Positions 1 through 64,000 of a stretch of 64,000 bases of DNA are shown here, in pieces. The notes beneath the pieces are model-generated. The model was given only the letters and a program-made list of their open reading frames with translations, was not told the DNA's origin and made no database searches. Made by a program: the position numbers and the translations under genes. The DNA lies in the NCBI GenBank assembly GCA_963800355.1, contig CAWDAP010000002.1, positions 2,608-66,607 on the forward strand, written 5' to 3'. Each line of letters begins with the position of its first letter. Positions within the stretch are counted from its first letter, which is position 1. Source of the DNA: an uncultured Actinomycetes bacterium (GTDB lineage Bacteria; Actinomycetota; Thermoleophilia; Solirubrobacterales; 70-9).

Positions 1-62
1 TGACGGTCTCCGACTTCCTGCAGATCGCCTACAAGGCGGCCGAGGAAAAGGGCTTCGGCTAG
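1..62 (+). CDS. 3' end of an upstream CDS (partial, product unknown)
   Basis: Open frame enters the window (..TVSDFLQIAYKAAEEKGFG) and ends at TAG 60-62. No family recognisable from 19 aa. Confidence 0.3.
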   Translation, partial: TVSDFLQIAYKAAEEKGFG

Positions 63-123
63 CGACCGGACGAAGAACTCTTGAGGTTTTGCCCGCCGCC
101 GGCGAGGGTACCGTCCCTGCACC

Positions 124-1023
124 GTGCAGGAGACCCGTCTCGCCTGGATCTTCGGTTCGTCTCGGAGCGGCAGCACCTGGCTGTTGAAGATGCTCGCGGA
201 CCTCGAGGGCGTCGTCCCGGTCGACGATCCGCACCTCGGTCATCACCTCGGCGTGTGGCGACCGATTCCGCTCGCCTGGGCCGCCTGCGAGCAGCCGCCG
301 GAGCTGAGCACGCTGCTCGACCTCAAGGCCGAGGAGCCCGGCTACTTCTTCGCCGAGCGGCACCGCGAGGCATGGCGGGAGCCGCTGCGGCAGCTGATCG
401 TCGCGCGCTTCGAGGCACAGGCGGCGGACGCCGGCCTGGCCGACCCCGCCCAGGCGTCGGCCTTCGTCGTCAAGGAGCCGGGATCGCACGTGGCGCCGCT
501 GCTGACCGACCTCTTCCCCGCCTCGAAGCTGATCTTCCTCCTGCGCGACGGCCGCGACGTCGTCGATTCCTGGCTCGACGCCTACAGCGACGGCTCCTGG
601 GCGATCCCCGGCGGCGCCTTCCCGGTCAGCGAGGAGGGGCGGATCCCGCTGATCAGGTGGCTCTCGGCGGTCTGGGCCTACCGCAGCCGCGCCGTCCGCC
701 AGGCCTACCGGGCCCGCGACGAGGGGGACCGGATCCTGATCCGCTACGAGGAGCTGCGGGCCGAGGCCGAGGAGTGGCTCGGCCGGGTCTGCGGGATGAT
801 CGGGATCGACCCGGTGCGGGTCCCGCAGGTGGTCGAAGCCCATCGCTTCGAGCGGCAGCCGCGGGCGGCGCGGGGGCGGCGGCGCTTCATCCGGCAGGCA
901 CGCCCGGGGGGCTGGCGCGAGAATCTCAGCCCGGCCGAGCAGCGGGCGATGCACGAGGCGATGGGCCCGGCCCTGGCCGAGTTCGGCTACGAGGTCGAAG
1001 AGCCGCTCGCGGCGACCGGCTGA
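124..1023 (+). CDS. sulfotransferase family protein
   Basis: GTG start. The N-terminal IFGSSRSGSTWL loop resembles the 5'-PAPS-binding loop. LLRDGRDVVDSW resembles the 3'-phosphate-binding RxxxDxxxS motif of sulfotransferases. Confidence 0.7.
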   Translation: MQETRLAWIFGSSRSGSTWLLKMLADLEGVVPVDDPHLGHHLGVWRPIPLAWAACEQPPELSTLLDLKAEEPGYFFAERHREAWREPLRQLIVARFEAQAADAGLADPAQASAFVVKEPGSHVAPLLTDLFPASKLIFLLRDGRDVVDSWLDAYSDGSWAIPGGAFPVSEEGRIPLIRWLSAVWAYRSRAVRQAYRARDEGDRILIRYEELRAEAEEWLGRVCGMIGIDPVRVPQVVEAHRFERQPRAARGRRRFIRQARPGGWRENLSPAEQRAMHEAMGPALAEFGYEVEEPLAATG

Positions 1024-1264
1024 CGGGCGCCCCGTCGACCCCGAGGCGCACCCAGGCGTGTTCCATCGCGCTAGCTCTCGCTCGGGTGTTTCCCGGCTGA
1101 CACCGGCTACAAACGAAGTTTCGGCCCGTCGGCATGGGGTAATCCGGCCGTCAGGCACAACGACCGCACCGCCGTTTGTGTCGGGAGGCAAACCGCTCAC
1201 TTCTCACGGCGCGAGCACGGAGATTGGGAGAGGCTAAAACCCGATTTTCGAAGCCGGAGGGGAA

Positions 1265-1480
1265 ATGGACACTCAGTCAGCAGGTTCGAGCACGGACGCA
1301 GCAGGCAGCAAGGAGATCCGCAAGCTGGAACTCGGCCCGGCGCTGAAACGCGACCGGTTGCTGCGCCGCGTGGTCGACGCCGGCAAGCGCCTGCCGCAGA
1401 ATTCCCCAAGAAGGCTCGCAAGGCCGCGCGAGGTCCCGGCCGGGTCTGGACGAGCGACGGAGCCAGCCGGCGACGGCTAA
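1265..1480 (+). CDS. small hypothetical protein (71 aa)
   Basis: Strong SD (GGAGGGG) 4 nt before the ATG and fairly high GC3. No recognisable family. Confidence 0.35.
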   Translation: MDTQSAGSSTDAAGSKEIRKLELGPALKRDRLLRRVVDAGKRLPQNSPRRLARPREVPAGSGRATEPAGDG

Positions 1481-1484
1481 GGTC

Positions 1485-2102
1485 CTAACCGGCGTCGCCG
1501 TTCTTCCGCGCCTCCTTCGCCGCCGCCGCGGCCTCCTCCAGCCGCTCGGCCTCGCGCTCGGTCGCCGCCGCCTCCTCCTTCGCCTCGATGCTCTCTTCCT
1601 TGGCCTCGAGCTTCTCGAGCTGGGCGGCCTTGTTCCCTTTGGCTGCGCCGCGCTTGGCTTTGGCGGTCGATTTCGCCGCCCCCTTCTTCTTTTTCGCCTC
1701 GGCCCTTGCGGCCCGCGCCTCGCGTTCGCGGCGGCGCTTCTCGGCTTTGCGCCGGTCCTGCGCGGCCTTGCGCCGGGCTTCGGTCGCCGCTTCGGAGGCT
1801 GCTTCGCCCGCTTCCGCCTGTCGCTCGGAGGCCTCGCGCTCCTGGACCTCGGCCCGCTCACGCAGCTCGGCCGCCCGCTCGCGCTCTTTGGCCGCCAGCA
1901 GCGCGGCGCGGCCTTCCTCCCGCAGCTCATCGTCGCGGAAGAGGATGCCGGTGGCGCTGCGGGCTCCCGCCTCCGCCCGGTCGAGCAGGTGCCTGGCGCT
2001 CGAGTCGGAGCCGCCGAGGGCGCCGAGCGCAACGTCGAGCGGCGTCCGCGCCAGCTTCATCGACGAGTTGAAGATCGTCTTCGAGATCGTCGGCATCGCC
2101 AT
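1485..2102 (-). CDS. hypothetical protein with long E/R/A/K-rich helical (coiled-coil-like) C-terminal region
   Basis: About 60 aa of non-repetitive N-terminus, then a highly charged helix. The start overlaps the stop of the upstream gene (ATGA at 2102), which implies translational coupling. Confidence 0.5.
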   Translation of the reverse strand: MAMPTISKTIFNSSMKLARTPLDVALGALGGSDSSARHLLDRAEAGARSATGILFRDDELREEGRAALLAAKERERAAELRERAEVQEREASERQAEAGEAASEAATEARRKAAQDRRKAEKRRREREARAARAEAKKKKGAAKSTAKAKRGAAKGNKAAQLEKLEAKEESIEAKEEAAATEREAERLEEAAAAAKEARKNGDAG

Positions 2103-2560
2103 CAGCTCTCCTCCTTGGGATCGATCGTCGCGGCGGCCTCTTCGGCCCGGGCAGCTTCGCGCCCGAGCTCGGCGGCCTCGCGGTCAGCCTTGCTCTTCTC
2201 GGCCCCTGCCTCCAGTCGTTTCTCCTGCGCCCGTGCTTCGCCGGCCAGGCGCTCGCGCTCGGCCGCGGCCTTCTCGACCTGCGCCCGCCGGGCGGCCTCG
2301 CGCTCCTCGGCCGCGCGTTTGCGCTCGGCCTCCTCTTCGGCGGCGATCTCCCGCGCCTCCAGCTCGACCTCGCGCCGCTCGGTCTCGGTCTGCGCCCGCT
2401 CGGCCTCGATCTCGGCCTCCTGCTCCGCGCGCTCGGCCTCGCCGGCCCGCTCGGCCGCCTCCGCCGCGGCGTCGGCCTGGACCTCCTGCAGGCGTCCCTC
2501 GCGCTCCAGCTCCTCGCGCCCGAACGCCGACCCCGCCAGCTTCTTCACCCGACCGACCAC
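2102..2560 (-). CDS. CsbD-like stress-protein N-terminus fused to E/A/R-rich coiled coil
   Basis: The N-terminus GRVKKLAGSAFGREELEREGRLQ resembles the CsbD motif (G.vKe.aG...l..eG). The rest is charged helix. The start codon is uncertain (see the finding on the upstream SD+TTG). Confidence 0.45.
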   Translation of the reverse strand: MVGRVKKLAGSAFGREELEREGRLQEVQADAAAEAAERAGEAERAEQEAEIEAERAQTETERREVELEAREIAAEEEAERKRAAEEREAARRAQVEKAAAERERLAGEARAQEKRLEAGAEKSKADREAAELGREAARAEEAAATIDPKEES

Positions 2561-2720
2561 CTTGCCCAGGGGCCGCCGGCGATCTGCTCCTGCTCGCTCA
2601 AAGCCGGTTCTCCTTTCGCATCTCGGTCTCTCTGCGGTCTCTCTGTGCCATCCAGTCCCAGCTACCCGAACGCGAGTTCGAGCGAACCGTGCGCGCGGTC
2701 ACATTCGGCGCCTGCGAGTC

Positions 2721-2768
2721 CGGCGTTCGTCCTTTGTCCCTCGCCCCGGGTACAAAGGACGAACGCCG
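2721..2768 (-). terminator. 17-bp perfect stem hairpin just downstream of the eRF1-like gene
   Basis: CGGCGTTCGTCCTTTGT ... ACAAAGGACGAACGCCG, read directly from the sequence. It lies 15 nt after the stop at 2783. Confidence 0.6.
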
Positions 2769-2782
2769 CGGCTGGATCGCGG

Positions 2783-3877
2783 CTAATAGCGGAGGATCGC
2801 GGCGACGCCCTCGGCCTCGGCCAGCGGCTCGGCGAGCTCGTCGCGGACGATCGTCACCTCGGCGCTGCCGGCGAGGGCGGCGCGGATCAGCCCCTCGGCG
2901 TCGGCGTCGATCGCCGCATCGAAGACGAGGTGATCGACCCGGCCTTCGCGCAGGGCCTCGCTGGTCTCCTGCAGCCCTGCGGAGCCGTGGCTGCCGCCCT
3001 TCGCCTCGTCCAGCGCCCGTTCTACGAGCGTCCGGTCACGGTCGTTGTCGAGGCGCTCGATCGCCGCGGCGACCACCTCGCTCAGCTTCCCCTTCGGGGT
3101 CGAGATCAGGTCCATCTCGCCGCCGAGCTCCGGCTTCGCCTTGGCCGAGCCGAAGCCGGCGTTGAAGGCCTCGACGTCTTTCAGCGGGCCGAAGACGACG
3201 ATCTGCTCGAGGCCGTTCTCCTCCAGGGCGCGGGCGGCGAGTCCGCCGCACGCGTGGAGGAAGCGCTGGCGGTTGTGTTCCAGCCGTTCGTCGTACTGGT
3301 CGTGCCCGGAAGCGCTGACGCCCTGGGCGCGGGCGGGGTTGTCGGTGCTCTGCGATTTGCGCTCGCGCCAGTCGAGGCTGGTGACGCTCAGCTCCCAGTC
3401 CTGGAGCTCGTCGAGGGCGCCTTCGGCGCAGCGCAGCAGCCGCACCCGCTCGGACGAGAGCAGGGCGACCCCGCGGGCGGCGCCGCGGCAGCAGAGGGCG
3501 AGCACCGGCGCGACCGCCGGCTCGGGGCCGAACTCGACGCAGGCGTCGGCGACCGGGGCCGTCCCGGTGCCCCACCAGCGCTCGCCGCCCTCCTTCTCGG
3601 CAACCTCGACGAAGCCGACTTCGCCGCGCGGCGGCGGCCGCAGGTCGCCGTCCTCGAAGCGGTCGAGGACCCGCTTCGCCGTCGCCCGCAGCGCCACCCG
3701 CAGGTCGTGCTCGGCTTCCTTGTGGGCGTCGAGGATCGCCTCGAGCCCGTTGCGCAGCTCGGTCCGCCAGGCGCCGGTGCGGTCGGCCGGGTCGAAGCCG
3801 AGGTAGACGGAGAGGACGCCCAGCTCGGGGCGCCATTCGCTTGCTTCGCGCACTTCCTGCAGAGACGGCTGGCTCAT
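2783..3877 (-). CDS. eRF1-like protein (bacterial archaeo-eukaryotic release-factor / Vms1-Ankzf1-type peptidyl-tRNA hydrolase family)
   Basis: 364 aa. The overall pattern matches this family. It has a central region with conserved Gln/Gly-rich loop (SQSTDNPARAQGVSASGHDQY) and an eRF1 domain-3-like C-terminus (GLQETSEALREGRVDHLVF...VAAILRY). Confidence 0.55.
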   Translation of the reverse strand: MSQPSLQEVREASEWRPELGVLSVYLGFDPADRTGAWRTELRNGLEAILDAHKEAEHDLRVALRATAKRVLDRFEDGDLRPPPRGEVGFVEVAEKEGGERWWGTGTAPVADACVEFGPEPAVAPVLALCCRGAARGVALLSSERVRLLRCAEGALDELQDWELSVTSLDWRERKSQSTDNPARAQGVSASGHDQYDERLEHNRQRFLHACGGLAARALEENGLEQIVVFGPLKDVEAFNAGFGSAKAKPELGGEMDLISTPKGKLSEVVAAAIERLDNDRDRTLVERALDEAKGGSHGSAGLQETSEALREGRVDHLVFDAAIDADAEGLIRAALAGSAEVTIVRDELAEPLAEAEGVAAILRY

Positions 3878-3964
3878 CGACTCATCCTCCTAACTCGGGT
3901 GCGCCTCGCCTACCCCGCCGGCTCGGGGTGAAAAACCGCCGGCAGGGTAGGGACGGGCATGGGA

Positions 3965-4134
3965 CTAAGTGACTATCCGAAGACCCGCGCGTGCGGCTGG
4001 CGAGGGCCGCACCTAGCGGGGGTAGGACGCAGGGAGGCCCAATGGCAGCGCCATTTGGCCGACCGAGGACGACGCCCCGCGAAGTGTGTGCGGCGCCGCC
4101 AGGCGTGCGTGGGGGTTTTCGGATCGTCGCTAAG
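3965..4134. repeat. MITE-like palindromic element, type A (copy 1)
   Basis: About 170 bp with terminal inverted repeats (CTAAGTGACTATCCGAAgACCC ... GGGGTTTTCGGATcGTCgCTAAG) and an internal long imperfect palindrome. A near-identical inverted copy sits at 45371-45538. Confidence 0.8.
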
Positions 4135-4302
4135 GACCTATCCCGATAGGGGCGTGCCCGTGGGACGGTTCAGGACCAAGCGGGGCGGTCACGGCGCGGA
4201 TTCCGCGTGGCAGCGCCACGTGGGATTCGCGACGGGGCCGAATCCGCGCCGGTCCTGAACCGTATCCAGGGGTGCGACTTCCCTATCGGGATAGGTCCTA
4301 AG
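4130..4302. repeat. MITE-like palindromic element, type B
   Basis: Ends are CTAAGGACCTATCCCGATAGGG ... CCCTATCGGGATAGGTCCTAAG. Nested internal inverted repeats are ACGGTTCAGGACC/GGTCCTGAACCGT and GGCGCGGATTC/GAATCCGCGCC. It abuts element A. Confidence 0.75.
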
Positions 4303-4450
4303 ACTTGATACGCCGATTCCCGGGCCGCCCCGACCCGATCCGCGGCCGCCTTCGCCCGGACCGGAGCCGGGACCGCCGGCGCCGCCCGAGCCCGACCCGG
4401 CGCCGCCGCGGCCCGACCCGGGGCCGGCGGAACCGCAGCCGCCGCTCGAC

Positions 4451-4492
4451 CCGCCGGCGCCGCACCCGCCGGCGCCGCACCCGCCGGCGCCG
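4451..4492. repeat. 15-bp tandem repeat (2.8 units of CCGCCGGCGCCGCAC)
   Basis: Read directly from the sequence. It lies in the non-coding tail just 3' of the MIP channel gene. Confidence 0.8.
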
Positions 4493-4503
4493 GAGATCGC
4501 CGT

Positions 4504-5247
4504 CTAGACGACCGCCTCGGCTTCCTCGTGCGGGAACACCGCATCGGCCGCCTCGGCGGCGGTCAGCTCCGGGTAGAGCGTCCGGATCAAGCCGATCGCC
4601 AGGCCGGCGCCGACCAGCTGCGCGACGACGAAGCCGGGAACCGAGGCGGGGGCGATCCCGGCGAAGGTGTCGGAGAAGATCCGCCCGACGTCGATCGCCG
4701 GGTTGGCGAAGCTGGTCGAGCTGGTGAAGAAGTAGGCGGCGCCGATGTAGGCGCCGACCGCGGCGGGCGCCAGCTCGCCGCGGCGGGTGCGGGCGAGGGA
4801 GAAGATCACCAGCAGCAGCCCGATGGTGGCGATCACCTCGGCAAGCAGGTGAGGCGGCGAGGCGCGGTGATGGGTCGAGATGCTGATCGCCGCCAGCGAG
4901 AACATCGCGTTGGCGAGGACGGCGCCGGCGATGCAGCCGCCGACCTGGGCGGGGAGGTAGGCGAGCGCATCGCGGGGCCGCAGGCCCCCGAAGGCCGCGT
5001 CGACCAGGGAGACGACCGGGTTGAAGTGGGCGCCGGAGACCGGCCCGAACATGAGGATGAAGGTGAAGAGCCCGGCCGCCGTCGCCGCCGCGTTCTCGAA
5101 CAGCTGCAGCCCGGTGTCCCCCGGCGAGAGCGAGGCGGCGGCGATCCCCGAGCCGATCACGGTCATCGCCAGGAAGGCCGAGCCGAGGAACTCGGCCAGC
5201 AGGCGCCTGGGGAGCGGGGCGACATCCATCGCCGCCACCCTATCCAT
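4504..5247 (-). CDS. MIP-family channel (aquaglyceroporin, likely arsenite-conducting AqpS-like)
   Basis: Two NPA boxes (SGAHFNPVVS and SFANPAID), six hydrophobic segments, and divergent placement from arsR-arsC. Confidence 0.85.
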   Translation of the reverse strand: MDRVAAMDVAPLPRRLLAEFLGSAFLAMTVIGSGIAAASLSPGDTGLQLFENAAATAAGLFTFILMFGPVSGAHFNPVVSLVDAAFGGLRPRDALAYLPAQVGGCIAGAVLANAMFSLAAISISTHHRASPPHLLAEVIATIGLLLVIFSLARTRRGELAPAAVGAYIGAAYFFTSSTSFANPAIDVGRIFSDTFAGIAPASVPGFVVAQLVGAGLAIGLIRTLYPELTAAEAADAVFPHEEAEAVV

Positions 5248-5282
5248 TGACAGGTATCACTTCAATAGATATATGTGAATAG
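5247..5282 (+). promoter_or_regulatory. divergent ars promoter/operator; arsR probably leaderless
   Basis: This is the only AT-rich stretch in the neighbourhood. TTGACA sits at 5247-5252, followed by a 17-nt spacer and TATATG at 5270-5275, which is 7 nt before the arsR ATG at 5283. An imperfect dyad TCAC-N16-GTGA lies between the two hexamers. Confidence 0.45.
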
Positions 5283-5675
5283 ATGACCGTCGAGCTGGAG
5301 CTGGCACCGAAGACGAAGCGGGCCGCGGGCGAGTGCTGCTCGGAGCCGCTCCTGCATCCGGACGTCTCGCCCGAGCGGGCGGACCGGATGGCGGCGGTCG
5401 CCAAGGCGCTTGGCGACCCGATCCGGCTGCAGCTCGTCGACGTCCTGCGCAAGCACGCCGGCAAGGTCTGCGTCTGCGACCTCGTCCCCCTCTTCGACCT
5501 CTCCCAGCCGACCGTCTCCCACCACCTCAAGGTCCTGCGCGAGGCCAGCGTCGTCGCCTCCGAGCGCCGCGGCCTCTGGGCCTACTACTACGTCATCCCC
5601 GGCGCGCTGGAGGAGCTCGGCGCCTGGCTGCCCGGCTGCTGCGCGCCGGAGTCGTGCGACTGCGAGCGCGCCTGA
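5283..5675 (+). CDS. arsR: ArsR/SmtB-family metalloregulator
   Basis: wHTH region (DPIRLQLVDVLR...VCVCDLVPLFDLSQPTVSHHLKVLREA) with the CVCDL As(III)-binding motif, plus a Cys-rich C-terminal tail. Confidence 0.85.
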   Translation: MTVELELAPKTKRAAGECCSEPLLHPDVSPERADRMAAVAKALGDPIRLQLVDVLRKHAGKVCVCDLVPLFDLSQPTVSHHLKVLREASVVASERRGLWAYYYVIPGALEELGAWLPGCCAPESCDCERA

Positions 5676-6073
5676 TGGCCAACGCCCTCTTCGTCTGCCT
5701 ACACAACGCCGGCCGCTCGCAGATGAGCCAGGCGCTGTTCGAACGCGCCGCGGCCGGCCGCCACGGCGCCCGCTCGGCCGGCACGACCCCCGGCGAGCAC
5801 GTCCACCCCGAGGTCGCCGAGGCGATGCGCGAGTTGGGGATCGAGATCGGCGAGCGCAAGCCGCGCCTGCTCACCACCGCCGACGCCGAGTGGGCCGACG
5901 TCGTGGTGACGATGGGCTGCGGCGACAAGTGCCCCTACATCCCCGGCCGCCGCTACCTCGACTGGGACCTGCCCGACCCGAAGGGCCAGTCGCTCGACGC
6001 GGTGCGGGCGACCCGCGACGAGATCGCCCGCCGCGTCGAGTCGCTGGTCACCGAACTCGACGCGGGTGGTTGA
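5675..6073 (+). CDS. arsC: arsenate reductase, LMW-PTPase (thioredoxin-coupled) type
   Basis: CX5R P-loop (CLHNAGRS) and a downstream Cys pair (GCGDKCP). The ATG overlaps the arsR stop (TGATG). Confidence 0.85.
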   Translation: MANALFVCLHNAGRSQMSQALFERAAAGRHGARSAGTTPGEHVHPEVAEAMRELGIEIGERKPRLLTTADAEWADVVVTMGCGDKCPYIPGRRYLDWDLPDPKGQSLDAVRATRDEIARRVESLVTELDAGG

Positions 6074-6110
6074 GCTTCGGCCTCCTATAGAGGCCGAAGC
6101 TCAACCACCC
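6064..6110 (+). terminator. 21-bp perfect stem / 5-nt loop hairpin overlapping the arsC stop
   Basis: GGGTGGTTGAGCTTCGGCCTC-CTATA-GAGGCCGAAGCTCAACCACCC. Confidence 0.6.
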
Positions 6111-6149
6111 GCCATTTCAGTCGGCGCCCGCGTAGCGGAGCGAACCTCG

Positions 6150-6251
6150 GTGAGCAAAGGCGAAACGCTGCGCCTGCACACCATCTACAACAACACGATG
6201 GGGATGCCGATCGGCAACGCGATGGGCATCATGATCGCCTACTTCGGCTAG
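6150..6251 (+). pseudogene. C-terminal remnant of an unidentified gene
   Basis: A short frame with gene-like GC3 (..SKGETLRLHTIYNNTMGMPIGNAMGIMIAYFG*). It has no plausible full-length N-terminus and begins right after the arsC hairpin. Confidence 0.3.
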
Positions 6252-6335
6252 CTCGAAGACAGCGTCGCGGCACCGGAGCCGGCCCGTCGGGGCCGGCTCT
6301 TTTCGGTGCCCGCCGCGGTCGCTGAAGCGACTGGC

Positions 6336-7202
6336 TTAGAGCGACGCCTCGCCACCGAGTACGGTTTCGGTGCGGCCGCCGACCCAGATCGTCCCGTCCT
6401 CGTCCTGGTCGATCTTGACCCGGCCGGCGCGGCCGATCGCGCTGCCCTGGGTGGCGAGGTAAGGGGCGGCGAGGCGACCGCTGCCGAGCAGCCACTGCGC
6501 GAGCGAGGCGTTGAGGCTGCCGGTCACCGGGTCCTCGGCGGCGACGCCGTCGATCGGGAAGAAGGCGCGCACCTCGATCGCCGCCTCCGAGCCGCGGCGG
6601 TGGAAGCCGACGACGCCGAGGTCGAGGTCGAGGTGGCGGGGCCGCGGCAGCTCCAGCACCCGCTCGGCGCTCTCGAGCAGGACGGCGATCCAGCCGGGCC
6701 CGTTGTCGACCCACTCGACCGCGAGCATCTCGGCCGGGTCGATGTCCAGCGCCGCCGCGACCCGCGCCGCCTCCTCCGCCGAGGCGGGGCCGGAGCGCAC
6801 CAGCGGTGGCGCCGCGAACGAGAACGCACTAACTGCCGCTATGCGGAGAGAACTGCGTTCTCGACCCTCCAAACGGCGGATCCGCACCAGCCCGGCGCCG
6901 CACTCCTGGACCACCTCGCCGGGATCGCGCGCCTCTCCCCCGCCCTCCAGCCAGGCGTGGCAGGTGCCGAGCGTCGGGTGCCCGGCGAAGGGCAACTCCA
7001 GCGCCGGAGTGAAGATGCGGACCCGGTAGTCGGCCTGCGGATCGCTCGGCAACAGCACGAACGTCGTCTCCGAGAGGTTGGTCCAGCGGGCGAACCGCTG
7101 CATCTCCTCGCCCGACATCCCCTCGGCGTCGAGCACCACCGCGACCGGGTTCCCCGTGCACGGCCCGCTGCCGAAGACGTCGACCTGGGCGAAGCGGCGC
7201 AT
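6336..7202 (-). CDS. PhzF-family isomerase-like protein
   Basis: [30 protein letters not shown]...WTNLSETTFV...IFTPALELPFAGHPTLGT is the typical PhzF/DAP-epimerase-fold signature. The ATG overlaps the upstream stop (TGATG). Confidence 0.8.
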   Translation of the reverse strand: MRRFAQVDVFGSGPCTGNPVAVVLDAEGMSGEEMQRFARWTNLSETTFVLLPSDPQADYRVRIFTPALELPFAGHPTLGTCHAWLEGGGEARDPGEVVQECGAGLVRIRRLEGRERSSLRIAAVSAFSFAAPPLVRSGPASAEEAARVAAALDIDPAEMLAVEWVDNGPGWIAVLLESAERVLELPRPRHLDLDLGVVGFHRRGSEAAIEVRAFFPIDGVAAEDPVTGSLNASLAQWLLGSGRLAAPYLATQGSAIGRAGRVKIDQDEDGTIWVGGRTETVLGGEASL

Positions 7203-8722
7203 CACATCCGGTAGACGGGGGCGGACCGGTCCTCCAGCGGGGCGCAGGCGCAGGCGGCCAGGGCTTCGCTGAGAACCCGGCGGGTGTCGCGGGGGTCGAT
7301 CACGCCGTCGTCCCAGAGGCGGGCGCTGGAGTAGAAGGGCTTGCCCTGCTCTTCGTATTGGTCGTGGAGGAGCTCGGCGGTCTCCGGCTGGCCCACCTCT
7401 CTCATCACCGCCGCCGCCATCTCGCCGCCCATCACCGAGATCCGGGCGTTCGGCCACATGAAGAGGAAGCGTGGCGAATAGGCGCGGCCGCACATGCCGT
7501 AGTTGCCGGCCCCGAAGGAGCCGCCGAGGATCACGGTCAGCTTCGGCACCCGGGCGGTGGAGACGGCGGCGACCATCTTCGCGCCGTCCTTGGCGATCCC
7601 GCCCTGCTCGTACTTGGAGCCGACCATGAAGCCGTTGACGTTCTGGAGGAAGACGAGTGGGATGCGGCGCTGGTCGCAGAGCTCGACGAAGTGGGCGCCC
7701 TTGAGCGCGCTCTCGGAGAAGAGGATGCCGTTGTTGGCGACGATCCCGACCGGGTGGCCGTCGAGGTGGGCGAAGGCGCAGACCAGCGTTTTGCCGTAGC
7801 GCTCCTTGAACTCGCGCAGCTCGCCGCCGTCGACGATCCGACGCATCACCTCGCGGATGTCCCAGGGCGCGCGCGAGCCGATCGGGACGACGTCGAGGAT
7901 CTCCTCCGCCTCGCCCGCCGGCGGCCGCGGCTCGAGCCGCTCCCAGGGCGGCGCCGGGCTCGGCGGCAGGGTGGCGACGATTTCGCGCAGGATCGCCAAC
8001 GCGTCGGCGTCGTCCTTGGCCAGATGGTCGGCGACGCCGGACTTGCGGGCGTGGACGTCGCCGCCGCCGAGCTCCTCCGCGCTCACCTCCTCCCCGGTCG
8101 CCGCCTTCACCAGCGGCGGGCCGCCGAGGAAGATCGTCCCCTGGTGGCGGACGATCACGGTCTCGTCGCTCATCGCCGGCACGTAGGCCCCGCCCGCGGT
8201 GCACGATCCCATCACCGCGGCGATCTGCGGGATCTCCCGCGCCGACATCGTCGCCTGGTTGAAGAAGATGCGGCCGAAGTGCTCGCGGTCGGGGAAGACC
8301 TCGTCCTGCAGGGGTAGGAAGGCGCCGCCGCTGTCGACCAGGTAGATGCATGGGAGCTGGTTCTGCAGGGCCACCTCCTGGGCGCGCAGGTGCTTCTTCA
8401 CCGTGATCGGGTAGTAGGTGCCGCCTTTGACGGTGGCGTCGTTGGCGGCGATCACGCAGCGGCGGCCGCTGACAGTGGCGACCCCGGCGACAATCCCCGC
8501 TCCCGGCGCCGCGTCGTCGTACATCCCGTGCGCGGCCAGCGGCGAGAGCTCGAGGAACGGCGTGCCGGGGTCGCAGAGTCCCGCGATCCGCTCGCGCGCG
8601 GTCAGCTTGCCGCGGCCGCGGTGGCGCTCGACCGCCTTCGGCCCGCCGCCGGCGCGGACCCGCTCCAGCTCGGACTCGAGCTCGGCGATCAGCTCCAGGT
8701 GCTTCTCGCGTCCCCCGCTCAT
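7202..8722 (-). CDS. methylcrotonoyl-CoA carboxylase beta (carboxyltransferase) subunit-like
   Basis: Acyl-CoA carboxyltransferase signatures ([20 protein letters not shown]; [24 protein letters not shown]; [17 protein letters not shown]). An HMG-CoA lyase gene lies next to it. Confidence 0.8.
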
Positions 8723-8737
8723 CGCGAGCTCCCTGCG

Positions 8738-8782
8738 CGAGTCCGTGATTTCCCGTCCTGTGTACGGGTTTTAACGGACTCG
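8738..8782. repeat. intercistronic palindromic hairpin
   Basis: CGAGTCCGT...ACGGACTCG with an inner CCCGT/ACGGG stem. The left arm resembles the 13960 hairpin (CGAGTyCGTGATTTyCC). Confidence 0.5.
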
Positions 8783-8795
8783 ATGCTCAGAGAGC

Positions 8796-9740
8796 TCATC
8801 GCGGCGGACCCGCCTTGAAGGGGTCGCGCTCGGTGTGCCACTCGACCGGGCCGGCGACGAGGGTTTGGGAGAGGAGCGGGCGGCCGAGGACCTCCTGGGC
8901 GGCGGCGGCCGCCGCCAGCAGCTTGCCGAGGTCGATCCCGGTCTCGATCCCCATCTCGTGCAGCATCGAGACCAGGTCCTCGCTGGCGACGTTGCCGGTC
9001 GCGCCGGGCGGGACCGGGCAGCCGCCGAGCTGGCCGAAGCTCGACTCGAAGGAGTCGACCCCGACCTCGAGCGCCGCCAGCACGTTGGCGAGCGCCTGGC
9101 CGCGGGTGTCGTGGAAGTGGGCGGTGCGCTCGACCTCGGGCAGCTCCTCGGCGGCGCGGCGGAAGAACTCGCCGACCTGGACCGGGTTCGCCATCCCGGT
9201 GGTGTCGCCGAAGCCGATCTCCACCGCGCCCGCGGCGGCGAGGCGCTGGGCGATCTCGAAGACCCGCTCGACCGGGACGTAGCCCTCGTAGGGGCAGCCG
9301 AAGCTGGTCGAGATAACGCCCTCGCAGCGCAGCCCCTCGTCCGTCGCCCGCGCCAGCACGCGCTCTAGGCCCTCCAGCGACTCCTCGACCGAGCGGTTGA
9401 CGTTCTTGCGGTTGTGGGTCTCCGAGGCGGAGAGGAAGATGTTGACCTCGTCGATCTTCTCGCGCACCTCCAGCGCCGCCTCCAGCCCGCGCATGTTCGG
9501 GACCAGGACCGAGACCGAGACCTCGTCGGGGACCTCGGCCCGCTCCAGCACATCGCGGCCGTCGGCCAGCTGCGGGACCACGTCGGCGCGGACGAAGCTC
9601 GTCACCTCCAGGCGGCGCAGGCCGGTGCGGGCGAGCATCTCGACCAGGCGCACCTTGTCCGCGGTCGCGATCGTCTCCGGCTCGTTCTGGAAGCCGTCGC
9701 GCGGCCCGACCTCGCGGATGCGGACGGCCCTGGGGATCAC
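8796..9740 (-). CDS. hydroxymethylglutaryl-CoA lyase
   Basis: The N-terminus VRIREVGPRDGFQNE and the TIM-barrel HMGL-like pattern (FHDTRGQALANVLAALEVGV). Confidence 0.85.
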   Translation of the reverse strand: MIPRAVRIREVGPRDGFQNEPETIATADKVRLVEMLARTGLRRLEVTSFVRADVVPQLADGRDVLERAEVPDEVSVSVLVPNMRGLEAALEVREKIDEVNIFLSASETHNRKNVNRSVEESLEGLERVLARATDEGLRCEGVISTSFGCPYEGYVPVERVFEIAQRLAAAGAVEIGFGDTTGMANPVQVGEFFRRAAEELPEVERTAHFHDTRGQALANVLAALEVGVDSFESSFGQLGGCPVPPGATGNVASEDLVSMLHEMGIETGIDLGKLLAAAAAAQEVLGRPLLSQTLVAGPVEWHTERDPFKAGPPR

Positions 9741-9761
9741 CGGGCGGATCTCCCGCCCAGA

Positions 9762-9807
9762 GGCTTGATCTGGGTTAGGCGCATGCGTGGATAACCCACA
9801 TCAAGCC
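9762..9807. repeat. intercistronic hairpin (16-bp stem, 1 mismatch)
   Basis: GGCTTGATCTGGGTTA ... TAACCCACATCAAGCC, with a GCATGC-containing loop. Confidence 0.5.
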
Positions 9808-9808
9808 C

Positions 9809-10942
9809 CTAAGCCCCGAGCGCCCGGGCGATCACCATCTGCTGGACCTCATCGGTCCCCTCGCCGATCGTCAGGATCTTGGCGTCGCGGTAGAAGCGGC
9901 AGACCGGATACTCCTCGATGTAGCCGTAGCCGCCGTGGATCTGCACCGCCTCCTCGCAGCAGCGCACGGCGAGGCGGCCGCTCTTCAGCTTCGCCTGGGC
10001 CGCGGTCAGCGAGAAGTTTTCGCCGCGGTCCTTCATCCGGGCGGCCTTGTAGACGAGCAGGCGGGTCGCCTCGATCTCGGTCGCCATGTCGGCGAGCTTC
10101 GCCTGGATCGACTGGAAGCGGGAGATCGCCTGGCCGAACGCCTGCCGCTCCCTGGCGTAGGCGAGCGCCTCGTCGAGCGCCCCCTGGGCGAGGCCGACGC
10201 CCATCGCGGCGACCCCGATGCGGCCGATGTCGAGCACCTGCAGGAACTGGCGGAAGCCCATCCCGCGCGGGCCGAGCAGGTTCTCCTCGGGGACCCGGCA
10301 GTCGGCGAAGGTGAGCGGCCGGGTGTCGGAGGCGTTCCAGCCCATCTTGCGGTACGGCTCGCCCTGCTCGTAACCAGGGGTGCCGTTGGCGACGATCAGG
10401 TTGGAGATCTCGTCCTCGCCGGTGCGGGCGGTGATGCAGACGACGCCGGAGATCTCGGTGCCGGCGTTGGTGATGAACTGCTTGGCTCCGTCGATCGTCC
10501 ATTCGCCGCCGTCGAGCCGGGCCTTGGTGCGGACGTTGCCGGCGTCGGAGCCGGCCTCGGGCTCGGTCAGGCCGAAGGCGCCGAGAATCTCGCCGCTGCA
10601 GAGCCGCGGCAGCCATTCCTGTTTCTGCGCCTCGGAGCCGAAGAGGTAGATCGGCTGCGTGCCGAGCGAGGTATGGGCGCAGAGGGTGATCGCGACCGAG
10701 GAATCGACCCGGGTCAGCTCCTCGACCGCCAGCGCGTAGGCGAGCGAGTCCCCTCCGCCGCCCCCGTATTGCTCGGGGAACGGGATCCCCATCAGGTTGA
10801 GATCGGCAAGCTTGGCGACGATCTCGTAGGGGAAGCGCTTCTCGCGGTCGAGCTCCTCGGCGACCGGCGCCACCTCGCCGGCGGCGAAGTCGCGGACGGT
10901 CTGCTGGATCAGGCGATGCTCGTCGCCAAGCTCGAAGTCCAT
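9809..10942 (-). CDS. acyl-CoA dehydrogenase (short/branched-chain type)
   Basis: Full-length ACAD pattern (GLTEPEAGSDA; QFITN; C-terminal QIHGGYGY..EYPV.R.YRDAKI..I.EGT.E). The leucine-catabolism context suggests isovaleryl-CoA dehydrogenase, but specificity is not determinable here. Confidence 0.85.
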   Translation of the reverse strand: MDFELGDEHRLIQQTVRDFAAGEVAPVAEELDREKRFPYEIVAKLADLNLMGIPFPEQYGGGGGDSLAYALAVEELTRVDSSVAITLCAHTSLGTQPIYLFGSEAQKQEWLPRLCSGEILGAFGLTEPEAGSDAGNVRTKARLDGGEWTIDGAKQFITNAGTEISGVVCITARTGEDEISNLIVANGTPGYEQGEPYRKMGWNASDTRPLTFADCRVPEENLLGPRGMGFRQFLQVLDIGRIGVAAMGVGLAQGALDEALAYARERQAFGQAISRFQSIQAKLADMATEIEATRLLVYKAARMKDRGENFSLTAAQAKLKSGRLAVRCCEEAVQIHGGYGYIEEYPVCRFYRDAKILTIGEGTDEVQQMVIARALGA

Positions 10943-11012
10943 GGCCCCGGCAGGTTACCGAATCTTGGTTCGGAATTCGAATGAGCGTTCGGTTTTCGGC
11001 TACCTTGTCCCG
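10943..11012. promoter_or_regulatory. divergent promoter region with TetR-type operator palindromes
   Basis: CCGAA-TCTTGG-TTCGG (10958-10973) is followed by GAATTC and further TTCGG repeats. The region lies between the ACAD and TetR starts. Confidence 0.45.
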
Positions 11013-11624
11013 ATGCCGCTCCCCTCCCCTCCGACCCGGCCGGCGCTCCGCGCCCGCTACGAGGCCCGCCGCAGCGAGGTGGTCGCGACGGCGGCCAAGC
11101 TCTTCGCCGAGCGCGGCTACGACGGCACCTCGATCAGCGAGCTGACCGAGGCGACCGGCCTCGCCGCCGGCGGCATCTACCACTACATCGAGGGCAAGGA
11201 CGACCTCCTGATCGCGATCTGCGACGAGCTGCTGGAGCCGCTGCTGGCGCGGGCACGCGAGATCGTCGCCGCCGAAGCGCCGCCGGTCGAGCAGCTGCGC
11301 GAGCTCGTCGCCGCCTGGGTCGCCCACGTCGTCGCCCACCGCCACCACATGCTCGTCTTCACCCAGGAGCGCCAGGCGATCGAGCGCCAGGCCCGCTGGC
11401 GCCGCGTCCGCTCCCAGCGCCGAGCCTTCGAGAAGATCCTCGACGACGTCTTCGCCCGCGGCGAGGCCGACGGCTCGATGACCTTCGCCGACCGCCGCCT
11501 CTCCCTCCTCGCCCTGCTCGGGATGGTCAACTACACCCCGCAGTGGGTGCGGCCGAACGGCCGCCTGACGCCGAGCGAGATCGCTGCCGGCTACTGCAAC
11601 CTGGTGCTTGAAGCAGACCTCTAA
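11013..11624 (+). CDS. TetR/AcrR-family transcriptional regulator
   Basis: N-terminal HTH (AAKLFAERGYDGTSISELTEATGLAAGGIYHYIEGKDDLL). I chose ATG 11013 because the longer ORF would overlap the ACAD start. Confidence 0.8.
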   Translation: MPLPSPPTRPALRARYEARRSEVVATAAKLFAERGYDGTSISELTEATGLAAGGIYHYIEGKDDLLIAICDELLEPLLARAREIVAAEAPPVEQLRELVAAWVAHVVAHRHHMLVFTQERQAIERQARWRRVRSQRRAFEKILDDVFARGEADGSMTFADRRLSLLALLGMVNYTPQWVRPNGRLTPSEIAAGYCNLVLEADL

Positions 11625-12302
11625 TTAGAAGCCCCCGGACGAGACGTGCTTCTCCCACGTGTGGGGAGGGCAAAGGGCGATGATGTCGGCGTTCTTCACA
11701 TAGGCGATACCGACGATGTCATGTTCGATCACCGGCCTATTCCGCTTTTTCGGCACGGGCAGGTAGAAGACGAGGTCGCCGTAATGGTAGTGCGGGTGAA
11801 ACGTCCCTCCGGGCGCCACCCGGCTTGCGTGCCAATGAGTAGCGAAGGTCAGGACACCCCGCTGATGAGGCAGGTAGTCAAAAGACCCTTCGGGATTGGC
11901 GGGGATCGCCCAGACCCTGCGACCTTCGTAGGTGGTGTGAATCGGGCGATCAGACATTGAGAAGTCCTGGGGTGGCGACCACCGGTCACGATCGAACGCG
12001 GTCACGACCAACCAGATCCTGTCCTGGTTGATATCCAACCAGTGCCGCGTGTCCCGGTTGTGGATTTCCATCTGGATCTTGACCTCGTACTGCTTTCGTA
12101 CGGCAGGGTCGATGCACCATTTTTTGACGTGGATCCATAGGTGGAGGTCATACGGATTGCTCCCGGAAGGGCAGTGATAGACCGAGTCGGTGGCTACTCG
12201 ATCAGAAGCTCCATTGCCGGCGAACGCGCCACTGGCGACGGCAACCGCTGCGAAGACGGCAGCGGCGAGAGTCACGATAAAGATCTTGAAATGGGTCTTC
12301 AA
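11625..12302 (-). CDS. secreted hypothetical protein (His/Trp-rich)
   Basis: Signal peptide (MKTHFKIFIVTLAAAVFAAVAVASGAFA). Codon usage is clearly lower in GC than the neighbours. No recognisable family. Confidence 0.55.
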   Translation of the reverse strand: MKTHFKIFIVTLAAAVFAAVAVASGAFAGNGASDRVATDSVYHCPSGSNPYDLHLWIHVKKWCIDPAVRKQYEVKIQMEIHNRDTRHWLDINQDRIWLVVTAFDRDRWSPPQDFSMSDRPIHTTYEGRRVWAIPANPEGSFDYLPHQRGVLTFATHWHASRVAPGGTFHPHYHYGDLVFYLPVPKKRNRPVIEHDIVGIAYVKNADIIALCPPHTWEKHVSSGGF

Positions 12303-12314
12303 GGGAGTCTTTGC

Positions 12315-13433
12315 TCAGGTACCGGGACGGTACCGGGAAACGTACCCGCTTGAGCGCTTCGATGAACTGGCGACTGCTCCGTGGCTCAGAGGCTCGAATC
12401 CAGCGGGCCACGTGGTCCGCCGGTCGAATTCGGCTCCGGCGAGGTTTGCGCCATCCAGGTCTGCCCGCCTAAGATCCGCCCCTCGGAGGTCCGCCTCGCG
12501 CAGGTTCGCCCCGCTGAGATCGGCGGATTCGAGAACCGCACCCCGGAGCTTCGCATCGAACAGTTCTGCGCCTTCGAGATGAGCCGCGAACAGTTCAGCA
12601 TGTTCGAGACGCGCTCCTTCGAAGTGCGCCTTCCGCAGGCGAGCTTCGGGCGCCTGGGCCGACCTCATGTCCGCTTCATAGAAGTAAGCGTGGGGCAGCT
12701 TCGCCCGTGCCAGATAAGCGTTGCGAAGCCGGGCGTAGGCGAATTCGGCGCCCGGCATCGTCACTTCTGCCATTTTCACCCAGTTCGCCTTGGCATGGTT
12801 GAAGCGCACATGCGCGCCTTCGGCTTCTTCGAAACGGGCTTTCCGGAGGCGTACACCTTCGAAGTTCGCTTCTTCCAGCTGGGTCTTCTGGAGTTCCGCT
12901 CCCTGCAACAAGGACCGCGGTAGTGCCGCCTTCTGCAGTTCCGCTTCGATCAGGTTCGCTTCCCGCATGTCCTTGCCCCGCAGGTACATGCGGCGCAGAT
13001 TTTCCCCTTCGAGGCCGATTCCTCGTAGATTGTGCTGCAGGGCCAAAGTGAGCTGGAGATTCTGCTGCTGCCGCTTTTCCGTTTCGCGTCGCGCTTCCTT
13101 TCGGATGTGCGCTTCTTCTCTATGGGTCTGCTCTTCGTTGGATCGATTGATCGACTGCTGGGCCTCAATCTGCGCCCAGCTAACGGCAATGGCGACAAGC
13201 ACGCCGACAAAGAGCGACTGTCCCACCTCGCGAGTCCAGTCCTCCCACCCCAGGTAATCCAGCCAGATCAGCCCCAGACCGACGACAAGCAGAAAGAAAA
13301 GGAGGCCTTGGAGAAGTGCGGCAATAGTGGCGAGATGGGCGACAAGCCGGGCAAACAGAAACGCGATGGCGAATGCCGTTGCCGCAGTGACGCCGATCTT
13401 CGCTGTCTCCCTCTCCACCAAGGCAGCGTACAT
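12315..13433 (-). CDS. membrane-anchored pentapeptide-repeat protein
   Basis: 3-4 N-terminal TM segments, a charged linker, then about 45 consecutive A(D/N)LxX-type pentapeptides (..ADLSGANLREADLRGADLRRADLDGANLAGAEF). Confidence 0.75.
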   Translation of the reverse strand: MYAALVERETAKIGVTAATAFAIAFLFARLVAHLATIAALLQGLLFFLLVVGLGLIWLDYLGWEDWTREVGQSLFVGVLVAIAVSWAQIEAQQSINRSNEEQTHREEAHIRKEARRETEKRQQQNLQLTLALQHNLRGIGLEGENLRRMYLRGKDMREANLIEAELQKAALPRSLLQGAELQKTQLEEANFEGVRLRKARFEEAEGAHVRFNHAKANWVKMAEVTMPGAEFAYARLRNAYLARAKLPHAYFYEADMRSAQAPEARLRKAHFEGARLEHAELFAAHLEGAELFDAKLRGAVLESADLSGANLREADLRGADLRRADLDGANLAGAEFDRRTTWPAGFEPLSHGAVASSSKRSSGYVSRYRPGT

Positions 13434-13567
13434 AGCTAGCCAGACTTGAATCTAGAAGGTGTGGGGCGAAGCGAGTAGGGCGACTACGACAGCGATCGCG
13501 AATACGAGGAACGCGGTCTTGAAAGGAGCGGGTGGAGCGGGGCGGATCATGCTCCGAAGTTAGTGAG

Positions 13568-13959
13568 TTATCTGCGATCCACCTGTGCAAAAGAGCACAG
13601 TCGGACATCGCTCACGTTGAGCAGGCTTTTCACCCGGGGATCGCGAAGCGTCGCCAGCTCGACCTGGCGCTCGGCGTCGTAGGAGGAGGTCGGGACGGGG
13701 CCGCCGGCGGGGTGGCAGCCGATCTCGGTCCAGCCCGGGGGCAGCGCCCGGATCAGGGCCAGCAGGTGCTCGACCGAGATCGCCTCCGGGGCCGGGGAAC
13801 CCTGCTCGTCCCGGCCGAAGAAGGAACCCTCGTAGGGGATCGCCCGGTTGCGCAGCGGCACCCCGAGCTCGGCGGCGGCGCCGCGAACACGCCCTCGTTG
13901 ACCGCCGCAGCGAGGCCGAGGTCATCGGCGTTGACGATCAGGGACCGGGTGTCGCTCAT
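13568..13959 (-). pseudogene. decayed ChbG/YdjC-family deacetylase gene (frameshift plus internal deletion)
   Basis: The N-terminal motif MSDTRSLIVNADDLGLAAAVNEGV is in one frame (from 13959). The C-terminal part (..LPPGWTEIGCHPAG...DAERQVELATLRDPRVK) is in another frame (13568-13861). The total span is only about 130 codons, where I expect the family to be roughly twice that. Confidence 0.55.
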
Positions 13960-14004
13960 CGAGTTCGTGATTTTCCTTGCTCTACAAGGAAAATCACGAA
14001 CTCG
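13960..14004. repeat. 20-bp perfect stem / 5-nt loop palindromic hairpin
   Basis: CGAGTTCGTGATTTTCCTTG-CTCTA-CAAGGAAAATCACGAACTCG, lying between the ChbG remnant and the ACAD stop. Confidence 0.7.
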
Positions 14005-14029
14005 CGGAGCAGGGTCCGACGTCCGGAGG

Positions 14030-15190
14030 CTATCCCGCCATCGCCCGGGCGATCACCACGCGCTGAATCTCGTTCGTGCCCTCGTAGATCTGGGTGATCT
14101 TGGCGTCGCGCATCATCCGCTCGACCGGGTACTCGTTGACGTAGCCGTAGCCGCCGAGGACCTGGATCGCCTCGACCGTCGCCTTCATCGCGTTGTCGGA
14201 GGCGAAGAGCTTGGCCATCGAGGTCCACTTGCCGAGGTCGGCGGGCCGCTTGGGCTTGTCGGCCATCGAGCAGGCTTTGTAGAGGAGCTCGCGGGCGGCG
14301 GCGGTGCCGGTCTCCATGTCGGCGAGCTTGAACTGGATCGCCTGCAGCTGGTTGATCGGCTTGCCGAAGGCGACCCGCTCGGCGGCGTAGGCGTTGGCGT
14401 AGTCGGTCGCGCCCTGGGCGATCCCGACTGCCTGGGCGGCGGCGCCGAGCCGGGTGCGCTCGAGCGTGCCCAGCGCGACCGAGAGGCCCTTGCCCTCCTC
14501 GCCGATCAGGTTCTCGTGCGGGACGCGGACGTCGGTGAAGCTCGGCGAGCCGGTCGGCGAGCCCTTGATCCCGAGCTTGTGCTCGAGCGCGCCGGGGTCG
14601 AAGCCGGGCGCGTCCTTCTCGACCACGAAGGCGCTGGTCCGCCGGTTCTCGCGGTCGGTGGTGGCGAAGACGACGTAGAAGTCGGCGATCGTCGCGTTGG
14701 AGATCCAGGCCTTCTGGCCGTTGATCACCCACTCGTCGCCGTCGCGGACGGCGCTGGTCCGCATCGCCGCCGGGTCCGAGCCCGCCTCCGGCTCGGAGAG
14801 CGCGAAGGCGGGCGACCACTCGCCGCTGGCGCATTTCGGCAGCCAGCGCTGTTTCTGCTCCTCGGAGCCGAAGAGCTGGATCGGCAGCGTCCCCAGCTCC
14901 TGGACCATCAGGATCAGCGCCGAGGAGGCGCAGGCCCTGGCGATCTCCTCGACCGCCATCTGCAGGACCAGCGTCCCGGTCCCGGTGCCGCCGTACTCGG
15001 CGGCGAAGGGCAGCCCGAGCACGTCGTGCGAGGCGAGCAGCTCGCGCACGTCCCACGGGTATTCGCTCTTGCGGTCGATGTCGCCGGCCCGCGGCGCGAT
15101 CTTGTCCTGCGCCAGGGCGCGAACCATGTCGCGCAGGTCAAGCGCCTCCTGGGAAATCTCGTAGGCAGGGGCAACCACATCGACGCTCAT
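14030..15190 (-). CDS. acyl-CoA dehydrogenase
   Basis: Full-length ACAD pattern (ALSEPEAGSDPAAM; C-terminal QVLGGYGYVNEYPVERMMRDAKITQIYEGTNEIQ). Confidence 0.85.
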   Translation of the reverse strand: MSVDVVAPAYEISQEALDLRDMVRALAQDKIAPRAGDIDRKSEYPWDVRELLASHDVLGLPFAAEYGGTGTGTLVLQMAVEEIARACASSALILMVQELGTLPIQLFGSEEQKQRWLPKCASGEWSPAFALSEPEAGSDPAAMRTSAVRDGDEWVINGQKAWISNATIADFYVVFATTDRENRRTSAFVVEKDAPGFDPGALEHKLGIKGSPTGSPSFTDVRVPHENLIGEEGKGLSVALGTLERTRLGAAAQAVGIAQGATDYANAYAAERVAFGKPINQLQAIQFKLADMETGTAAARELLYKACSMADKPKRPADLGKWTSMAKLFASDNAMKATVEAIQVLGGYGYVNEYPVERMMRDAKITQIYEGTNEIQRVVIARAMAG

Positions 15191-15256
15191 GAATTCCTTT
15201 CGTAGCTCGGCGGGTGAAAACGCTTTTCTTCTCGCATAGCGGAGAGAAAGGCGTTC

Positions 15257-16873
<1,617 letters not shown>

Positions 16874-16929
16874 CGGCCAATGATTCTGACAGGGACCCGC
16901 CGACGGAACGTCGGTGGGATGTTTGCGTC

Positions 16930-17748
16930 TCAGCCGCTGGCGACCGCGCGCAGGTCCGGCGCCCAGGCGTCCTCGAGGAAGGCGCTCAGCTCCCCGTTCA
17001 GCCGCTCGGGGTCGAGCCGCCACTCCAGGATCGAGTTCGCTTCGACCAGGCGCGCGTTCGGCAGCTCCTCGAGCAGCATCCCCGAGTCGCTGAAGGGGTG
17101 GAGCGGGTCGCGCGGGTGGCCGACGACCAAGGTCTCGTGCTCGATCTTCACCCGGTCCTCTCGGTGCGGCGCCGTCTCCCCCAGCAGCAGCCCCTCGAGC
17201 ACCGCCTGCGAGGGGCCCGGCCGCTGGCGGACGAAGTCGAGCGCGAGGTCGGCGAGGAAGGCGGTGCGCGGGACCGCCCGGGTCAGCAGCGAGAGCCCCT
17301 CGAAGGCGGGGCGGCCGAATTTGAGCCCGAGCAGGACCGGGGCGAAGAAGCCGGCGACGGCGGAGAGGGCGTTATCGAGGACCGGCATCTCGATGAACAG
17401 CGCGCGGGCCCGTTCCGGGTAGCGCACCGCCAGCTCCAGGGCGATGTTGGCGCCGAGGGAGGTGCCGCCGATCACCGCCTGCTCCTCCCCCAGGTGGTCG
17501 AGCAGCGCCACCACCTGGCGCGCGAAGAGCGGCATCGAGTAGAGCCGCAGGTCCTCGGGACGGTCCGAGCGGCCGTGGCCGAGCATGTCGACCGTCACCA
17601 CCCGGTTGCCGCGGCTCGCCAGCTCGGGGCCGAGCCGGTCGAACATGTGGCGGTTCATCAGCAGCCCGTGGACGAGCACGAGCAGCCGCGGCCCCTCTCC
17701 GTAGACGTCGTAGGAGATCCGGTGGCCCTCGTAGCCGAACTCGCCCAT
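16930..17748 (-). CDS. alpha/beta-fold hydrolase
   Basis: HG oxyanion motif ([10 protein letters not shown]), nucleophile elbow GGTSLG, and a C-terminal His region. Confidence 0.75.
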
Positions 17749-17780
17749 GGCTGGATCCTACGCGCGGGCGCGGGCGGGCC

Positions 17781-19037
17781 TCATCGGTAGTCGACCGCCG
17801 TCCGCGGCAGGTCGCGCAATCGCGGCATCGGCGAGGGGAGCAGCCAGAGCACCCCGGCGAGCCCGCCGATCGCCGTCACCCACATCGTCGCCTGCAGCCC
17901 GACGACCGCCGCCAGCAGGCCGCCGGCGAGGGCGCCGATCGGCCGCACGCCGTAGTTGACGAGCAGGAAGGCGCCCGAGACGCGCGCCCGCAGCGGGTCG
18001 GGGACGACCGAGGCATAGAGGGCGCCGAGGCCGACGTCTAGAACCATTACTCCGACCCCGGTGAAGAACTCCGCGATCGCCACCACCAGCGCCGGCGAGG
18101 ACGAGCCGGCGGCGAGCGGGACCAGCAGCAGCGGCGCCGGCATCAGGACGAAGGCGATCACCAGCGACTTGCCGAGCCCGAACTGGCTGCTGAGGCGCCG
18201 CGTCAGGAGCGCCCCCAGGAGCGAGCCGATGCCGCCGATCGCCAGCGCGATCCCGATCGCCCCGGCGCTCATCCCCAGGTTCCTGGTCGCGTAGAGGACC
18301 AGCAGCGCGTAGAAGGCGGTGTTGAAGAGGTTGAGCGTCGCCGTGGCCAGCAGCGAGGCGCGGATCAGCGGCGTGCGGGCGATGAAGCGGCCGCCGGCGG
18401 CGAGGTTCTCGCGGGCGGTGCCGCTGCCGGCCGGAGCAGCCTCGATCGCCTCGGCGCGGCCGACGAAGAAGGCGGAGCCGAGGTAGGAGAACGAATCGAG
18501 GAGGATCGCGAACGGCGCCGTCAGCCACTGCACCAGCAGGCCGGCGACGCCGCTGCCGGCGACGAGCGAGGCGGCGCGGCTCGCCTGCAGCAGCGAGCTG
18601 CCGTCGATGTAGTCGTCGCGCTCCAACAGCGAGACGAAGACGACGTCGTAGGCGACGCTGAAGATCACCCCGAGCGAGCCGGCGGCGAAGGCGACGAGGT
18701 AGAGCTGGGCCAGGGTGAGGACGCCGAGCGCCCAGGCCGCCGGGATCGTCAGCAGCAGCGCCGCCCGGCCGAGGTCGGCGGCGACCAGCAACTGACGGCG
18801 GCGCGGCCGACGATCCGCCCAGGCGCCGGCATGGATCGCGAAGAACAGGTTCGGCGCCAGCGCCGCCGCGGTCAGCAGGCCCATCTGGGCGGCGCCCGCG
18901 TCCAGGGTCAGCGCGGCGAGCAGCGGGATCGCCAGCAGCGAGACCTGGTCGCCGAAGAGCGAGATCGTCTGGCCGGTCCAGAAGTCGCGGAAGGACGGGT
19001 TGCCGCGCAGCAGCCGCGGTGGCGAGGGCCGGGTCAT
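17781..19037 (-). CDS. MFS transporter (EntS/MFS_3-like)
   Basis: About 12 hydrophobic segments and an N-terminal FRDFWTGQTISLFGDQV motif. The ATG overlaps the stop of the upstream wHTH gene (ATGA at 19034-19037). Confidence 0.8.
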   Translation of the reverse strand: MTRPSPPRLLRGNPSFRDFWTGQTISLFGDQVSLLAIPLLAALTLDAGAAQMGLLTAAALAPNLFFAIHAGAWADRRPRRRQLLVAADLGRAALLLTIPAAWALGVLTLAQLYLVAFAAGSLGVIFSVAYDVVFVSLLERDDYIDGSSLLQASRAASLVAGSGVAGLLVQWLTAPFAILLDSFSYLGSAFFVGRAEAIEAAPAGSGTARENLAAGGRFIARTPLIRASLLATATLNLFNTAFYALLVLYATRNLGMSAGAIGIALAIGGIGSLLGALLTRRLSSQFGLGKSLVIAFVLMPAPLLLVPLAAGSSSPALVVAIAEFFTGVGVMVLDVGLGALYASVVPDPLRARVSGAFLLVNYGVRPIGALAGGLLAAVVGLQATMWVTAIGGLAGVLWLLPSPMPRLRDLPRTAVDYR

Positions 19038-19672
19038 CGCCCGTCGGCCTCCGGCGGCGGCTTCCCCGGCCGGGGAAAGGAGAAGCTGATCACGGCGACC
19101 GGCCGCGCACCCTCGGCCGGGGGCTCGTGGTCTTCCAGTCGCCGCAGGTACGGCTCGATCAGGGCGCGGACGCCGCGGTTGAAGTCGGCCAGCTCGGCGG
19201 CGGTCATGTAGACGAGGGCGTCGCGGAAATCGGACGCGTCGATCCACTCCTGGTCCTCCTCCCCGCGCCGGTCCAGCCAGTCGAGCACGGTCTGGAAGTG
19301 GCGCTCGGCGACGATCCGGGCGAGCAGCGTCCCGGCCGCGTCGGCGTCCTCGTCGGGCCCGCCCGTGTCCCATTCGGTCACCGTCGCCGTCGCCCGCCAG
19401 GGCCGCTCGCGGCCGCGGCCGCCACCCGCCTCCTCGACCAGCCCGTACTTCGCCAGCTGGCGCAGGTGGAACGAGCAGCTGGCGGCGCTCTCCCCGATCC
19501 GCTCCCCCGCCTGCGTCGCCGTCAACGGCCCCTCGAACCGCAGCCGGGAGATCAGCTCAAGCCGGATCGGATGCGCCAGCGCCCGCAGCGCCCGCGGCTC
19601 GGTCAGCTGGACCGTCCGATGCTCCTCCTCCTTCACCTCTCGAAAGGTAGCTTTCGAAAGGGTCCTTTTCAA
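19034..19672 (-). CDS. ArsR-type winged-helix regulator with about 110-aa C-terminal extension
   Basis: LRALAHPIRLELISRL...SCSFHLRQLAKYGLVEE. Coupled to the MFS gene. The start is uncertain because the first 116 nt overlap the upstream GGDEF/HD-GYP ORF; a GTG at 19636 is an alternative. Confidence 0.65.
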   Translation of the reverse strand: MKRTLSKATFREVKEEEHRTVQLTEPRALRALAHPIRLELISRLRFEGPLTATQAGERIGESAASCSFHLRQLAKYGLVEEAGGGRGRERPWRATATVTEWDTGGPDEDADAAGTLLARIVAERHFQTVLDWLDRRGEEDQEWIDASDFRDALVYMTAAELADFNRGVRALIEPYLRRLEDHEPPAEGARPVAVISFSFPRPGKPPPEADGR

Positions 19673-21659
19673 CAGCCGGAACGACCCGCTCGACGAAGGT
19701 GGCGACGAGCTGGGGGTCGAACTGGGTGCCGGCGCCGCGCTGGAGCTCCTCGGTCGCCTGCTCGCGGCTGAGCGGGGGCCTGTAGGCGCGGCCTTCGGTC
19801 ATCGCGTTGAAGGCGTCGCAGATGAAGATGATGCGAGCGCCGAGGGGGATGTCGGTGGCGGCCAGCTGCTCGGGATAGCCCTGGCCGTCCCAGCGCTCGT
19901 GGGTCGAGCGGACGACGCTGGCGACCGGGCCCAGGGCGGGCGCGGCCTCGAGGATGCGCTGGCCGATCACCGTGTGCTTGCGCATCAGCTCCCACTCGTC
20001 CGCGGTCAGGTCATCGCCCTTGTGGAGGATCTCGTCGGGGATCGCGATCTTGCCGATGTCGTGCAGCTCGGCGGCCCGCACGACGACGTCCTGTTCCTCC
20101 GCGTCGAGCGCGAGCGCTTTGCCGAACGCGGCGGCGAGGCGGGCGACGCCGTCGAGATGGCGCTCGAGGTCGGGCGCGCGCTCGTGCAGCATCCGCAGCA
20201 GGACACCGCGGGTCTGGCTGCGGGCGGAGTCGGCGCGGCGGCCCTTTTTCGCGTACATCCGCCGGTCGGCGACACGCAGCGCGTCGGTCGACGTGGTGAC
20301 CTCGACCGGGATCAGCACCTTGCCCCAGGAGGCGGTGATCGCGAATCCCTTGCCGCGTTCGGTCAGCGCCTCCTCGGCCGTCTCGCAGATCGCTTCGGCC
20401 GAGATGTCCCGGGTCGCGCCGAGCAGGCAGAACTCGTCGCCGCCGAGCCGGTAGGCGCGGCCGAAGGGCTCGACCGCAGCCGCCAGCTTGCCGCCGAGCC
20501 GCTGCAGCAGGTCGTCTCCGGCCGGGTGGCCGAAGTCGTCGTTGTAGGCCTTGAAGCCGTCGAGGTCGTAGAGCGCGAGGACTGTCGCCCGCGGCGGCGA
20601 GGCCGAGACCGCCGCCTCGAGGTCGGCCATCAGGGCGCGGCGGTTGGCGAGGCCGGTGAGGGCGTCGGTCACCGCCTTGGTCTCGGTCACCGCGAGGATG
20701 CGCGTGTTCTGGTTGAAGGTGATCGCCAGCCGGGCGAGGACGGCGAGCCCGCAGGCGGCGCCGCAGATGATGGCGGCGACGCCGATCGAGACGGAGCTGC
20801 CGACGACGAGCAGGCCGATCCCGACCACGCCCATCGCCAGCGGCAGCGCGATCCGGCGCCGCTCGGTGCGGCCGACCGTCGCCCCCGCCTCGGCGGCGGG
20901 CAGCCAGGAGGCCGCGGCCAGCAGGAGGAAGGCGAGCGGCCAGCCGATGCTGGCGACGTCGAGGGCGGCGGTCGACTGGCCGGCGACCGAGAGGTAGACG
21001 ACGTCGCAGGCGCCGAACAGCAGCAGGGCGGCGGCGATCAGCAGCCAGGTCCCTTCGGTCCTCCACCTGGCGGCGGCGAAGGCGCCGCTCAGCAGGCCGA
21101 AGAGGACGAGGTCGAAGCAGGGGTAGGCGAGGCTGACGGCGGCGCCGAATGCCTCGCCTGCGAGCGCTTCCAGCACCGGCGGGAAGACCAGGACGGCGGC
21201 GACCCCGGCCACGGCGAGGGCGCCGATCAGCCCGTCGACCCAGGCGAGCGAGTCGAGGTGGGGAACCCGGGCCCGCAGCAGCAGCACCAGCGCCAGGTAG
21301 CTGGCGGGGTAGAAGGCGAGGAAGCCGAGGTCGGCGGGCGAGGGGAAGGGAGCCGGGCTGGCGTAGTAGAGGACGACCGAGTAGTAGGTCTGCCCCGACG
21401 CCCAGAAGAGCAGGCCGGCGCCGAGAGCCAGCCACGCCCTCCGCTCGGCCCCGAACAGCGCCGCCCGGGCGAGGACGATCAGCGCCGCCCCGAGGACGAC
21501 CGCGTCATAGACCCAGCGACCAATCGCGTCCTGGAACGCTTCGCTGCCGAAGGGCCGGAGAACGACAGCCGCATACAGAGCCAGAAACCCGGTCAGCAGT
21601 ATCAGCGAGAGAAAGGCGAATCTGCGCGCGCGCCAATGGCGTTTGGACGGCGTGTCCAC
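19557..21659 (-). CDS. membrane sensor with GGDEF diguanylate-cyclase and HD-GYP phosphodiesterase domains
   Basis: About 9 N-terminal TM segments, a GGDEF motif (YRLGGDEFCLL), then an HD-GYP domain (AAELHDIGKI ... THERWDGQGYP). Confidence 0.8.
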   Translation of the reverse strand: MDTPSKRHWRARRFAFLSLILLTGFLALYAAVVLRPFGSEAFQDAIGRWVYDAVVLGAALIVLARAALFGAERRAWLALGAGLLFWASGQTYYSVVLYYASPAPFPSPADLGFLAFYPASYLALVLLLRARVPHLDSLAWVDGLIGALAVAGVAAVLVFPPVLEALAGEAFGAAVSLAYPCFDLVLFGLLSGAFAAARWRTEGTWLLIAAALLLFGACDVVYLSVAGQSTAALDVASIGWPLAFLLLAAASWLPAAEAGATVGRTERRRIALPLAMGVVGIGLLVVGSSVSIGVAAIICGAACGLAVLARLAITFNQNTRILAVTETKAVTDALTGLANRRALMADLEAAVSASPPRATVLALYDLDGFKAYNDDFGHPAGDDLLQRLGGKLAAAVEPFGRAYRLGGDEFCLLGATRDISAEAICETAEEALTERGKGFAITASWGKVLIPVEVTTSTDALRVADRRMYAKKGRRADSARSQTRGVLLRMLHERAPDLERHLDGVARLAAAFGKALALDAEEQDVVVRAAELHDIGKIAIPDEILHKGDDLTADEWELMRKHTVIGQRILEAAPALGPVASVVRSTHERWDGQGYPEQLAATDIPLGARIIFICDAFNAMTEGRAYRPPLSREQATEELQRGAGTQFDPQLVATFVERVVPAVEKDPFESYLSRGEGGGASDGPADRAAGAAGAGASDPA

Positions 21660-21665
21660 ACGGCG

Positions 21666-22364
21666 TCATCGACGGGATTCACCCGTTCCTTTAGGAGGCG
21701 TTCCCTTCGCAAACTCGTCCCGCCGCTTGACCAGCAACCACTGCGGCTTCTCGCCGCCGCCGGTCCGCTGCAGCGCGAACCCGCCCTTCAGCCTCTCGCC
21801 ATGGAGGACGAAGACGGCATGGCCGCGCTCCATCGCCTCGGGCCAGGGAACCCGGCCGCCCTGCTCGTAGGTGCCGCGGTCCCAGATCTTCACCCAGCCG
21901 CCGTCGAGCTCGCCCTCGAAGTCGTTGTGGGCGAGCGAGTGGTCGGCGACCTCGATCGCCAGCCGCTTCACCGCCGGGTCCATCGAGGGCTCCTTCGGCA
22001 CCGCCCACGATTTCATCGCGCCCTCGACCTCGAGCCGCAGGTCGTAGTGGTGAGCGGTCGCCTGGTGCTCCTGAACGACGAAGACGCCGGCCGCGACCCC
22101 GCGCACGGCGAACTGCTCGTGCCCCTCGGGCTTGACCGTTTCGACCTCGACCTCGCCGACGGCCGCCCCAGGCGGCCCCTCGCGGAGAAAGGCGACGAGC
22201 GCATCGACCGCCTCGCGGTCGCCCTCGGCGTGGACCCGGACGCTGCCGTCCTCGGCGTTCCGCACCCAGCCGAGCACGCCGAGCTCGCGGGCCCGCCGCC
22301 GGGTCGCGTCGCGGAACCCGACTCCCTGAACACGTCCCGTAACGGTCGCCCGCACCGCTCTCAT
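21666..22364 (-). CDS. acylphosphatase fused to a LigD-type 3'-phosphoesterase (PE) domain
   Basis: The N-terminus has VTGRVQGVGFR...GWVRN (acylphosphatase). The C-terminus has FVVQEHQATAHHYDLRLE..MKSWAVPKEPS..KRLAIEVADHSL..DFEG (LigD PE His/Asp/Arg signature). I chose ATG at 22364. Confidence 0.7.
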   Translation of the reverse strand: MRAVRATVTGRVQGVGFRDATRRRARELGVLGWVRNAEDGSVRVHAEGDREAVDALVAFLREGPPGAAVGEVEVETVKPEGHEQFAVRGVAAGVFVVQEHQATAHHYDLRLEVEGAMKSWAVPKEPSMDPAVKRLAIEVADHSLAHNDFEGELDGGWVKIWDRGTYEQGGRVPWPEAMERGHAVFVLHGERLKGGFALQRTGGGEKPQWLLVKRRDEFAKGTPPKGTGESRR

Positions 22365-22393
22365 GCGGTGAGAATAGGTCGCCCGCCGTGCCG

Positions 22394-24022
22394 CTAGGAC
22401 GCGGGGACCCGCGGCAGCGGCTGCAGCCGTTTCGCTTCGACCCGTGCCAGCTTGCGTTTCAGCCGCTGCAGCTGACGCTCCTGGGTGGCGGAGCGTTCGT
22501 AGCCGGGGTGGGCGATGTTTTCGGTCTCTTCGGGATCCGTTTTGAGGTCGTACATCTCCCACTGCGGCCGCTTCGAGTTGCGTTTAGCCGTGTCGTAGTA
22601 GCGGGCGAGCTTCCAGCGCCCTTCGCGGATGCTGACGATGTGGTTGGGTGGTTTCGGGTAGGGCGGGTTGTTCTGACCGGACTGGTAGTCGTCGTAGGTG
22701 AAGACGACGTAGTCCTGGGCCGAGCCGCCCTTCGTCGGCTCCAGCACCAGCTGCGAGTAGTCCACCCCCTGCCAGTCCGAGCGGGCCGAGGGCGGCGCCC
22801 CCGCCAGGCTCGCCAGGGTCGGCAGGAAGTCGACGTGGGAGACCAGGGCGTCGCTGCTCAGCGGCCGCGGGAAGAGCTTCGGGTTGGAGTAGACGAGCGG
22901 GACCCGGATCGCCTCCTCGTAGAAGTTGAAGTTCTTCTGCCGCAGGCCGCCGTGGGCGAGGCCCATCTCGCCGTGGTCGGCGGTGCGGACGATCAGGGTG
23001 TCGTCGAGCAGCCCGGTCTCTTCGAGCTTGTCGAGGACGCTGACCAGGTAGCTGTCCGAGGAGCGCATCAGGTTGCCGTAGTAGTTGAGGTAGGCGCGCT
23101 TTTCGGCCGTCGAGCTCGGCTTGCCGGTGAGGTTGAAGATGCGGAGGAATTCTTCCTGCACCGAGGGCTTGGTCGAGAGGTCTTCTTCGTTGGTCGGCGG
23201 CACGTCGACGTCGCCGGCCAGCCAGCTCGGGTCGTAGCCGGCTTCTTCGAAGGTGCGGCTCGGGTAGAAGAGGACGTCGTGCGGGTTGACCAGTGAGATG
23301 ACGAGGAAGAACGGCTGCTGGCGGGCCGCGGCCGCGCTCAGGTATTGCATCACGCCCTCCTCGCCGGCCGCCGGGTCGCCGGTCGATTCGACGAAGCGGC
23401 CGTCGTTGTCGACGTAGCCGCCGCCGGCCTCGGGGACGGTCTGGTTGGCGCCGGCGTCGGGCGGGTTCCAGCGCTCGAAGCCGTACTCGGCGAGGTCGGA
23501 GGGCTTGGCTTCGCCCGGCGTCGCCGGTTTCGAGCAGTGCCACTTGCCCTTGTAGACGACGTTGTAGCCGGCCGCCCGCATCACCGTCGCCGGGTTCGCC
23601 AGCACGCTCGGCGGCGGCATCTCGACCTGCGGGTATTCGTCGGCGGGCATGTCTTCCTCGAGCGTGTACTTGACCCCGTGCTGGGCCGGGAAGTAGCCGG
23701 TCATCAGGGTCGAACGCGCCGGCGAGCACATGCAGGCGTTGGTGAAGGCGCGTTCGAAGCTGAGGCCGTGGCGGCGCAGCCGCCGCATCCCCGGCATGTT
23801 CTCGCGCAGCCAGTGGCGGGGGAAGTGCTGCAGCGCCCGTTCCTGGTCGGTGAGGAAGAGGATCACGTTCATCCCCTTCACGTCCCGGCGGCCACCGCCC
23901 GCGGCGGCGAGTGCCCGCTCGACCCCCGTCCCCTGCGCCAGCAGCGCCGCCGCGGCGGCGCCGGCGCCGGTGCCGAGCAGCTGTTTGCGGGTCAGCCCGT
24001 CGCGGCGCTCCGAATCGCTCAT
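22394..24022 (-). CDS. Cys-type sulfatase (exported, Tat-like signal)
   Basis: CxPxR formylglycine motif (ACMCSPARSTLMTG), NVILFLTDQ, and a C-terminal sulfatase core (TADHGEM). The N-terminus is SERRDGLTRKQLLGTGAGAAAAALLA. The ATG overlaps the upstream stop (ATGA). Confidence 0.85.
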   Translation of the reverse strand: MSDSERRDGLTRKQLLGTGAGAAAAALLAQGTGVERALAAAGGGRRDVKGMNVILFLTDQERALQHFPRHWLRENMPGMRRLRRHGLSFERAFTNACMCSPARSTLMTGYFPAQHGVKYTLEEDMPADEYPQVEMPPPSVLANPATVMRAAGYNVVYKGKWHCSKPATPGEAKPSDLAEYGFERWNPPDAGANQTVPEAGGGYVDNDGRFVESTGDPAAGEEGVMQYLSAAAARQQPFFLVISLVNPHDVLFYPSRTFEEAGYDPSWLAGDVDVPPTNEEDLSTKPSVQEEFLRIFNLTGKPSSTAEKRAYLNYYGNLMRSSDSYLVSVLDKLEETGLLDDTLIVRTADHGEMGLAHGGLRQKNFNFYEEAIRVPLVYSNPKLFPRPLSSDALVSHVDFLPTLASLAGAPPSARSDWQGVDYSQLVLEPTKGGSAQDYVVFTYDDYQSGQNNPPYPKPPNHIVSIREGRWKLARYYDTAKRNSKRPQWEMYDLKTDPEETENIAHPGYERSATQERQLQRLKRKLARVEAKRLQPLPRVPAS

Positions 24023-25452
24023 CGCTTCCTCCTGAAGACGTCGACCGCGTCGCTGCCGAAGGCGGTCGCATAGACGTTGCGGCCGTCGGGGCTGACGGCC
24101 AGGGAGCTGACGCCGGCCAGAGCGCGCGCCGGCGTGCAGCCCGGCAGCTTGCGCGGAGCCAGGCAGCCCGCCCGGCCCGGCTTCTGGCGGACGACGCCGC
24201 TTTCGCGTTCGCGGTCGAGGACGTCGACCGCGCCGGTCCGGAAGGCGGCGACGTAGACGCTGGCGCCGTCGCCGGAGACGGCGAGCCCCTCGGGCGCCAC
24301 CATCGCCCGCCCGAACGAGCAGCCCGCCGAGCGCAGGTAGATCAGGCAGGCGGCGGTGCCGGGCTTCTGGGTGAGGAGGCCGGCGGCGGAGCGGCCGAAG
24401 GAAGTGACGCTGTTGCTGAACAGCGAGGTGACGTAGACGTCGCGGCCGGCGGGGCTGGTCGCGACCGCGTTGGCGCCCTTCAGCTCGGCGCCGACGGTGC
24501 ATCTCGCCAGCGGCTGGTCGGCGACGCAGGCGGCGCCCGCCGGAAGCTGGCCGAGGGCGCCGCCGGCGGAGACGTCGCGGGCGAGCGAGGTGACGGCGCT
24601 GGAGAGGGCGCTGCCGACGTAGAGGTTCTGCCCGTCGGGGCTGATCGCGAGGCCCTCGGGGGCGCCGAGCGCGACGCCCGTCGCGCAGCCGAAGATCGCT
24701 TCGGCGATGCACCCGAGCGGCCCCGGCAGCTGGTAGAGGACGCCGTTTTTCGCCCGCTTGAAGCTGGCGACGGCGTTGCCGAAGAAGGAGCCGGCGTATA
24801 CGTTTTCGCCGTCGGGGCTGACCACGACCACGTCGGGCCCACTGAGGCCGCGGCCGCTGGCGCAGTCCGGCAGCGACAGCCCGGAGACGCAGCCGCTCCC
24901 CGGCCCGAGCTGGCGCAGGGCGCCGGTTTCCTTGTTGCGGCGGAAGGTGGTCAGCGAGGCGCCGGCCCGCGCGGTTGCGTAGAGGAAGCGGCCGTCGGGG
25001 CTGAGCGCGACCGAGTTCGGCTGGTCGAGCCCGATCGCCCGCCCGCAGCCTTCGGCGCCGCCCGCGGCGACGCAGCCGGCGCTGCCCCGGGGCTGGACGA
25101 GCGCCCCGCTGAGCGGGTCGCGGTCGAAGACGGCGATCGCGTCGCTGCGCGAGGAGGCGACGTAGACGTTCTCGCCGTCGCCGCTGACCGCGATCGCCCG
25201 CGAGCCCATGAAGGGACCGGGGCCGAGCAGGGCGCGGGCCTTCGCGCAGCCGGCCTTCCCCGGGCGCGCGGCGAGGCAGCCGGCCCTCCCGGGCAGCTGC
25301 CGCAGGCGGCCGCGTCCGAGCAGCGAGCGCGGCGTGCGGTGCTTGCTCTGCGGGCGGTCGGGCCGCGCCGGCGCCGCGGCCGGGAGGCAGAGGGCGGCGA
25401 CCGCCGCGCACGCGGCGAGGAGCGCTGCGGCTCTTCCTCGGTCTCGGCCCAT
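24019..25452 (-). CDS. secreted 7-bladed beta-propeller (lactonase-like) repeat protein with a Cys pair per blade
   Basis: Signal peptide, then seven roughly 57-aa repeats of the form (S/G)(P/G)DG.N(V/L)Y(V/A).(S/A)...S..V..F.R....G.L.Q..G..GC......C..G..L. Confidence 0.6.
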   Translation of the reverse strand: MGRDRGRAAALLAACAAVAALCLPAAAPARPDRPQSKHRTPRSLLGRGRLRQLPGRAGCLAARPGKAGCAKARALLGPGPFMGSRAIAVSGDGENVYVASSRSDAIAVFDRDPLSGALVQPRGSAGCVAAGGAEGCGRAIGLDQPNSVALSPDGRFLYATARAGASLTTFRRNKETGALRQLGPGSGCVSGLSLPDCASGRGLSGPDVVVVSPDGENVYAGSFFGNAVASFKRAKNGVLYQLPGPLGCIAEAIFGCATGVALGAPEGLAISPDGQNLYVGSALSSAVTSLARDVSAGGALGQLPAGAACVADQPLARCTVGAELKGANAVATSPAGRDVYVTSLFSNSVTSFGRSAAGLLTQKPGTAACLIYLRSAGCSFGRAMVAPEGLAVSGDGASVYVAAFRTGAVDVLDRERESGVVRQKPGRAGCLAPRKLPGCTPARALAGVSSLAVSPDGRNVYATAFGSDAVDVFRRKR

Positions 25453-25513
25453 CGAACTGGAGCCGACCCTACAGTCGGCGCTCGGACAGCACGAGGGGCG
25501 CTGGACGACTCGG

Positions 25514-26767
25514 CTACGGCCGGCCGAGGACGCCGATGCGGAAGCCGAGCCAGGGGTAGGTGGCGGTGAAGAAGGCGTTGTCCTGCGGCTGCAGGCCGAC
25601 CGCCGAGAGCCAGAGCTGGTAGGCGGGGGCGTTGGCGATGCCGCCGTGCAGCCGCCGCCAGACCCGCGCCCCCTTCACCCCGAAGGGCGGCGGCGTGATC
25701 GTGTCGGTCCACTCGACCGCATTGCCGCCCTGGTCGAGGGTGCCCCAGGGCGAGCGGGTCAGCGCCTGGCCGACGCTGCCGAGGCTGCCCTGGAAGGCGC
25801 GCGCGTAGGCTTCGGGGTCGAGGCCGAGCGGGTTGACGGTGGCGCAGGCTTCGGCGCTCGCGGTCGCCGGGCACCAGCTCGGCGCCGGCTCGCTCATCGA
25901 GTGGAAGTTCGCCAGCGGCTGGGTCGCCCCGTTGAGGACGTTGCCGTTGCTCGGATCGAGCGCCGTCACCGCCGGCGCGTCGGCTTCGCCGGCGCCGAAG
26001 CTGCCGGGGTTGGTCGGGTACTTCCAGTAGGAGTAGGTGCCGCCGCCGCTGGGGTCGTAGTAGGCGGCCTTGATCCACTCGTCCTGGCTCGGCAGGACGA
26101 AGCCGCTGCGGTGGGAGCGGGTTGCGGCCCGTTCGTGCATGTCGTACATCCCGGTCTCGGTCCGGCGCGAGAGCCGCACCCGGTAGGTGAGGTAGCGGAA
26201 GCCGCCTTCGCGGCTCGGCTTGCGCGAGAGGACCCTGCCGTTGTAGAGCGAGTTGACGAAACGGGCGGCGCGGAGGAAGTTGGCGAAGCCGTAGGGCTTG
26301 TCGGCCCATTCGGGGGCGGCGAGCGAGTAGTGGCGCCCGCGCGGCGCACCGGCCGCGAAGTCGATCTGCCCGAAGCGGGGCCAGGCCTGGCCGCTCTCGA
26401 CCGAGCTGTAGAGGCGGTGGCGGTTGCGGCCGAGCGGGTCCGCGGTGTTGAGGAAGGCGACCCACTGCGCCACCGTCACCTCCAGCTCGCCGATCCCGTA
26501 GCGGTAGGGGACGCCGCCGACGTCCTGGCAGCCTTTCTTCGTCTGCGGCGCTTCGCCGCAGCCCCTGTAGACCGCGTCTTCGAAGGGCACGATCGCCACC
26601 GCGGGGTTCCCCGGCGCGCCGACGCGCGCCGTCTTCAGGGTCAGCACCGCCGGCTTCGGCGCCGCCGGCGAGGCGTCGGCGGCGGCCAGAAGGAGGCCGG
26701 CGGCCAGCAGGGCGAAGAGGAGGAAGAGGGGCAGGCGGGTGGCGAGGCGCTCGGTTCTGGTGGGCAT
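25514..26767 (-). CDS. FGE/SUMF1-fold (formylglycine-generating-enzyme family) protein, exported, atypical
   Basis: Signal/TM N-terminus. FGE-sulfatase-fold hallmarks (DEWIKAAYYDP...YSYWKYP; QGGNAVEWTD; ..RRLHGG...WLGFRIGV). The C-terminal catalytic Cys pair of canonical FGE is not visible. Confidence 0.65.
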   Translation of the reverse strand: MPTRTERLATRLPLFLLFALLAAGLLLAAADASPAAPKPAVLTLKTARVGAPGNPAVAIVPFEDAVYRGCGEAPQTKKGCQDVGGVPYRYGIGELEVTVAQWVAFLNTADPLGRNRHRLYSSVESGQAWPRFGQIDFAAGAPRGRHYSLAAPEWADKPYGFANFLRAARFVNSLYNGRVLSRKPSREGGFRYLTYRVRLSRRTETGMYDMHERAATRSHRSGFVLPSQDEWIKAAYYDPSGGGTYSYWKYPTNPGSFGAGEADAPAVTALDPSNGNVLNGATQPLANFHSMSEPAPSWCPATASAEACATVNPLGLDPEAYARAFQGSLGSVGQALTRSPWGTLDQGGNAVEWTDTITPPPFGVKGARVWRRLHGGIANAPAYQLWLSAVGLQPQDNAFFTATYPWLGFRIGVLGRP

Positions 26768-26900
26768 GAGCGCTCTATCGGTGGATGCGCCCGGTCCCAT
26801 TAATGCGGACCGCCGACCCGGACCCGTCGACGCGGGCCGCCGGCCCGAGCCTTTGGCCGACGCGGGAGCCAGCCAGAGCACCCGTTGATCCGTCCGCGCG

Positions 26901-27095
26901 ATGTGGCATATCTGCCGCGTGGCCGCGGACACCGACATCCTGCGTCGAGTTGCCTACGACGAGGCGCACCGCGCCCTGGCGGACCAGCAACCCGCGATCG
27001 AGCCGAGGTACCCGAGTCCCATGCAGGCCGAGGAACTCCCGCTCACCTGGAAGCGGCTCTGGCGCCTGCTGTTCGGGCGCGAAACTCCCTCCTGA
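26901..27095 (+). CDS. small hypothetical protein (64 aa)
   Basis: An ATG-initiated ORF with gene-like, very high GC3 inside a 375-bp divergent intergenic region. No family recognised. Confidence 0.3.
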   Translation: MWHICRVAADTDILRRVAYDEAHRALADQQPAIEPRYPSPMQAEELPLTWKRLWRLLFGRETPS

Positions 27096-27142
27096 GCAAG
27101 CTCGTCGCGGTTAGGCTCTCGAACAGGATGAGGGGAGCGGAG

Positions 27143-28717
27143 ATGCACGACTACGTGATCGTCGGCGCCGGCTCGGCCGGCTGCGTGCTCGCGAACCGGC
27201 TCAGCGAGGACCCCGCGGTGCGGGTGCTGCTGGTCGAGGCGGGCGGCAGGGACCGGCATCCCAACATCAAGATCCCGGCCGCCTTCGCCAAGCAGTTCAA
27301 GACCAGGCTCGACTGGGACCTGGCGACCGAGCCCGAGCCGCATTGCGACAACCGCTCGCTCTACATACCGCGCGGCAAGGGGCTCGGCGGCTCGAGCTCG
27401 ATGAACGCGATGCTCTACGTGCGCGGCAACCCGCTCGACTACGAGGGCTGGGTGCAGGCGGGCGCGAGCGGCTGGGGCTGGGACGACGTCCTCCCCTACT
27501 TCCTCCAGGCCGAGGACAACCAGCGCGGCGCCTCCGAGTTCCACGCGACCGGCGGGCCGCTGCGGGTCGAGGACGAGCGCTCGCCGCGACCGCTCACCGG
27601 CCGCTTCCTCGCCGCCTGCGCCGAGGCCGGTGTGCCCCGGATCGGCGACTACAACGGCCCCGAGCAGGACGGGGCGGCGCTGGTCCAGGTGACCCAGCGC
27701 GGCGGCCGCCGCTGGAGCACCGCCGACGCCTACCTGCGCCCGGCGCTGAAGCGCCCGAACCTGGAGGTGGTGACCGGGGCGCTGGTCGCCGGCCTGGAGA
27801 TCGAGAGCGGGACCGCCCGCGGGGTCCGCTACTCGCGCCGCCGCGGCGGCGAGCGGCTGGCGCGGGCCGAGCGCGAGGTGATCCTCAGCGCCGGCGCGAT
27901 CGGCTCGCCCCAGCTGCTGCTGCTCTCCGGGATCGGCCCCGCCGACCAACTCCGCCAACTCGGGCTGGCGGTGCACCGCGACCTGCCGGGGGTCGGCGAG
28001 AACCTCCAGGACCACCCCTACGTCAGCTGCGTCTGGGACGTCCCCGGCGGCGGCTCCCTCGCCGACGCCGAGAAGCCGAAGGCGCTGCTCGAATTCCTGC
28101 TGCGGAAAACCGGCCCGCTGACCTCCACCGTCGCCGAGGCCTTCGCCTTCGTCCGCAGCCGCCCCGGCCTCCCCGCGCCCGACCTGCAGTTCCACTTCGC
28201 CCCCGCCTACTTCGTCGACAACGGCTTCGAGGAATACGACGGCCACGCGATCACCAGCGGCCCGGTCCTGGTCAAGCCGAAGAGCCGCGGCTGGGTGCGC
28301 CTGCGCTCCGCCGATCCGGCCGCGAAGCCGCGCATCCTCACCAACTCGCTGGCCGAGGACGCCGACGTCGAGGCGCTGCGGGCGGGGGTCGAACGCGCCC
28401 GCGAGATCGCCGCCGCCGGGCCGCTCGCCGAGGTCGTCGGGCGCGAGCTCTTCCCCGGCCCCGAGGTCGACACCGACGCGGCGATCGCCGCCGACGTCCG
28501 CCGCCGCGTCGAGCTCCTCTACCACCCGGTCGGCACCTGCCGCATGGGCGCCGACGAGGACCGCGACGCCGTGGTCGGTCCCGACCTCCGCGTCCGCGGC
28601 GTCGAGAACCTCCGCGTCGCCGACGCCTCGGTGATGCCGACGATCCCCGCCGGCAACACCAACGCGCCGACGATCATGATCGCCGAGAAAGCCGCCGACC
28701 TGATCCGGGGCGGCTGA
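27143..28717 (+). CDS. GMC-family FAD oxidoreductase (choline-dehydrogenase-like)
   Basis: N-terminus YVIVGAGSAGCVLANRLSEDP.VRVLLVEAGG and C-terminal GMC signature (YHPVGTCRMG...V.D..LRV.G...LRV.DAS.MP). An SD (GAGGGGAG) precedes the ATG at 27143. Confidence 0.85.
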   Translation: MHDYVIVGAGSAGCVLANRLSEDPAVRVLLVEAGGRDRHPNIKIPAAFAKQFKTRLDWDLATEPEPHCDNRSLYIPRGKGLGGSSSMNAMLYVRGNPLDYEGWVQAGASGWGWDDVLPYFLQAEDNQRGASEFHATGGPLRVEDERSPRPLTGRFLAACAEAGVPRIGDYNGPEQDGAALVQVTQRGGRRWSTADAYLRPALKRPNLEVVTGALVAGLEIESGTARGVRYSRRRGGERLARAEREVILSAGAIGSPQLLLLSGIGPADQLRQLGLAVHRDLPGVGENLQDHPYVSCVWDVPGGGSLADAEKPKALLEFLLRKTGPLTSTVAEAFAFVRSRPGLPAPDLQFHFAPAYFVDNGFEEYDGHAITSGPVLVKPKSRGWVRLRSADPAAKPRILTNSLAEDADVEALRAGVERAREIAAAGPLAEVVGRELFPGPEVDTDAAIAADVRRRVELLYHPVGTCRMGADEDRDAVVGPDLRVRGVENLRVADASVMPTIPAGNTNAPTIMIAEKAADLIRGG

Positions 28718-28738
28718 GCCCGCCCCCGCAGAGGGCGA

Positions 28739-28775
28739 TGTCGCCTTTGTTACCGCCTGGGTAACAAAAGCGACA
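28739..28775. terminator. bidirectional hairpin between convergent genes (16-bp stem, 5-nt loop)
   Basis: TGTCGCCTTTGTTACC-GCCTG-GGTAACAAAAGCGACA, with one mismatch. Confidence 0.55.
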
Positions 28776-28779
28776 CGGC

Positions 28780-29628
28780 TCAGCCGCGGGTGCCGCCGCC
28801 GCTGCCGTCCGGCGACCAGCCGGGGCCGCGGAAGAGGTAGCCGAGGCGGTGGCGCCAGCTGCTCGCGGCGCGCACGTCCCGCCAGATCGCGGCGAACTCG
28901 TGGAAGGCGACGCGGGTCGGGCGGAAGCTGCGGATGTTCTGGGTCAGGCCGTAGCGGGGGCGCTCGGTCTCGCCCTGGAAGCTGCCGAAGAGCCGGTCCC
29001 AGACGATCAGGATGCCGCCGTAGTTGCGGTCGAGGTAGACCTCGTTGGAGCCGTGGTGGACGCGGTGGTGCGAGGGGGTATTGAAGAAGAACTCGAACCA
29101 GGCGGGCATCCTCTTCACCCGCTCGGTGTGGATCCAGAACTGGTAGATGAGGCTGATCGCCTGCTGGGTGAGGATCATCCACGGGGCGAAGCCGACCAGC
29201 GCCAGCGGCGCCCAGAACGGCAGCGCCGTCATCGGCGTCCAGGTCTGCCGCAGCGCCGTCGAGAGGTTGTAGTGCTCGGAGGAGTGGTGGACGACGTGGC
29301 TCGCCCAGAAGACGCGGACCTCGTGGTGGATGCGGTGGAACCAGTAGTAAGCGAGATCGTCGGCGAAGAAGAGGAGCACGTAGGTCCACCACTTATCTGC
29401 CGGCATCCGCAGCGGGCTGAGCTCGTAGAGACCGGTGTAGATCGCGATCGCCACCAGCTTCCAGACCGCGTTGATGGCGACGTTGCCGGCGCCCATCGTC
29501 AGGCTGGTGCGGGTGTCGCGCACCTCGTAGCCGACCAGCTCCTCGTCGCGCGCGTACTTGAAGGAGAGCAGCTCGACGACCAGCAGCAGCACGAAGGCGG
29601 GGATCGCGTAGAGGATCAGCTCGGCCAC
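28780..29628 (-). CDS. fatty-acid hydroxylase / sterol-desaturase family membrane protein
   Basis: Histidine boxes HRIHHE, HVVHHSSEH and HHRVHH, plus 4 TM segments. Confidence 0.8.
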   Translation of the reverse strand: MAELILYAIPAFVLLLVVELLSFKYARDEELVGYEVRDTRTSLTMGAGNVAINAVWKLVAIAIYTGLYELSPLRMPADKWWTYVLLFFADDLAYYWFHRIHHEVRVFWASHVVHHSSEHYNLSTALRQTWTPMTALPFWAPLALVGFAPWMILTQQAISLIYQFWIHTERVKRMPAWFEFFFNTPSHHRVHHGSNEVYLDRNYGGILIVWDRLFGSFQGETERPRYGLTQNIRSFRPTRVAFHEFAAIWRDVRAASSWRHRLGYLFRGPGWSPDGSGGGTRG

Positions 29629-29770
29629 GGATCGACAACTGTAGCCGCATCCGGTTTCGCCCCTGAACCCCAGCTTTTTGCTTAGACTTTACTGATTATT
29701 TAAACAAAGACGGCGGAGAGCTTCCTGACCGGTCCTCTCCGCCGCGCGACAACCAGAAGGAGCACCAAAT

Positions 29771-30418
29771 ATGACTTGGCATCTCAAGGCTCTCGGCCTC
29801 GCGACGCTGGCTACCATGGCATTCGGCAGCCTGATCGCCTCGGCTGCGCAAGCTGAACGCTTTACAGCGGCCACGTACCCGGCGGTCCTCACCGGGAAAC
29901 AGAGCACCGCCCACGTCTACACCTTCAGCGGCGGGCCCAAAATCGAATGCAAAACCGTCAACAACAGCGGCGTTCTCGGGGGCGCGGCGGAAAGCATCAG
30001 CGTGACGGTGGCCGAGGAAAACTGCTCGCAGACCATCGGCGGCGTCTCGTATTCGTCAAACACAACACTGAAATGCGAAGGGACCTATACCCACCTGGAG
30101 CTCCTTGGGGCGACATTTGCGCAGTGCACCAGCCTGGGCGGCTACACACACGACGTTGAGACGAAAAACGCCCTCAACGAAACCACATGCGCCTACAGCC
30201 TCGAAGACCTCGGGACCACGGAAACCGTGTCACACGAAAACCTCGGCGGGACCAGCGGGGTCAAGTTCACCTACAACCTGACCGGTATCCCGTACAAACT
30301 GGTCACGGGGTCGACGCTGCTCTGCGGTTCGGCGAGCGGGACGGCAACCTACACCGGCACCTCTGTGTACACGGCGAAGACCGAAGGAGGCGAACCCATC
30401 TCGTTCGATATCGGCTGA
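29771..30418 (+). CDS. secreted Thr/Gly/Cys-rich hypothetical protein
   Basis: Signal peptide (..SLIASAAQA|ER), 6 Cys, and lower GC than the flanks. It is preceded by an AT-rich promoter-like stretch and followed by a hairpin. Confidence 0.55.
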   Translation: MTWHLKALGLATLATMAFGSLIASAAQAERFTAATYPAVLTGKQSTAHVYTFSGGPKIECKTVNNSGVLGGAAESISVTVAEENCSQTIGGVSYSSNTTLKCEGTYTHLELLGATFAQCTSLGGYTHDVETKNALNETTCAYSLEDLGTTETVSHENLGGTSGVKFTYNLTGIPYKLVTGSTLLCGSASGTATYTGTSVYTAKTEGGEPISFDIG

Positions 30419-30438
30419 ATCCAGCTGACGCGATCGGC

Positions 30439-30468
30439 GGCAGGGCCGGAGACGGCTCCGGCCCTGCC
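30439..30468 (+). terminator. GC-rich hairpin terminator
   Basis: GGCAGGGCCGGAG-ACGG-CTCCGGCCCTGCC. Confidence 0.6.
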
Positions 30469-30529
30469 CGAGCGCCGGGCAATCTCAACGCCCGCGGCAG
30501 GAAGCCTGCTCGGGAGGCGACGCCGAGGG

Positions 30530-31258
30530 CTATGACCGCCCGCGGCCGACGATGGTGGCGGCCACGAGGTGAGAGTCGGCCACGAAGTCCGCCTCGGGGC
30601 CGGGTCCGGCGTCGTCGTGCATTCCGCGGTAGCGGACGGTCCCCATCCCCAGCGCGGCGGCGCCGGCGACGTCGGTGCGGCGCAGGTCGCCGACGTGCAC
30701 TGCCTCCCGCGGCTGAGCCCCGAGCGAGGCGAGCGCCGCTTCGAAGGCCTGCGGCGCCGGCTTGTAGTGGCCGGTCTCGTCCGAGAAGGCCCAGCCGTCG
30801 AAGTGCTCGAGCAGGCCCTCGCGAGCGAGCAGGTCGCGGAGCAGGGCGCCGCCGCTGAAGCCGACGTCGCAGACGATCCCGAGCCGGATTCGCTTCGCCT
30901 TCAGGGCCTCCAGCGCCGGCTCGATGTCGAGGGCGAGTTCAAGCTCGACCTCCCTCCCGGCGTCGAGGAACGCCTCGATCACGGTCTGGCCGAGCGCGTC
31001 CTCGACCCCCAGCGCCCGGACCAGCATCTCCCCTCCCTCGCGCGGATGCAGGTGGACGCCTTCGGCCCAGGAGCGCTCCCAGCGCATCCCCACCTCCTCG
31101 AGCGCGGCGGCCACCAGTTTCGGCTCGATCGCCGCCGCGCCCTCGGCGCAGGCCGCCAGCACCGCCCGTCGCCGCGCCTCGGTCATCGCCCCCGACGGCA
31201 CCCGCGCGATCGTGTTCCAGAAGTCGAAGGTGACGGCTCGAACCACCCCCACATTCAA
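30530..31258 (-). CDS. HAD-superfamily hydrolase
   Basis: Motif I-like VTFDFWNTIA and motif IV VHVGDLRRTDVAGAAALGM. Confidence 0.7.
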   Translation of the reverse strand: MNVGVVRAVTFDFWNTIARVPSGAMTEARRRAVLAACAEGAAAIEPKLVAAALEEVGMRWERSWAEGVHLHPREGGEMLVRALGVEDALGQTVIEAFLDAGREVELELALDIEPALEALKAKRIRLGIVCDVGFSGGALLRDLLAREGLLEHFDGWAFSDETGHYKPAPQAFEAALASLGAQPREAVHVGDLRRTDVAGAAALGMGTVRYRGMHDDAGPGPEADFVADSHLVAATIVGRGRS

Positions 31259-31356
31259 CCCAAACCCGACCTCGGGCCCGCAGAACGCGGCGTTCCCCGA
31301 GCGCCACGAGCCCCCCGAGGGGGGTGAAAATCCGCACCTCCGAACTTAACGCCCCT

Positions 31357-32283
31357 ATGAGGGCTCTGAGTTCGGAGCAGCGAAGCCGGGCCGCCTGGAC
31401 CCTGGCGCGTCGGCAGCACGGAGTGCTCGCGCACAGCGATCTGGTCGGGCTCGGCTTCAGCCCGAAGGCGATCAGGCACCGCGTGCGGAGCGGCCGGCTG
31501 CATCCGATATTCCGCGGCGTCTACGCGGTCGGCCGCCGAGACCTGAGCCGCGAGGGGCGCTGGACGGCCGCCGTCCGCGCCTGCGGACCCGGTGCGGCGT
31601 TGAGCCATCGCAGCGCCGCCGCCCTCTGGCGGTTCGGCACCGAGCACGAGGACTACATCGACGTCAGCGTCAGGCGCAACTCGGAAGCGCGCATTCGCGG
31701 CGTCCGCTGCCACCGGCGTCCGACCCTGCCCGTCGGCGCCGTCATAACGCACAGGAACATCCCCGTCACCGAGCCCGTCCAGACCTTCCTCGACCTCGTG
31801 CCGATGACCGGCCCCCGGGACCTCGAGCGGGCGATCAACGAGGCCGACAAGCACGACGTGATCGACCCCGACGCGCTGCGCAAGGCGCTCGACGCCCGCC
31901 CCGGTGCCCGGGGCGCCCGGCCGCTCCGGCGGATCCTCGACAAGCACACCTTCCGTCTCTCCGACGACGAGCTCGAACGACTCTTCCGCCCGCTCGCCAC
32001 GGCAGCCGGCCTGCCGGTGCCGCTGACCAAAGTCGAGGTCGACGAATTCGAGGTCGACTTCTTCTGGCCCGACCTCGGCCTCGTGGTCGAGACCGATGGC
32101 TGGCGCTACCACCGCACGCCCGCCGCCCAGACCCGTGACGCGCTGCGCTTCCAGGTCCACACCGCGGCCGGGCGCACCCCGCTGCGCTTCTCCCATTGGC
32201 AGGTCAAGTACGAACCCCGCCACGTCCTGAACATCCTCCGCAACACGGCAGCGCACCTGCGCGGCTCCCTGCACCCTCACTGA
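31357..32283 (+). CDS. AbiEi_4-like N-terminal wHTH plus DUF559 (Vsr/endonuclease-like) C-terminal domain protein
   Basis: The N-terminus is QHGVLAHSDLVGLGFSPKAIRHRVRSGRLHPIFRGVYAVG. The C-terminus is EVDFFWPDLGLVVETDGWRYH. An upstream GTG at 31324 is an alternative start. Confidence 0.6.
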   Translation: MRALSSEQRSRAAWTLARRQHGVLAHSDLVGLGFSPKAIRHRVRSGRLHPIFRGVYAVGRRDLSREGRWTAAVRACGPGAALSHRSAAALWRFGTEHEDYIDVSVRRNSEARIRGVRCHRRPTLPVGAVITHRNIPVTEPVQTFLDLVPMTGPRDLERAINEADKHDVIDPDALRKALDARPGARGARPLRRILDKHTFRLSDDELERLFRPLATAAGLPVPLTKVEVDEFEVDFFWPDLGLVVETDGWRYHRTPAAQTRDALRFQVHTAAGRTPLRFSHWQVKYEPRHVLNILRNTAAHLRGSLHPH

Positions 32284-32341
32284 GCAGGTAAGGGTGCAGG
32301 GAGTCGCGCCCGGGAGCTTCCGGGGGTCCCTCTCCCCGGCT

Positions 32342-32391
32342 CGCGCCTCCGAGGTTGTGGGGGCTATGGCCCCCAAAAGTTCGGAGGCGCG
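32342..32391. repeat. nested palindromic hairpin
   Basis: The outer stem is CGCGCCTCCGA ... TCGGAGGCGCG (11 bp, perfect). The inner stem is GGGGGC-TATG-GCCCCC. A second hairpin (CCCTGCACCCT.AC/GT.AGGGTGCAGGG) spans the preceding stop codon at about 32268-32305. Confidence 0.6.
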
Positions 32392-32474
32392 GGCGGCGCC
32401 CGCGGCCGACGAGGAGGCGCCCCGTTTGGCGCCCGGAGGTTTAGCGCGGTCCGGGATCTGGAATATCCCTAGCT

Positions 32475-32891
32475 ATGGCCGATTTCACGATCGTCAGGGC
32501 CGAAGAGGCCCCCGACGCCTACGCCGACAGCGACGTGCCGGGGGAGTTCCGGTCGCTGACGAAGGCACTCTGCTCTGAGCAGGTGGCGGTGACGCTGATC
32601 CGGATCCCGCCCCACTCCGACTTCGAGCAGGGGTCCGGACACCGGCACGAGGAGATCGAGGAGGTCTACCTGGTGACCAGCGGGACGCTGACGATGCGCT
32701 TCGGCGACGAGGTCGAGAAGGTTGGGCCGGGGAGCGCCGTGCGGGTGGCGCCGGAGACCGTCCGCTCACACCGCAACGAGGGCGACGAGGCGGTCGAGAT
32801 GTGGGCGATCTCGCGGTGCGGCGAAAGCGACAGGGGCGAGAAGGTCGACGACTTCTGGGCCGCCTCGCCCGCGGCCGCACAGCACGAATGA
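32475..32891 (+). CDS. cupin-domain protein
   Basis: Cupin motifs (GHRHEEIEEVYLVTSG ... GPGSAVRVAPETVRSHRN). Confidence 0.75.
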   Translation: MADFTIVRAEEAPDAYADSDVPGEFRSLTKALCSEQVAVTLIRIPPHSDFEQGSGHRHEEIEEVYLVTSGTLTMRFGDEVEKVGPGSAVRVAPETVRSHRNEGDEAVEMWAISRCGESDRGEKVDDFWAASPAAAQHE

Positions 32892-33934
32892 GCTACGAGG
32901 CCGCGGCCGAGCGCTACGACGGAAAGATGCGCTACCGCCGCTGCGGGCGCTCGGGGCTCGATCTGCCGCTGCTCTCGCTCGGCTACTGGCACAACTTCGG
33001 CGACGACCGGCCCCTGGAGACGCAGCGGGCGATCGCCCGACGGGCCTTCGACCTCGGCATCACCCACCACGACCTCGCCAACAACTACGGGCCGCCCTAC
33101 GGCTCCGCCGAGCTCAACTTCGGCCGCCTGATGCGCGAGGACTTCGCCCTTTATAGGGACGAGATGATCGTCTCCACCAAGGCGGGCTGGGACATGTGGC
33201 CCGGCCCCCACGGCCAGGGCGGCGGCTCCCGCAAGTACCTGCTCGCCTCGCTCGACCAGTCGCTGCAGCGCCTCGGCCTCGACTACGTCGACATCTTCTA
33301 CAGCCACCGCCTCGACGCCTCGACGCCGCTGGAGGAAACGATGGGCGCGCTCGACGCCGCGGTGCGCCAGGGCAAGGCCCTCTACGTCGGCATCTCCTCC
33401 TACGACGCCGAGCGCACCCGCGAGGCGGCGGCGATCCTCCGCGACCTCGGCACGCCGCTGCTGATCCACCAGCCCTCCTACTCGATGCTGAACCGCTGGA
33501 TCGAGACCGAGGGCCTGCTCGAGGCGGCCGACGAGCTCGGCGCCGGCGTGATCGGCTTCACCGCCCTCGCCCAGGGCCTGCTCACCGACCGCTACCTGAA
33601 CGGGATCCCGGAGGACTCGCGTGCCGCCCGCGGCGAAGAGACCTTCGACAACGACTGGCTCGACGAGGAGATGCTCGAGCGCCTCCGCGCCCTCAACGGG
33701 ATCGCCGAGCGCCGCGGCCAGACCCTCGCCCAGCTCGCCCTCGCCTGGGCCCTGCGCGACGAGCGCGTCACCAGCCTCGTCATCGGCGCCTCCTCCGTCG
33801 GGCAGCTGGAGCAGAATGTCGCCGCCCTCGACAACCTCGAGCTCTCCGAGGAGGAGCTTGCCGAAATCGACCGTCATGCCGAAGCCGACGCCGGCATCGA
33901 CGTCTGGGGGAAGGCGCGCGCGGGCGAGTGGTAG
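32888..33934 (+). CDS. aldo/keto reductase (YghZ / Kv-beta-like)
   Basis: RRCGRSGL.LP.LSLG.WHNFG, FDLANNYGPPYGSAE, YVDIFYSHR. The ATG overlaps the cupin stop (ATGA). Confidence 0.85.
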   Translation: MSYEAAAERYDGKMRYRRCGRSGLDLPLLSLGYWHNFGDDRPLETQRAIARRAFDLGITHHDLANNYGPPYGSAELNFGRLMREDFALYRDEMIVSTKAGWDMWPGPHGQGGGSRKYLLASLDQSLQRLGLDYVDIFYSHRLDASTPLEETMGALDAAVRQGKALYVGISSYDAERTREAAAILRDLGTPLLIHQPSYSMLNRWIETEGLLEAADELGAGVIGFTALAQGLLTDRYLNGIPEDSRAARGEETFDNDWLDEEMLERLRALNGIAERRGQTLAQLALAWALRDERVTSLVIGASSVGQLEQNVAALDNLELSEEELAEIDRHAEADAGIDVWGKARAGEW

Positions 33935-33967
33935 CGCCTCCGTCTTCCAGGACCTGCTCGCTGCCGG

Positions 33968-35518
33968 TTAGGGCGCTTCCTGGAGGATCCGCTCCTCGAC
34001 CGGGCGCTGTCCGTTGGCCAGCACGGTGGGGCCGTTCGTGCCGTGCGTGACGCTGAGGACGATCCGGTCTCCCGGCCTCTGCGCGAGCCCGGAGAAGCGG
34101 TCCTCGACGACGACGCCGGCCTCTTCGGCCCTGACCAGCACCTGGGTCGCGGCGCCGTCGGCGATCGCGGCGAAGGAGTCCCCCGGCTGCAGCGGGCGGC
34201 CAAGTTCCTGCACCACCCCGGGCGTGGTGGCGAGCGAGCGTTCCTGTTCGCCGAAGACGAGGGCGAGCCTGCCGGGCTCGGTCGCCTCGCTCGCCTGGGC
34301 GGCGCGGGCGAGCGCGAGCGGGTCGCAGGCGACGGCGACCACCTGGGGGCCGAGCCAGTCGCCGCAGCGCAGCGCCCGGCCGTCGCAGGTGAGGATGCCG
34401 TTCTGGCTCGAGCACCACGGGGTCTGGTAGCGGGTCTGCAGCCCGGGCGAGTGCGGCGAGTTGTCGAATTCGGACCTGCCGCAGGCGTCGCCGCAGCCCG
34501 CCCCCCACTGGCCCGGCCAGCTCGTCCAAGCCTGGCCGGTGAGCGACTCGAGGCAGCTGCCCGGCGCATCGGGCACGCAGCTTTCCCGGTTGCGAGCCCA
34601 TTCTTCTTCGCCGTCGAAGCTCGACTCCGGCAGGTCGACCAGGCCGTCGACCGCCAAGGCGGGAGGCTGAGAGCAGCCGCCGGCGCAGCGCTGGGGATAG
34701 GAGGCGTGGCTGCCCTGCGCGACGTAGACCGTCGGCCTGGTTTCGGCGGCGCCCCTCATCTGCAGCTGACTCGCCGTGTAGCGGAACGTGCCCTTGTGCG
34801 CCGCGTAGACGACGTAGTCGACCTTGTCTTTTTCGTCGGGAGGCGTCACCACCGTCACCCCCTCCCAGTCGCCCTCGTGCTCGTCGCAGACGCTGGCTTC
34901 GAGCGCCTTCTGGCTGCGGCAGGTGAGCGAGGGGCGCGAGCGGGGGAAGTGGTTGAAGCGCAGGAACCACCAGTAGTCGATGTAGAAGCGGTCGTTCGAT
35001 TCGATCACGTGGTAGTAGATCGCCGACCGCGGCGGCGTCCCGCAGTCGAGCAGTCGTCCGCACCGTTCGGGGCCGTGGTACTGGTCGACCTTCCCGCCGG
35101 CGATGTCGAGGTAGGTGGCGGGGCCGAGAGCGCCCGCTTCCCGGGTCAGGCGATCGAACTCTTCGGCGTTTTCGACCGCCTGGCATTCGGGGCCGCTCGC
35201 GCCCCGGTCGCAGAAGCGCTGGTCGCCTTCGTCGAGCAGGTAGGAAACGTTCAGCGGCCGCCACCGCTCGCCGCTGTCGAACTCGAGCCAGGGCCGGAAC
35301 CGTTCGGCGAGTTCGCCCGCCTGCTCTTTGGGGACCTCGGAGAAGGCCTCGGGCTGGCGGGTGCCGCCGCCGGGGAGCCGGTGCGTCTGGTGGAGGACGA
35401 AGACGCCGACGGCGCCGATGGCGAGTCCGACGACGAAGCAGATGAGCGGCAGCGCCCAGGCACACGCGCACCGCTTCAGCTTCTTGATCCTGTTCCCGTC
35501 TCCCATCCGCTTACCCAC
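33968..35518 (-). CDS. membrane-anchored Cys-rich hypothetical protein (possible Vps62/DUF946-like core)
   Basis: One N-terminal TM (WALPLICFVVGLAIGAVGVFVL). The core YYHV..RFYIDYWWFLRFNHF...CDEHEGDWEGVTVV resembles the H.GDWE signature of the Vps62 family. Many Cys residues follow in the C-terminal half. Confidence 0.45.
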   Translation of the reverse strand: MGKRMGDGNRIKKLKRCACAWALPLICFVVGLAIGAVGVFVLHQTHRLPGGGTRQPEAFSEVPKEQAGELAERFRPWLEFDSGERWRPLNVSYLLDEGDQRFCDRGASGPECQAVENAEEFDRLTREAGALGPATYLDIAGGKVDQYHGPERCGRLLDCGTPPRSAIYYHVIESNDRFYIDYWWFLRFNHFPRSRPSLTCRSQKALEASVCDEHEGDWEGVTVVTPPDEKDKVDYVVYAAHKGTFRYTASQLQMRGAAETRPTVYVAQGSHASYPQRCAGGCSQPPALAVDGLVDLPESSFDGEEEWARNRESCVPDAPGSCLESLTGQAWTSWPGQWGAGCGDACGRSEFDNSPHSPGLQTRYQTPWCSSQNGILTCDGRALRCGDWLGPQVVAVACDPLALARAAQASEATEPGRLALVFGEQERSLATTPGVVQELGRPLQPGDSFAAIADGAATQVLVRAEEAGVVVEDRFSGLAQRPGDRIVLSVTHGTNGPTVLANGQRPVEERILQEAP

Positions 35519-35596
35519 ACCAGGTGGGCAGAGTATTGGAATCTCTATGAGCGGGCGAGCCGCGACCGCGGCTCGCCCGCCTCAACTTCGCCGATC

Positions 35597-36397
35597 TCAG
35601 CCGGTGATCCCGTGCACGACCGGGTAGTAACCGCTGGCGTGACCCGTGACCTTCGGGTGGTAGCTTTCTTCCACCGGATTCGAGAGGCCGTTGATCCACT
35701 CGGTCGAGGATCCGCCGCCGCCGTCGCAGACCGCGTGACCGATGAAGTTCGGAATCACGTTGCCGAATTTGAAATTCGACCCGGCCCGCGCCGCCGCGGC
35801 GCTGAGCACGTTCTTCAGCATGTCTGCCGTTTCGTTCAGCCGGGTCTCCTCGCTGGGGCTGAACCAGGTGAACGCGTTGCAATCTTCGCCGTTGAACAGC
35901 TTCGGGTAGTCGAGCACCACTACTGTCGCGTTCGGCGACTTTTCCTTGATCTTGTTGTTGACCAGGTCGAGGCGGCCCGGCAGCATGTGCTGGATGTAGT
36001 ACTGGGCTTCGTCGATCACGCCGTTGCAGTTCGACATCCAGCCGGGCAGCGCGCATTCGGTGATCACTTCCGAGAAACCGGCGTCGTTGCCGCCGATCGT
36101 GTAGCTGACCCAGTTGGTGTCCGAGGTCAGGCTGGCCGCCTGGGTGTTGAGGATGTCCCCGGTCTTCGCCCCCGTGCAGGTCGCGTTGACGAACGTCCAT
36201 TCCGGGTGCGCCTGGTGCAGCAGGTACGGATAGGCGTACACCGACCGCTTGCAGCTTTCTTCGTAGAAGGTCCGCGTCCCCACGCCCGACGAGTACGAGT
36301 CCCCGAGCGCGACGTACTTGGTCGCCCAGGCCTGCCCGGCGAGGACGGCGAACGCCGCCGCCACGCAGAGGAATACAGCAATGCGCCTCCAATTCAT
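35597..36397 (-). CDS. secreted SGNH/GDSL hydrolase (lipase/esterase)
   Basis: Signal peptide. Block I YVALGDSYSSG, block III IGGND, and the C-terminal catalytic region (SYHP..GH). Confidence 0.8.
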   Translation of the reverse strand: MNWRRIAVFLCVAAAFAVLAGQAWATKYVALGDSYSSGVGTRTFYEESCKRSVYAYPYLLHQAHPEWTFVNATCTGAKTGDILNTQAASLTSDTNWVSYTIGGNDAGFSEVITECALPGWMSNCNGVIDEAQYYIQHMLPGRLDLVNNKIKEKSPNATVVVLDYPKLFNGEDCNAFTWFSPSEETRLNETADMLKNVLSAAAARAGSNFKFGNVIPNFIGHAVCDGGGGSSTEWINGLSNPVEESYHPKVTGHASGYYPVVHGITG

Positions 36398-36469
36398 CTG
36401 AACTGCCTCCTCCCCCGCCTTAATGGATAAAGGAGTACTGACCATAATGCGGCGGCTGCCGCTTGCCAA

Positions 36470-37786
36470 GTGACCGATCCATCGCTCAAGATGCTGGCCG
36501 TGGACGCGACCGCCCCGCCTTCGCAGGACCGCCGTCCGGTGCGGCTGCTGGTCCGCGACGACCTGAAGCGCAGCCGCGGCACCGTCTTCTTCCGCGTCAT
36601 CTTCGCCCTGCCGTTCCTGATCTGGCTCGCCGTCTGGGCGGTCGGGGCGTTCTTCGTCGCGATCGCCAACTGGATCTCGACGCTGATCGAGGGCGAATCG
36701 TCCGAGTCTCTGCACGAGTTCCTCGCCCGCTTCGTCCGCTACACGACGCAGGTCTACGCCTTCGCCAACCTCGCCGCCGAGCCACTGCCCGCCTTCGACG
36801 GCAAGTCCACGTACCCGGTCGACGTCGAGATCGACCCACCACAGCGGCAGAACCGCTGGACCGTCGGCTTCCGCATCGTCCTCGCGATCCCGGCGCTGGC
36901 GCTGCTCGGCGCCATCGCCGGCGGCAGCAGCCTCAGCGTCAACAACGTCGAACGGGGCGCCCTGCCGCTGCTCGCCCTCGCCGCGATCTTCGCCTGGTTC
37001 TACACGATGTTCCGGGGCCGGATGCCGCGCGGGCTGCGCGACCTGATCGCCTTCGCCCTCTCCTACGCCGCCCAGACCTGGGCCTACCTGCTGCTGCTCA
37101 CCGACCGCTATCCCTCGAGCGACCCGCTGAGCGCGATCGGCCCGCTGCCGACCCGCTCGGACCCGGTGCGGATGGAGGTCAGCGACGAGCTGCGCCGCAG
37201 CCGCCTCACCGTCTTCTTCCGGCTCGTCCTCGCCTTCCCCCACCTCGTCTGGCTCGCGCTCTGGAGCGTGCTGGCGCTGCTCGCGGCGATCGTCAACTGG
37301 TTCGCGACGCTCTTCGGCGGCCGCTCGCCGCAGAGGCTGCACCGCTTCCTTTCCCGCTTCGTGCGCTACGAGCTTCACGTCCTCGCCTTCCTCTACCTGG
37401 TCGGCAACCCGTTCCCGGGATTCGTCGGCGCGCCCGGGAGCTATCCGATCGAACTGCACGTCGCCGACCGGGCGAGGCAGAACCGCTGGACGGTCGGATT
37501 CCGGATCGTCCTCGCGATCCCGGCGCTCCTGCTCAGCAGCGCCTTCTCGCAGCTGCTGCTGGTGGTCGCCGTGCTCGGCTGGTTCGCCGGCCTGTTCACG
37601 GCGCGGATGCCGCTCGGGCTGCGCAACCTCGGCGCCCTGGCGCTGCGCTACAACGCCCAGACCCACGCCTACCTCCTGCTGCTGACCGGCGCCTACCCCT
37701 ACAGCGGCCCCTGCCTGGAAACCGCGCCGGCCGCGGCGAGCGCGGCGACGACTTCCCCACCCGGTTCGAGCACCCCGGCTGCATGA
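36470..37786 (+). CDS. integral membrane protein built from four DUF4389-like units (internal (A-B)x2 duplication)
   Basis: Two near-repeats: RSR(G/L)TVFFR..(A/L)(L/F)P(F/H)L(I/V)WLA.W......A..NW(I/F).TL, followed by QNRWTVGFRIVLAIPAL.L ... F.(G/A)RMP.GLR(D/N)L.A.AL.Y.AQT.AYLLLLT..YP. Confidence 0.65.
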   Translation: MTDPSLKMLAVDATAPPSQDRRPVRLLVRDDLKRSRGTVFFRVIFALPFLIWLAVWAVGAFFVAIANWISTLIEGESSESLHEFLARFVRYTTQVYAFANLAAEPLPAFDGKSTYPVDVEIDPPQRQNRWTVGFRIVLAIPALALLGAIAGGSSLSVNNVERGALPLLALAAIFAWFYTMFRGRMPRGLRDLIAFALSYAAQTWAYLLLLTDRYPSSDPLSAIGPLPTRSDPVRMEVSDELRRSRLTVFFRLVLAFPHLVWLALWSVLALLAAIVNWFATLFGGRSPQRLHRFLSRFVRYELHVLAFLYLVGNPFPGFVGAPGSYPIELHVADRARQNRWTVGFRIVLAIPALLLSSAFSQLLLVVAVLGWFAGLFTARMPLGLRNLGALALRYNAQTHAYLLLLTGAYPYSGPCLETAPAAASAATTSPPGSSTPAA

Positions 37787-39000
37787 GCCGGTCGGGGCGG
37801 CCGCCGTGGCCGGCGGCACTCGCGCTCCTGCTGGGGGCGGCGCTCTGGCTGTGGGCGGCGCGCGCGCTCTGGGACTCGACGGCGCCGCCCTCGCTCTCCC
37901 TCCCCCACCTCGACCCCCACCGCTACTTCGGCGACGCCTTCCTCGCCCGCAGCTCGACCTACGAGCGCTTCCTCGCGATCGAGGGGCTGCTGGCCTCGCT
38001 GACCGTGGTCGCCGTGCTCGCGGTCTACGCCCGCCGCGGCGCCCGGCTGGCGCGCGAGTCGGCGGCGGGCAGGGTCGGCACCGGGATGCTGCTGGCGATG
38101 CTCGGCTTCGCCGTCGTCTGGCTGGCCGAGGTCCCCTTCGGGCTGGCGGCGCTGTGGTGGCAGCGGCGCTACGGGGTCTCCCACCAGAGCTACCTCAGCC
38201 ACCTGCTCGAAAGCTTCCTCGGCCTCGGCGGCGAGTTCGTCTTCGTCTGCCTCGGGGTCGGGATCGTGATGGGCCTGGCGGGCTGGACGAGGCGCTGGTG
38301 GTGGCTGGCGGCGGTGCCGGTCCTGATCGCGCTGGCACTCCTCTTCAGCCTCGCCAGCCCCTACCTGCTGCCCGACACCGAACCCGTCCACAGCCGGACG
38401 CTGCAGGCCGAAGCGCGGGCGCTGGAGCGGATCGAGGGAGCGCCGCACGCGCGCCTGCGGGTCCAGAACGTCCACCGCTTCACCGACGCGCCCAATGCCG
38501 AGGCGCTGGGCCTCGGCCCGACGCGGACGATCGTCCTCTGGGACACCCTCCTGCGCGACGGCTTCGACCGCCGCGAAGTCCGCTTCGTCGTCGCCCACGA
38601 GGTCGGCCACCTCGCCCACGACGACCCGCTGAAGCTGCTCGGCTGGCTGACCCTCTTCCTCCTCCCGGCATGGGCCCTCGTCGCCCTCTTCACCCGCCGC
38701 CGCGGCGGCCTCCACCGCGCCGAGGCGGTGCCGGTCGCCCTCCTCGTCCTCGTCGCCTTCCAGCTCCTGGCGACGCCGCTCCTCAACATCGTCGGCCGCC
38801 GGGTCGAGGCCGCCGCCGACTGGGCCGCCCTCGAAGCGACCGACGAACCGGCGACCGGCAAGGCCGTGATGCGCAAGCTGGCGACCAAGAGCCTCGCCAA
38901 CCCCGACCCGCCGGCCTGGACCTACGTCCTCTACGAAAACCACCCGACGATCATGCGGCGGATCGCGATGGCGCAGGCCTGGGAGGAAGGGCGGCGATAG
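37783..39000 (+). CDS. M48-family (Ste24/HtpX-like) zinc metallopeptidase, membrane
   Basis: Multiple TM segments and an HEVGH zinc motif (FVVAHEVGHLAHDD). The ATG overlaps the DUF4389 stop (ATGA). Confidence 0.75.
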   Translation: MSRSGRPPWPAALALLLGAALWLWAARALWDSTAPPSLSLPHLDPHRYFGDAFLARSSTYERFLAIEGLLASLTVVAVLAVYARRGARLARESAAGRVGTGMLLAMLGFAVVWLAEVPFGLAALWWQRRYGVSHQSYLSHLLESFLGLGGEFVFVCLGVGIVMGLAGWTRRWWWLAAVPVLIALALLFSLASPYLLPDTEPVHSRTLQAEARALERIEGAPHARLRVQNVHRFTDAPNAEALGLGPTRTIVLWDTLLRDGFDRREVRFVVAHEVGHLAHDDPLKLLGWLTLFLLPAWALVALFTRRRGGLHRAEAVPVALLVLVAFQLLATPLLNIVGRRVEAAADWAALEATDEPATGKAVMRKLATKSLANPDPPAWTYVLYENHPTIMRRIAMAQAWEEGRR

Positions 39001-39005
39001 GCCGC

Positions 39006-42000
39006 CTAGCGGCGGGCCTTGAACTCCATCTGCCGCCAGAACTCCCGCATCCGCCGCTGGCTGATGCTGCGCTGCCAGGAGGGCCGCAGGCCGTGGGCGA
39101 TCCGGCGCTGGCCGCGGGCGAAGACGCGGCCGACGCCGCGGTGCTCTTCGGGCTCGTCCGGGGAGGCCGCGCGATAGGGGCAGAAGCCCCAGCCACAGTG
39201 CTTCGGACAGCCGGTGCCAAGGATCTCGTGCCGGTTCTTGCTGCCGCTCAGGCAGTAGGGCAACTCCTCCATGTGGCCGAAGCCGCCGCGGCAATCGGGC
39301 GGGCTGCCCTCCTTGAGGTCGATGAGGACCGCGACGTCCCCCAGCAGCTGCGCCGTCTGGTGGTCGAGCCAGGCGGGCAGCCGGCCGCCGTCCTCGACGT
39401 CGTCGCTCCAGATGAAAGCGACCCAGCGATCCCTGCCGATCTGCGCCCGCCGCAGGCCGCTGCGGGCGAGCTTGGTCGCCTGGCGCACCAGCGGGTGGCG
39501 CTCGCGGCTTCCGTGCAGCCGGTAGGCCAGCAGGTCGAGGGTGTCCTCGGTGCTCTTCCCCGCGACCGCGTACAGCACCAGCGCCTGGTACAGCAACATC
39601 CGCGCGTACCAGGACCCGGCGTTGGGGATCGCCACGTCGGCGACCAGGCGGCGGTTGCTCGCCACCCAGCCGGGGCCGGTGATCTCCCTCGCGGGGTGCG
39701 ACGCGTGGCGCATCGCGTCCGCCTTGAACCCCTGGGCGAGCGCGTCCTCGAGCGGGTGATGGCAGCCTTCGTAGGCGATTGCGGTGAGGCTCTCGAGCTG
39801 GTTGCGGGATTTATGCAGCAGAGCCTCAGGCTCGTCTCCGCGTTTGGCATTGGCGCCGGTCGGAGGCGGAATCGAGTCGGAGTCGCCGTCCCCGGAGCCC
39901 TCGATCCGCATCTCCTCGCTGAGGCCGCTGACGATCGCCGGCAGGACCCAGCCCAGCGCCTCGAACTGCTTTGCGCTCATCCGGGGCCAGCTCACATCGT
40001 CGTCGCTGCCGTCGAGGGGCTTGCCGCGGCGCGTCCGGTCACCCGCCTTCATCAGCAGCTCGTCGATCTCCCGGCAGATGGACGGGAAGGCGAACCAGGC
40101 GCTTTCTTCCAGCCGGCGCCCGGCGGCCCGCCTCACCTCGTAATCGGCGTCGACGGTGAAGCAGTGCCACAGGACGGTCCAGCACCTGCTCCCACCGAGC
40201 GCCGCGATCGCCGGCAGCGCTTCCAGCTTCGTCCAGCGCATCGCCCCTTCGTTGCCCTCGAACCCGTCCAAGATCTCGTTCACGCGCTTCCTGTGCCGTT
40301 CAGACGATGTTCCGGAAGAGCCCTGAGGCCGCAGCAGCGCCGCGATGTTCGCCGCCGTGGTCAGCTTGATCATCTGGTCGTCGGGGTCACGGCGCTCCCC
40401 CGGATCGGGCGCGGCCAGGGGGTCGAGCTGTTCGAGGACCTCTGTCCGGCGGCCTTTCCCGGGTTTCCGGCCCCGGCCCTCGAGACCGGCCTCCGGTGCG
40501 GCGTCCGAGTCACCGCACAACCCCCTGCGGAGCCGTTCGACCAGATCCGAGCAGCAAAGGGCGCGTTCCTGGCCTTCCCCGCGGGCGTCCTCGACGAGGC
40601 GGTCGACGATGCGGTCGGCCAGCTCACCCCAGCCGCCTGCCGGGTCCTTGCGGGACCGCTCGTCGGCGTCGACGGCGGCGAAGACGAGGGCGAGGTGGGC
40701 GGTCAGTTTCTCGGGGTGATGCTTGTCGAGCAGCGTCGTGAGCCACTGTTCGAAGGTCTTGACTTCGGTTTCCTCTGTGCAGCGGGCGGTGTCCAGCCCA
40801 CCGAGCGCCTCCATCTCGTCGCGGCCCAGCCTCGCCAGCCGTCGCCCGGCGAGGAACGCCTGCATGATCCGGTGCCGGAACTGCGGCTCGCCGCCGCGGT
40901 CCCGCTCGAGGATCCGCAGCCGCTCGCCCGTGTCTATCGCCTCGTGCTGGGAGATCGCCTTGCGGCGCCTGACGTTTCCGGCGCCGGGGACGAACACGCG
41001 ACGATCGTCGGGGTCGATGAAGTCGACGAGCCCCGTCCGCCGCGGCCTACCGATCCGCGTCGCCGCCGGTTCCTCACCGTGCCGGGCCGTCGATCGCGCC
41101 TCCAGCGCCGCGGCGGCGATCGTTCCGAGAGCGGCCGCTTCGAGGGCGCCGACGCTCCGCTTGCGGTCCTCCGGGTCGATCGCCAGGCTGCGCCTCACCT
41201 TGCCGGCGACGATCTGCGCGTAGAAATCGCTGAGGAGCCGGTAGCGGACCCAGAGCGGATTCCACACGGTGCGCTGCCGGGAGAGCCGGCGGCGTCGGCC
41301 GGGCCGCTCCGGCTCCCCCCACCGGTCCGGATCTTCCGGCAGATCGGGACAGGACTCGGCCGCGGTCATCTCCGTCAGCGCTTCCAGGTAAAGCGGCGCT
41401 TCGGCGAGGCTCCCCGCCCTGATCCAGCGCTCGATCCGCCCCTGGGGCGGCTCGGCCGGCGCCTCCGTCCCCGGCTCGGCGAGCTTCGGTTCGGCGACGA
41501 TCTTGACGCTGGTCTCGAACCCGAGCGGTTCGAGCCGGATCGAGGACGCGGCGATGCCGGCAGGGACCCCGGCGGGCCGCGCGGTGACGATCACCGGCTG
41601 TCCCTCGGTTGCGAGGCTCTCGAGCAGTCGCCTGATCGCGAAACCGGGCTCCCCGTCGAAGCCGATCTGGTCGACGTCGTCGATCAGGATCACCACCCGC
41701 TGGCGCCGGCAGAGCCAGCGCCAGACGAGGTCGGCCTCCCCGTCGGCCCGCAGCTTCGGGCGGACCTGCTGCGCGAAGCGCGCCTTGGCGACCTCGAACA
41801 GGTCCGCGCTCGTCGTCTGCCCGCGCAGCTCCAGCAGCACCGGGACGAAGCCGATCTTCGCCAGCAGCCCCGCCATGTCCAGCAGAGCGGTCGTCTTCCC
41901 CCCGCCGGGCACGCCGACGATGATCTGCACGTCCTTCTGGCGGCGCGACAGCACGCCCGGGAGCAGTTCGTCGTAGAGGTCGTCGCGCGGGACCGTGTTG

Positions 42001-42584
42001 ACCGGCGGTTCCAGCTCGACGATCTGGTTCTCCTGCTTGGCGATCGTCATCCGCAGCAGCGCTTCGGGCTCGTCGATGAGGCGGCGGCGTATCCGCCAGG
42101 CCGTGTAGGGGCTCTTGAGGCCGTCGTGCCAGAGGGAGGCAACCAGCGCCGCGAACGAGCCGCCCAGAGCCCAACCGAGGATCCACTTCGCCGATTCCTG
42201 GGCAAACGCGGACCCACCGGCCCCGAAGAAGCCGGAGATCTTGCCGACGGCCGACGGGGTGAACAGCGCCCACGAGCACAGCGCCACCAGCACGCCCCAA
42301 ACCAGGACCCAGGGGGTGATCGTGTACCACGGGTGGTAGAGCTTGACGCGGCTCCCCCACCGGCCCGGCCACCTGTGCGAATCGGTGAGGCGCCGCCACA
42401 CGCCCCCGACCAGCTCCGCGACCCTGACCCACACCAGCGCCAGCCACCGGGCCAGCTTCCGCAGCCGCGGCAGGCTCACATTCTCGACGCTGTGGTACCT
42501 CGTCCGCTGGTCGCCGGTGACCCCCGCGATGTGCTCGAGGGCTGCGCCGTTCACGTCATCGTCGCGCGACACCGATACCGGCAC
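39006..42584 (-). CDS. membrane-anchored NACHT/STAND P-loop NTPase with helical-repeat and Cys-rich C-terminal regions
   Basis: 1192 aa. Two to three N-terminal hydrophobic helices (ITPWVLVWGVLVALCSWALF; WILGWALGGSFAALVASLW). Walker A is IVGVPGGGKTT and Walker B is VVILIDDVDQ. HEAT-like segments follow (..ALPAIAALGGSR...DYEVRRAAGRRLEE). The C-terminal Cys cluster is DC..(17)..YC..(13)..GCPKHCGWGFCPY. Confidence 0.7.
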   Translation of the reverse strand: MPVSVSRDDDVNGAALEHIAGVTGDQRTRYHSVENVSLPRLRKLARWLALVWVRVAELVGGVWRRLTDSHRWPGRWGSRVKLYHPWYTITPWVLVWGVLVALCSWALFTPSAVGKISGFFGAGGSAFAQESAKWILGWALGGSFAALVASLWHDGLKSPYTAWRIRRRLIDEPEALLRMTIAKQENQIVELEPPVNTVPRDDLYDELLPGVLSRRQKDVQIIVGVPGGGKTTALLDMAGLLAKIGFVPVLLELRGQTTSADLFEVAKARFAQQVRPKLRADGEADLVWRWLCRRQRVVILIDDVDQIGFDGEPGFAIRRLLESLATEGQPVIVTARPAGVPAGIAASSIRLEPLGFETSVKIVAEPKLAEPGTEAPAEPPQGRIERWIRAGSLAEAPLYLEALTEMTAAESCPDLPEDPDRWGEPERPGRRRRLSRQRTVWNPLWVRYRLLSDFYAQIVAGKVRRSLAIDPEDRKRSVGALEAAALGTIAAAALEARSTARHGEEPAATRIGRPRRTGLVDFIDPDDRRVFVPGAGNVRRRKAISQHEAIDTGERLRILERDRGGEPQFRHRIMQAFLAGRRLARLGRDEMEALGGLDTARCTEETEVKTFEQWLTTLLDKHHPEKLTAHLALVFAAVDADERSRKDPAGGWGELADRIVDRLVEDARGEGQERALCCSDLVERLRRGLCGDSDAAPEAGLEGRGRKPGKGRRTEVLEQLDPLAAPDPGERRDPDDQMIKLTTAANIAALLRPQGSSGTSSERHRKRVNEILDGFEGNEGAMRWTKLEALPAIAALGGSRCWTVLWHCFTVDADYEVRRAAGRRLEESAWFAFPSICREIDELLMKAGDRTRRGKPLDGSDDDVSWPRMSAKQFEALGWVLPAIVSGLSEEMRIEGSGDGDSDSIPPPTGANAKRGDEPEALLHKSRNQLESLTAIAYEGCHHPLEDALAQGFKADAMRHASHPAREITGPGWVASNRRLVADVAIPNAGSWYARMLLYQALVLYAVAGKSTEDTLDLLAYRLHGSRERHPLVRQATKLARSGLRRAQIGRDRWVAFIWSDDVEDGGRLPAWLDHQTAQLLGDVAVLIDLKEGSPPDCRGGFGHMEELPYCLSGSKNRHEILGTGCPKHCGWGFCPYRAASPDEPEEHRGVGRVFARGQRRIAHGLRPSWQRSISQRRMREFWRQMEFKARR

Positions 42585-42764
42585 TCCCGATCTCCTCCCG
42601 AGGACCTTGCCAAGACCGCGCCTCTCGCCTCCCTCGGCAGCCAGTTATGGCCAGGGGCAGCTGAGGTATTTATGAATACTCTCACTCAGGTTAAGCGAAA
42701 CTGTCCTGCTGGGCAAGGAACCTGCCCTGCGCCCAGGCGGGAAGGCGGGGGGAGGGTCAGGAAA

Positions 42765-43982
42765 TCAGGCGATCGACCACGCGTGCCTCGCCTCGTAGCC
42801 GACCGTGCTGCCCTTGAGGGCGCGGACGTGAAAGACCTTGCGGCCGGGCCGCAGGTGGGCGTAGCGCTTCGGCGAGGTGCAAGCGCGCCATCGGCGCAGC
42901 GGCGGCGGCACCCGCACACCGCTGAGCCGGCAGGAGAAGCGGGCGCCGCGCAGGCGCGAGCGGAAGCGAAAGGTGGCGGAGCGCTTCGTCGTCCGCCGTC
43001 CGACCGAGGCGGAGAGGCGCGGCGGCCCGGGGATCAGCCGCGGCGGCGGGCCGTCGTACCACTGGGTGAGGAACTGGCCCTCGGCGGTGAATTTCTGCAC
43101 CCTGACGTGGCCTTCGCCGGGGTACGGTTCGGCCATGTCGACGACGTAGACGTAGCCGGCCGGGTCGGTGGCGACGGAGGTCGGGGTGTAGAAGCGGCCG
43201 GGACCGCGACCTGGGCCGCCCCATGCGCCGAGGAATTCGCCGCCTTCGCTGAACCGCTCGATCCGCGCGTTGACCGTATCGGCGACGTACACCTCGCCGC
43301 TGCCGCCGACGGCGATCCCGTAGGGGTAGACGAACTGGCCCTTGCCCCTGCCGTAGCTCCCCCACTGCCGGACCAGGGCGCCTTCCGGGGTGAAGACGTC
43401 GATCCGGTTGCCGTAGGTGTCGACGACGTAGACCAAACCGGAGGGGCCGGTGTCGATTCCCCACACTTCGCCGAACAGCCTCTTTCCCGCCGGGCCTTCT
43501 TCACCCCACCTGGTCAGCAGCGTGCCGTCGGGAGAGAAGCGCAGTACCTCGTGCGGCCCGGCCATGTAGACGCTGCCGCCGGGGCCGACGGCGAGATCGC
43601 GTCCCTGCCGGGCCGCCCAATGCCGGAGCACGCTGCCGTCGGGCGCCAGCACCCAGATCGTTTCGCCCTCGCCGTCGTCGACGTAGAGGTTGGCGACCCC
43701 GTCCGCGGCGACGCCGCGCGGGAAGAACGGGTTGCCTGAGGTCGGGAACTGCCCCAGGTTCGCCAGCAGGGTCCCGTCGCCCGAGTACTCCTGGACGGCG
43801 CCGCTGGTCAGCGGGCTGGAAACGTACACATGGCCGGCGCTGTCGGTTGCAACCGAGATCGGGATCGGCTCGAATCCGACCGCGGCCGCGGTGCTGACGA
43901 CGGCAAGCGCGGCGCCGGTGCCGACCGCCAGCGCCGCCGCAAACCTCCTGACAGCCGCACGCTTCCTGGCAAGGGGAGCCAT
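42765..43982 (-). CDS. secreted NHL-repeat (6-bladed beta-propeller) protein
   Basis: Signal peptide (MAPLARKRAAVRRFAAALAVGTGAALAVV) and six NHL-like repeats (..G.F..P.GIAVGGSGEVYVADT.N.RI..F). A basic C-terminal domain carries a Cys pair. Confidence 0.75.
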   Translation of the reverse strand: MAPLARKRAAVRRFAAALAVGTGAALAVVSTAAAVGFEPIPISVATDSAGHVYVSSPLTSGAVQEYSGDGTLLANLGQFPTSGNPFFPRGVAADGVANLYVDDGEGETIWVLAPDGSVLRHWAARQGRDLAVGPGGSVYMAGPHEVLRFSPDGTLLTRWGEEGPAGKRLFGEVWGIDTGPSGLVYVVDTYGNRIDVFTPEGALVRQWGSYGRGKGQFVYPYGIAVGGSGEVYVADTVNARIERFSEGGEFLGAWGGPGRGPGRFYTPTSVATDPAGYVYVVDMAEPYPGEGHVRVQKFTAEGQFLTQWYDGPPPRLIPGPPRLSASVGRRTTKRSATFRFRSRLRGARFSCRLSGVRVPPPLRRWRACTSPKRYAHLRPGRKVFHVRALKGSTVGYEARHAWSIA

Positions 43983-44093
43983 GAACGCCAGCGTCCCAGC
44001 GGTGCGAACCGCAGTCAACCCTTCCTGCCTGGCGTTCGACCCCCGTGCGGAAACCCCGCCTCTCCTCCCTCGGCACCTCGAACGCATCATCCT

Positions 44094-45374
44094 GTGGTCG
44101 TGGCCGACCGTCCCGCTCGATTCGACCTCAGCGCCGAGGAGGCGCGGCGCCTTGCGATCGCCGCGCAAGGGTTCGGGCGGGCGCGGCCGAGCGGCCGGGT
44201 CGACGCGCGGCACCTGCGGCGGGCGATCGACGACGTCGGGCTGCTGCAGCTCGACTCGGTCAACGTCTTCTGCCGCTCCCACTACATGCCGCTCTTCTCG
44301 CGCCTGGGGCCGTATCCGCGGCAGGCTCTGGACACGCTCGCCTGGCACGAGAACGGCGACGGGACGAGCCGGCGGGCGCGGCGCCGGGACCTGATCGAGT
44401 ACTGGGGGCACGAAGCCTCGCTGCTGCCGGTCGAGCTGCAGCCACTGCTGCGCTGGCGGATGGCCAGGGCGGACTCGCTGGCATGGAAGGGCGTGCGGCG
44501 GATCGCCGCCGAGCAACCGCAGCTGCTCGAGTTCGTCCTCGGGATGGTGCGGGAGCGCGGCCCGCTCCGCGCCTCGGACCTGGCGGCGAAGGGCCGGCGG
44601 CGGGAGCCGGGCGAGATGTGGAGCTGGAGCGAAGAGAAGACCGCGCTCGAGTACCTGTTCTACGCCGGCAGGCTCTGCGCCGCCCACCGGCTCAACTTCG
44701 AGCGCCACTACGACCTGCCCGAGCGGGTGCTGCCGCGCCACGTCCTCGAGGCGCCGACGCCCTCGCAGGAGGAGGCGCAGCGGCAGCTGCTGCTGATCGC
44801 CGCCGCGCGCCTGGGCGTCGCGACCGAGGCCGACCTCGGCGACTACTTCCGCCTCCCCCGCCGCGAGTCGAAGGCCCGCGTCGCCGAGCTCGCCGAGGGC
44901 GAAGACCTGTTCCCGGTCCAGGTCGAGGGCTGGCGGCAGCCCGCCTACCTCGCGGCCGAGCGCCCCGCCGGCCTGCGACAAGCCGCGAACGCCCGAGCCC
45001 TGCTCACCCCCTTCGACTCCCTCGTCTGGGCGCGCGAGCGCACCGAGCGCCTCTTCGGCTTCCGCTACCGGATCGAGATCTACACCCCGGCCCCCAAGCG
45101 CGTCCACGGCTACTACGTCCTCCCCTTCCTCCTCGGCGGCCGCCTCGTCGCCCGCGTCGACCTCAAGAGCGACCGCCAGGCCGGCGTCCTCCAGGTCCGC
45201 GGCTCCTTCGCCGAGCCGGGCGCCGACCCCGCCCGCGTCGCCGAGGAGCTGGCGGCGGAACTCCGCCTGCTCAGCGACTGGCTCGGCCTCGGCGGCATCT
45301 CGGTCGGCCGCAAAGGCGACCTCTCCGCGCCGTTGCGGAAGGCATTGCGATTCCCTATCGGGATCGGTCCTTAG
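44094..45374 (+). CDS. YcaQ-family winged-helix protein (putative DNA-crosslink glycosylase, DUF1006)
   Basis: LSAEEARRLAIAAQGF...VGLLQLDSVNVFCRSHYMPLFSRLGPY ... EIYTPAPKRVHGYYVLPFL.GGRLVARVDLK. I chose a GTG start. The last 7 codons and the stop lie inside the MITE copy. Confidence 0.75.
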   Translation: MVVADRPARFDLSAEEARRLAIAAQGFGRARPSGRVDARHLRRAIDDVGLLQLDSVNVFCRSHYMPLFSRLGPYPRQALDTLAWHENGDGTSRRARRRDLIEYWGHEASLLPVELQPLLRWRMARADSLAWKGVRRIAAEQPQLLEFVLGMVRERGPLRASDLAAKGRRREPGEMWSWSEEKTALEYLFYAGRLCAAHRLNFERHYDLPERVLPRHVLEAPTPSQEEAQRQLLLIAAARLGVATEADLGDYFRLPRRESKARVAELAEGEDLFPVQVEGWRQPAYLAAERPAGLRQAANARALLTPFDSLVWARERTERLFGFRYRIEIYTPAPKRVHGYYVLPFLLGGRLVARVDLKSDRQAGVLQVRGSFAEPGADPARVAEELAAELRLLSDWLGLGGISVGRKGDLSAPLRKALRFPIGIGP

Positions 45375-45538
45375 TGACTATCCGAAAACCCCCACGCACG
45401 TCTGGCGGCGCCGCACACACTTCGCGGGGCGGCGTCCTCGGTCGGCCAAATGGCGCTGCCATTCGGCCTCCCTGCGTCCTACCCCCGCTCGGTGCGGCAC
45501 TCGCCAGCCGCACGCGCGGGTTTTCGGATAGTCACTTA
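45353..45538. repeat. MITE-like element type A (copy 2, inverted relative to 3965-4150) plus a solo type-B end
   Basis: The reverse complement of 45353-45538 aligns almost base-for-base with 3965-4150. The terminal inverted repeats are AGTGACTATCCGAAAACCC / GGGTTTTCGGATAGTCACT. Confidence 0.85.
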
Positions 45539-45575
45539 GCGCCGGGCCGCAGCGAACCCGCCTTCAGGGGAGAAT

Positions 45576-45836
45576 GTGCCGATGCCGCAACCGCGCCGCC
45601 AGGGACAGCGAAGAGAGCCACAGGACTACGGTTGGGTGATCTCCTTCGGCTGCAAGAACGCCGGCACCCTCCGCCGGCTCAAGGTCGACACGGATCCCTC
45701 CCCCGACACCAGCCCCATCGAGGTCCCCTGCCCCTGCGGCGAAACCCACCGCGTCACCGTCTCGCCCTACCGCCGCCGCCGCTCCGCCGAGGAGTCGTTC
45801 GACCTCCAGGTCGGCTCGCTCGACGAGCTCCGCTAG
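45576..45836 (+). CDS. small hypothetical Cys-containing protein (86 aa)
   Basis: ATG-initiated ORF with gene-like GC3 and CPC/C motifs. No family recognised. Confidence 0.35.
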   Translation: MPMPQPRRQGQRREPQDYGWVISFGCKNAGTLRRLKVDTDPSPDTSPIEVPCPCGETHRVTVSPYRRRRSAEESFDLQVGSLDELR

Positions 45837-45894
45837 ACCGGGGTCGCATGCACTCATCGGCTGCCTGCGTGGACGAACGCGCCGTTCGGTCCCC

Positions 45895-46299
45895 TCAGGG
45901 CGCTCGCGGGATGTCCGGGGGAGCCGCCTCGTCCTCGCCGAAGACCGCGATCCCGTAGACGATCCAGCAGCAGAGGAAGAAGATGCCGAGCGACCACCAG
46001 GGATATGCGCCGCCGATCGAGAGCAGGGCTCCGATCGCACCGAGGCTGCCGGCGATGATGCCGATCGCCCGGCCGTAGACGTTGCCGGCCATCAGCGAGA
46101 GGCCGCCGGTGATCTGGATCGCGGCCAGGACTATCAGCACCCACCCGAGAACGTTCAGGTTGGTCAACACGTACCTCGTGTCGCCGACGTAGATGTGGGC
46201 TTCGGCCAGCGCGCCGATGCCGTAGATGAGGTTGAGGGTGCCGACGATCAACAGCATGATCGCGGCGAAGACGACCCGTCCTGCGCCTCGCATTTCCAT
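45895..46299 (-). CDS. small integral membrane protein (HdeD/DUF308-like, 4 TM)
   Basis: A good SD (AAGGAG) lies 6 nt upstream of ATG 46299. Four hydrophobic helices are present (..VVFAAIMLLIVGTLNLIYGIGAL..). Confidence 0.6.
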   Translation of the reverse strand: MEMRGAGRVVFAAIMLLIVGTLNLIYGIGALAEAHIYVGDTRYVLTNLNVLGWVLIVLAAIQITGGLSLMAGNVYGRAIGIIAGSLGAIGALLSIGGAYPWWSLGIFFLCCWIVYGIAVFGEDEAAPPDIPRAP

Positions 46300-46470
46300 T
46301 TCGACTCCTTTGCTCGGAATTTCCAACTCCCAACCTCCCACCCCCGGCGCCGCCCACCATCCGTACTCCGCCACAACGTGGCGGCGCCGCGAGCCGCCGC
46401 TGCTACCCTCGAAAGCCCGGGCAGGTCAAGTATTTCCAAGTGACACCCGGCTACCTAGGAGCTGTAACCG

Positions 46471-47529
46471 ATGTCGTCGCTCCCTCGCCGTTTGCGCATG
46501 CTGTGGAGAACGGGTGAGCAGGCTGCCTCCGACGCCGATCAGACGCTCTCGGAAACCGATCAGACCAGCTCCGATTCCGATCAGAGCCTCTCCGATCGCG
46601 ACCAAGCGGCGGCGCAGGCCGACCAGCAGGTCTCGGATCGGGAACAGGCCTTGGCCGATCGCCAGTTCGATGCCACCGACGCCTCGGTGCAGCCCAGCAG
46701 GTTGCCCGAGTATGAAAGGGCACACGCCGAGCGCGACGAAGGGACGATGTCGCGAGCGGCGACCGCTGCCGTTCGCTCGATGATCTCGTCCGAACGCGAT
46801 GCCCAGGCCGAGCAGCGCGACAATCAGGCACGCGACCGGGACCTGATCGCCGAGGAGCGCGACCAGGTCGCCGACCTCGCCGACCAGGAGGCAGCCGCCC
46901 TTGCCCGCGAGATCGGCAAGGCCGACACGTCCACCAAGCTGGCGCTGGAGGCTGCCGCCTCCGCACGCAGCCTCGCCGCAAGCGCCCGCAGCAAAGCGGC
47001 GCGCGACCGCGAACGGGCGGCGGGCGACCGCGAAGCGGCGGCGCGCGACCGCGAGTTCCTCCGCGACGAGATGGAGCGCTCCCAGATGGACGAGCTGACC
47101 GGCGCCTACAGGAGGGGCATGGGAGAAATCCTCCTCCGCCATGAGTTGGCACGAGCCAAACGCCTGGGCGCGTCGCTGACCCTCGCCTTCGTCGATGCCG
47201 ACCGGCTGAAGGAGACCAACACCCGGTCGGGCCACGCAGCCGGCGACGTCCTGCTTCGCCAGGTCTGCAGCGGTCTTCAAGCAAGGCTCCGTCCCTACGA
47301 TCCGATCGTCCGCTGGGGCGGCGACGAGTTCGTCTGCACCATCTCCGGCGTCATCCCCGCGGAGGCCCGGATTCGCATCGAACAGGCGGAGGTGGACCTC
47401 CGAGCCCTCGATCCTCCGGTCTCCATCACCTTCGGCGTGGCAGCGATGGAGCCCGGCGACAACCTCGCCGCTCTCGTGGGCCGCGCGGACGCCGCCCAAC
47501 GCGAGGCGAAGGGCAAGAAGCGAGGCTAG
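46471..47529 (+). CDS. diguanylate cyclase (GGDEF) with N-terminal acidic heptad-repeat coiled coil
   Basis: The C-terminal GGDEF domain (DELTGAYRRG...FVDADRLKETN...RWGGDEF) has an intact RxxD I-site (RPYD) 5 residues upstream of the GGDEF motif. Confidence 0.8.
   Translation: MSSLPRRLRMLWRTGEQAASDADQTLSETDQTSSDSDQSLSDRDQAAAQADQQVSDREQALADRQFDATDASVQPSRLPEYERAHAERDEGTMSRAATAAVRSMISSERDAQAEQRDNQARDRDLIAEERDQVADLADQEAAALAREIGKADTSTKLALEAAASARSLAASARSKAARDRERAAGDREAAARDREFLRDEMERSQMDELTGAYRRGMGEILLRHELARAKRLGASLTLAFVDADRLKETNTRSGHAAGDVLLRQVCSGLQARLRPYDPIVRWGGDEFVCTISGVIPAEARIRIEQAEVDLRALDPPVSITFGVAAMEPGDNLAALVGRADAAQREAKGKKRG
46531..46677 (+). repeat. seven tandem 21-nt units encoding (D/E/Q)x(D/E)Qxxx heptads
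   Basis: DADQTLS ETDQTSS DSDQSLS DRDQAAA QADQQVS DREQALA DRQFDAT, read in frame of the GGDEF gene. Confidence 0.8.
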
Positions 47530-47695
47530 CCCCCGGGCTGGCAATGGACTCTGGCACCTGCCCCCGCCAGACATCCCCCTTATTCACCACGAAGTGCGAC
47601 GATACGCGGGGATCAGCGGCGATTCGGGCACTTCCCGGCAAGCAGTGCCTCGCTTCGCGCGCCGTTTCCAACCGCGCCCAAGCCGACACCCGCGA

Positions 47696-48085
47696 CTAGG
47701 ACGGCGTCGCCGACCAGGGCGGACGGAGCCCTTCCAGCATCGGGAAGTGCTTCACATTCAGCGTCGCGAACTCGGCGCCCTCCTCCTCCGCCGTGGCCGC
47801 AATCAGGTAGTCGGCGAGGTCGATCCCGGGATGAGAGCGTCGGAAGCGGCGCAGGTGGCGACCTGCCCGCCGGGCGATCGCATCGGTGACCGGGAGCAGG
47901 CGCAACCCGTCGAACAGGCGACTGACGTCACGGCGTTCGCCCGAGCGCATCCCACCCTCGATCTCAGCGCGCGAGATCACGCTCGCGAGCGCTCCCTCCG
48001 CGGAGGCGTCAAGCAGCAGGTCCGTCGCGCGTCCGTCGCCGCGTAGGTGCGCAATCAGGATCGTCGAGTCGAACAGAGTGCTCAA
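47696..48085 (-). CDS. vapC: type II toxin VapC (PIN domain)
   Basis: STLFDSTILIAHLRG... with the conserved acidic residues. The TTG start overlaps the vapB stop (TTGA). Confidence 0.75.
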   Translation of the reverse strand: MSTLFDSTILIAHLRGDGRATDLLLDASAEGALASVISRAEIEGGMRSGERRDVSRLFDGLRLLPVTDAIARRAGRHLRRFRRSHPGIDLADYLIAATAEEEGAEFATLNVKHFPMLEGLRPPWSATPS

Positions 48086-48342
48086 TGCTCGAGGCTTTTG
48101 AGCCGCTCGTCCGCCCCGCCGCCACGCACCTGCGACAACCAAGACTTCCAGTCCTCGGCGTCGGGAAGGACGCCCGCGGTGGCACGAATCGCCCGCCGCC
48201 GTTCCTCTGCCCCGTCGTCGACCCCCAGGCCCTCATCGAGCATGCGCCGGATCACCTGCGCCTTCGACATCCCGGCATCAGCGGCGCGTGACGCGATTCG
48301 CCGCTCCTGCTCCTCGGTGATGTAGATTTGGGTGCGCAGCAT
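48082..48342 (-). CDS. vapB: ribbon-helix-helix antitoxin (VapB/CopG-like)
   Basis: MLRTQIYITEEQERRIASRAADAGMSKAQVIRRMLDEGL. AT-rich palindromes (GTATAC, CATATG) lie just upstream. Confidence 0.7.
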   Translation of the reverse strand: MLRTQIYITEEQERRIASRAADAGMSKAQVIRRMLDEGLGVDDGAEERRRAIRATAGVLPDAEDWKSWLSQVRGGGADERLKSLEH

Positions 48343-48696
48343 ATACAGCAACAGTATACATCATATGAGATCCTCGGGGCACTTTCGCTGAGCTTTCGGT
48401 GAGAAGTGCATCGTTTCGCGCGGCATTTTCAACCCGGCGCAGCCACGACACGAAGGGCGAAGTGATCGGCCCTCTCGCTACCTTCCCATCCTTGTCCAAT
48501 GCTCGTGCACCAACCGAACCGCCTCCTCCTCGCTCAGCCCTTCAGCTCTTCCGCAAGAACATCGTCATTCGATATGAGTTGATCAGCCACGCTCGGCCCT
48601 CGAAAGCTCCGACAACAAGCTTGTAATTGGCCATTCAAGCCACTCCTTCGCCTTGCCGATCATGGCGATCGGCCGGAAGCTTTTGTCGGAGCGCAG

Positions 48697-48741
48697 AGGG
48701 GTGGCAGACGGGATTCGAACCCGCGACCGCCGGCACCACAA
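48697..48741 (-). repeat. 45-bp duplicate of the 3' part of tRNA-His (att-like direct repeat, distal copy)
   Basis: AGGGGTGGCAGACGGGATTCGAACCCGCGACCGCCGGCACCACAA is identical to 54462-54506. The upstream tRNA half is absent here. Confidence 0.85.
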
Positions 48742-48876
48742 TTAAGCGGCTTCGGGCGGAGCCCTTCCCAGATTCCGCATTATCAGCGGCTGCGGGCGGA
48801 ATCCGAGCCGCAAGCACAGAGCTAATAGACGTTGAGCCGTGGATTGACGACCGCTGATTTAGCTAATAACTGAGGC

Positions 48877-49572
48877 ATGGCTGAACTCTCCAACCGCGAC
48901 GAAGAGATACTGGCGATTCTCGTTGAGCTATCTGAAGACACCCCAGACAGGGGCTTCGAGATATCGCCAGGCGCAGACAGCCTTGGATCACCGCCCTGGC
49001 CAGAAGACAAAAGAGGTCCAACGCGAGATGAGATCCGAAATCTAGTCAATCGCGACTTCCTCGAAATCGACAAGGATGCTCAGCCAATCTGGCGCTTCTG
49101 GCCTTCGGCGCAAGCGCGTGAGCGCTTTGCTGGTGCGGCTGAGCAGACCCTGGCCGAGGCATTAACGGACCCCGACCAGCGACTCGCCGTGATCCTGAAG
49201 GCTGTCGTCGATGCTTTCGAGCAGGACCCGGTCACCCCGCTACTACTTTTACGCACCAATTCCGTCGACATCGTCCGGCACCCCACATGGGGCATCCCCC
49301 CCGAGGTTGTCCGGCTACATGATCTGCGACAGCTCGAAGAACTAGGGCTGATTGGTTGGGAGGACGAGACCCGGTTCTATCCGACTCCATGGGGCCGAAT
49401 GGCCGTACGCAATCCTGTCGCGCTTCTCAGCCAGCGAGCCGATCAGGCCGAGGACGAGGAGGAGCGCTCGAGGCTTCGGCGATGGGTGGAGAAGATCCGC
49501 GCAGGAGATGTCGCGGTTGGGACCGCAAGTGGCTTGACCGGCGCTGTGATCCGCGCGTTATTGGGGTTCTAG
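48877..49572 (+). CDS. hypothetical protein with two winged-helix-like segments
   Basis: The N-terminus is EEILAILVEL...TRDEIRNLVNRDFLEID. The C-terminus is LHDLRQLEELGLIGWEDETRFYPTPWGRMAV. It lies 37 nt upstream of the PIN-like gene. Confidence 0.5.
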   Translation: MAELSNRDEEILAILVELSEDTPDRGFEISPGADSLGSPPWPEDKRGPTRDEIRNLVNRDFLEIDKDAQPIWRFWPSAQARERFAGAAEQTLAEALTDPDQRLAVILKAVVDAFEQDPVTPLLLLRTNSVDIVRHPTWGIPPEVVRLHDLRQLEELGLIGWEDETRFYPTPWGRMAVRNPVALLSQRADQAEDEEERSRLRRWVEKIRAGDVAVGTASGLTGAVIRALLGF

Positions 49573-49609
49573 CTATGTCGTCGAACCGCAAGGGGCGCGG
49601 CTGATAGCC

Positions 49610-50662
49610 GTGGCCATCTATCTCGACGCGAATCTGCTGTGGTCCTGGCTGCGTTTTACGGAGCCGGAGCGACTTGCTGTCAGCATCGTCGCCAATCAGC
49701 TTGGCCAAGAGGTCTTGGTTCCATCTGTCGCAGTGGCCGAGGCCGAAGAGGATCTTCGCCGGCGCATCCAAGAGGAGCTCAGCAAGCTTGACAGCGCGAA
49801 AGCGGGCCTCGAACGGATCATGCATGAGAATCTCGAGATCTTCCCCGAGCCGATGCCTGTCATAGACGAGCAGCTCGAAGTCTGGAGAGAGAGGTTGGAG
49901 GAGTTCGCGACGATTCTTCCGCTCACCGACGAGGATGCCCAGCTCGCCCTCAGGCGCGAGATAGAAGGACGCCGCCCCGCCCGACCACGCGAAAAGGGGA
50001 AGCACGGGGCTGGCGGCCGCGACGCCGCTGTATGGCTGACCCTCCTGCGCGACCATCGCGAGCGCGGCGAGCCGGGACACCTCCTCTCCGGCGACAAGAA
50101 GGCATTTTCCGATGGCAAGGACACGCTGCACCCCGATCTCGTTCGCGAGGTAGAGCTTGAAGGGGGCGAAGAAATTACCTATTACAACGACGCAGCCAAG
50201 CTGATCGAACAAGTTGGCGAACAAGGTCCCCATCGAGACCTGGATCTTCCCTCGCTTCAGAGCCTCGCCTTCAACTCGATCCAATCGGGCCTGCGACATT
50301 CACCCTTGCCTCCACGCGCTCTCTGGATCGAGCAAGACCCGGAGCTTCGGTACAGCACCGAGATAAGCAAAGCCGAGTTACTCGAGGTCGTGAGTCAACA
50401 CCGCTATGTACGCGACGACCGAGCAGTCCTCGCCGTGAATAGCCGCTGGCGCCTGGAAGTAGATTCGTTTTGGCAGCGGCGTGATACGGAAATGCCAGGC
50501 ACCTGGTCCGGGGTTGGAGGCAACATGATCGATGCCGAACTCCAGCTGCTCATAGAGGAAGACTTAGGAGAGCTGCGTGCGACCGAGCTGATTGGCGCGG
50601 AGCTCACCAGCTCTGCCAGCCTCTCGATGATGAGCGATGGCAGCATCATCTCGATTGGGTGA
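49610..50662 (+). CDS. PIN-like nuclease domain protein (DUF4935/PIN_12-type) with unknown about 150-aa C-terminal domain
   Basis: Acidic residues sit in PIN order: IYLDANLL, VAEAEED, GGRDAAVWLTLL, LSGDKKAF. A helical insert separates them. Confidence 0.5.
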   Translation: MAIYLDANLLWSWLRFTEPERLAVSIVANQLGQEVLVPSVAVAEAEEDLRRRIQEELSKLDSAKAGLERIMHENLEIFPEPMPVIDEQLEVWRERLEEFATILPLTDEDAQLALRREIEGRRPARPREKGKHGAGGRDAAVWLTLLRDHRERGEPGHLLSGDKKAFSDGKDTLHPDLVREVELEGGEEITYYNDAAKLIEQVGEQGPHRDLDLPSLQSLAFNSIQSGLRHSPLPPRALWIEQDPELRYSTEISKAELLEVVSQHRYVRDDRAVLAVNSRWRLEVDSFWQRRDTEMPGTWSGVGGNMIDAELQLLIEEDLGELRATELIGAELTSSASLSMMSDGSIISIG

Positions 50663-50690
50663 TTGAACGCTTCAAGCGTCAGCTTTTCAT

Positions 50691-51302
50691 TTACGAGCGC
50701 GATGCTCCGGAGTCACCCGTGAATGACTCGGGACCCATGTCGCTGAAAGTGACCGCTTCGACGAGCTTCTCAAGCCGCTCTTGCACCCACAGAGGGGGCG
50801 GCTCAACACCAGGCAGTTCATCGACCAGCTCCATCCCCCTCTTCCAGACCTTGTCGGCGAGACCACTCGCCGACTGAGTGAATTCGATCAGCTCGATCAC
50901 ATGTGGCGCCATAGCCACCACGCCTCCATCGCCGAGTGCCGGCATGGCTTGGATCAGGAACCGGTGCGCGAGGCGGTTCCGGGGGCCTTCGAGAAACTTG
51001 TCCAGCTCCACCCTGGTTTCCTCATCCAGCTGATCGCCGACTCCCTGCTTTGCGTCGTTCAGCTTCATAGGCGCGGTGCCTTTGTTAAGCGATTCCCACA
51101 GCCTGGCTAGCCCTTTGCGTAGCTGCCTTCGGGCGCTGCCCGAACTCTTCGATGGGTCGTAGTTTCCAATTAGGTAGAGAAAGGAAACCGAGAACTCGAG
51201 CCGCTGGACTGCGATCATCGTCGCCCCATAGAGCGCTGCCAGCCATAGCCGGGTCTGCTCCAGGCCAATCTCTTCACGTTCGCCTCTTGGCGCTTCTGCC
51301 AT
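50691..51302 (-). CDS. hypothetical helical protein with HEPN-type Rx4H motif
   Basis: GPRNRLAHRFL (R-N-x-x-A-H, as in Abi-type HEPN RNases) in an all-helical 203-aa protein. Confidence 0.45.
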   Translation of the reverse strand: MAEAPRGEREEIGLEQTRLWLAALYGATMIAVQRLEFSVSFLYLIGNYDPSKSSGSARRQLRKGLARLWESLNKGTAPMKLNDAKQGVGDQLDEETRVELDKFLEGPRNRLAHRFLIQAMPALGDGGVVAMAPHVIELIEFTQSASGLADKVWKRGMELVDELPGVEPPPLWVQERLEKLVEAVTFSDMGPESFTGDSGASRS

Positions 51303-51581
51303 TGCCGCAGTATCTCCTCTCGCCTACCGGCGCGCGATCCTCCGGCGACCCAACAAGCATCCCCGCACAGAGGGCAAGCGACTGCTTCCTCGTCTTGCTG
51401 AATTCGTCACTCGACTCCTTCTCGCGACGCCGACGCATGAGACCAGTTCGTCCCGCTTCCGCCGAGCGGTTCTCGTGAGGGTTCGCAATGCTTAGCACCG
51501 ATGGGAAAGCGTCGCGACAAGGAGTCAAAGCAGCAGGCGCCACTAAGCGGTGGTGAGATTGCCGCGCTCAACAGGGCCTTT

Positions 51582-52966
51582 GGTCACGTCGGTAGAAGTG
51601 GTGTAACCGCCACGTTGGGGCCGGAACGAAGTTCCGGCCACCGCGGGCCCCAGACTCGTCGGTTGACCAGCAAGTCGACTGACGAAAGGAAGCACCACGA
51701 TGGCCGAGAGCCAAAGCATGACGAGCGCCGGGGTCGTAGCCAAGGCGCTGATCGAGGAGCACTCCGATTTCCTCCGGGAGTCGGTGACGATGATCGCCGC
51801 CGAGATCATGGAGGCCGAGATCGAGCGCCAGATCGGCGCCGGCAAAGGCGAGGTGAGCGAGGCCAGGGCCACCCACCGCAACGGCTACCGGCAAAGGCCC
51901 TGGGCGACCAGGGTCGGCGAGATCGAGCTGGCGGTTCCCAGAAAGCGCTCGGGCGAGAGCTACTTCCCGAGCTTCCTGGAGCCCCGCAAAAGAAGCGAGA
52001 AGGCGCTGCTCGGCGTGGTCATGGAGGCCTACGTCAACGGGGTCTCGACCCGCAAGGTCGACCACCTGGTCTCCGAGCTCGGCATCCATATGAGCAAGGA
52101 CCAGGTCTCCCGGATCTGCGGCGAGCTCGACGGTCAGGTCGAGGCCTTCCGCACCCGGCCCCTGGAGGGCGCCTACCCCTATCTCTGGCTCGACGCCAAG
52201 CACCTCAGGGTCAGAGACCGTGGCCACGTCCATTCCAAGGCGCTGATGGTCGCCTTCGCGGTGCACGAGTCCGGCAGGAGAGAGGTGATCGGCATCGAGA
52301 TCGCCGAGTCGGAGACCGAGGCCGGTTGGGCGGCGTTCCTGCGCGAGCTGGTGGCCCGCGGCCTGGAGGGGGTCAGGCTTGCCGTCTCCGACGATCACTT
52401 GGGCCTCAAGGCCGCGATCGCCAAGGTGATCGGCTGCCCCTGGCAGCGCTGCACCGTCCACTTCATAAGGAACATGCACGGCCACTGCAAGAAGGGCCAG
52501 CGCAACATGGTCTCCGCTGCCCTGCGCGAGGTCTTCAACGCCGAGGGCCTCGCCGATGCCCGGGAGCGCTCGGCGTCGGTCATCGAGCGCCTCTCACCGG
52601 TCGCGCCGAAGGTGGCAGCGCTGCTCACCGAGGCCGAGGACGACCTCCTCGCCTTCTACCGCTTCCCCTCTGCCCACTGGCCGAAGCTGCGCTCGACCAA
52701 CAACATCGAGCGCGTCAACAAGGAGATCGCCCGGCGCTCTGACGTCGTCGGCATCTTCCCCAACGACCGCTCGGTGATCCGCTTGATCGGGTCGCTGCTG
52801 ATCGAGCAAAACGACGAGTGGCTGCTTACCCGCGGCTACCTCTCCCAGGAGTCGATCGGTCTGGTCCTCGAGGACCAGACCGATGAAGCCGGAAGCGAGG
52901 TGGCTGCGCTGGAGCGATGAGAGAAGTGCCGGCGAGTCCCGTTACACCACAACTCGCGACTTGACT
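51582..52966 (+). mobile_element. IS256-family insertion sequence (1385 bp) with 8-bp target-site duplication
   Basis: Imperfect terminal IRs (GGTCACGTCGGTAGAAGTGGTGTAAC / reverse complement AGTCAAGTCGCGAGTTGTGGTGTAAC). The direct repeat GGGCCTTT is at 51574-51581 and 52967-52974. Confidence 0.85.
51700..52920 (+). CDS. IS256-family (Mutator-type) transposase
   Basis: 406 aa with family-typical blocks (RNGYR.R...T..G.I.L.VP..R.G.YFPS.LE; YLWLDA; DDH.GLK.AI; RCTVHF.RN; STN.IER.N.EI.RR). Confidence 0.9.
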   Translation: MAESQSMTSAGVVAKALIEEHSDFLRESVTMIAAEIMEAEIERQIGAGKGEVSEARATHRNGYRQRPWATRVGEIELAVPRKRSGESYFPSFLEPRKRSEKALLGVVMEAYVNGVSTRKVDHLVSELGIHMSKDQVSRICGELDGQVEAFRTRPLEGAYPYLWLDAKHLRVRDRGHVHSKALMVAFAVHESGRREVIGIEIAESETEAGWAAFLRELVARGLEGVRLAVSDDHLGLKAAIAKVIGCPWQRCTVHFIRNMHGHCKKGQRNMVSAALREVFNAEGLADARERSASVIERLSPVAPKVAALLTEAEDDLLAFYRFPSAHWPKLRSTNNIERVNKEIARRSDVVGIFPNDRSVIRLIGSLLIEQNDEWLLTRGYLSQESIGLVLEDQTDEAGSEVAALER

Positions 52967-53993
52967 GGGCCTTTTACGGAACCGATCCGGCGGAGCATTT
53001 CAGCCGCCGTTTTCATCTGCTTCTGGCGCAGGCGAGCCAAAGCGATGCAGAGCTTCGAGCCGAAGATAAGGAGTACAAGTTCGGAAAGATCTCTATGACC
53101 GTCCCATCGGTCACCGAGGGTGAGGTCGATGAAGACGCCCATAAGCGTTTCGTGCTTTTGGAGGCGGAGCTATTTATCCATCATGCAGCCGAGACGTTGA
53201 TGCGCCTCTATTTCGCTCACTCGTGCAACGCCCCGGCGCCCTGGATCGAGATGGCGAAACTTCGAGGACCGGGTGAGTTCACGCGAAGGCTGAAGGCCTT
53301 CCGCAAGGAGCGGCAGAAGGAGAGCGTGCTGACTCAGATACGACTTGTCTTCTTTGGTTACAAACAATTCCCGCAGGAGTGGAGTGAAGAGAAGGCCGCC
53401 GAGAACGAAGCGGCTCTTGTGAGAGTCGCCGACTACCTCGACTATTTCTCAGAAGTGCTCCTTCAGCGCGGGCAGACCTATAACGCCGTAAAGCACGGGC
53501 TGGCCGTCGAAGCGGGGGAGTCTGCGATTGCGGTCCGCGAGATCGAAGAGCTGTCGGCCAGCGGGCCCTCGATCGCGTACCTCGACCGCGCGCGCGATGA
53601 GGAAAAGAAAAGCTTTTGGGCTGTGAAGACCCGCTGGATCCCGCTTGAGTTTGACATCACCCTGGCCTACGTTGGCACCCAACTCCTCAATGCACTCTGG
53701 ACGGTGGCGCGCATCCGCTACGTGAAATGGCCCATCCCGAAAGATGGTCAGCGCCTGTCGATCCCGACGGTTTCCTTAGGAGATGTCAGAAAGGCGGCAG
53801 CAATGCCGACCATCCAAATTGACGAGGTCGCGTTTCCAGCGGAGATGCATTGCCCCCCCGGTGCCGGGGCTGACTCCAAAATTGCAAGCCTCAACGAGGA
53901 AGCCAAGAAGGACACGGACGGCTAAACCCGAGCATCCATTCGGGGTGACCACGGCTCGGCCTTACTGCTGGGTCACCCCGTCGAGGAGGAGCT

Positions 53994-54290
53994 TCACGCC
54001 AAGGCGGCCTGGTCGCGCCTCCAGGCTGCTTCGGCCTCATCGGCGTCTTCGGTGTTGAGGGCGATGTGTTGATCAATCTCGTCGGGGAAGGCGCCGTAGT
54101 AGCGGACCGCGGTCCGCACTTGAGAGTCGGTGAGGTTGAGAAGCTCGGCGGTGGCGGTGATCGCCTCCTCCCCACTCGTGTTGCCGCTCTTGAGCGTCGC
54201 CATGAGCTCCCAGATATCTGGGCCGCCGGTCAAGGCGGCGCGGCGGCCGGTGGGACCATCACGGAAGACAATGCCGCGGAACTCATCCAT
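53994..54290 (-). CDS. small DUF433-like protein
   Basis: GRRAALTGGPDIWELMATL..G.S.EEA....LNLTDSQVRTAVRYYGAFPDEID resembles the DUF433 pattern. Confidence 0.4.
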   Translation of the reverse strand: MDEFRGIVFRDGPTGRRAALTGGPDIWELMATLKSGNTSGEEAITATAELLNLTDSQVRTAVRYYGAFPDEIDQHIALNTEDADEAEAAWRRDQAALA

Positions 54291-54464
54291 TCGTTCACCG
54301 TAGCCAACGACGTTTTATGTCACGGAATCGGCGCCTATCGCCGCGCATTCCCGCCTATTCACCATCGATCAGGCAGAAACTGCCTGATCGGGAGCGAAAT
54401 TTGGGTCCGGTTTAAACCCATCCGGCCAACCCCGACATGCCGATTTGCGGGGGATTCGATTAGG

Positions 54465-54538
54465 GGTGGCAGACGGGATTCGAACCCGCGACCGCCGGCA
54501 CCACAAGCCGGAGCTCTACCAACTGAGCTACTGCCACC
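54465..54538 (-). tRNA. tRNA-His: tRNA-His (anticodon GTG)
   Basis: The cloverleaf can be read by eye. It has G-1, acceptor GTGGCAG/CTGCCAC and D arm GCTC-AGTTGGTA-GAGC. The anticodon arm is CCGGC-TTGTGGT-GCCGG and the T loop is TTCGAAT. The discriminator is C opposite G-1, a His hallmark. Confidence 0.9.
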
Positions 54539-54705
54539 GCGCTGGACCCAATTTACCGTAGCCCCAGCCCGCGACCGTCCCCCGCCTACCCCCCGGCGGC
54601 GCTCATCGGGCTGAGCTGCAGCCCGAGGAAGGTAGCCCGACGCCGACCGCCGGCTGAGTTCAAACCGGACAGACTCGACAGTCTCCCCGGTGGTGAGAAG
54701 GACCC

Positions 54706-55122
54706 TCAGAGTGCGCTCAGCAGCTCGACATCTCTGCCGCCGGCGAGTGTGCTGATGCCGCCGTCGAAGGTGACGAGCCGCATCCCGGATCGGCGGGCGA
54801 GAGTGAGCAGATGCGCGTCGGTCACCTGCCGATATCCGGCGACCTCGGGCACGTCGGGGTCGACGATCGAGAAGTCGTCGGCGAGGAAGCGGTGGCCGTC
54901 GAGGGCGCGGAGCGAGGTGAGGACGCCGCGGGCGGCGCCGATCCCGATCGCGCTCGGCAGCGCCTTGGGGTTGGAGGAGACGCGGACAAAGCCGCTCTCG
55001 GTGACTGGGCAGGTCGCCCATCCGCTCGATGACTCGGCGGCGAACCATTCGCGCATCGCGGCGTGGTGGACGTGAGAGTCCCAGGCCAGGGCGACCAGAG
55101 CGTTGACGTCGAGCAGGGCCAC
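54706..55122 (-). CDS. vapC: type II toxin VapC (PIN domain)
   Basis: MALLDVNALVAL...TESGFVRV....QVTDAHLLTLA...LVTFD. Confidence 0.85.
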   Translation of the reverse strand: MALLDVNALVALAWDSHVHHAAMREWFAAESSSGWATCPVTESGFVRVSSNPKALPSAIGIGAARGVLTSLRALDGHRFLADDFSIVDPDVPEVAGYRQVTDAHLLTLARRSGMRLVTFDGGISTLAGGRDVELLSAL

Positions 55123-55131
55123 TACGGGCCG

Positions 55132-55353
55132 TCAGTCTTCTTCGAGCCCGCGGCGAACCATCTCCGGGGTGATCGGCGGCGTTCCCTCGGGGACGCGGAT
55201 CACCGGCAGGCCGCCGGCGACCTCGACCCGGGCCGGGGTCAGTCCCCGGCGGGCGAGCTCGGAGATCACCGCGCCCAGGGAGCGATGCTCCTCAGAGGCA
55301 AGCTCGCGGGCGGCAGCCGCCACATCGTCGTCGATGTTCAGCGTGGTTCGCAC
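55132..55353 (-). CDS. vapB: type II antitoxin VapB
   Basis: MRTTLNIDDDV...A.ELA......SLG.VISELARRGL. It sits 9 nt upstream of vapC. Confidence 0.8.
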   Translation of the reverse strand: MRTTLNIDDDVAAAARELASEEHRSLGAVISELARRGLTPARVEVAGGLPVIRVPEGTPPITPEMVRRGLEED

Positions 55354-55360
55354 CGGAGTG

Positions 55361-56077
55361 ATGCTACCGCATCAAAGCACCATGCTACCTCCCGCCCTCC
55401 CGTTCGCTCTCGCCGATGCCGAGAGCGTCGTAAACGTCGGCGCCGGGGCGGGCTCCTATGAGCCCGCACACCGCGAAGTCGTCGCGGTCGAGCCATCCCG
55501 GGAGATGATCGCCCAGCGGGGACCGAGCGCAGCGCAAGCGATCTGCGCCTCGGCCGAACGCCTGCCGCTGCCCGACGATGCCGTGGATGCGGCAATGACC
55601 GTCCTCTCGATCCATCACTGGGACGATCCCGCACGCGGGGTAGCTGAGATGCGCCGTGTCGCCCGCCGGCGCATCGTCGTGCTGACCTATGACCCCGGCT
55701 ATGTCCTGCGCTGGTGGCTCGGCGACTACGCCCCCCAGATCGCCACCGACGATGCCGAGCGCTTCCCGCCACTCGACGCCCTGCTCGACTGGCTCGGCGG
55801 CGGATCGGTGGAGGGGGTCGACGTTCCGGCCGACTGCACCGATCTATTCCTCGGAGCGCTGTGGGCTCGGCCTGAGCTGGTACTCGCGGACGATATTCGG
55901 GCTTCGACTTCGGGCTTTGCGCGAATGGACGCTGCGCAGGAGCGATCAGCGATCGCCAAGCTTCGGGCCGACCTCGACAGCGGCGCCTGGGACGAGCGGC
56001 ATGGGCATCTTCGCGACACCGACGAGCTCGACGTAGGGCTGCGGCTGGTCGTCTGCGAGCTCGAACCGAGCGATTGA
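55361..56077 (+). CDS. class I SAM-dependent methyltransferase
   Basis: Motif I VVNVGAGAGSY and motif post-II/III (DAVDAAMTVLSIHHW). An ATG at 55382 is an alternative start. Confidence 0.7.
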   Translation: MLPHQSTMLPPALPFALADAESVVNVGAGAGSYEPAHREVVAVEPSREMIAQRGPSAAQAICASAERLPLPDDAVDAAMTVLSIHHWDDPARGVAEMRRVARRRIVVLTYDPGYVLRWWLGDYAPQIATDDAERFPPLDALLDWLGGGSVEGVDVPADCTDLFLGALWARPELVLADDIRASTSGFARMDAAQERSAIAKLRADLDSGAWDERHGHLRDTDELDVGLRLVVCELEPSD

Positions 56078-56096
56078 GCGTGACCTACCGAGACTC

Positions 56097-56699
56097 CTAC
56101 CTCTGCGGCGACACCTGCTGAGGAATCGAAACGGCGAGCCCCCACAGCGCGTAGACGATCGCGATGCCGATCAGCAGGAACTTGAGGCTCGCGCAGGCCG
56201 TGGCGAAGGGCGGGCCGATGTCCCCGCCGTGGCCGTCGAGGACGAGGAGCCACACGATGTTTTCGGCTGCATCGAAGACTGCTGCGGCGATCGCGCAGTA
56301 AGGCGCCGCCACCCCGGCCAGCGCGAGTGCTCTGTGACCGTGCTCTCCGGCGAAGTCGCGAGTGGCGAACCCGGCCAGCGCGAAGAAGGTCCCGTAGCTC
56401 AGCATGAAGCCGAAGTCGATCCAGAGCGAGAGCCGGGCCAGGTTGCGACCGTGACCTCCCCATTCGGCCATGATCTGGTGGGCGCGGGTGGCGCTGCCGG
56501 CGAACTCGAGCCCCAGAATCGAGGGTCCGCCGGTCGCTTCAAGGCGCTGGTCGATCAAGAGGAGGACGATGTCGAACACGACGACAGCGATGCCGAAGCC
56601 GACGAGCAGTCGCTTCCGACTGATGGGGAGCCGCTCGAGTCGAGGGCTTTGAGCGGGGGATCGAGTGACCGACACGAATGGCCGAAGGTATCTGCTCAT
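56097..56699 (-). CDS. integral membrane hypothetical protein
   Basis: 4-5 hydrophobic segments. I chose the start at ATG 56699 (MSRYLRP). Confidence 0.45.
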   Translation of the reverse strand: MSRYLRPFVSVTRSPAQSPRLERLPISRKRLLVGFGIAVVVFDIVLLLIDQRLEATGGPSILGLEFAGSATRAHQIMAEWGGHGRNLARLSLWIDFGFMLSYGTFFALAGFATRDFAGEHGHRALALAGVAAPYCAIAAAVFDAAENIVWLLVLDGHGGDIGPPFATACASLKFLLIGIAIVYALWGLAVSIPQQVSPQR

Positions 56700-57141
56700 C
56701 TTCGATTGCGACGGCGTCCTCGTCGACAGCGAACCGGCTCGATCTGATCGGAGTCGGACTGTGGTTTTCCCGGATGCGGGGGCCTGGCCGGGCTGGAAGG
56801 TTGAGCGCATGGCCAGTCAGAGACGCCCAGGCGTCGCCGTGCCGGAGGTGGTCAAGGGGCCGTTGCGTCCCTGGTCGCGACAGACGGTCGAGCGAATCCG
56901 GGAGGCGCAGTTGCGGCTGGAGGGGTCGGCTCGGGAGTTGCGGCGGAAGGCCGCCGGTGCCCGTCGCTCGAGCTAGCGGAGGTCAGGGAAGCTCCGAGTC
57001 CGCGGCAATAACGGCGAGGAACGCGAGTGGCTGGTCGATCGAGAAGCGGCCGTGTTGAAACGCCCATGTCTCTCGGCAGCAACGGCGTCTTATACGTAGG
57101 TGCGGGCAGCGAGACTCCACCCCTGCGCGACGAAAGCGGGA

Positions 57142-57339
57142 CTACTCCGCAAGGCTCTCGATGACGGCAAGGTCCTCTTCCACTCGCTTCTTAAGCCGCT
57201 GCTGGAAATCTTTGTCGGCGCGGCGGCAGGCGATGTACCGGTAGATGGACGCGCGGATCGCCTCTGCCACCGATACCCCTTCGACACGGGCGATGCCATC
57301 GATTTCGGCCGCAAGCTCCGCGGGCAGGCGGAGGCTCAT
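57142..57339 (-). CDS. ribbon-helix-helix (CopG/Arc-like) protein
   Basis: MSLRLPAELAAEIDGIARVEGVSVAEAIRASIYRYI. Confidence 0.5.
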   Translation of the reverse strand: MSLRLPAELAAEIDGIARVEGVSVAEAIRASIYRYIACRRADKDFQQRLKKRVEEDLAVIESLAE

Positions 57340-57752
57340 AACCTTCGTCCTCGACGCTGCCGGACCGCCGTTCATGGCGCTCTCCCGCTCTCAGGCAACT
57401 CGGCCTCCTCGGTTCGCGCGACCAGCGTCGACCGTTGCACCCCGAGCTCCTGGCAGAGCCCGGTCAGCGCCGTCCAGGGGTCAGGTTGCGCCCGGCGCTG
57501 AGTCGCAGGGTCGTGACCTTGATCGGCTCCAATGCGGGCCGGTCGGCGATGCTCACGAGCCATTGCGGCCCTCGCGGAGTTCGCAAATGACGTAGACCGG
57601 CGCCGCAGCCGAACCGTCGACCTCGCCTCGGACCTCACCAGCGTCGCCGCGTAGCGAAACCGAACTGTCCCTTGCGACCGGTTTCGATTCGAATGCGGAG
57701 TCCGAGGAAGGACACCCCCGGCCATTCGCTGCTCGGGCGACCTTGGACCCCA

Positions 57753-57950
57753 CTAGAGCCCCTCAAGGAGCGCTTCGGGAGACACGGCCAGAGCTCGCAT
57801 CAGCTTGACGAGGGTGTCGACCCTCGGGACACGTTTCCCGCTCTCAAGCATCCCGATCGCGGTTCTATGCAAGCCGGCCCTGGTCGCAAGCTCATGCTGG
57901 GAGAGACCTGCCTGCTGTCTGCATCGAGCTAGGTTGTCGGCGAACCTCAT
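57753..57950 (-). CDS. XRE-family helix-turn-helix regulator
   Basis: FADNLARCRQQAGLSQHELATRAGLHRTAIGMLESGKR.P.VDTLVKLMRAL. An alternative start is at 58013. Confidence 0.7.
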   Translation of the reverse strand: MRFADNLARCRQQAGLSQHELATRAGLHRTAIGMLESGKRVPRVDTLVKLMRALAVSPEALLEGL

Positions 57951-57999
57951 TGCCACCGCCTCCTCTGCCTCGGGTCCCTTGGGTACCTGGGCCGCCGCC

Positions 58000-58653
58000 T
58001 CAGTGATCCGCATCGGGGGGCAACTCGAAGAGGAACATCGCGAGGATCGCGGGGATACCTTCTCCCGAGCCATTCATTCGTTCAGCAGCGGCGCTCTGCT
58101 CCTTCAGTGCCTGATCGAGCGCCTTGGCCTGGATAGCGTGCACCGCCCGCCAGCCCTGCTCGTCTAGACAAAGGGGGACGCGGGTAGCCTGCCGATCCGC
58201 GCGTTTGTCGAAATAGCCCGTCTCCAGCGATCTGGCAGCATCGCTCAGCACGTTGTCGATGAGGTGAGCGGAGAAAGCACCGCGGACCTTGGGGTCGAGC
58301 TTCAGCCAGTCGTCGTTGCTGACCATAGGGCGCTCGAGGGCCTTGTAGAAATGCTGGACTGCTCCCCTAACGTTTTCTTCTTCAATGATCTCGACTAGAC
58401 CCAGCTCGTTGAGTACCCGCACGTGATAGCTGACGTTGCTCAACGGAGTCTCGATCGCATCGGCGATTTCTTTCGGGCTAGCGGTCCTTTCGGTGAGGAT
58501 CTTCAGTGCCTTCACCCGAACCGGATGGTTCAGTGCCTTCACCAGAACCTCCTGGGGCGATTTAGCAGCCCTCCCCCTCTTCCGACTTTGCTTCCTAACC
58601 CGCCGCTTTCGCGATGGCATCCCGTCGCCTCCCTTTCCATTTCCCTGAGCCAT
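58000..58653 (-). CDS. ArsR-like winged-helix protein with about 110-aa C-terminal domain (paralog 1 of 3)
   Basis: LNHPVRVKALKILTERTASPKEIADAIETPLSNVSYHVRVLNELGLVEIIEE..VRGAVQHFY. Confidence 0.65.
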   Translation of the reverse strand: MAQGNGKGGDGMPSRKRRVRKQSRKRGRAAKSPQEVLVKALNHPVRVKALKILTERTASPKEIADAIETPLSNVSYHVRVLNELGLVEIIEEENVRGAVQHFYKALERPMVSNDDWLKLDPKVRGAFSAHLIDNVLSDAARSLETGYFDKRADRQATRVPLCLDEQGWRAVHAIQAKALDQALKEQSAAAERMNGSGEGIPAILAMFLFELPPDADH

Positions 58654-58815
58654 TACTCATCAGGATAAATGGCAAATGACTTGACATTAACTAGTCAGCA
58701 CATACTGCTCGCATCGCGTCTATGGACTGGTCAGGCCTGTGGGCTCATGGACGCACGGGAGACTGTTGGCCACCCCGAGGACCCAGGCGTCCAGTACCTC
58801 GTGTGAACCCACTCC

Positions 58816-59412
58816 TCAGCCACGGCTTGAGCCGTGCGGCGCTTCGAATCCGAGCGCGGAGAAGGTGTAATTCCGTCGCCTCGACCGAGGACTCCGATTG
58901 ACCGACTCCGCCTCAAGAGCGTCAAGTCGCTCGTGCGCGGCTCGTAAGAGACGTACCGCCTTTTGCCAGGCCTCGGCATCAAGGCTCAGTTTGTAGTTTG
59001 CAATAACCCGGTCGACGCGTCGATCAAAAGTGCCCGCTTCTAAGGCCTGCTGCGCGCGAGTAATGGTTTCGCCTACGGCTTTTCGACTGATGCCAACGCG
59101 GGTCGGATAACTCAGGCGCTCCCAATCTCCGTAGTCAAGCAGGACCTTGGTAACGCCCCGGTAAATTCTGGCCGGTATACCTCGGACTGATTTTTCTTCT
59201 ACGAGCTCAATGCAGCCGAGTTCCCGGAGGACTTTGAAGTGGTAGCTGACTACATTGCGAGGTTCGCCGGACTCGCGGGCGAGCTGAGCCGCGCAGGCCT
59301 TTTGCTCATTTAGCCTGGCCAGACACCAAGCACGCAACGGGTGGCCTAGCGCTATCTCAAGCCGGCCGGTCGGACTGGGAATTGCCGCGTCGGCGGCCTT
59401 CGGTTTCTTCAT
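58816..59412 (-). CDS. ArsR-like winged-helix protein (paralog 2 of 3)
   Basis: LGHPLRAWCLARLNE...LARESGEPRNVVSYHFKVLRELGCIELVEE.SVRG..ARIYR...DYGDWERLS. The ATG overlaps the stop of paralog 3 (ATGA). Confidence 0.65.
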   Translation of the reverse strand: MKKPKAADAAIPSPTGRLEIALGHPLRAWCLARLNEQKACAAQLARESGEPRNVVSYHFKVLRELGCIELVEEKSVRGIPARIYRGVTKVLLDYGDWERLSYPTRVGISRKAVGETITRAQQALEAGTFDRRVDRVIANYKLSLDAEAWQKAVRLLRAAHERLDALEAESVNRSPRSRRRNYTFSALGFEAPHGSSRG

Positions 59413-60041
59413 CGCTCGAGCTGAACGGGGGGCCGAGGTTGGGCAGTGGCGGAAGAGGGCGATTCGTAGCCCATAACGGTAATCGTGAAGCGACTCCGCA
59501 GGGCAGGATCTGGCGTCCGTTCAAGCGATTCGGGCTCAAGCTCTTCCAGCCGACGATGAAGCTCGCGGAGAATCTCCACTCCCTCGCGCCAGCCCTCCTC
59601 ATCAAGGCTCGGTTTGTAGTTGGCAGCAATCCGGTCGCTGCGCCGATCGAAGGTTTCGGCTTCAAACGCCTCTTCAACGAGCTCGAGAGTTTCGCCGAGC
59701 GCTTTGACGCTGATTCCAGATCGCGTCTGGAAGCTCAATCTTTCCCAGTCCCCATAGTCCAAAACGACCTTCACCGCAGCCCTATAGATTTTCTCGAACA
59801 CCCCGCGGACGCGTCTTTCCTCGACCAACTCGATACACCCCAGTTCCGCGAGGACCCTGAGGTGGTAGTTCACCTTGTTCCGTGGTTCGCCCGACAGGTG
59901 TGAGAGCTTGGCCCCGGAGGTCTCGCCCTCGTTGAGCTTTGCGAGGCACCAAGCACGCAAGGGGTGACCGAGGGCCACGTCCAGGCCGCCGCTGCGATGT
60001 CGACCGGGTGACTCTCCGGGGTCGTTTTTTCCTCTGGGCAT
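59409..60041 (-). CDS. ArsR-like winged-helix protein (paralog 3 of 3)
   Basis: LGHPLRAWCLAKLNE...LSHLSGEPRNKVNYHLRVLAELGCIELVEE.RVRG...KIYR...DYGDWERLS. I chose ATG 60041 by analogy with its paralogs; the ORF extends to 60200. Confidence 0.6.
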   Translation of the reverse strand: MPRGKNDPGESPGRHRSGGLDVALGHPLRAWCLAKLNEGETSGAKLSHLSGEPRNKVNYHLRVLAELGCIELVEERRVRGVFEKIYRAAVKVVLDYGDWERLSFQTRSGISVKALGETLELVEEAFEAETFDRRSDRIAANYKPSLDEEGWREGVEILRELHRRLEELEPESLERTPDPALRSRFTITVMGYESPSSATAQPRPPVQLER

Positions 60042-60432
60042 CTCAGGATCGCGTTCCGCCAGCCTACTGAAGTCGCCCACAGTACTCAGGTAATCGCGTC
60101 TGCGCAAGGGCCTTTTTGGCGAACCTGTTGACTTGTCAAACGATTTGACGAAACTCACATCGACCCGAGCAACTGAATCGGGGCGATAAGCGGAATACAA
60201 AGGGGGTGAAGACAGATGAAGCTCGCAAACGCGGACGTGACGGTTCCTGCGACCAGCCTCACCAAGATGGGCTAAGGGAGATGCCGGGGGGGCTACTCGC
60301 CGTCTGGCGGATGCCCCCTCGGCAAATGCTCACCGCAGCGGGAAGGCCATGACCCAAGCGTTCGGACCGCAGGTCACGCCAGGGCAGCCGCCGTAGTCCG
60401 AGCTTTTCCAGGAGACATGCAGGTGGGGGTTT

Positions 60433-60640
60433 TCACCGGCATGAGAGGGATCGCCATACCGAGGATAGCCGTTGTAGCCGATGAATCGGGTCGAGATCCT
60501 CGCGGTGGAGGTTCTCCGCCAGCGCCGCCGAGCGGGCGTTGCCGCCGTCGCGGACGTGGACCGGCACGTTGGCGATGCCGGCGAGCTTCGCGGCCACAAG
60601 GCGCCGGTGCCCGGCGACCAGGGTGAGAACGGCAACCTGC
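60433..60640 (-). pseudogene. ParB N-terminal-domain fragment
   Basis: ..LVAGHRRLVAAKLAGIANVPVHVRDGGNARSAALAENLHREDLDPI matches the ParB/Srx core (GERR..Aa...G...vp..v......ENl.RedL.p). It is fused in frame to an unrelated IstB fragment. Confidence 0.45.
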
Positions 60641-60714
60641 ACTGGCCCCAGAGCGGCGGCTTGAACTGGCCCCACCCCATCATGGTTGACGTGTCGGCGC
60701 TCGGCGACCTCGGC

Positions 60715-61061
60715 CTCCAAGAGCGCACCCAGGTAGGCGACGGCGCTCTGCTGCTCGCGCGTGGCCTCCTCGGCCATCGCCCGGAAGCGGCGCTTGAGCG
60801 TGGGGAGCTTCAGCTCGACGGCGTGGGCTTCGATCAGCGCCTCCAGGGCGGCCGTCGAGGCCTTCTTCGCGGCGCTCACCTGACTGCCTCCAGCAGCCGG
60901 TCGTACTCGGCGAGGTCCGGCGGTGGGGCGGCCGTCCTCGCCAGGCGCTCCTCCAGCGGCAAAGATCGGAGCGAACCCAGAGTCATAACCTCGCCCGTCA
61001 CTTCCCCTTCGACGGCTCGTACTCTTAAGCCGTCACGGTATCGCGGAGCACGCAGGACCAA
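60715..61061 (-). mobile_element. IS21-family remnant (IstA C-terminal end plus IstB N-terminal fragment)
   Basis: The IstB-like N-terminus is LEALIEAHAVELKLPTLKRRFRAMAEEATREQQSAVAYLGALLEAEVAERR. It is preceded by an ORF ending ..DLAEYDRLLEAVR with the 4-nt ATGA overlap typical of istA/istB. The ATPase part is missing. Confidence 0.45.
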
Positions 61062-61344
61062 CAGACGCCCTAGGCAGCGTAATGGCCTGCTTTCGATTTC
61101 GAAAGCAATCTGACCGAGGAGGTGTGAGCGATGAAGGTGTTGAACTCAGATTCGACCGTGCCGACGTGCATGACGAAGGCGAACTGATCGGCTGCCACGA
61201 GGGCCGTCCGTGCCGCGGTCCTCTATTTCGCCAGCCGTCGCGCCCTGTTTTAGGTGCTGACCAGGCGCAGAGGCTGGGCGCGTCACCGTGGTAGCGCAGG
61301 CCGCCGGCGTGAACCGGCGGCGGCACGAAGTCGTCGACGTCGGG

Positions 61345-61598
61345 TTACTCTCCCGCCTCCTCCAGGGCCGCGATCGCCTCCTGACCGATCACCGTCTGGT
61401 GCAGGCAGACGTGGTTCAGCACCGAACCGAGCGCGGAGTTCGCGCCCGGCGATTTCGCCGCCACCTCGACCGCCTCGGAGATCGCGATCCCGAGGCTGCC
61501 GGACTCGTGGCTCGCCTGCGAGCGCCGGGCAGGCCCGGCAGCAGGTTGACCCAGCTGGTCGGGATCCGCGACTCGTCGAGCAGGTACTTCGTCCTCAC
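61345..61598 (-). pseudogene. TrpB2-like (tryptophan synthase beta-like PLP enzyme) remnant
   Basis: The N-terminal [24 protein letters not shown] is in one frame. [14 protein letters not shown].....[29 protein letters not shown] is in another frame and then stops. Most of the gene is absent. Confidence 0.45.
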
Positions 61599-61625
61599 CG
61601 GGCGAGCATAGGCCCGGCCCCGCGA

Positions 61626-63005
61626 TCAGGCAACCGCTCGGGACCGGATCACGACCCGGGCCCCGTGCCGCGGGATCATCGTCACGTTGCGGTGCAGCGC
61701 ACGCTCGGGCTCGGGGTCGGTGGCCTCGATGTCCAGGCGCCGGGCCATCGCCTCGAGCACCACGCGCTGCTCGGCCATCGCCAGGGCCGCGCCGAGGCAG
61801 CGGCGGATGCCGCCGCCGAAGGGGAGCCACTCGTAGGTGCCGGGCTTGCGGGCGTCCCAGCGCTCGGGGCGGAACTCGAAGGGCTCGGGGTAGAGGTCCT
61901 CGCGGTGGTGCAGGAGGAGGATGCTGATGAGGACCGGGGTGTCGGCCGGGACCGCGTAGTCGCCGAGCCGCCAGGGCAGCTTGACGCGGCGGCCGACGAT
62001 CGGAACCACCGGCCGCGAGCGCATCGTCTCGGTGATCGTCGCCTCGATCGCCTCCTCCGCCCCGTCGCCGGAGCGGACCGCCTCGACCAGGCGCTCGTGC
62101 GCGTCGGGGGTGCGTACGAGGCGCTCCCAGGCCCAGGCCAGCGAGTTCGCGGTCGTCTCGTGACCGGCCAGGACCAGGGTCACCAGCTCGTCGCGGATTT
62201 CGGCGTCGCTCAGCGGCTCGCCCTCCTCCCCGCGCGCCTGCAGCAGCAGCGAGAGGATGTCGCGCAGCTCGCTCAGGTCCTCGCCGCGCCGCCGCGCGAT
62301 CACGGCGTCCATGCGGCGGTCGATCAGCGCCCGGCCGAGGCGGGTGATCCCGACCGGCTCCTCGCGGCGGACGTTCATCAGCTCGGCGACCTGGGCGATC
62401 GGTTTGGTCGAGAGGTTGACCAGCTGCTTGATCGTCGTCCGCAATCGCCCCTCGGCGCTGCCGGGCGCCGGCCGGCCGTCGATCCCGAAGATGCCGGCCA
62501 TGATCACGTCGAGCGTGATCGCCTGCATCCGCGGCGCCAGCGCCAGCGGCTCGTTCAGCGGCCAGCTCTCGATCTCCCGCTCGGCCGCCTCGGCGATCGC
62601 CGCCGTGTAGTGCTGGATCGCCTCGCCGTGGAACGGCGGCAGCAGCAGCTTGCGCTGGCGCATGTGGCGCTCGCCCAGCGAGGTCAGGACCGAGTCGGGC
62701 CCGACGATCGGCCGCAGCGGCGACTCGGCCGCCAGCGAGGGCGCCTCCTCGGGCTTGGCGGTGAAGAGCGAGCGGACGTCGTCGGGCAGGCTGGTGATGA
62801 CCAGCGGCTGCGGTTCGGGGGTGCGCATCGCGAAGACGTCGCCGAGCCGCCTCCGCGCGCCGAAGACGAACTCGATCTGGCGCTGGTTGAAGCGCAGCAG
62901 CTGCGAGATCCCTCCCATCTGCACGAGCGGCGGCGCCGGCAGGCCGAGCGCCTCCCCGTGGTCGAGCGGACCGCTCGCGCGCGCTTCGGCCTCCGCGACT
63001 CCCAT
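61626..63005 (-). CDS. cytochrome P450
   Basis: Heme loop [15 protein letters not shown]-helix AGHETT, ExxR (ETMR). Confidence 0.85.
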
Positions 63006-63013
63006 CGGCCCAG

Positions 63014-64000
63014 CTAGGCGGCGACCTCGACCGCCGCGTCGTCGCGCCGCGTCGCCGCGGCCGCCGGCCCGCGCGAGAACTCCATCTCCTCGTCGACCGG
63101 CCCGTGCTTGAAGAGGCGGATATCGCGAGCGTAGTTCTGGTGCAGGCGCCAGGGGCGGCGCGCGCCCTGCTTCGGCAGCTGGTCGATCGCCCGCAGCACG
63201 TAGCCGGACTTGAGGTCGATGAAGGGTTCGCGCGCCATCGACGGGCCCGGCTCGCGCGGGGTCGCGACCCTGTAGCCGTGGGCGTCCATGTAGTTGAGGA
63301 GGCGGCAGACGTACTGCGAGACCAGGTCGCACTTGAGCGTGAAGGAGGCGTTGGTGTAGCCGAGGGCGACCGCGAGGTTGGGGACGCCGCCGAACATCGC
63401 CCCCTTGTAGCCGAGCAGCTCGGAGAACTCCTTGCGCTCGCCGTCGACCCTGACCTCGATCCCGCCCAGGATCAGCAGGTTGAGCCCGGTCGCGGTGACG
63501 ATGACGTCGGCCTCGAGCTCGCGCCCCGAGCTGAGCTCGATCCCCCTCTCGGTGAAGGTCTCGATCGTGTCGGTGACGACGTCGGCCTTGCCGCAGCGGA
63601 TCGCCTCGAAGAGGTCGCCGCCGGGGACCAGACAGACGCGCTCGTCCCAGGGGTCGTACTTCGGTTCGAAGTTGGTGTCGACGTCGTAGCCGGGCGGCAG
63701 CTGCCGCTCGACCCCGCGCCGGATCAGCCTGCGGACGAAGCCCGGCCGCCGGCGCGAGAGCTGGTAGAAGGCCATCTGGGTCAGCACGTTCTTCCAGCGG
63801 ACGACCGCGTAGCGGGCCCTGTCGGGGAGGACACGGCGCAGCGCCTTGGCGATCGGGTCCTGGGCGGGCAGGGTGACGACGTAGCCGGGCGAGCGCTGCA
63901 GCATCGTGATCCGCTCGGTTTCCGGCGCCATCGCCGGGATCAGCGTCACCGCGGTGGCGCCGCTGCCGATCACGACCACGCGCTTGCCCTTGTAGTCGAG
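63014..64000 (-). CDS. flavin-dependent (Baeyer-Villiger/EthA-like) monooxygenase, 5'-truncated by window end
   Basis: The second Rossmann motif ([13 protein letters not shown]) sits at the window edge, followed by a typical FMO/BVMO C-terminal half. The stop is 8 nt upstream of the P450 start. Confidence 0.75.

Follow-up and report, generated by a model that had tools for sequence, protein, structure and literature searches.

The DUF4935 proteins have been placed in the VapC-like group of the PIN-like superfamily (Matelska et al. 2017, PMC5499597). They are described as proteins of ~350 aa in which an N-terminal PIN domain is followed by an alpha/beta region that is poorly conserved and of unknown fold, and their genes as "usually mono-cistrons"; no member has a demonstrated nuclease activity (PMC5499597). 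HEPN proteins include the DUF3644 family, and a PIN domain is found fused to a HEPN domain in the eukaryotic protein Swt1 (PMC3710099). The locus described here lies in a window of 64,000 nucleotides, the whole stretch of DNA that was analysed, from an uncultured Solirubrobacterales bacterium. It contains a DUF4935 gene (gene B) preceded by a gene for a winged-helix-like protein (gene A) and faced by a gene for a helical protein with a HEPN-type motif (gene C). The reading preferred here, to which a probability of about 0.6 is given, is that of a decayed island at tRNA-His with a mosaic cargo, in which A and B form one cassette and C is independent, so that the three genes are not a single system.

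The 5.7-kb segment that carries these genes is bracketed by a perfect 45-nt direct repeat (Table 1). Its GC content is ~0.60 against ~0.70-0.74 in the flanks, a drop of ~10 points. No integrase was found among the island ORFs, either in the ORF list or by Pfam search. The repeat of the tRNA end, the intact tRNA-His gene, the low GC content and the absent integrase fit a decayed island. The segment from ~48.7 to 54.5 kb is thus probably a small genomic island that inserted at the 3′ end of tRNA-His and has since lost its mobility, and the small mobile island of the preliminary description is recognised in the repeat pair and the GC drop.

Table 1. Features of the tRNA-His island and its immediate surroundings (positions are those of the window).
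Feature	Position	Strand	Remarks
VapBC-like pair, flanking	47696-48351		ordinary pair
Distal direct repeat (att-type)	48697-48741	-	45-nt copy of the 3′ end of tRNA-His
Gene A, 231 aa	48877-49572	+	tandem winged-helix-like units and C-terminal helical region
Gene B, 350 aa	49610-50662	+	GTG start; PIN_12/DUF4935 (~1-190) and conserved C-terminal domain (~200-350)
Gene C, 203 aa	50691-51302	-	all-helical; R108-x4-H113 motif; HEPN-like by motif only
IS256 target duplication, left	51574-51581		8 bp
IS256/Mutator-family insertion sequence	51582-52966	+	transposase 51700-52920; Transposase_mut, E 4e-120 (Pfam)
IS256 inverted repeats	51583-51607 and 52941-52965
IS256 target duplication, right	52967-52974		8 bp
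Gene D, 276 aa	53095-53925	+	island ORF without family match
Gene E, 98 aa	53994-54290	-	island ORF without family match
tRNA-His(gtg), integration target	54463-54537	-	ARAGORN; its 3′ 45 nt form the proximal repeat copy, 54462-54506
VapBC-like pair, flanking	54706-55353		ordinary pair

The insertion sequence inside the island is flanked by an intact 8-bp target duplication (GGGCCTTT). As the duplication is intact, the element is a simple insertion that caused no deletion, and it is ruled out as the cause of the integrase loss. Genes D and E gave no match in Pfam, PADLOC, NCBIfam or PHROGs, and no relative of either is present in any of 189 fetched loci (1.94 Mb; numbered with the prefix L below). 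A scan of positions 48300-51700 for promoters and terminators returned nothing that exceeded shuffled expectation. An origin from a phage or plasmid was considered and rejected, since A and C have no relatives among IMG/VR contigs or PLSDB plasmids; the relatives of B in these two collections are distant and comprise the PIN part only. A fixed island end for A or C was likewise rejected, their orientation relative to the tRNA varying between loci.

The three ORFs were confirmed at the coordinates and sizes first described. A gap of 37 nt separates A from B, and C is convergent on B, the two stop codons being 28 nt apart. Judged by their substitution patterns, A, B and C are real genes that did not arise by chance from the high GC content of the genome: the dN/dS ratios against homologues are 0.11-0.15, 0.14-0.22 and 0.12-0.16, respectively, and this overall range of 0.11-0.22 denotes purifying selection. 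The preliminary description recognised no named system of this composition. This agrees with a search of A to E against PADLOC-DB 2.0, in which no component was matched at E up to 1, and with the empty results for A, B and C in NCBIfam and PHROGs.

Gene B is, on its profile match and conserved residues, a full-length member of PIN_12/DUF4935 with a predicted intact acidic site. Residues 3-166 align with positions 1-172 of the 172-position Pfam model PIN_12 (PF16289) at 39.4 bits, above the gathering score of 32, and 34 of 35 family members match the same model. The four segments in which acidic residues in PIN order had been read in DUF4935/PIN_12 style (IYLDANLL, VAEAEED, GGRDAAVW and SGDKKAF) are all found in B. 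They fall on the conserved columns D6, E44/E46, D138 and D162, of which E44, E46 and D138 are invariant and D6 and D162 at least 90% conserved among 35 full-length homologues. The C-terminal half (~200-350), which had been set apart as resembling nothing recognisable, indeed has no match in Pfam or among PDB sequences. MAGs of Solirubrobacterales type and soil metagenomes were the only sources of the subfamily with this C-terminal domain; PIN_12 relatives at a greater distance, those of Streptomyces among them, align to B only over residues 1 to ~205.

The surroundings of the B homologues are varied. Directly upstream in L083-86 and L088 there is a gene for a 340-aa protein, its stop codon running into the start of B; the corresponding partner in L087 has shrunk to a 67-aa remnant beside an intact B homologue. 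A 372-aa protein is encoded upstream in L001, and in L081, L089 and L002 there is no gene within ~400 nt upstream. Integrase or Replic_Relax genes adjoin many of the homologues. A frameshift interrupts the B gene of L171, and only fragments of B are left in L013, L135 and L136.

Gene A is plausibly a tandem winged-helix protein, on the evidence of its AlphaFold2 model (pLDDT 85). Residues 6-76 and 99-169 of the model each form a helix-strand-helix-hairpin unit, in agreement with the two winged-helix-like segments first noticed in the sequence. The Foldseek matches of the model were predominantly winged-helix proteins, the best being RPC62, RosR (probability 0.97), a PaaX-like regulator, SarS, Rio2, IclR/HmgR and CodY, all of them weak, every E value being 0.016 or higher and the TM-scores low. 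No HTH family reached significance, and no curated family in Pfam, PADLOC, NCBIfam or PHROGs was matched; a sub-threshold match to DUF6381 at residues 181-209 recurs in 23 of 24 family members.

Fifty homologues of A (44-95% identity) were collected. Homologues that are 55-83% identical stand upstream of B in L171 and, with a gap of 8-13 nt, upstream of a GNAT-like gene in L174 and L179-184. Others stand downstream of a C5 methylase gene (L177) or a UvrD helicase gene (L175), and in L172 no close same-strand gene follows. Their neighbourhoods include GajA/GajB (Gabija), SIR2_2, EcoRV with its methylase, HNH, and Vsr with AAA_5. The A family is un-annotated and is present in many defence-type neighbourhoods.

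Gene C contains the segment GPRNRLAHRFL, on which its earlier description as an all-helical protein with a HEPN motif had been based. It has 36 close homologues, and a profile search extended the relatives to 110 clusters. Across 62 sequences of the family at ~20% identity, R108 is invariant and H113 more than 90% conserved, with the consensus WRNxLAHRYL. The AlphaFold2 model is all-helical (pLDDT 78, pTM 0.77), and the motif opens a long helix at residues 108-162. The motif and the helical character of the protein were therefore upheld, but no significant match to a HEPN profile or fold was obtained. No family in Pfam, NCBIfam or PADLOC was matched at E up to 1, and none in PHROGs. Profiles from close and broad alignments found no HEPN chain among PDB sequences. 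Foldseek against the PDB and viral models returned generic helical bundles, none with E below 0.1, all-helical folds being hard for this program. Sub-threshold matches to HEPN-superfamily models do occur in 8 of the 62 relatives (DUF3644 in three, HEPN_RiboL-PSP in three and HepT-like in two; best E 0.0025). The invariant arginine and conserved histidine of the RNxLAH motif suggest that C may be a HEPN-type RNase.

There is a second conserved motif in C, YGxTMxxVQxxE, with Q33 and E36 invariant, which could not be placed in the HEPN fold. The close profile of C also hit the CW_7 repeats of the Cpl-7 lysozyme (5i8l, E 4e-7) through three stretches of ~12 bits each; this was set aside as unexplained and probably compositional. 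Homologues of C that are 66-88% identical occur in three further loci with neither A nor B nearby: adjoining tRNA-Leu and an integrase (L164), at tRNA-Ala after AbiEi/AbiEii, a Type ISP restriction gene and DUF4062 (L166), and at tRNA-Phe after PDC-M54A (L168). Defence-type neighbourhoods thus house homologues of both A and C.

Whether the three genes travel together was examined in the 189 loci, 160 of which have a relative of B and 21 the C-terminal domain of B. The sampling of independent contexts is thin, at three for C, ~6 for A and ~14 for full-length B. When all ORFs of these loci were searched with family profiles, no member of the C family was found beside a relative of B outside the window. 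A member of the A family was found there only in L171, a close relative of the window at 80% DNA identity in which the A-B pair is kept and B is frameshifted. Counted by family, two of the 21 loci with full-length-type B have a homologue of A upstream of it, and B follows A in 2 of ~7 contexts of A. A conserved three-gene module was accordingly rejected, tblastn and profiles for A, C, D and E against the loci with B relatives having recovered nothing but L171. The proposal of one three-gene system in the preliminary description is not sustained by the co-occurrence check put forward with it: in the loci searched outside this genome, C does not accompany B, and A hardly does.

Under the preferred reading of a mosaic island, the cassettes recur singly in other integrative elements and in defence-type islands of Solirubrobacterales-like soil bacteria. 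Genes A and B would make up a two-gene cassette and C an independent single-gene cassette. The product of B may be a PIN endonuclease that depends on Mg2+/Mn2+; the analogy with the VapC group makes RNA its most likely substrate. Its C-terminal domain may control or target the nuclease, which would explain the single-gene B homologues. The product of A may bind DNA and regulate whichever gene follows, or may be a sensor-type partner of that gene's product; a role as dedicated antitoxin is considered improbable, since highly similar A proteins stand ahead of unrelated enzymes or of no gene at all. The reality of the three genes, the PIN_12 membership of B, the structure of the island and the lack of co-occurrence in the loci searched are shown; what we infer beyond this is that the proteins may be nucleases, that A may be a regulator and that the genes may function as toxins, in abortive infection or in defence. 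A specific partnership of A and B, with an antitoxin role included, is possible in view of the short 37-nt gap and the retention of the pair in L171.

That partnership is taken furthest if A and B are a classical type II toxin-antitoxin pair, with B as a VapC-like PIN toxin, A as its cognate antitoxin and auto-repressor, and C unrelated. A predicted DNA-binding gene does lie 37 nt upstream of a PIN gene on the same strand, and the two genes have stayed together in L171. The GNAT-like gene that follows A elsewhere at 8-13 nt fits as well, GNAT and PIN both being common toxin folds, and the frameshift and fragments of B (L171; L013, L135 and L136) are the decay typical of toxin genes. This is nevertheless judged unlikely, because full-length B occurs with no homologue of A in ~19 of 21 loci, at least three loci have B with no close gene upstream, and B is intact in L087 where its upstream partner has been cut to 67 aa. 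A proteins of ~70% identity adjoin unrelated enzymes or none, an arrangement hard to reconcile with a surface that neutralises one specific toxin. In addition, A, with 231 aa and two winged-helix-like units, differs from the known VapB-type antitoxins.

The neighbours of the B homologues raise another explanation, that DUF4935 PIN proteins use a swappable partner of HEPN type. The convergent C would fill this place here, and B and C, with or without A, would be the unit. A neighbouring protein with an R-x(4-6)-H motif is found in four separate contexts of B. The 340-aa protein of L083 (RNRVSH), with its stop overlapping the start of B, weakly matches HEPN_Swt1 (E 6e-4) and the PADLOC model PDC-M34B (E 9e-7); the 372-aa protein of L001 (RDEEQH) weakly matches DUF3644 (E 1.6e-3); and a 377-aa protein (RNAIVH) flanks the B homologue of L003. 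However, the Pfam matches are all below the curated thresholds, R-x(4-6)-H is a common pattern, and HEPN genes are frequent in islands anyway. Homology of C to these neighbours was rejected, as the C-family profile aligned with those of L083, L001 and L003 at an hhalign probability below 2%. Homologues of C are not beside B anywhere else in the 189 loci, and several B homologues are without such a neighbour, so that a shared PIN-HEPN unit at this locus is doubtful.

It is more doubtful still that A, B and C work for the mobile elements that carry them, for example by regulating or maintaining these elements or by excluding others, instead of having toxin or anti-phage roles. Integrase and Replic_Relax genes adjoin B homologues, C homologues lie at the tRNA/integrase end of islands, and the A and C proteins of islands at different tRNA sites share an unusually high identity (up to 83-88%), all of which would suit such a role. 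Against it, A and C are also found with no integrase or tRNA nearby (L175, L177 and L179), and their neighbours are mostly restriction, Gabija, AbiE and SIR2-type genes.

The remaining explanation, in which A, B and C jointly form a three-component toxin-antitoxin or abortive-infection system of a DNA-binding partner and two RNase effectors, could appeal to the tight packing (37 nt between A and B, 28 nt between the stops of B and C), the PIN identity of B, the conserved Rx4H motif of C and the common location on a mobile island, but is very improbable given that the C family is absent within 6-8 kb of B relatives in the 160 loci, the window aside, that C homologues occur in three other unrelated contexts apart from A and B, that A and B are paired in only one other, closely related locus, and that no PADLOC model matches A, B or C.

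What is left, under the preferred reading of separate cassettes, are candidate single-gene or two-gene cassettes, a kind that is very abundant in defence islands. DUF4935/PIN_12 is a sizeable orphan nuclease family, and A and C are strongly conserved yet have no family model. The neighbours of both include genes of Gabija, AbiE, restriction-modification and SIR2 type as well as PADLOC candidates. A tentative extension, held with low confidence, is that A and C are the founders of two undescribed, unusually conserved families that change context on integrative elements of Solirubrobacterales. In this extension, A would be a regulator or sensor placed before swappable effectors (a DUF4935 nuclease or a GNAT protein), the A-B pair would be a PIN-based abortive-infection or defence pair and the first functional context for DUF4935, and C would be a single-gene HEPN-like defence RNase. 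Should A-B or C protect against phage or act as a toxin, this would provide a first biological role for DUF4935. If true, two small components would be added to the defence-gene catalogue from a poorly studied lineage of soil actinobacteria.

Among known systems, B is closest to PIN_12/DUF4935 (PF16289; PMC5499597), with which it shares the size of ~350 aa, the N-terminal PIN domain with four to five conserved acidic residues and a helical insert, the C-terminal region without known homologue and an often monocistronic arrangement; nothing sets it outside this family. The A-B pair resembles VapBC type II systems in that a PIN-domain gene comes closely behind a putative DNA-binding gene of the same orientation. 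It differs from them in that B has over twice the length of a VapC and an extra domain, in that A is a 231-aa tandem winged-helix-like protein and not an antitoxin of RHH, AbrB or Phd type, and in that the pairing is not conserved across either family.

The BrxR/CapW class comprises transcription regulators of defence islands with a winged helix-WYL architecture. Like these, A is a conserved winged-helix-like protein encoded beside Gabija, restriction-modification, SIR2, PIN and GNAT genes. Unlike them, it has no WYL or WCX domain and no curated family match, and its gene is sometimes the last of an operon instead of the first (L175 and L177). Gene C differs from the single-gene HEPN defence and abortive-infection proteins (DUF3644-type HEC-08, bioRxiv 10.1101/2024.01.29.577857; Abi HEPN families, PMC3710099) in its extra motif YGxTMxxVQxxE and in matching no HEPN model or structure significantly. 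It is like them in being small and helical, in the R-x4-H motif that opens a long helix, in the weak matches of a few relatives to DUF3644, HEPN_RiboL-PSP and HepT-like models, and in standing alone in neighbourhoods rich in restriction and Abi genes.

Three ORFs of the low-GC island beside the tRNA-His gene, A (231 aa), B (350 aa, PIN-like) and C (203 aa, HEPN-motif), are present with the positions and layout of the preliminary description. As long chance ORFs arise in a genome of ~71% GC, the three were tested as genes through dN/dS against homologues in other assemblies. This gave 0.11-0.15 for A, 0.14-0.22 for B and 0.12-0.16 for C. All three are genuine genes under purifying selection.

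The three had been proposed to form an undescribed toxin or defence module. In the final test, each of the 18,486 stop-to-stop ORFs in 189 loci (1.94 Mb) was screened with HMMs for the families of A, B and C. Apart from the window, members of the C family turned up solely in loci that had been fetched through C, and members of the A family solely in L171 (a fetched locus with relatives of A and B) and in loci that had been fetched through A. Outside the window, C lies nowhere beside B across these loci, and A does so only in L171. The trio is no conserved unit, and the data do not support the proposed three-gene system. Two related islands share A-B as a cassette, 80% identical in DNA across 1.8 kb. 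In L171 it again lies within a ~5.8 kb segment, bounded by 42-nt repeats (2219-2260 and 8005-8046) that resemble tRNA 3′ fragments (CAT anticodon loop). A flank of ~100 nt is also repeated (2263-2366 and 8062-8165), with a third partial copy at 990-1071. These repeats suggest tandem accretion of islands.

Features of the island and its flanks
Feature	Position	Strand	Size	Remarks
Left VapBC-like pair	47696-48351			Pfam PIN and RHH matches
Gene A	48877-49572	+	231 aa
Gene B	49610-50662	+	350 aa	GTG start, 37 nt 3′ of A
Gene C	50691-51302	-	203 aa	convergent with B, stop codons 28 nt apart
IS256/Mutator-family element	51582-52966			C-D intergenic region; transposase 51700-52920, E 4e-120
ORF D	53095-53925		276 aa	island orphan
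ORF E	53994-54290		98 aa	island orphan
tRNA-His(gtg)	54463-54537			3′ part is the second copy of the 45-nt repeat
Right VapBC-like pair	54706-55353		138 aa (PIN-like) and 73 aa	called by eye only

The small island described is borne out by its repeats and GC content, with the integrase missing. A perfect 45-nt direct repeat (48697-48741 and 54462-54506) encloses DNA with a GC content of 0.59-0.66, against 0.70-0.74 outside. Between the repeats lie A, B, C, an IS256/Mutator-family element and the orphan ORFs D and E. No integrase is found among the island genes, so the island is probably a decayed integrative element. The IS element has imperfect terminal inverted repeats of 25 nt and an intact 8-bp target duplication, GGGCCTTT (51574-52974 with the duplication included); it therefore looks like a recent simple insertion that deleted nothing. 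For D and E, neither Pfam, NCBIfam, PADLOC nor PHROGs gave a match, and the 188 fetched loci contain no relative. E looks by eye like a small DUF433-type protein, with no profile in support. On the chromosomal flanks, an ordinary VapBC-like pair stands just outside each island end. Elsewhere in the window, low-GC stretches at 12001-14000, 29001-30000 and 58001-60000 (0.59-0.63 against ~0.71) suggest further acquired segments. A 352-aa ORF of no assigned family (46471-47529) contains three 21-nt tandem repeat units (46975-47054) encoding an acidic/arginine-rich repeat, and its terminal motifs resemble, by eye, a GGDEF-type domain.

Residues 3-166 of B match the entire 172-position Pfam model PIN_12 (PF16289, formerly DUF4935) and score 39.4 bits, where the gathering threshold is 32. 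A collection of 5.8 billion proteins yielded 36 full-length homologues (37-73% identity), every one ~350 aa and all from Solirubrobacterales MAGs and soil metagenomes. In this family E44, E46 and D138 never vary, and D6 and D162 are kept in at least 90% of the sequences, which bears out the proposed PIN order of acidic residues. Judged by its sequence, B is assigned as a new member of the known orphan family PIN_12/DUF4935. Its C-terminal half, earlier noted as unlike anything recognised, indeed has no match in Pfam or PDB sequences; W239, R265, Y266, Q312 and S334 are invariant there.

The loci around B relatives (GTDB genomes, 80; metagenomes, 76; viral contigs, 4), together with single-protein look-ups, revealed varied neighbours. 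A stands upstream of full-length-type B in the window and L171. The B start is overlapped by the stop of a 340-aa protein in L083-86 and L088, a 372-aa protein lies 17 nt 5′ of B in L001, and a Replic_Relax gene lies upstream in L092. Neighbours are divergent in L003 and L004, and ~400 nt upstream is gene-free in L081, L089 and L002. In L087 the 340-aa partner (4979-6001 in L083) is cut to a 67-aa in-frame remnant (5798-6001) that keeps its first ~21 and last ~52 residues. B is intact there, and is thus tolerated without this partner. One lead would preserve part of the module idea, though it is improbable: HEPN proteins that can replace one another may be the usual partners of DUF4935 proteins. 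Rx4-6H motifs do occur in several proteins encoded next to B homologues, the 340-aa protein of L083 weakly matches HEPN_Swt1 (E 6e-4) as well as PADLOC PDC-M34B (E 9e-7), and the 372-aa protein of L001 weakly matches DUF3644. However, all these HEPN-type matches are sub-threshold, the C profile is unrelated to such neighbour proteins (probability <2%), and HEPN genes are abundant in such islands anyway.

Protein A has no significant match in the curated libraries (Pfam, PADLOC, NCBIfam, PHROGs). Of 24 family members, 23 have a sub-threshold DUF6381 match at residues 181-209, where an acidic helix lies (DEEERSRLRRW). In the AlphaFold2 model of A (pLDDT 85, pTM 0.79), residues 6-76 and residues 99-169 each form a helix-strand-(loop)-helix-hairpin unit, and helices and a hydrophobic tail make up the C-terminal part. 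Winged-helix proteins dominate the Foldseek list against the PDB: RPC62, RosR (probability 0.97), a PaaX-like regulator, SarS, Rio2, IclR/HmgR and CodY. The two winged-helix-like segments first described are therefore plausible in the model but unproven, as every match is weak (best E 0.016). Family residues 181-231 correspond to window ~49417-49569, and the last ~20 make up a hydrophobic helix, AVGxAxGLTGAAIRALLG, with which A might attach to a membrane or to a partner protein.

Homologues of A (55-83% identical) also keep varied company. In L171, A is followed by a frameshifted B (197-aa and 170-aa ORFs), HNH, and EcoRV with a methylase. It lies 8-13 nt before a GNAT-like gene in L174 and L179-184, with confirmed GajA/GajB and a SIR2_2 protein adjoining; 3′ of a C5 methylase in L177, beside Vsr and AAA_5 genes; 3′ of a UvrD helicase in L175; and near Fic in L172, with no close same-strand gene after it.

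C has many close homologues (66-88% identity), and searching 1.84 billion representative proteins with a profile gave 110 clusters. Among 62 aligned relatives (~20% identity), R108 never varies and H113 is kept in >90% (consensus WRNxLAHRYL); Q33 and E36, also invariant, belong to a second motif, YGxTMxxVQxxE. The predicted structure is all-helical (pLDDT 78), with the R108/H113 motif at the opening of a long helix. C itself has no Pfam match. The commonest sub-threshold matches among the 62 relatives, DUF3644 (3), HEPN_RiboL-PSP (3) and HepT-like (2), all belong to the HEPN superfamily, in which DUF3644 has been placed (PMC3710099). Neither Foldseek, run on the PDB and on viral models, nor profile searches of PDB sequences turned up a HEPN protein. 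The motif part of the HEPN claim thus stands, while a significant fold or profile match is missing; the motif and weak hints point to C as a putative HEPN member. The close C-family profile also matched three CW_7 repeats of the Cpl-7 lysozyme cell-wall-binding module (PDB 5i8l; summed E 4e-7), but a single repeat (4cvd) at 13 bits only, and the match may be compositional. The matching region is residues 133-184 (window ~50751-50906).

C homologues adjoin a frameshifted integrase and tRNA-Leu in L164. In L166, C follows AbiEi/AbiEii, a Type ISP enzyme and DUF4062 (66 nt away) and adjoins tRNA-Ala. In L168 (941-5929) it lies 72 nt 3′ of a 1662-aa full-length match to the PADLOC candidate PDC-M54A (1267 bits), beside tRNA-Phe; a His-Xaa-Ser-type radical SAM cluster (HxsD) also adjoins it.

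B would be a metal-dependent PIN endonuclease, probably gated or targeted by its own C-terminal domain. This would explain how B can stand alone and survive neighbour loss in L087. For A, the role of a DNA-binding regulator or a sensor-type accessory is likelier than that of a dedicated antitoxin, since A proteins with ~70% identity occur beside unrelated enzymes or beside no enzyme at all.

The observation first made is confirmed and its interpretation partly supported. A and C are unannotated island-associated families. A, B and C match no PADLOC, NCBIfam or PHROGs model, in keeping with the earlier statement that no named system corresponds to their combination, and so their cassettes remain candidates for a role in defence or as toxins. 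C probably works on its own and may be a HEPN-like RNase. Among known systems, HEC-08, a single-gene DUF3644-type HEPN protein, provides phage defence that depends on its motif histidine (bioRxiv 10.1101/2024.01.29.577857).
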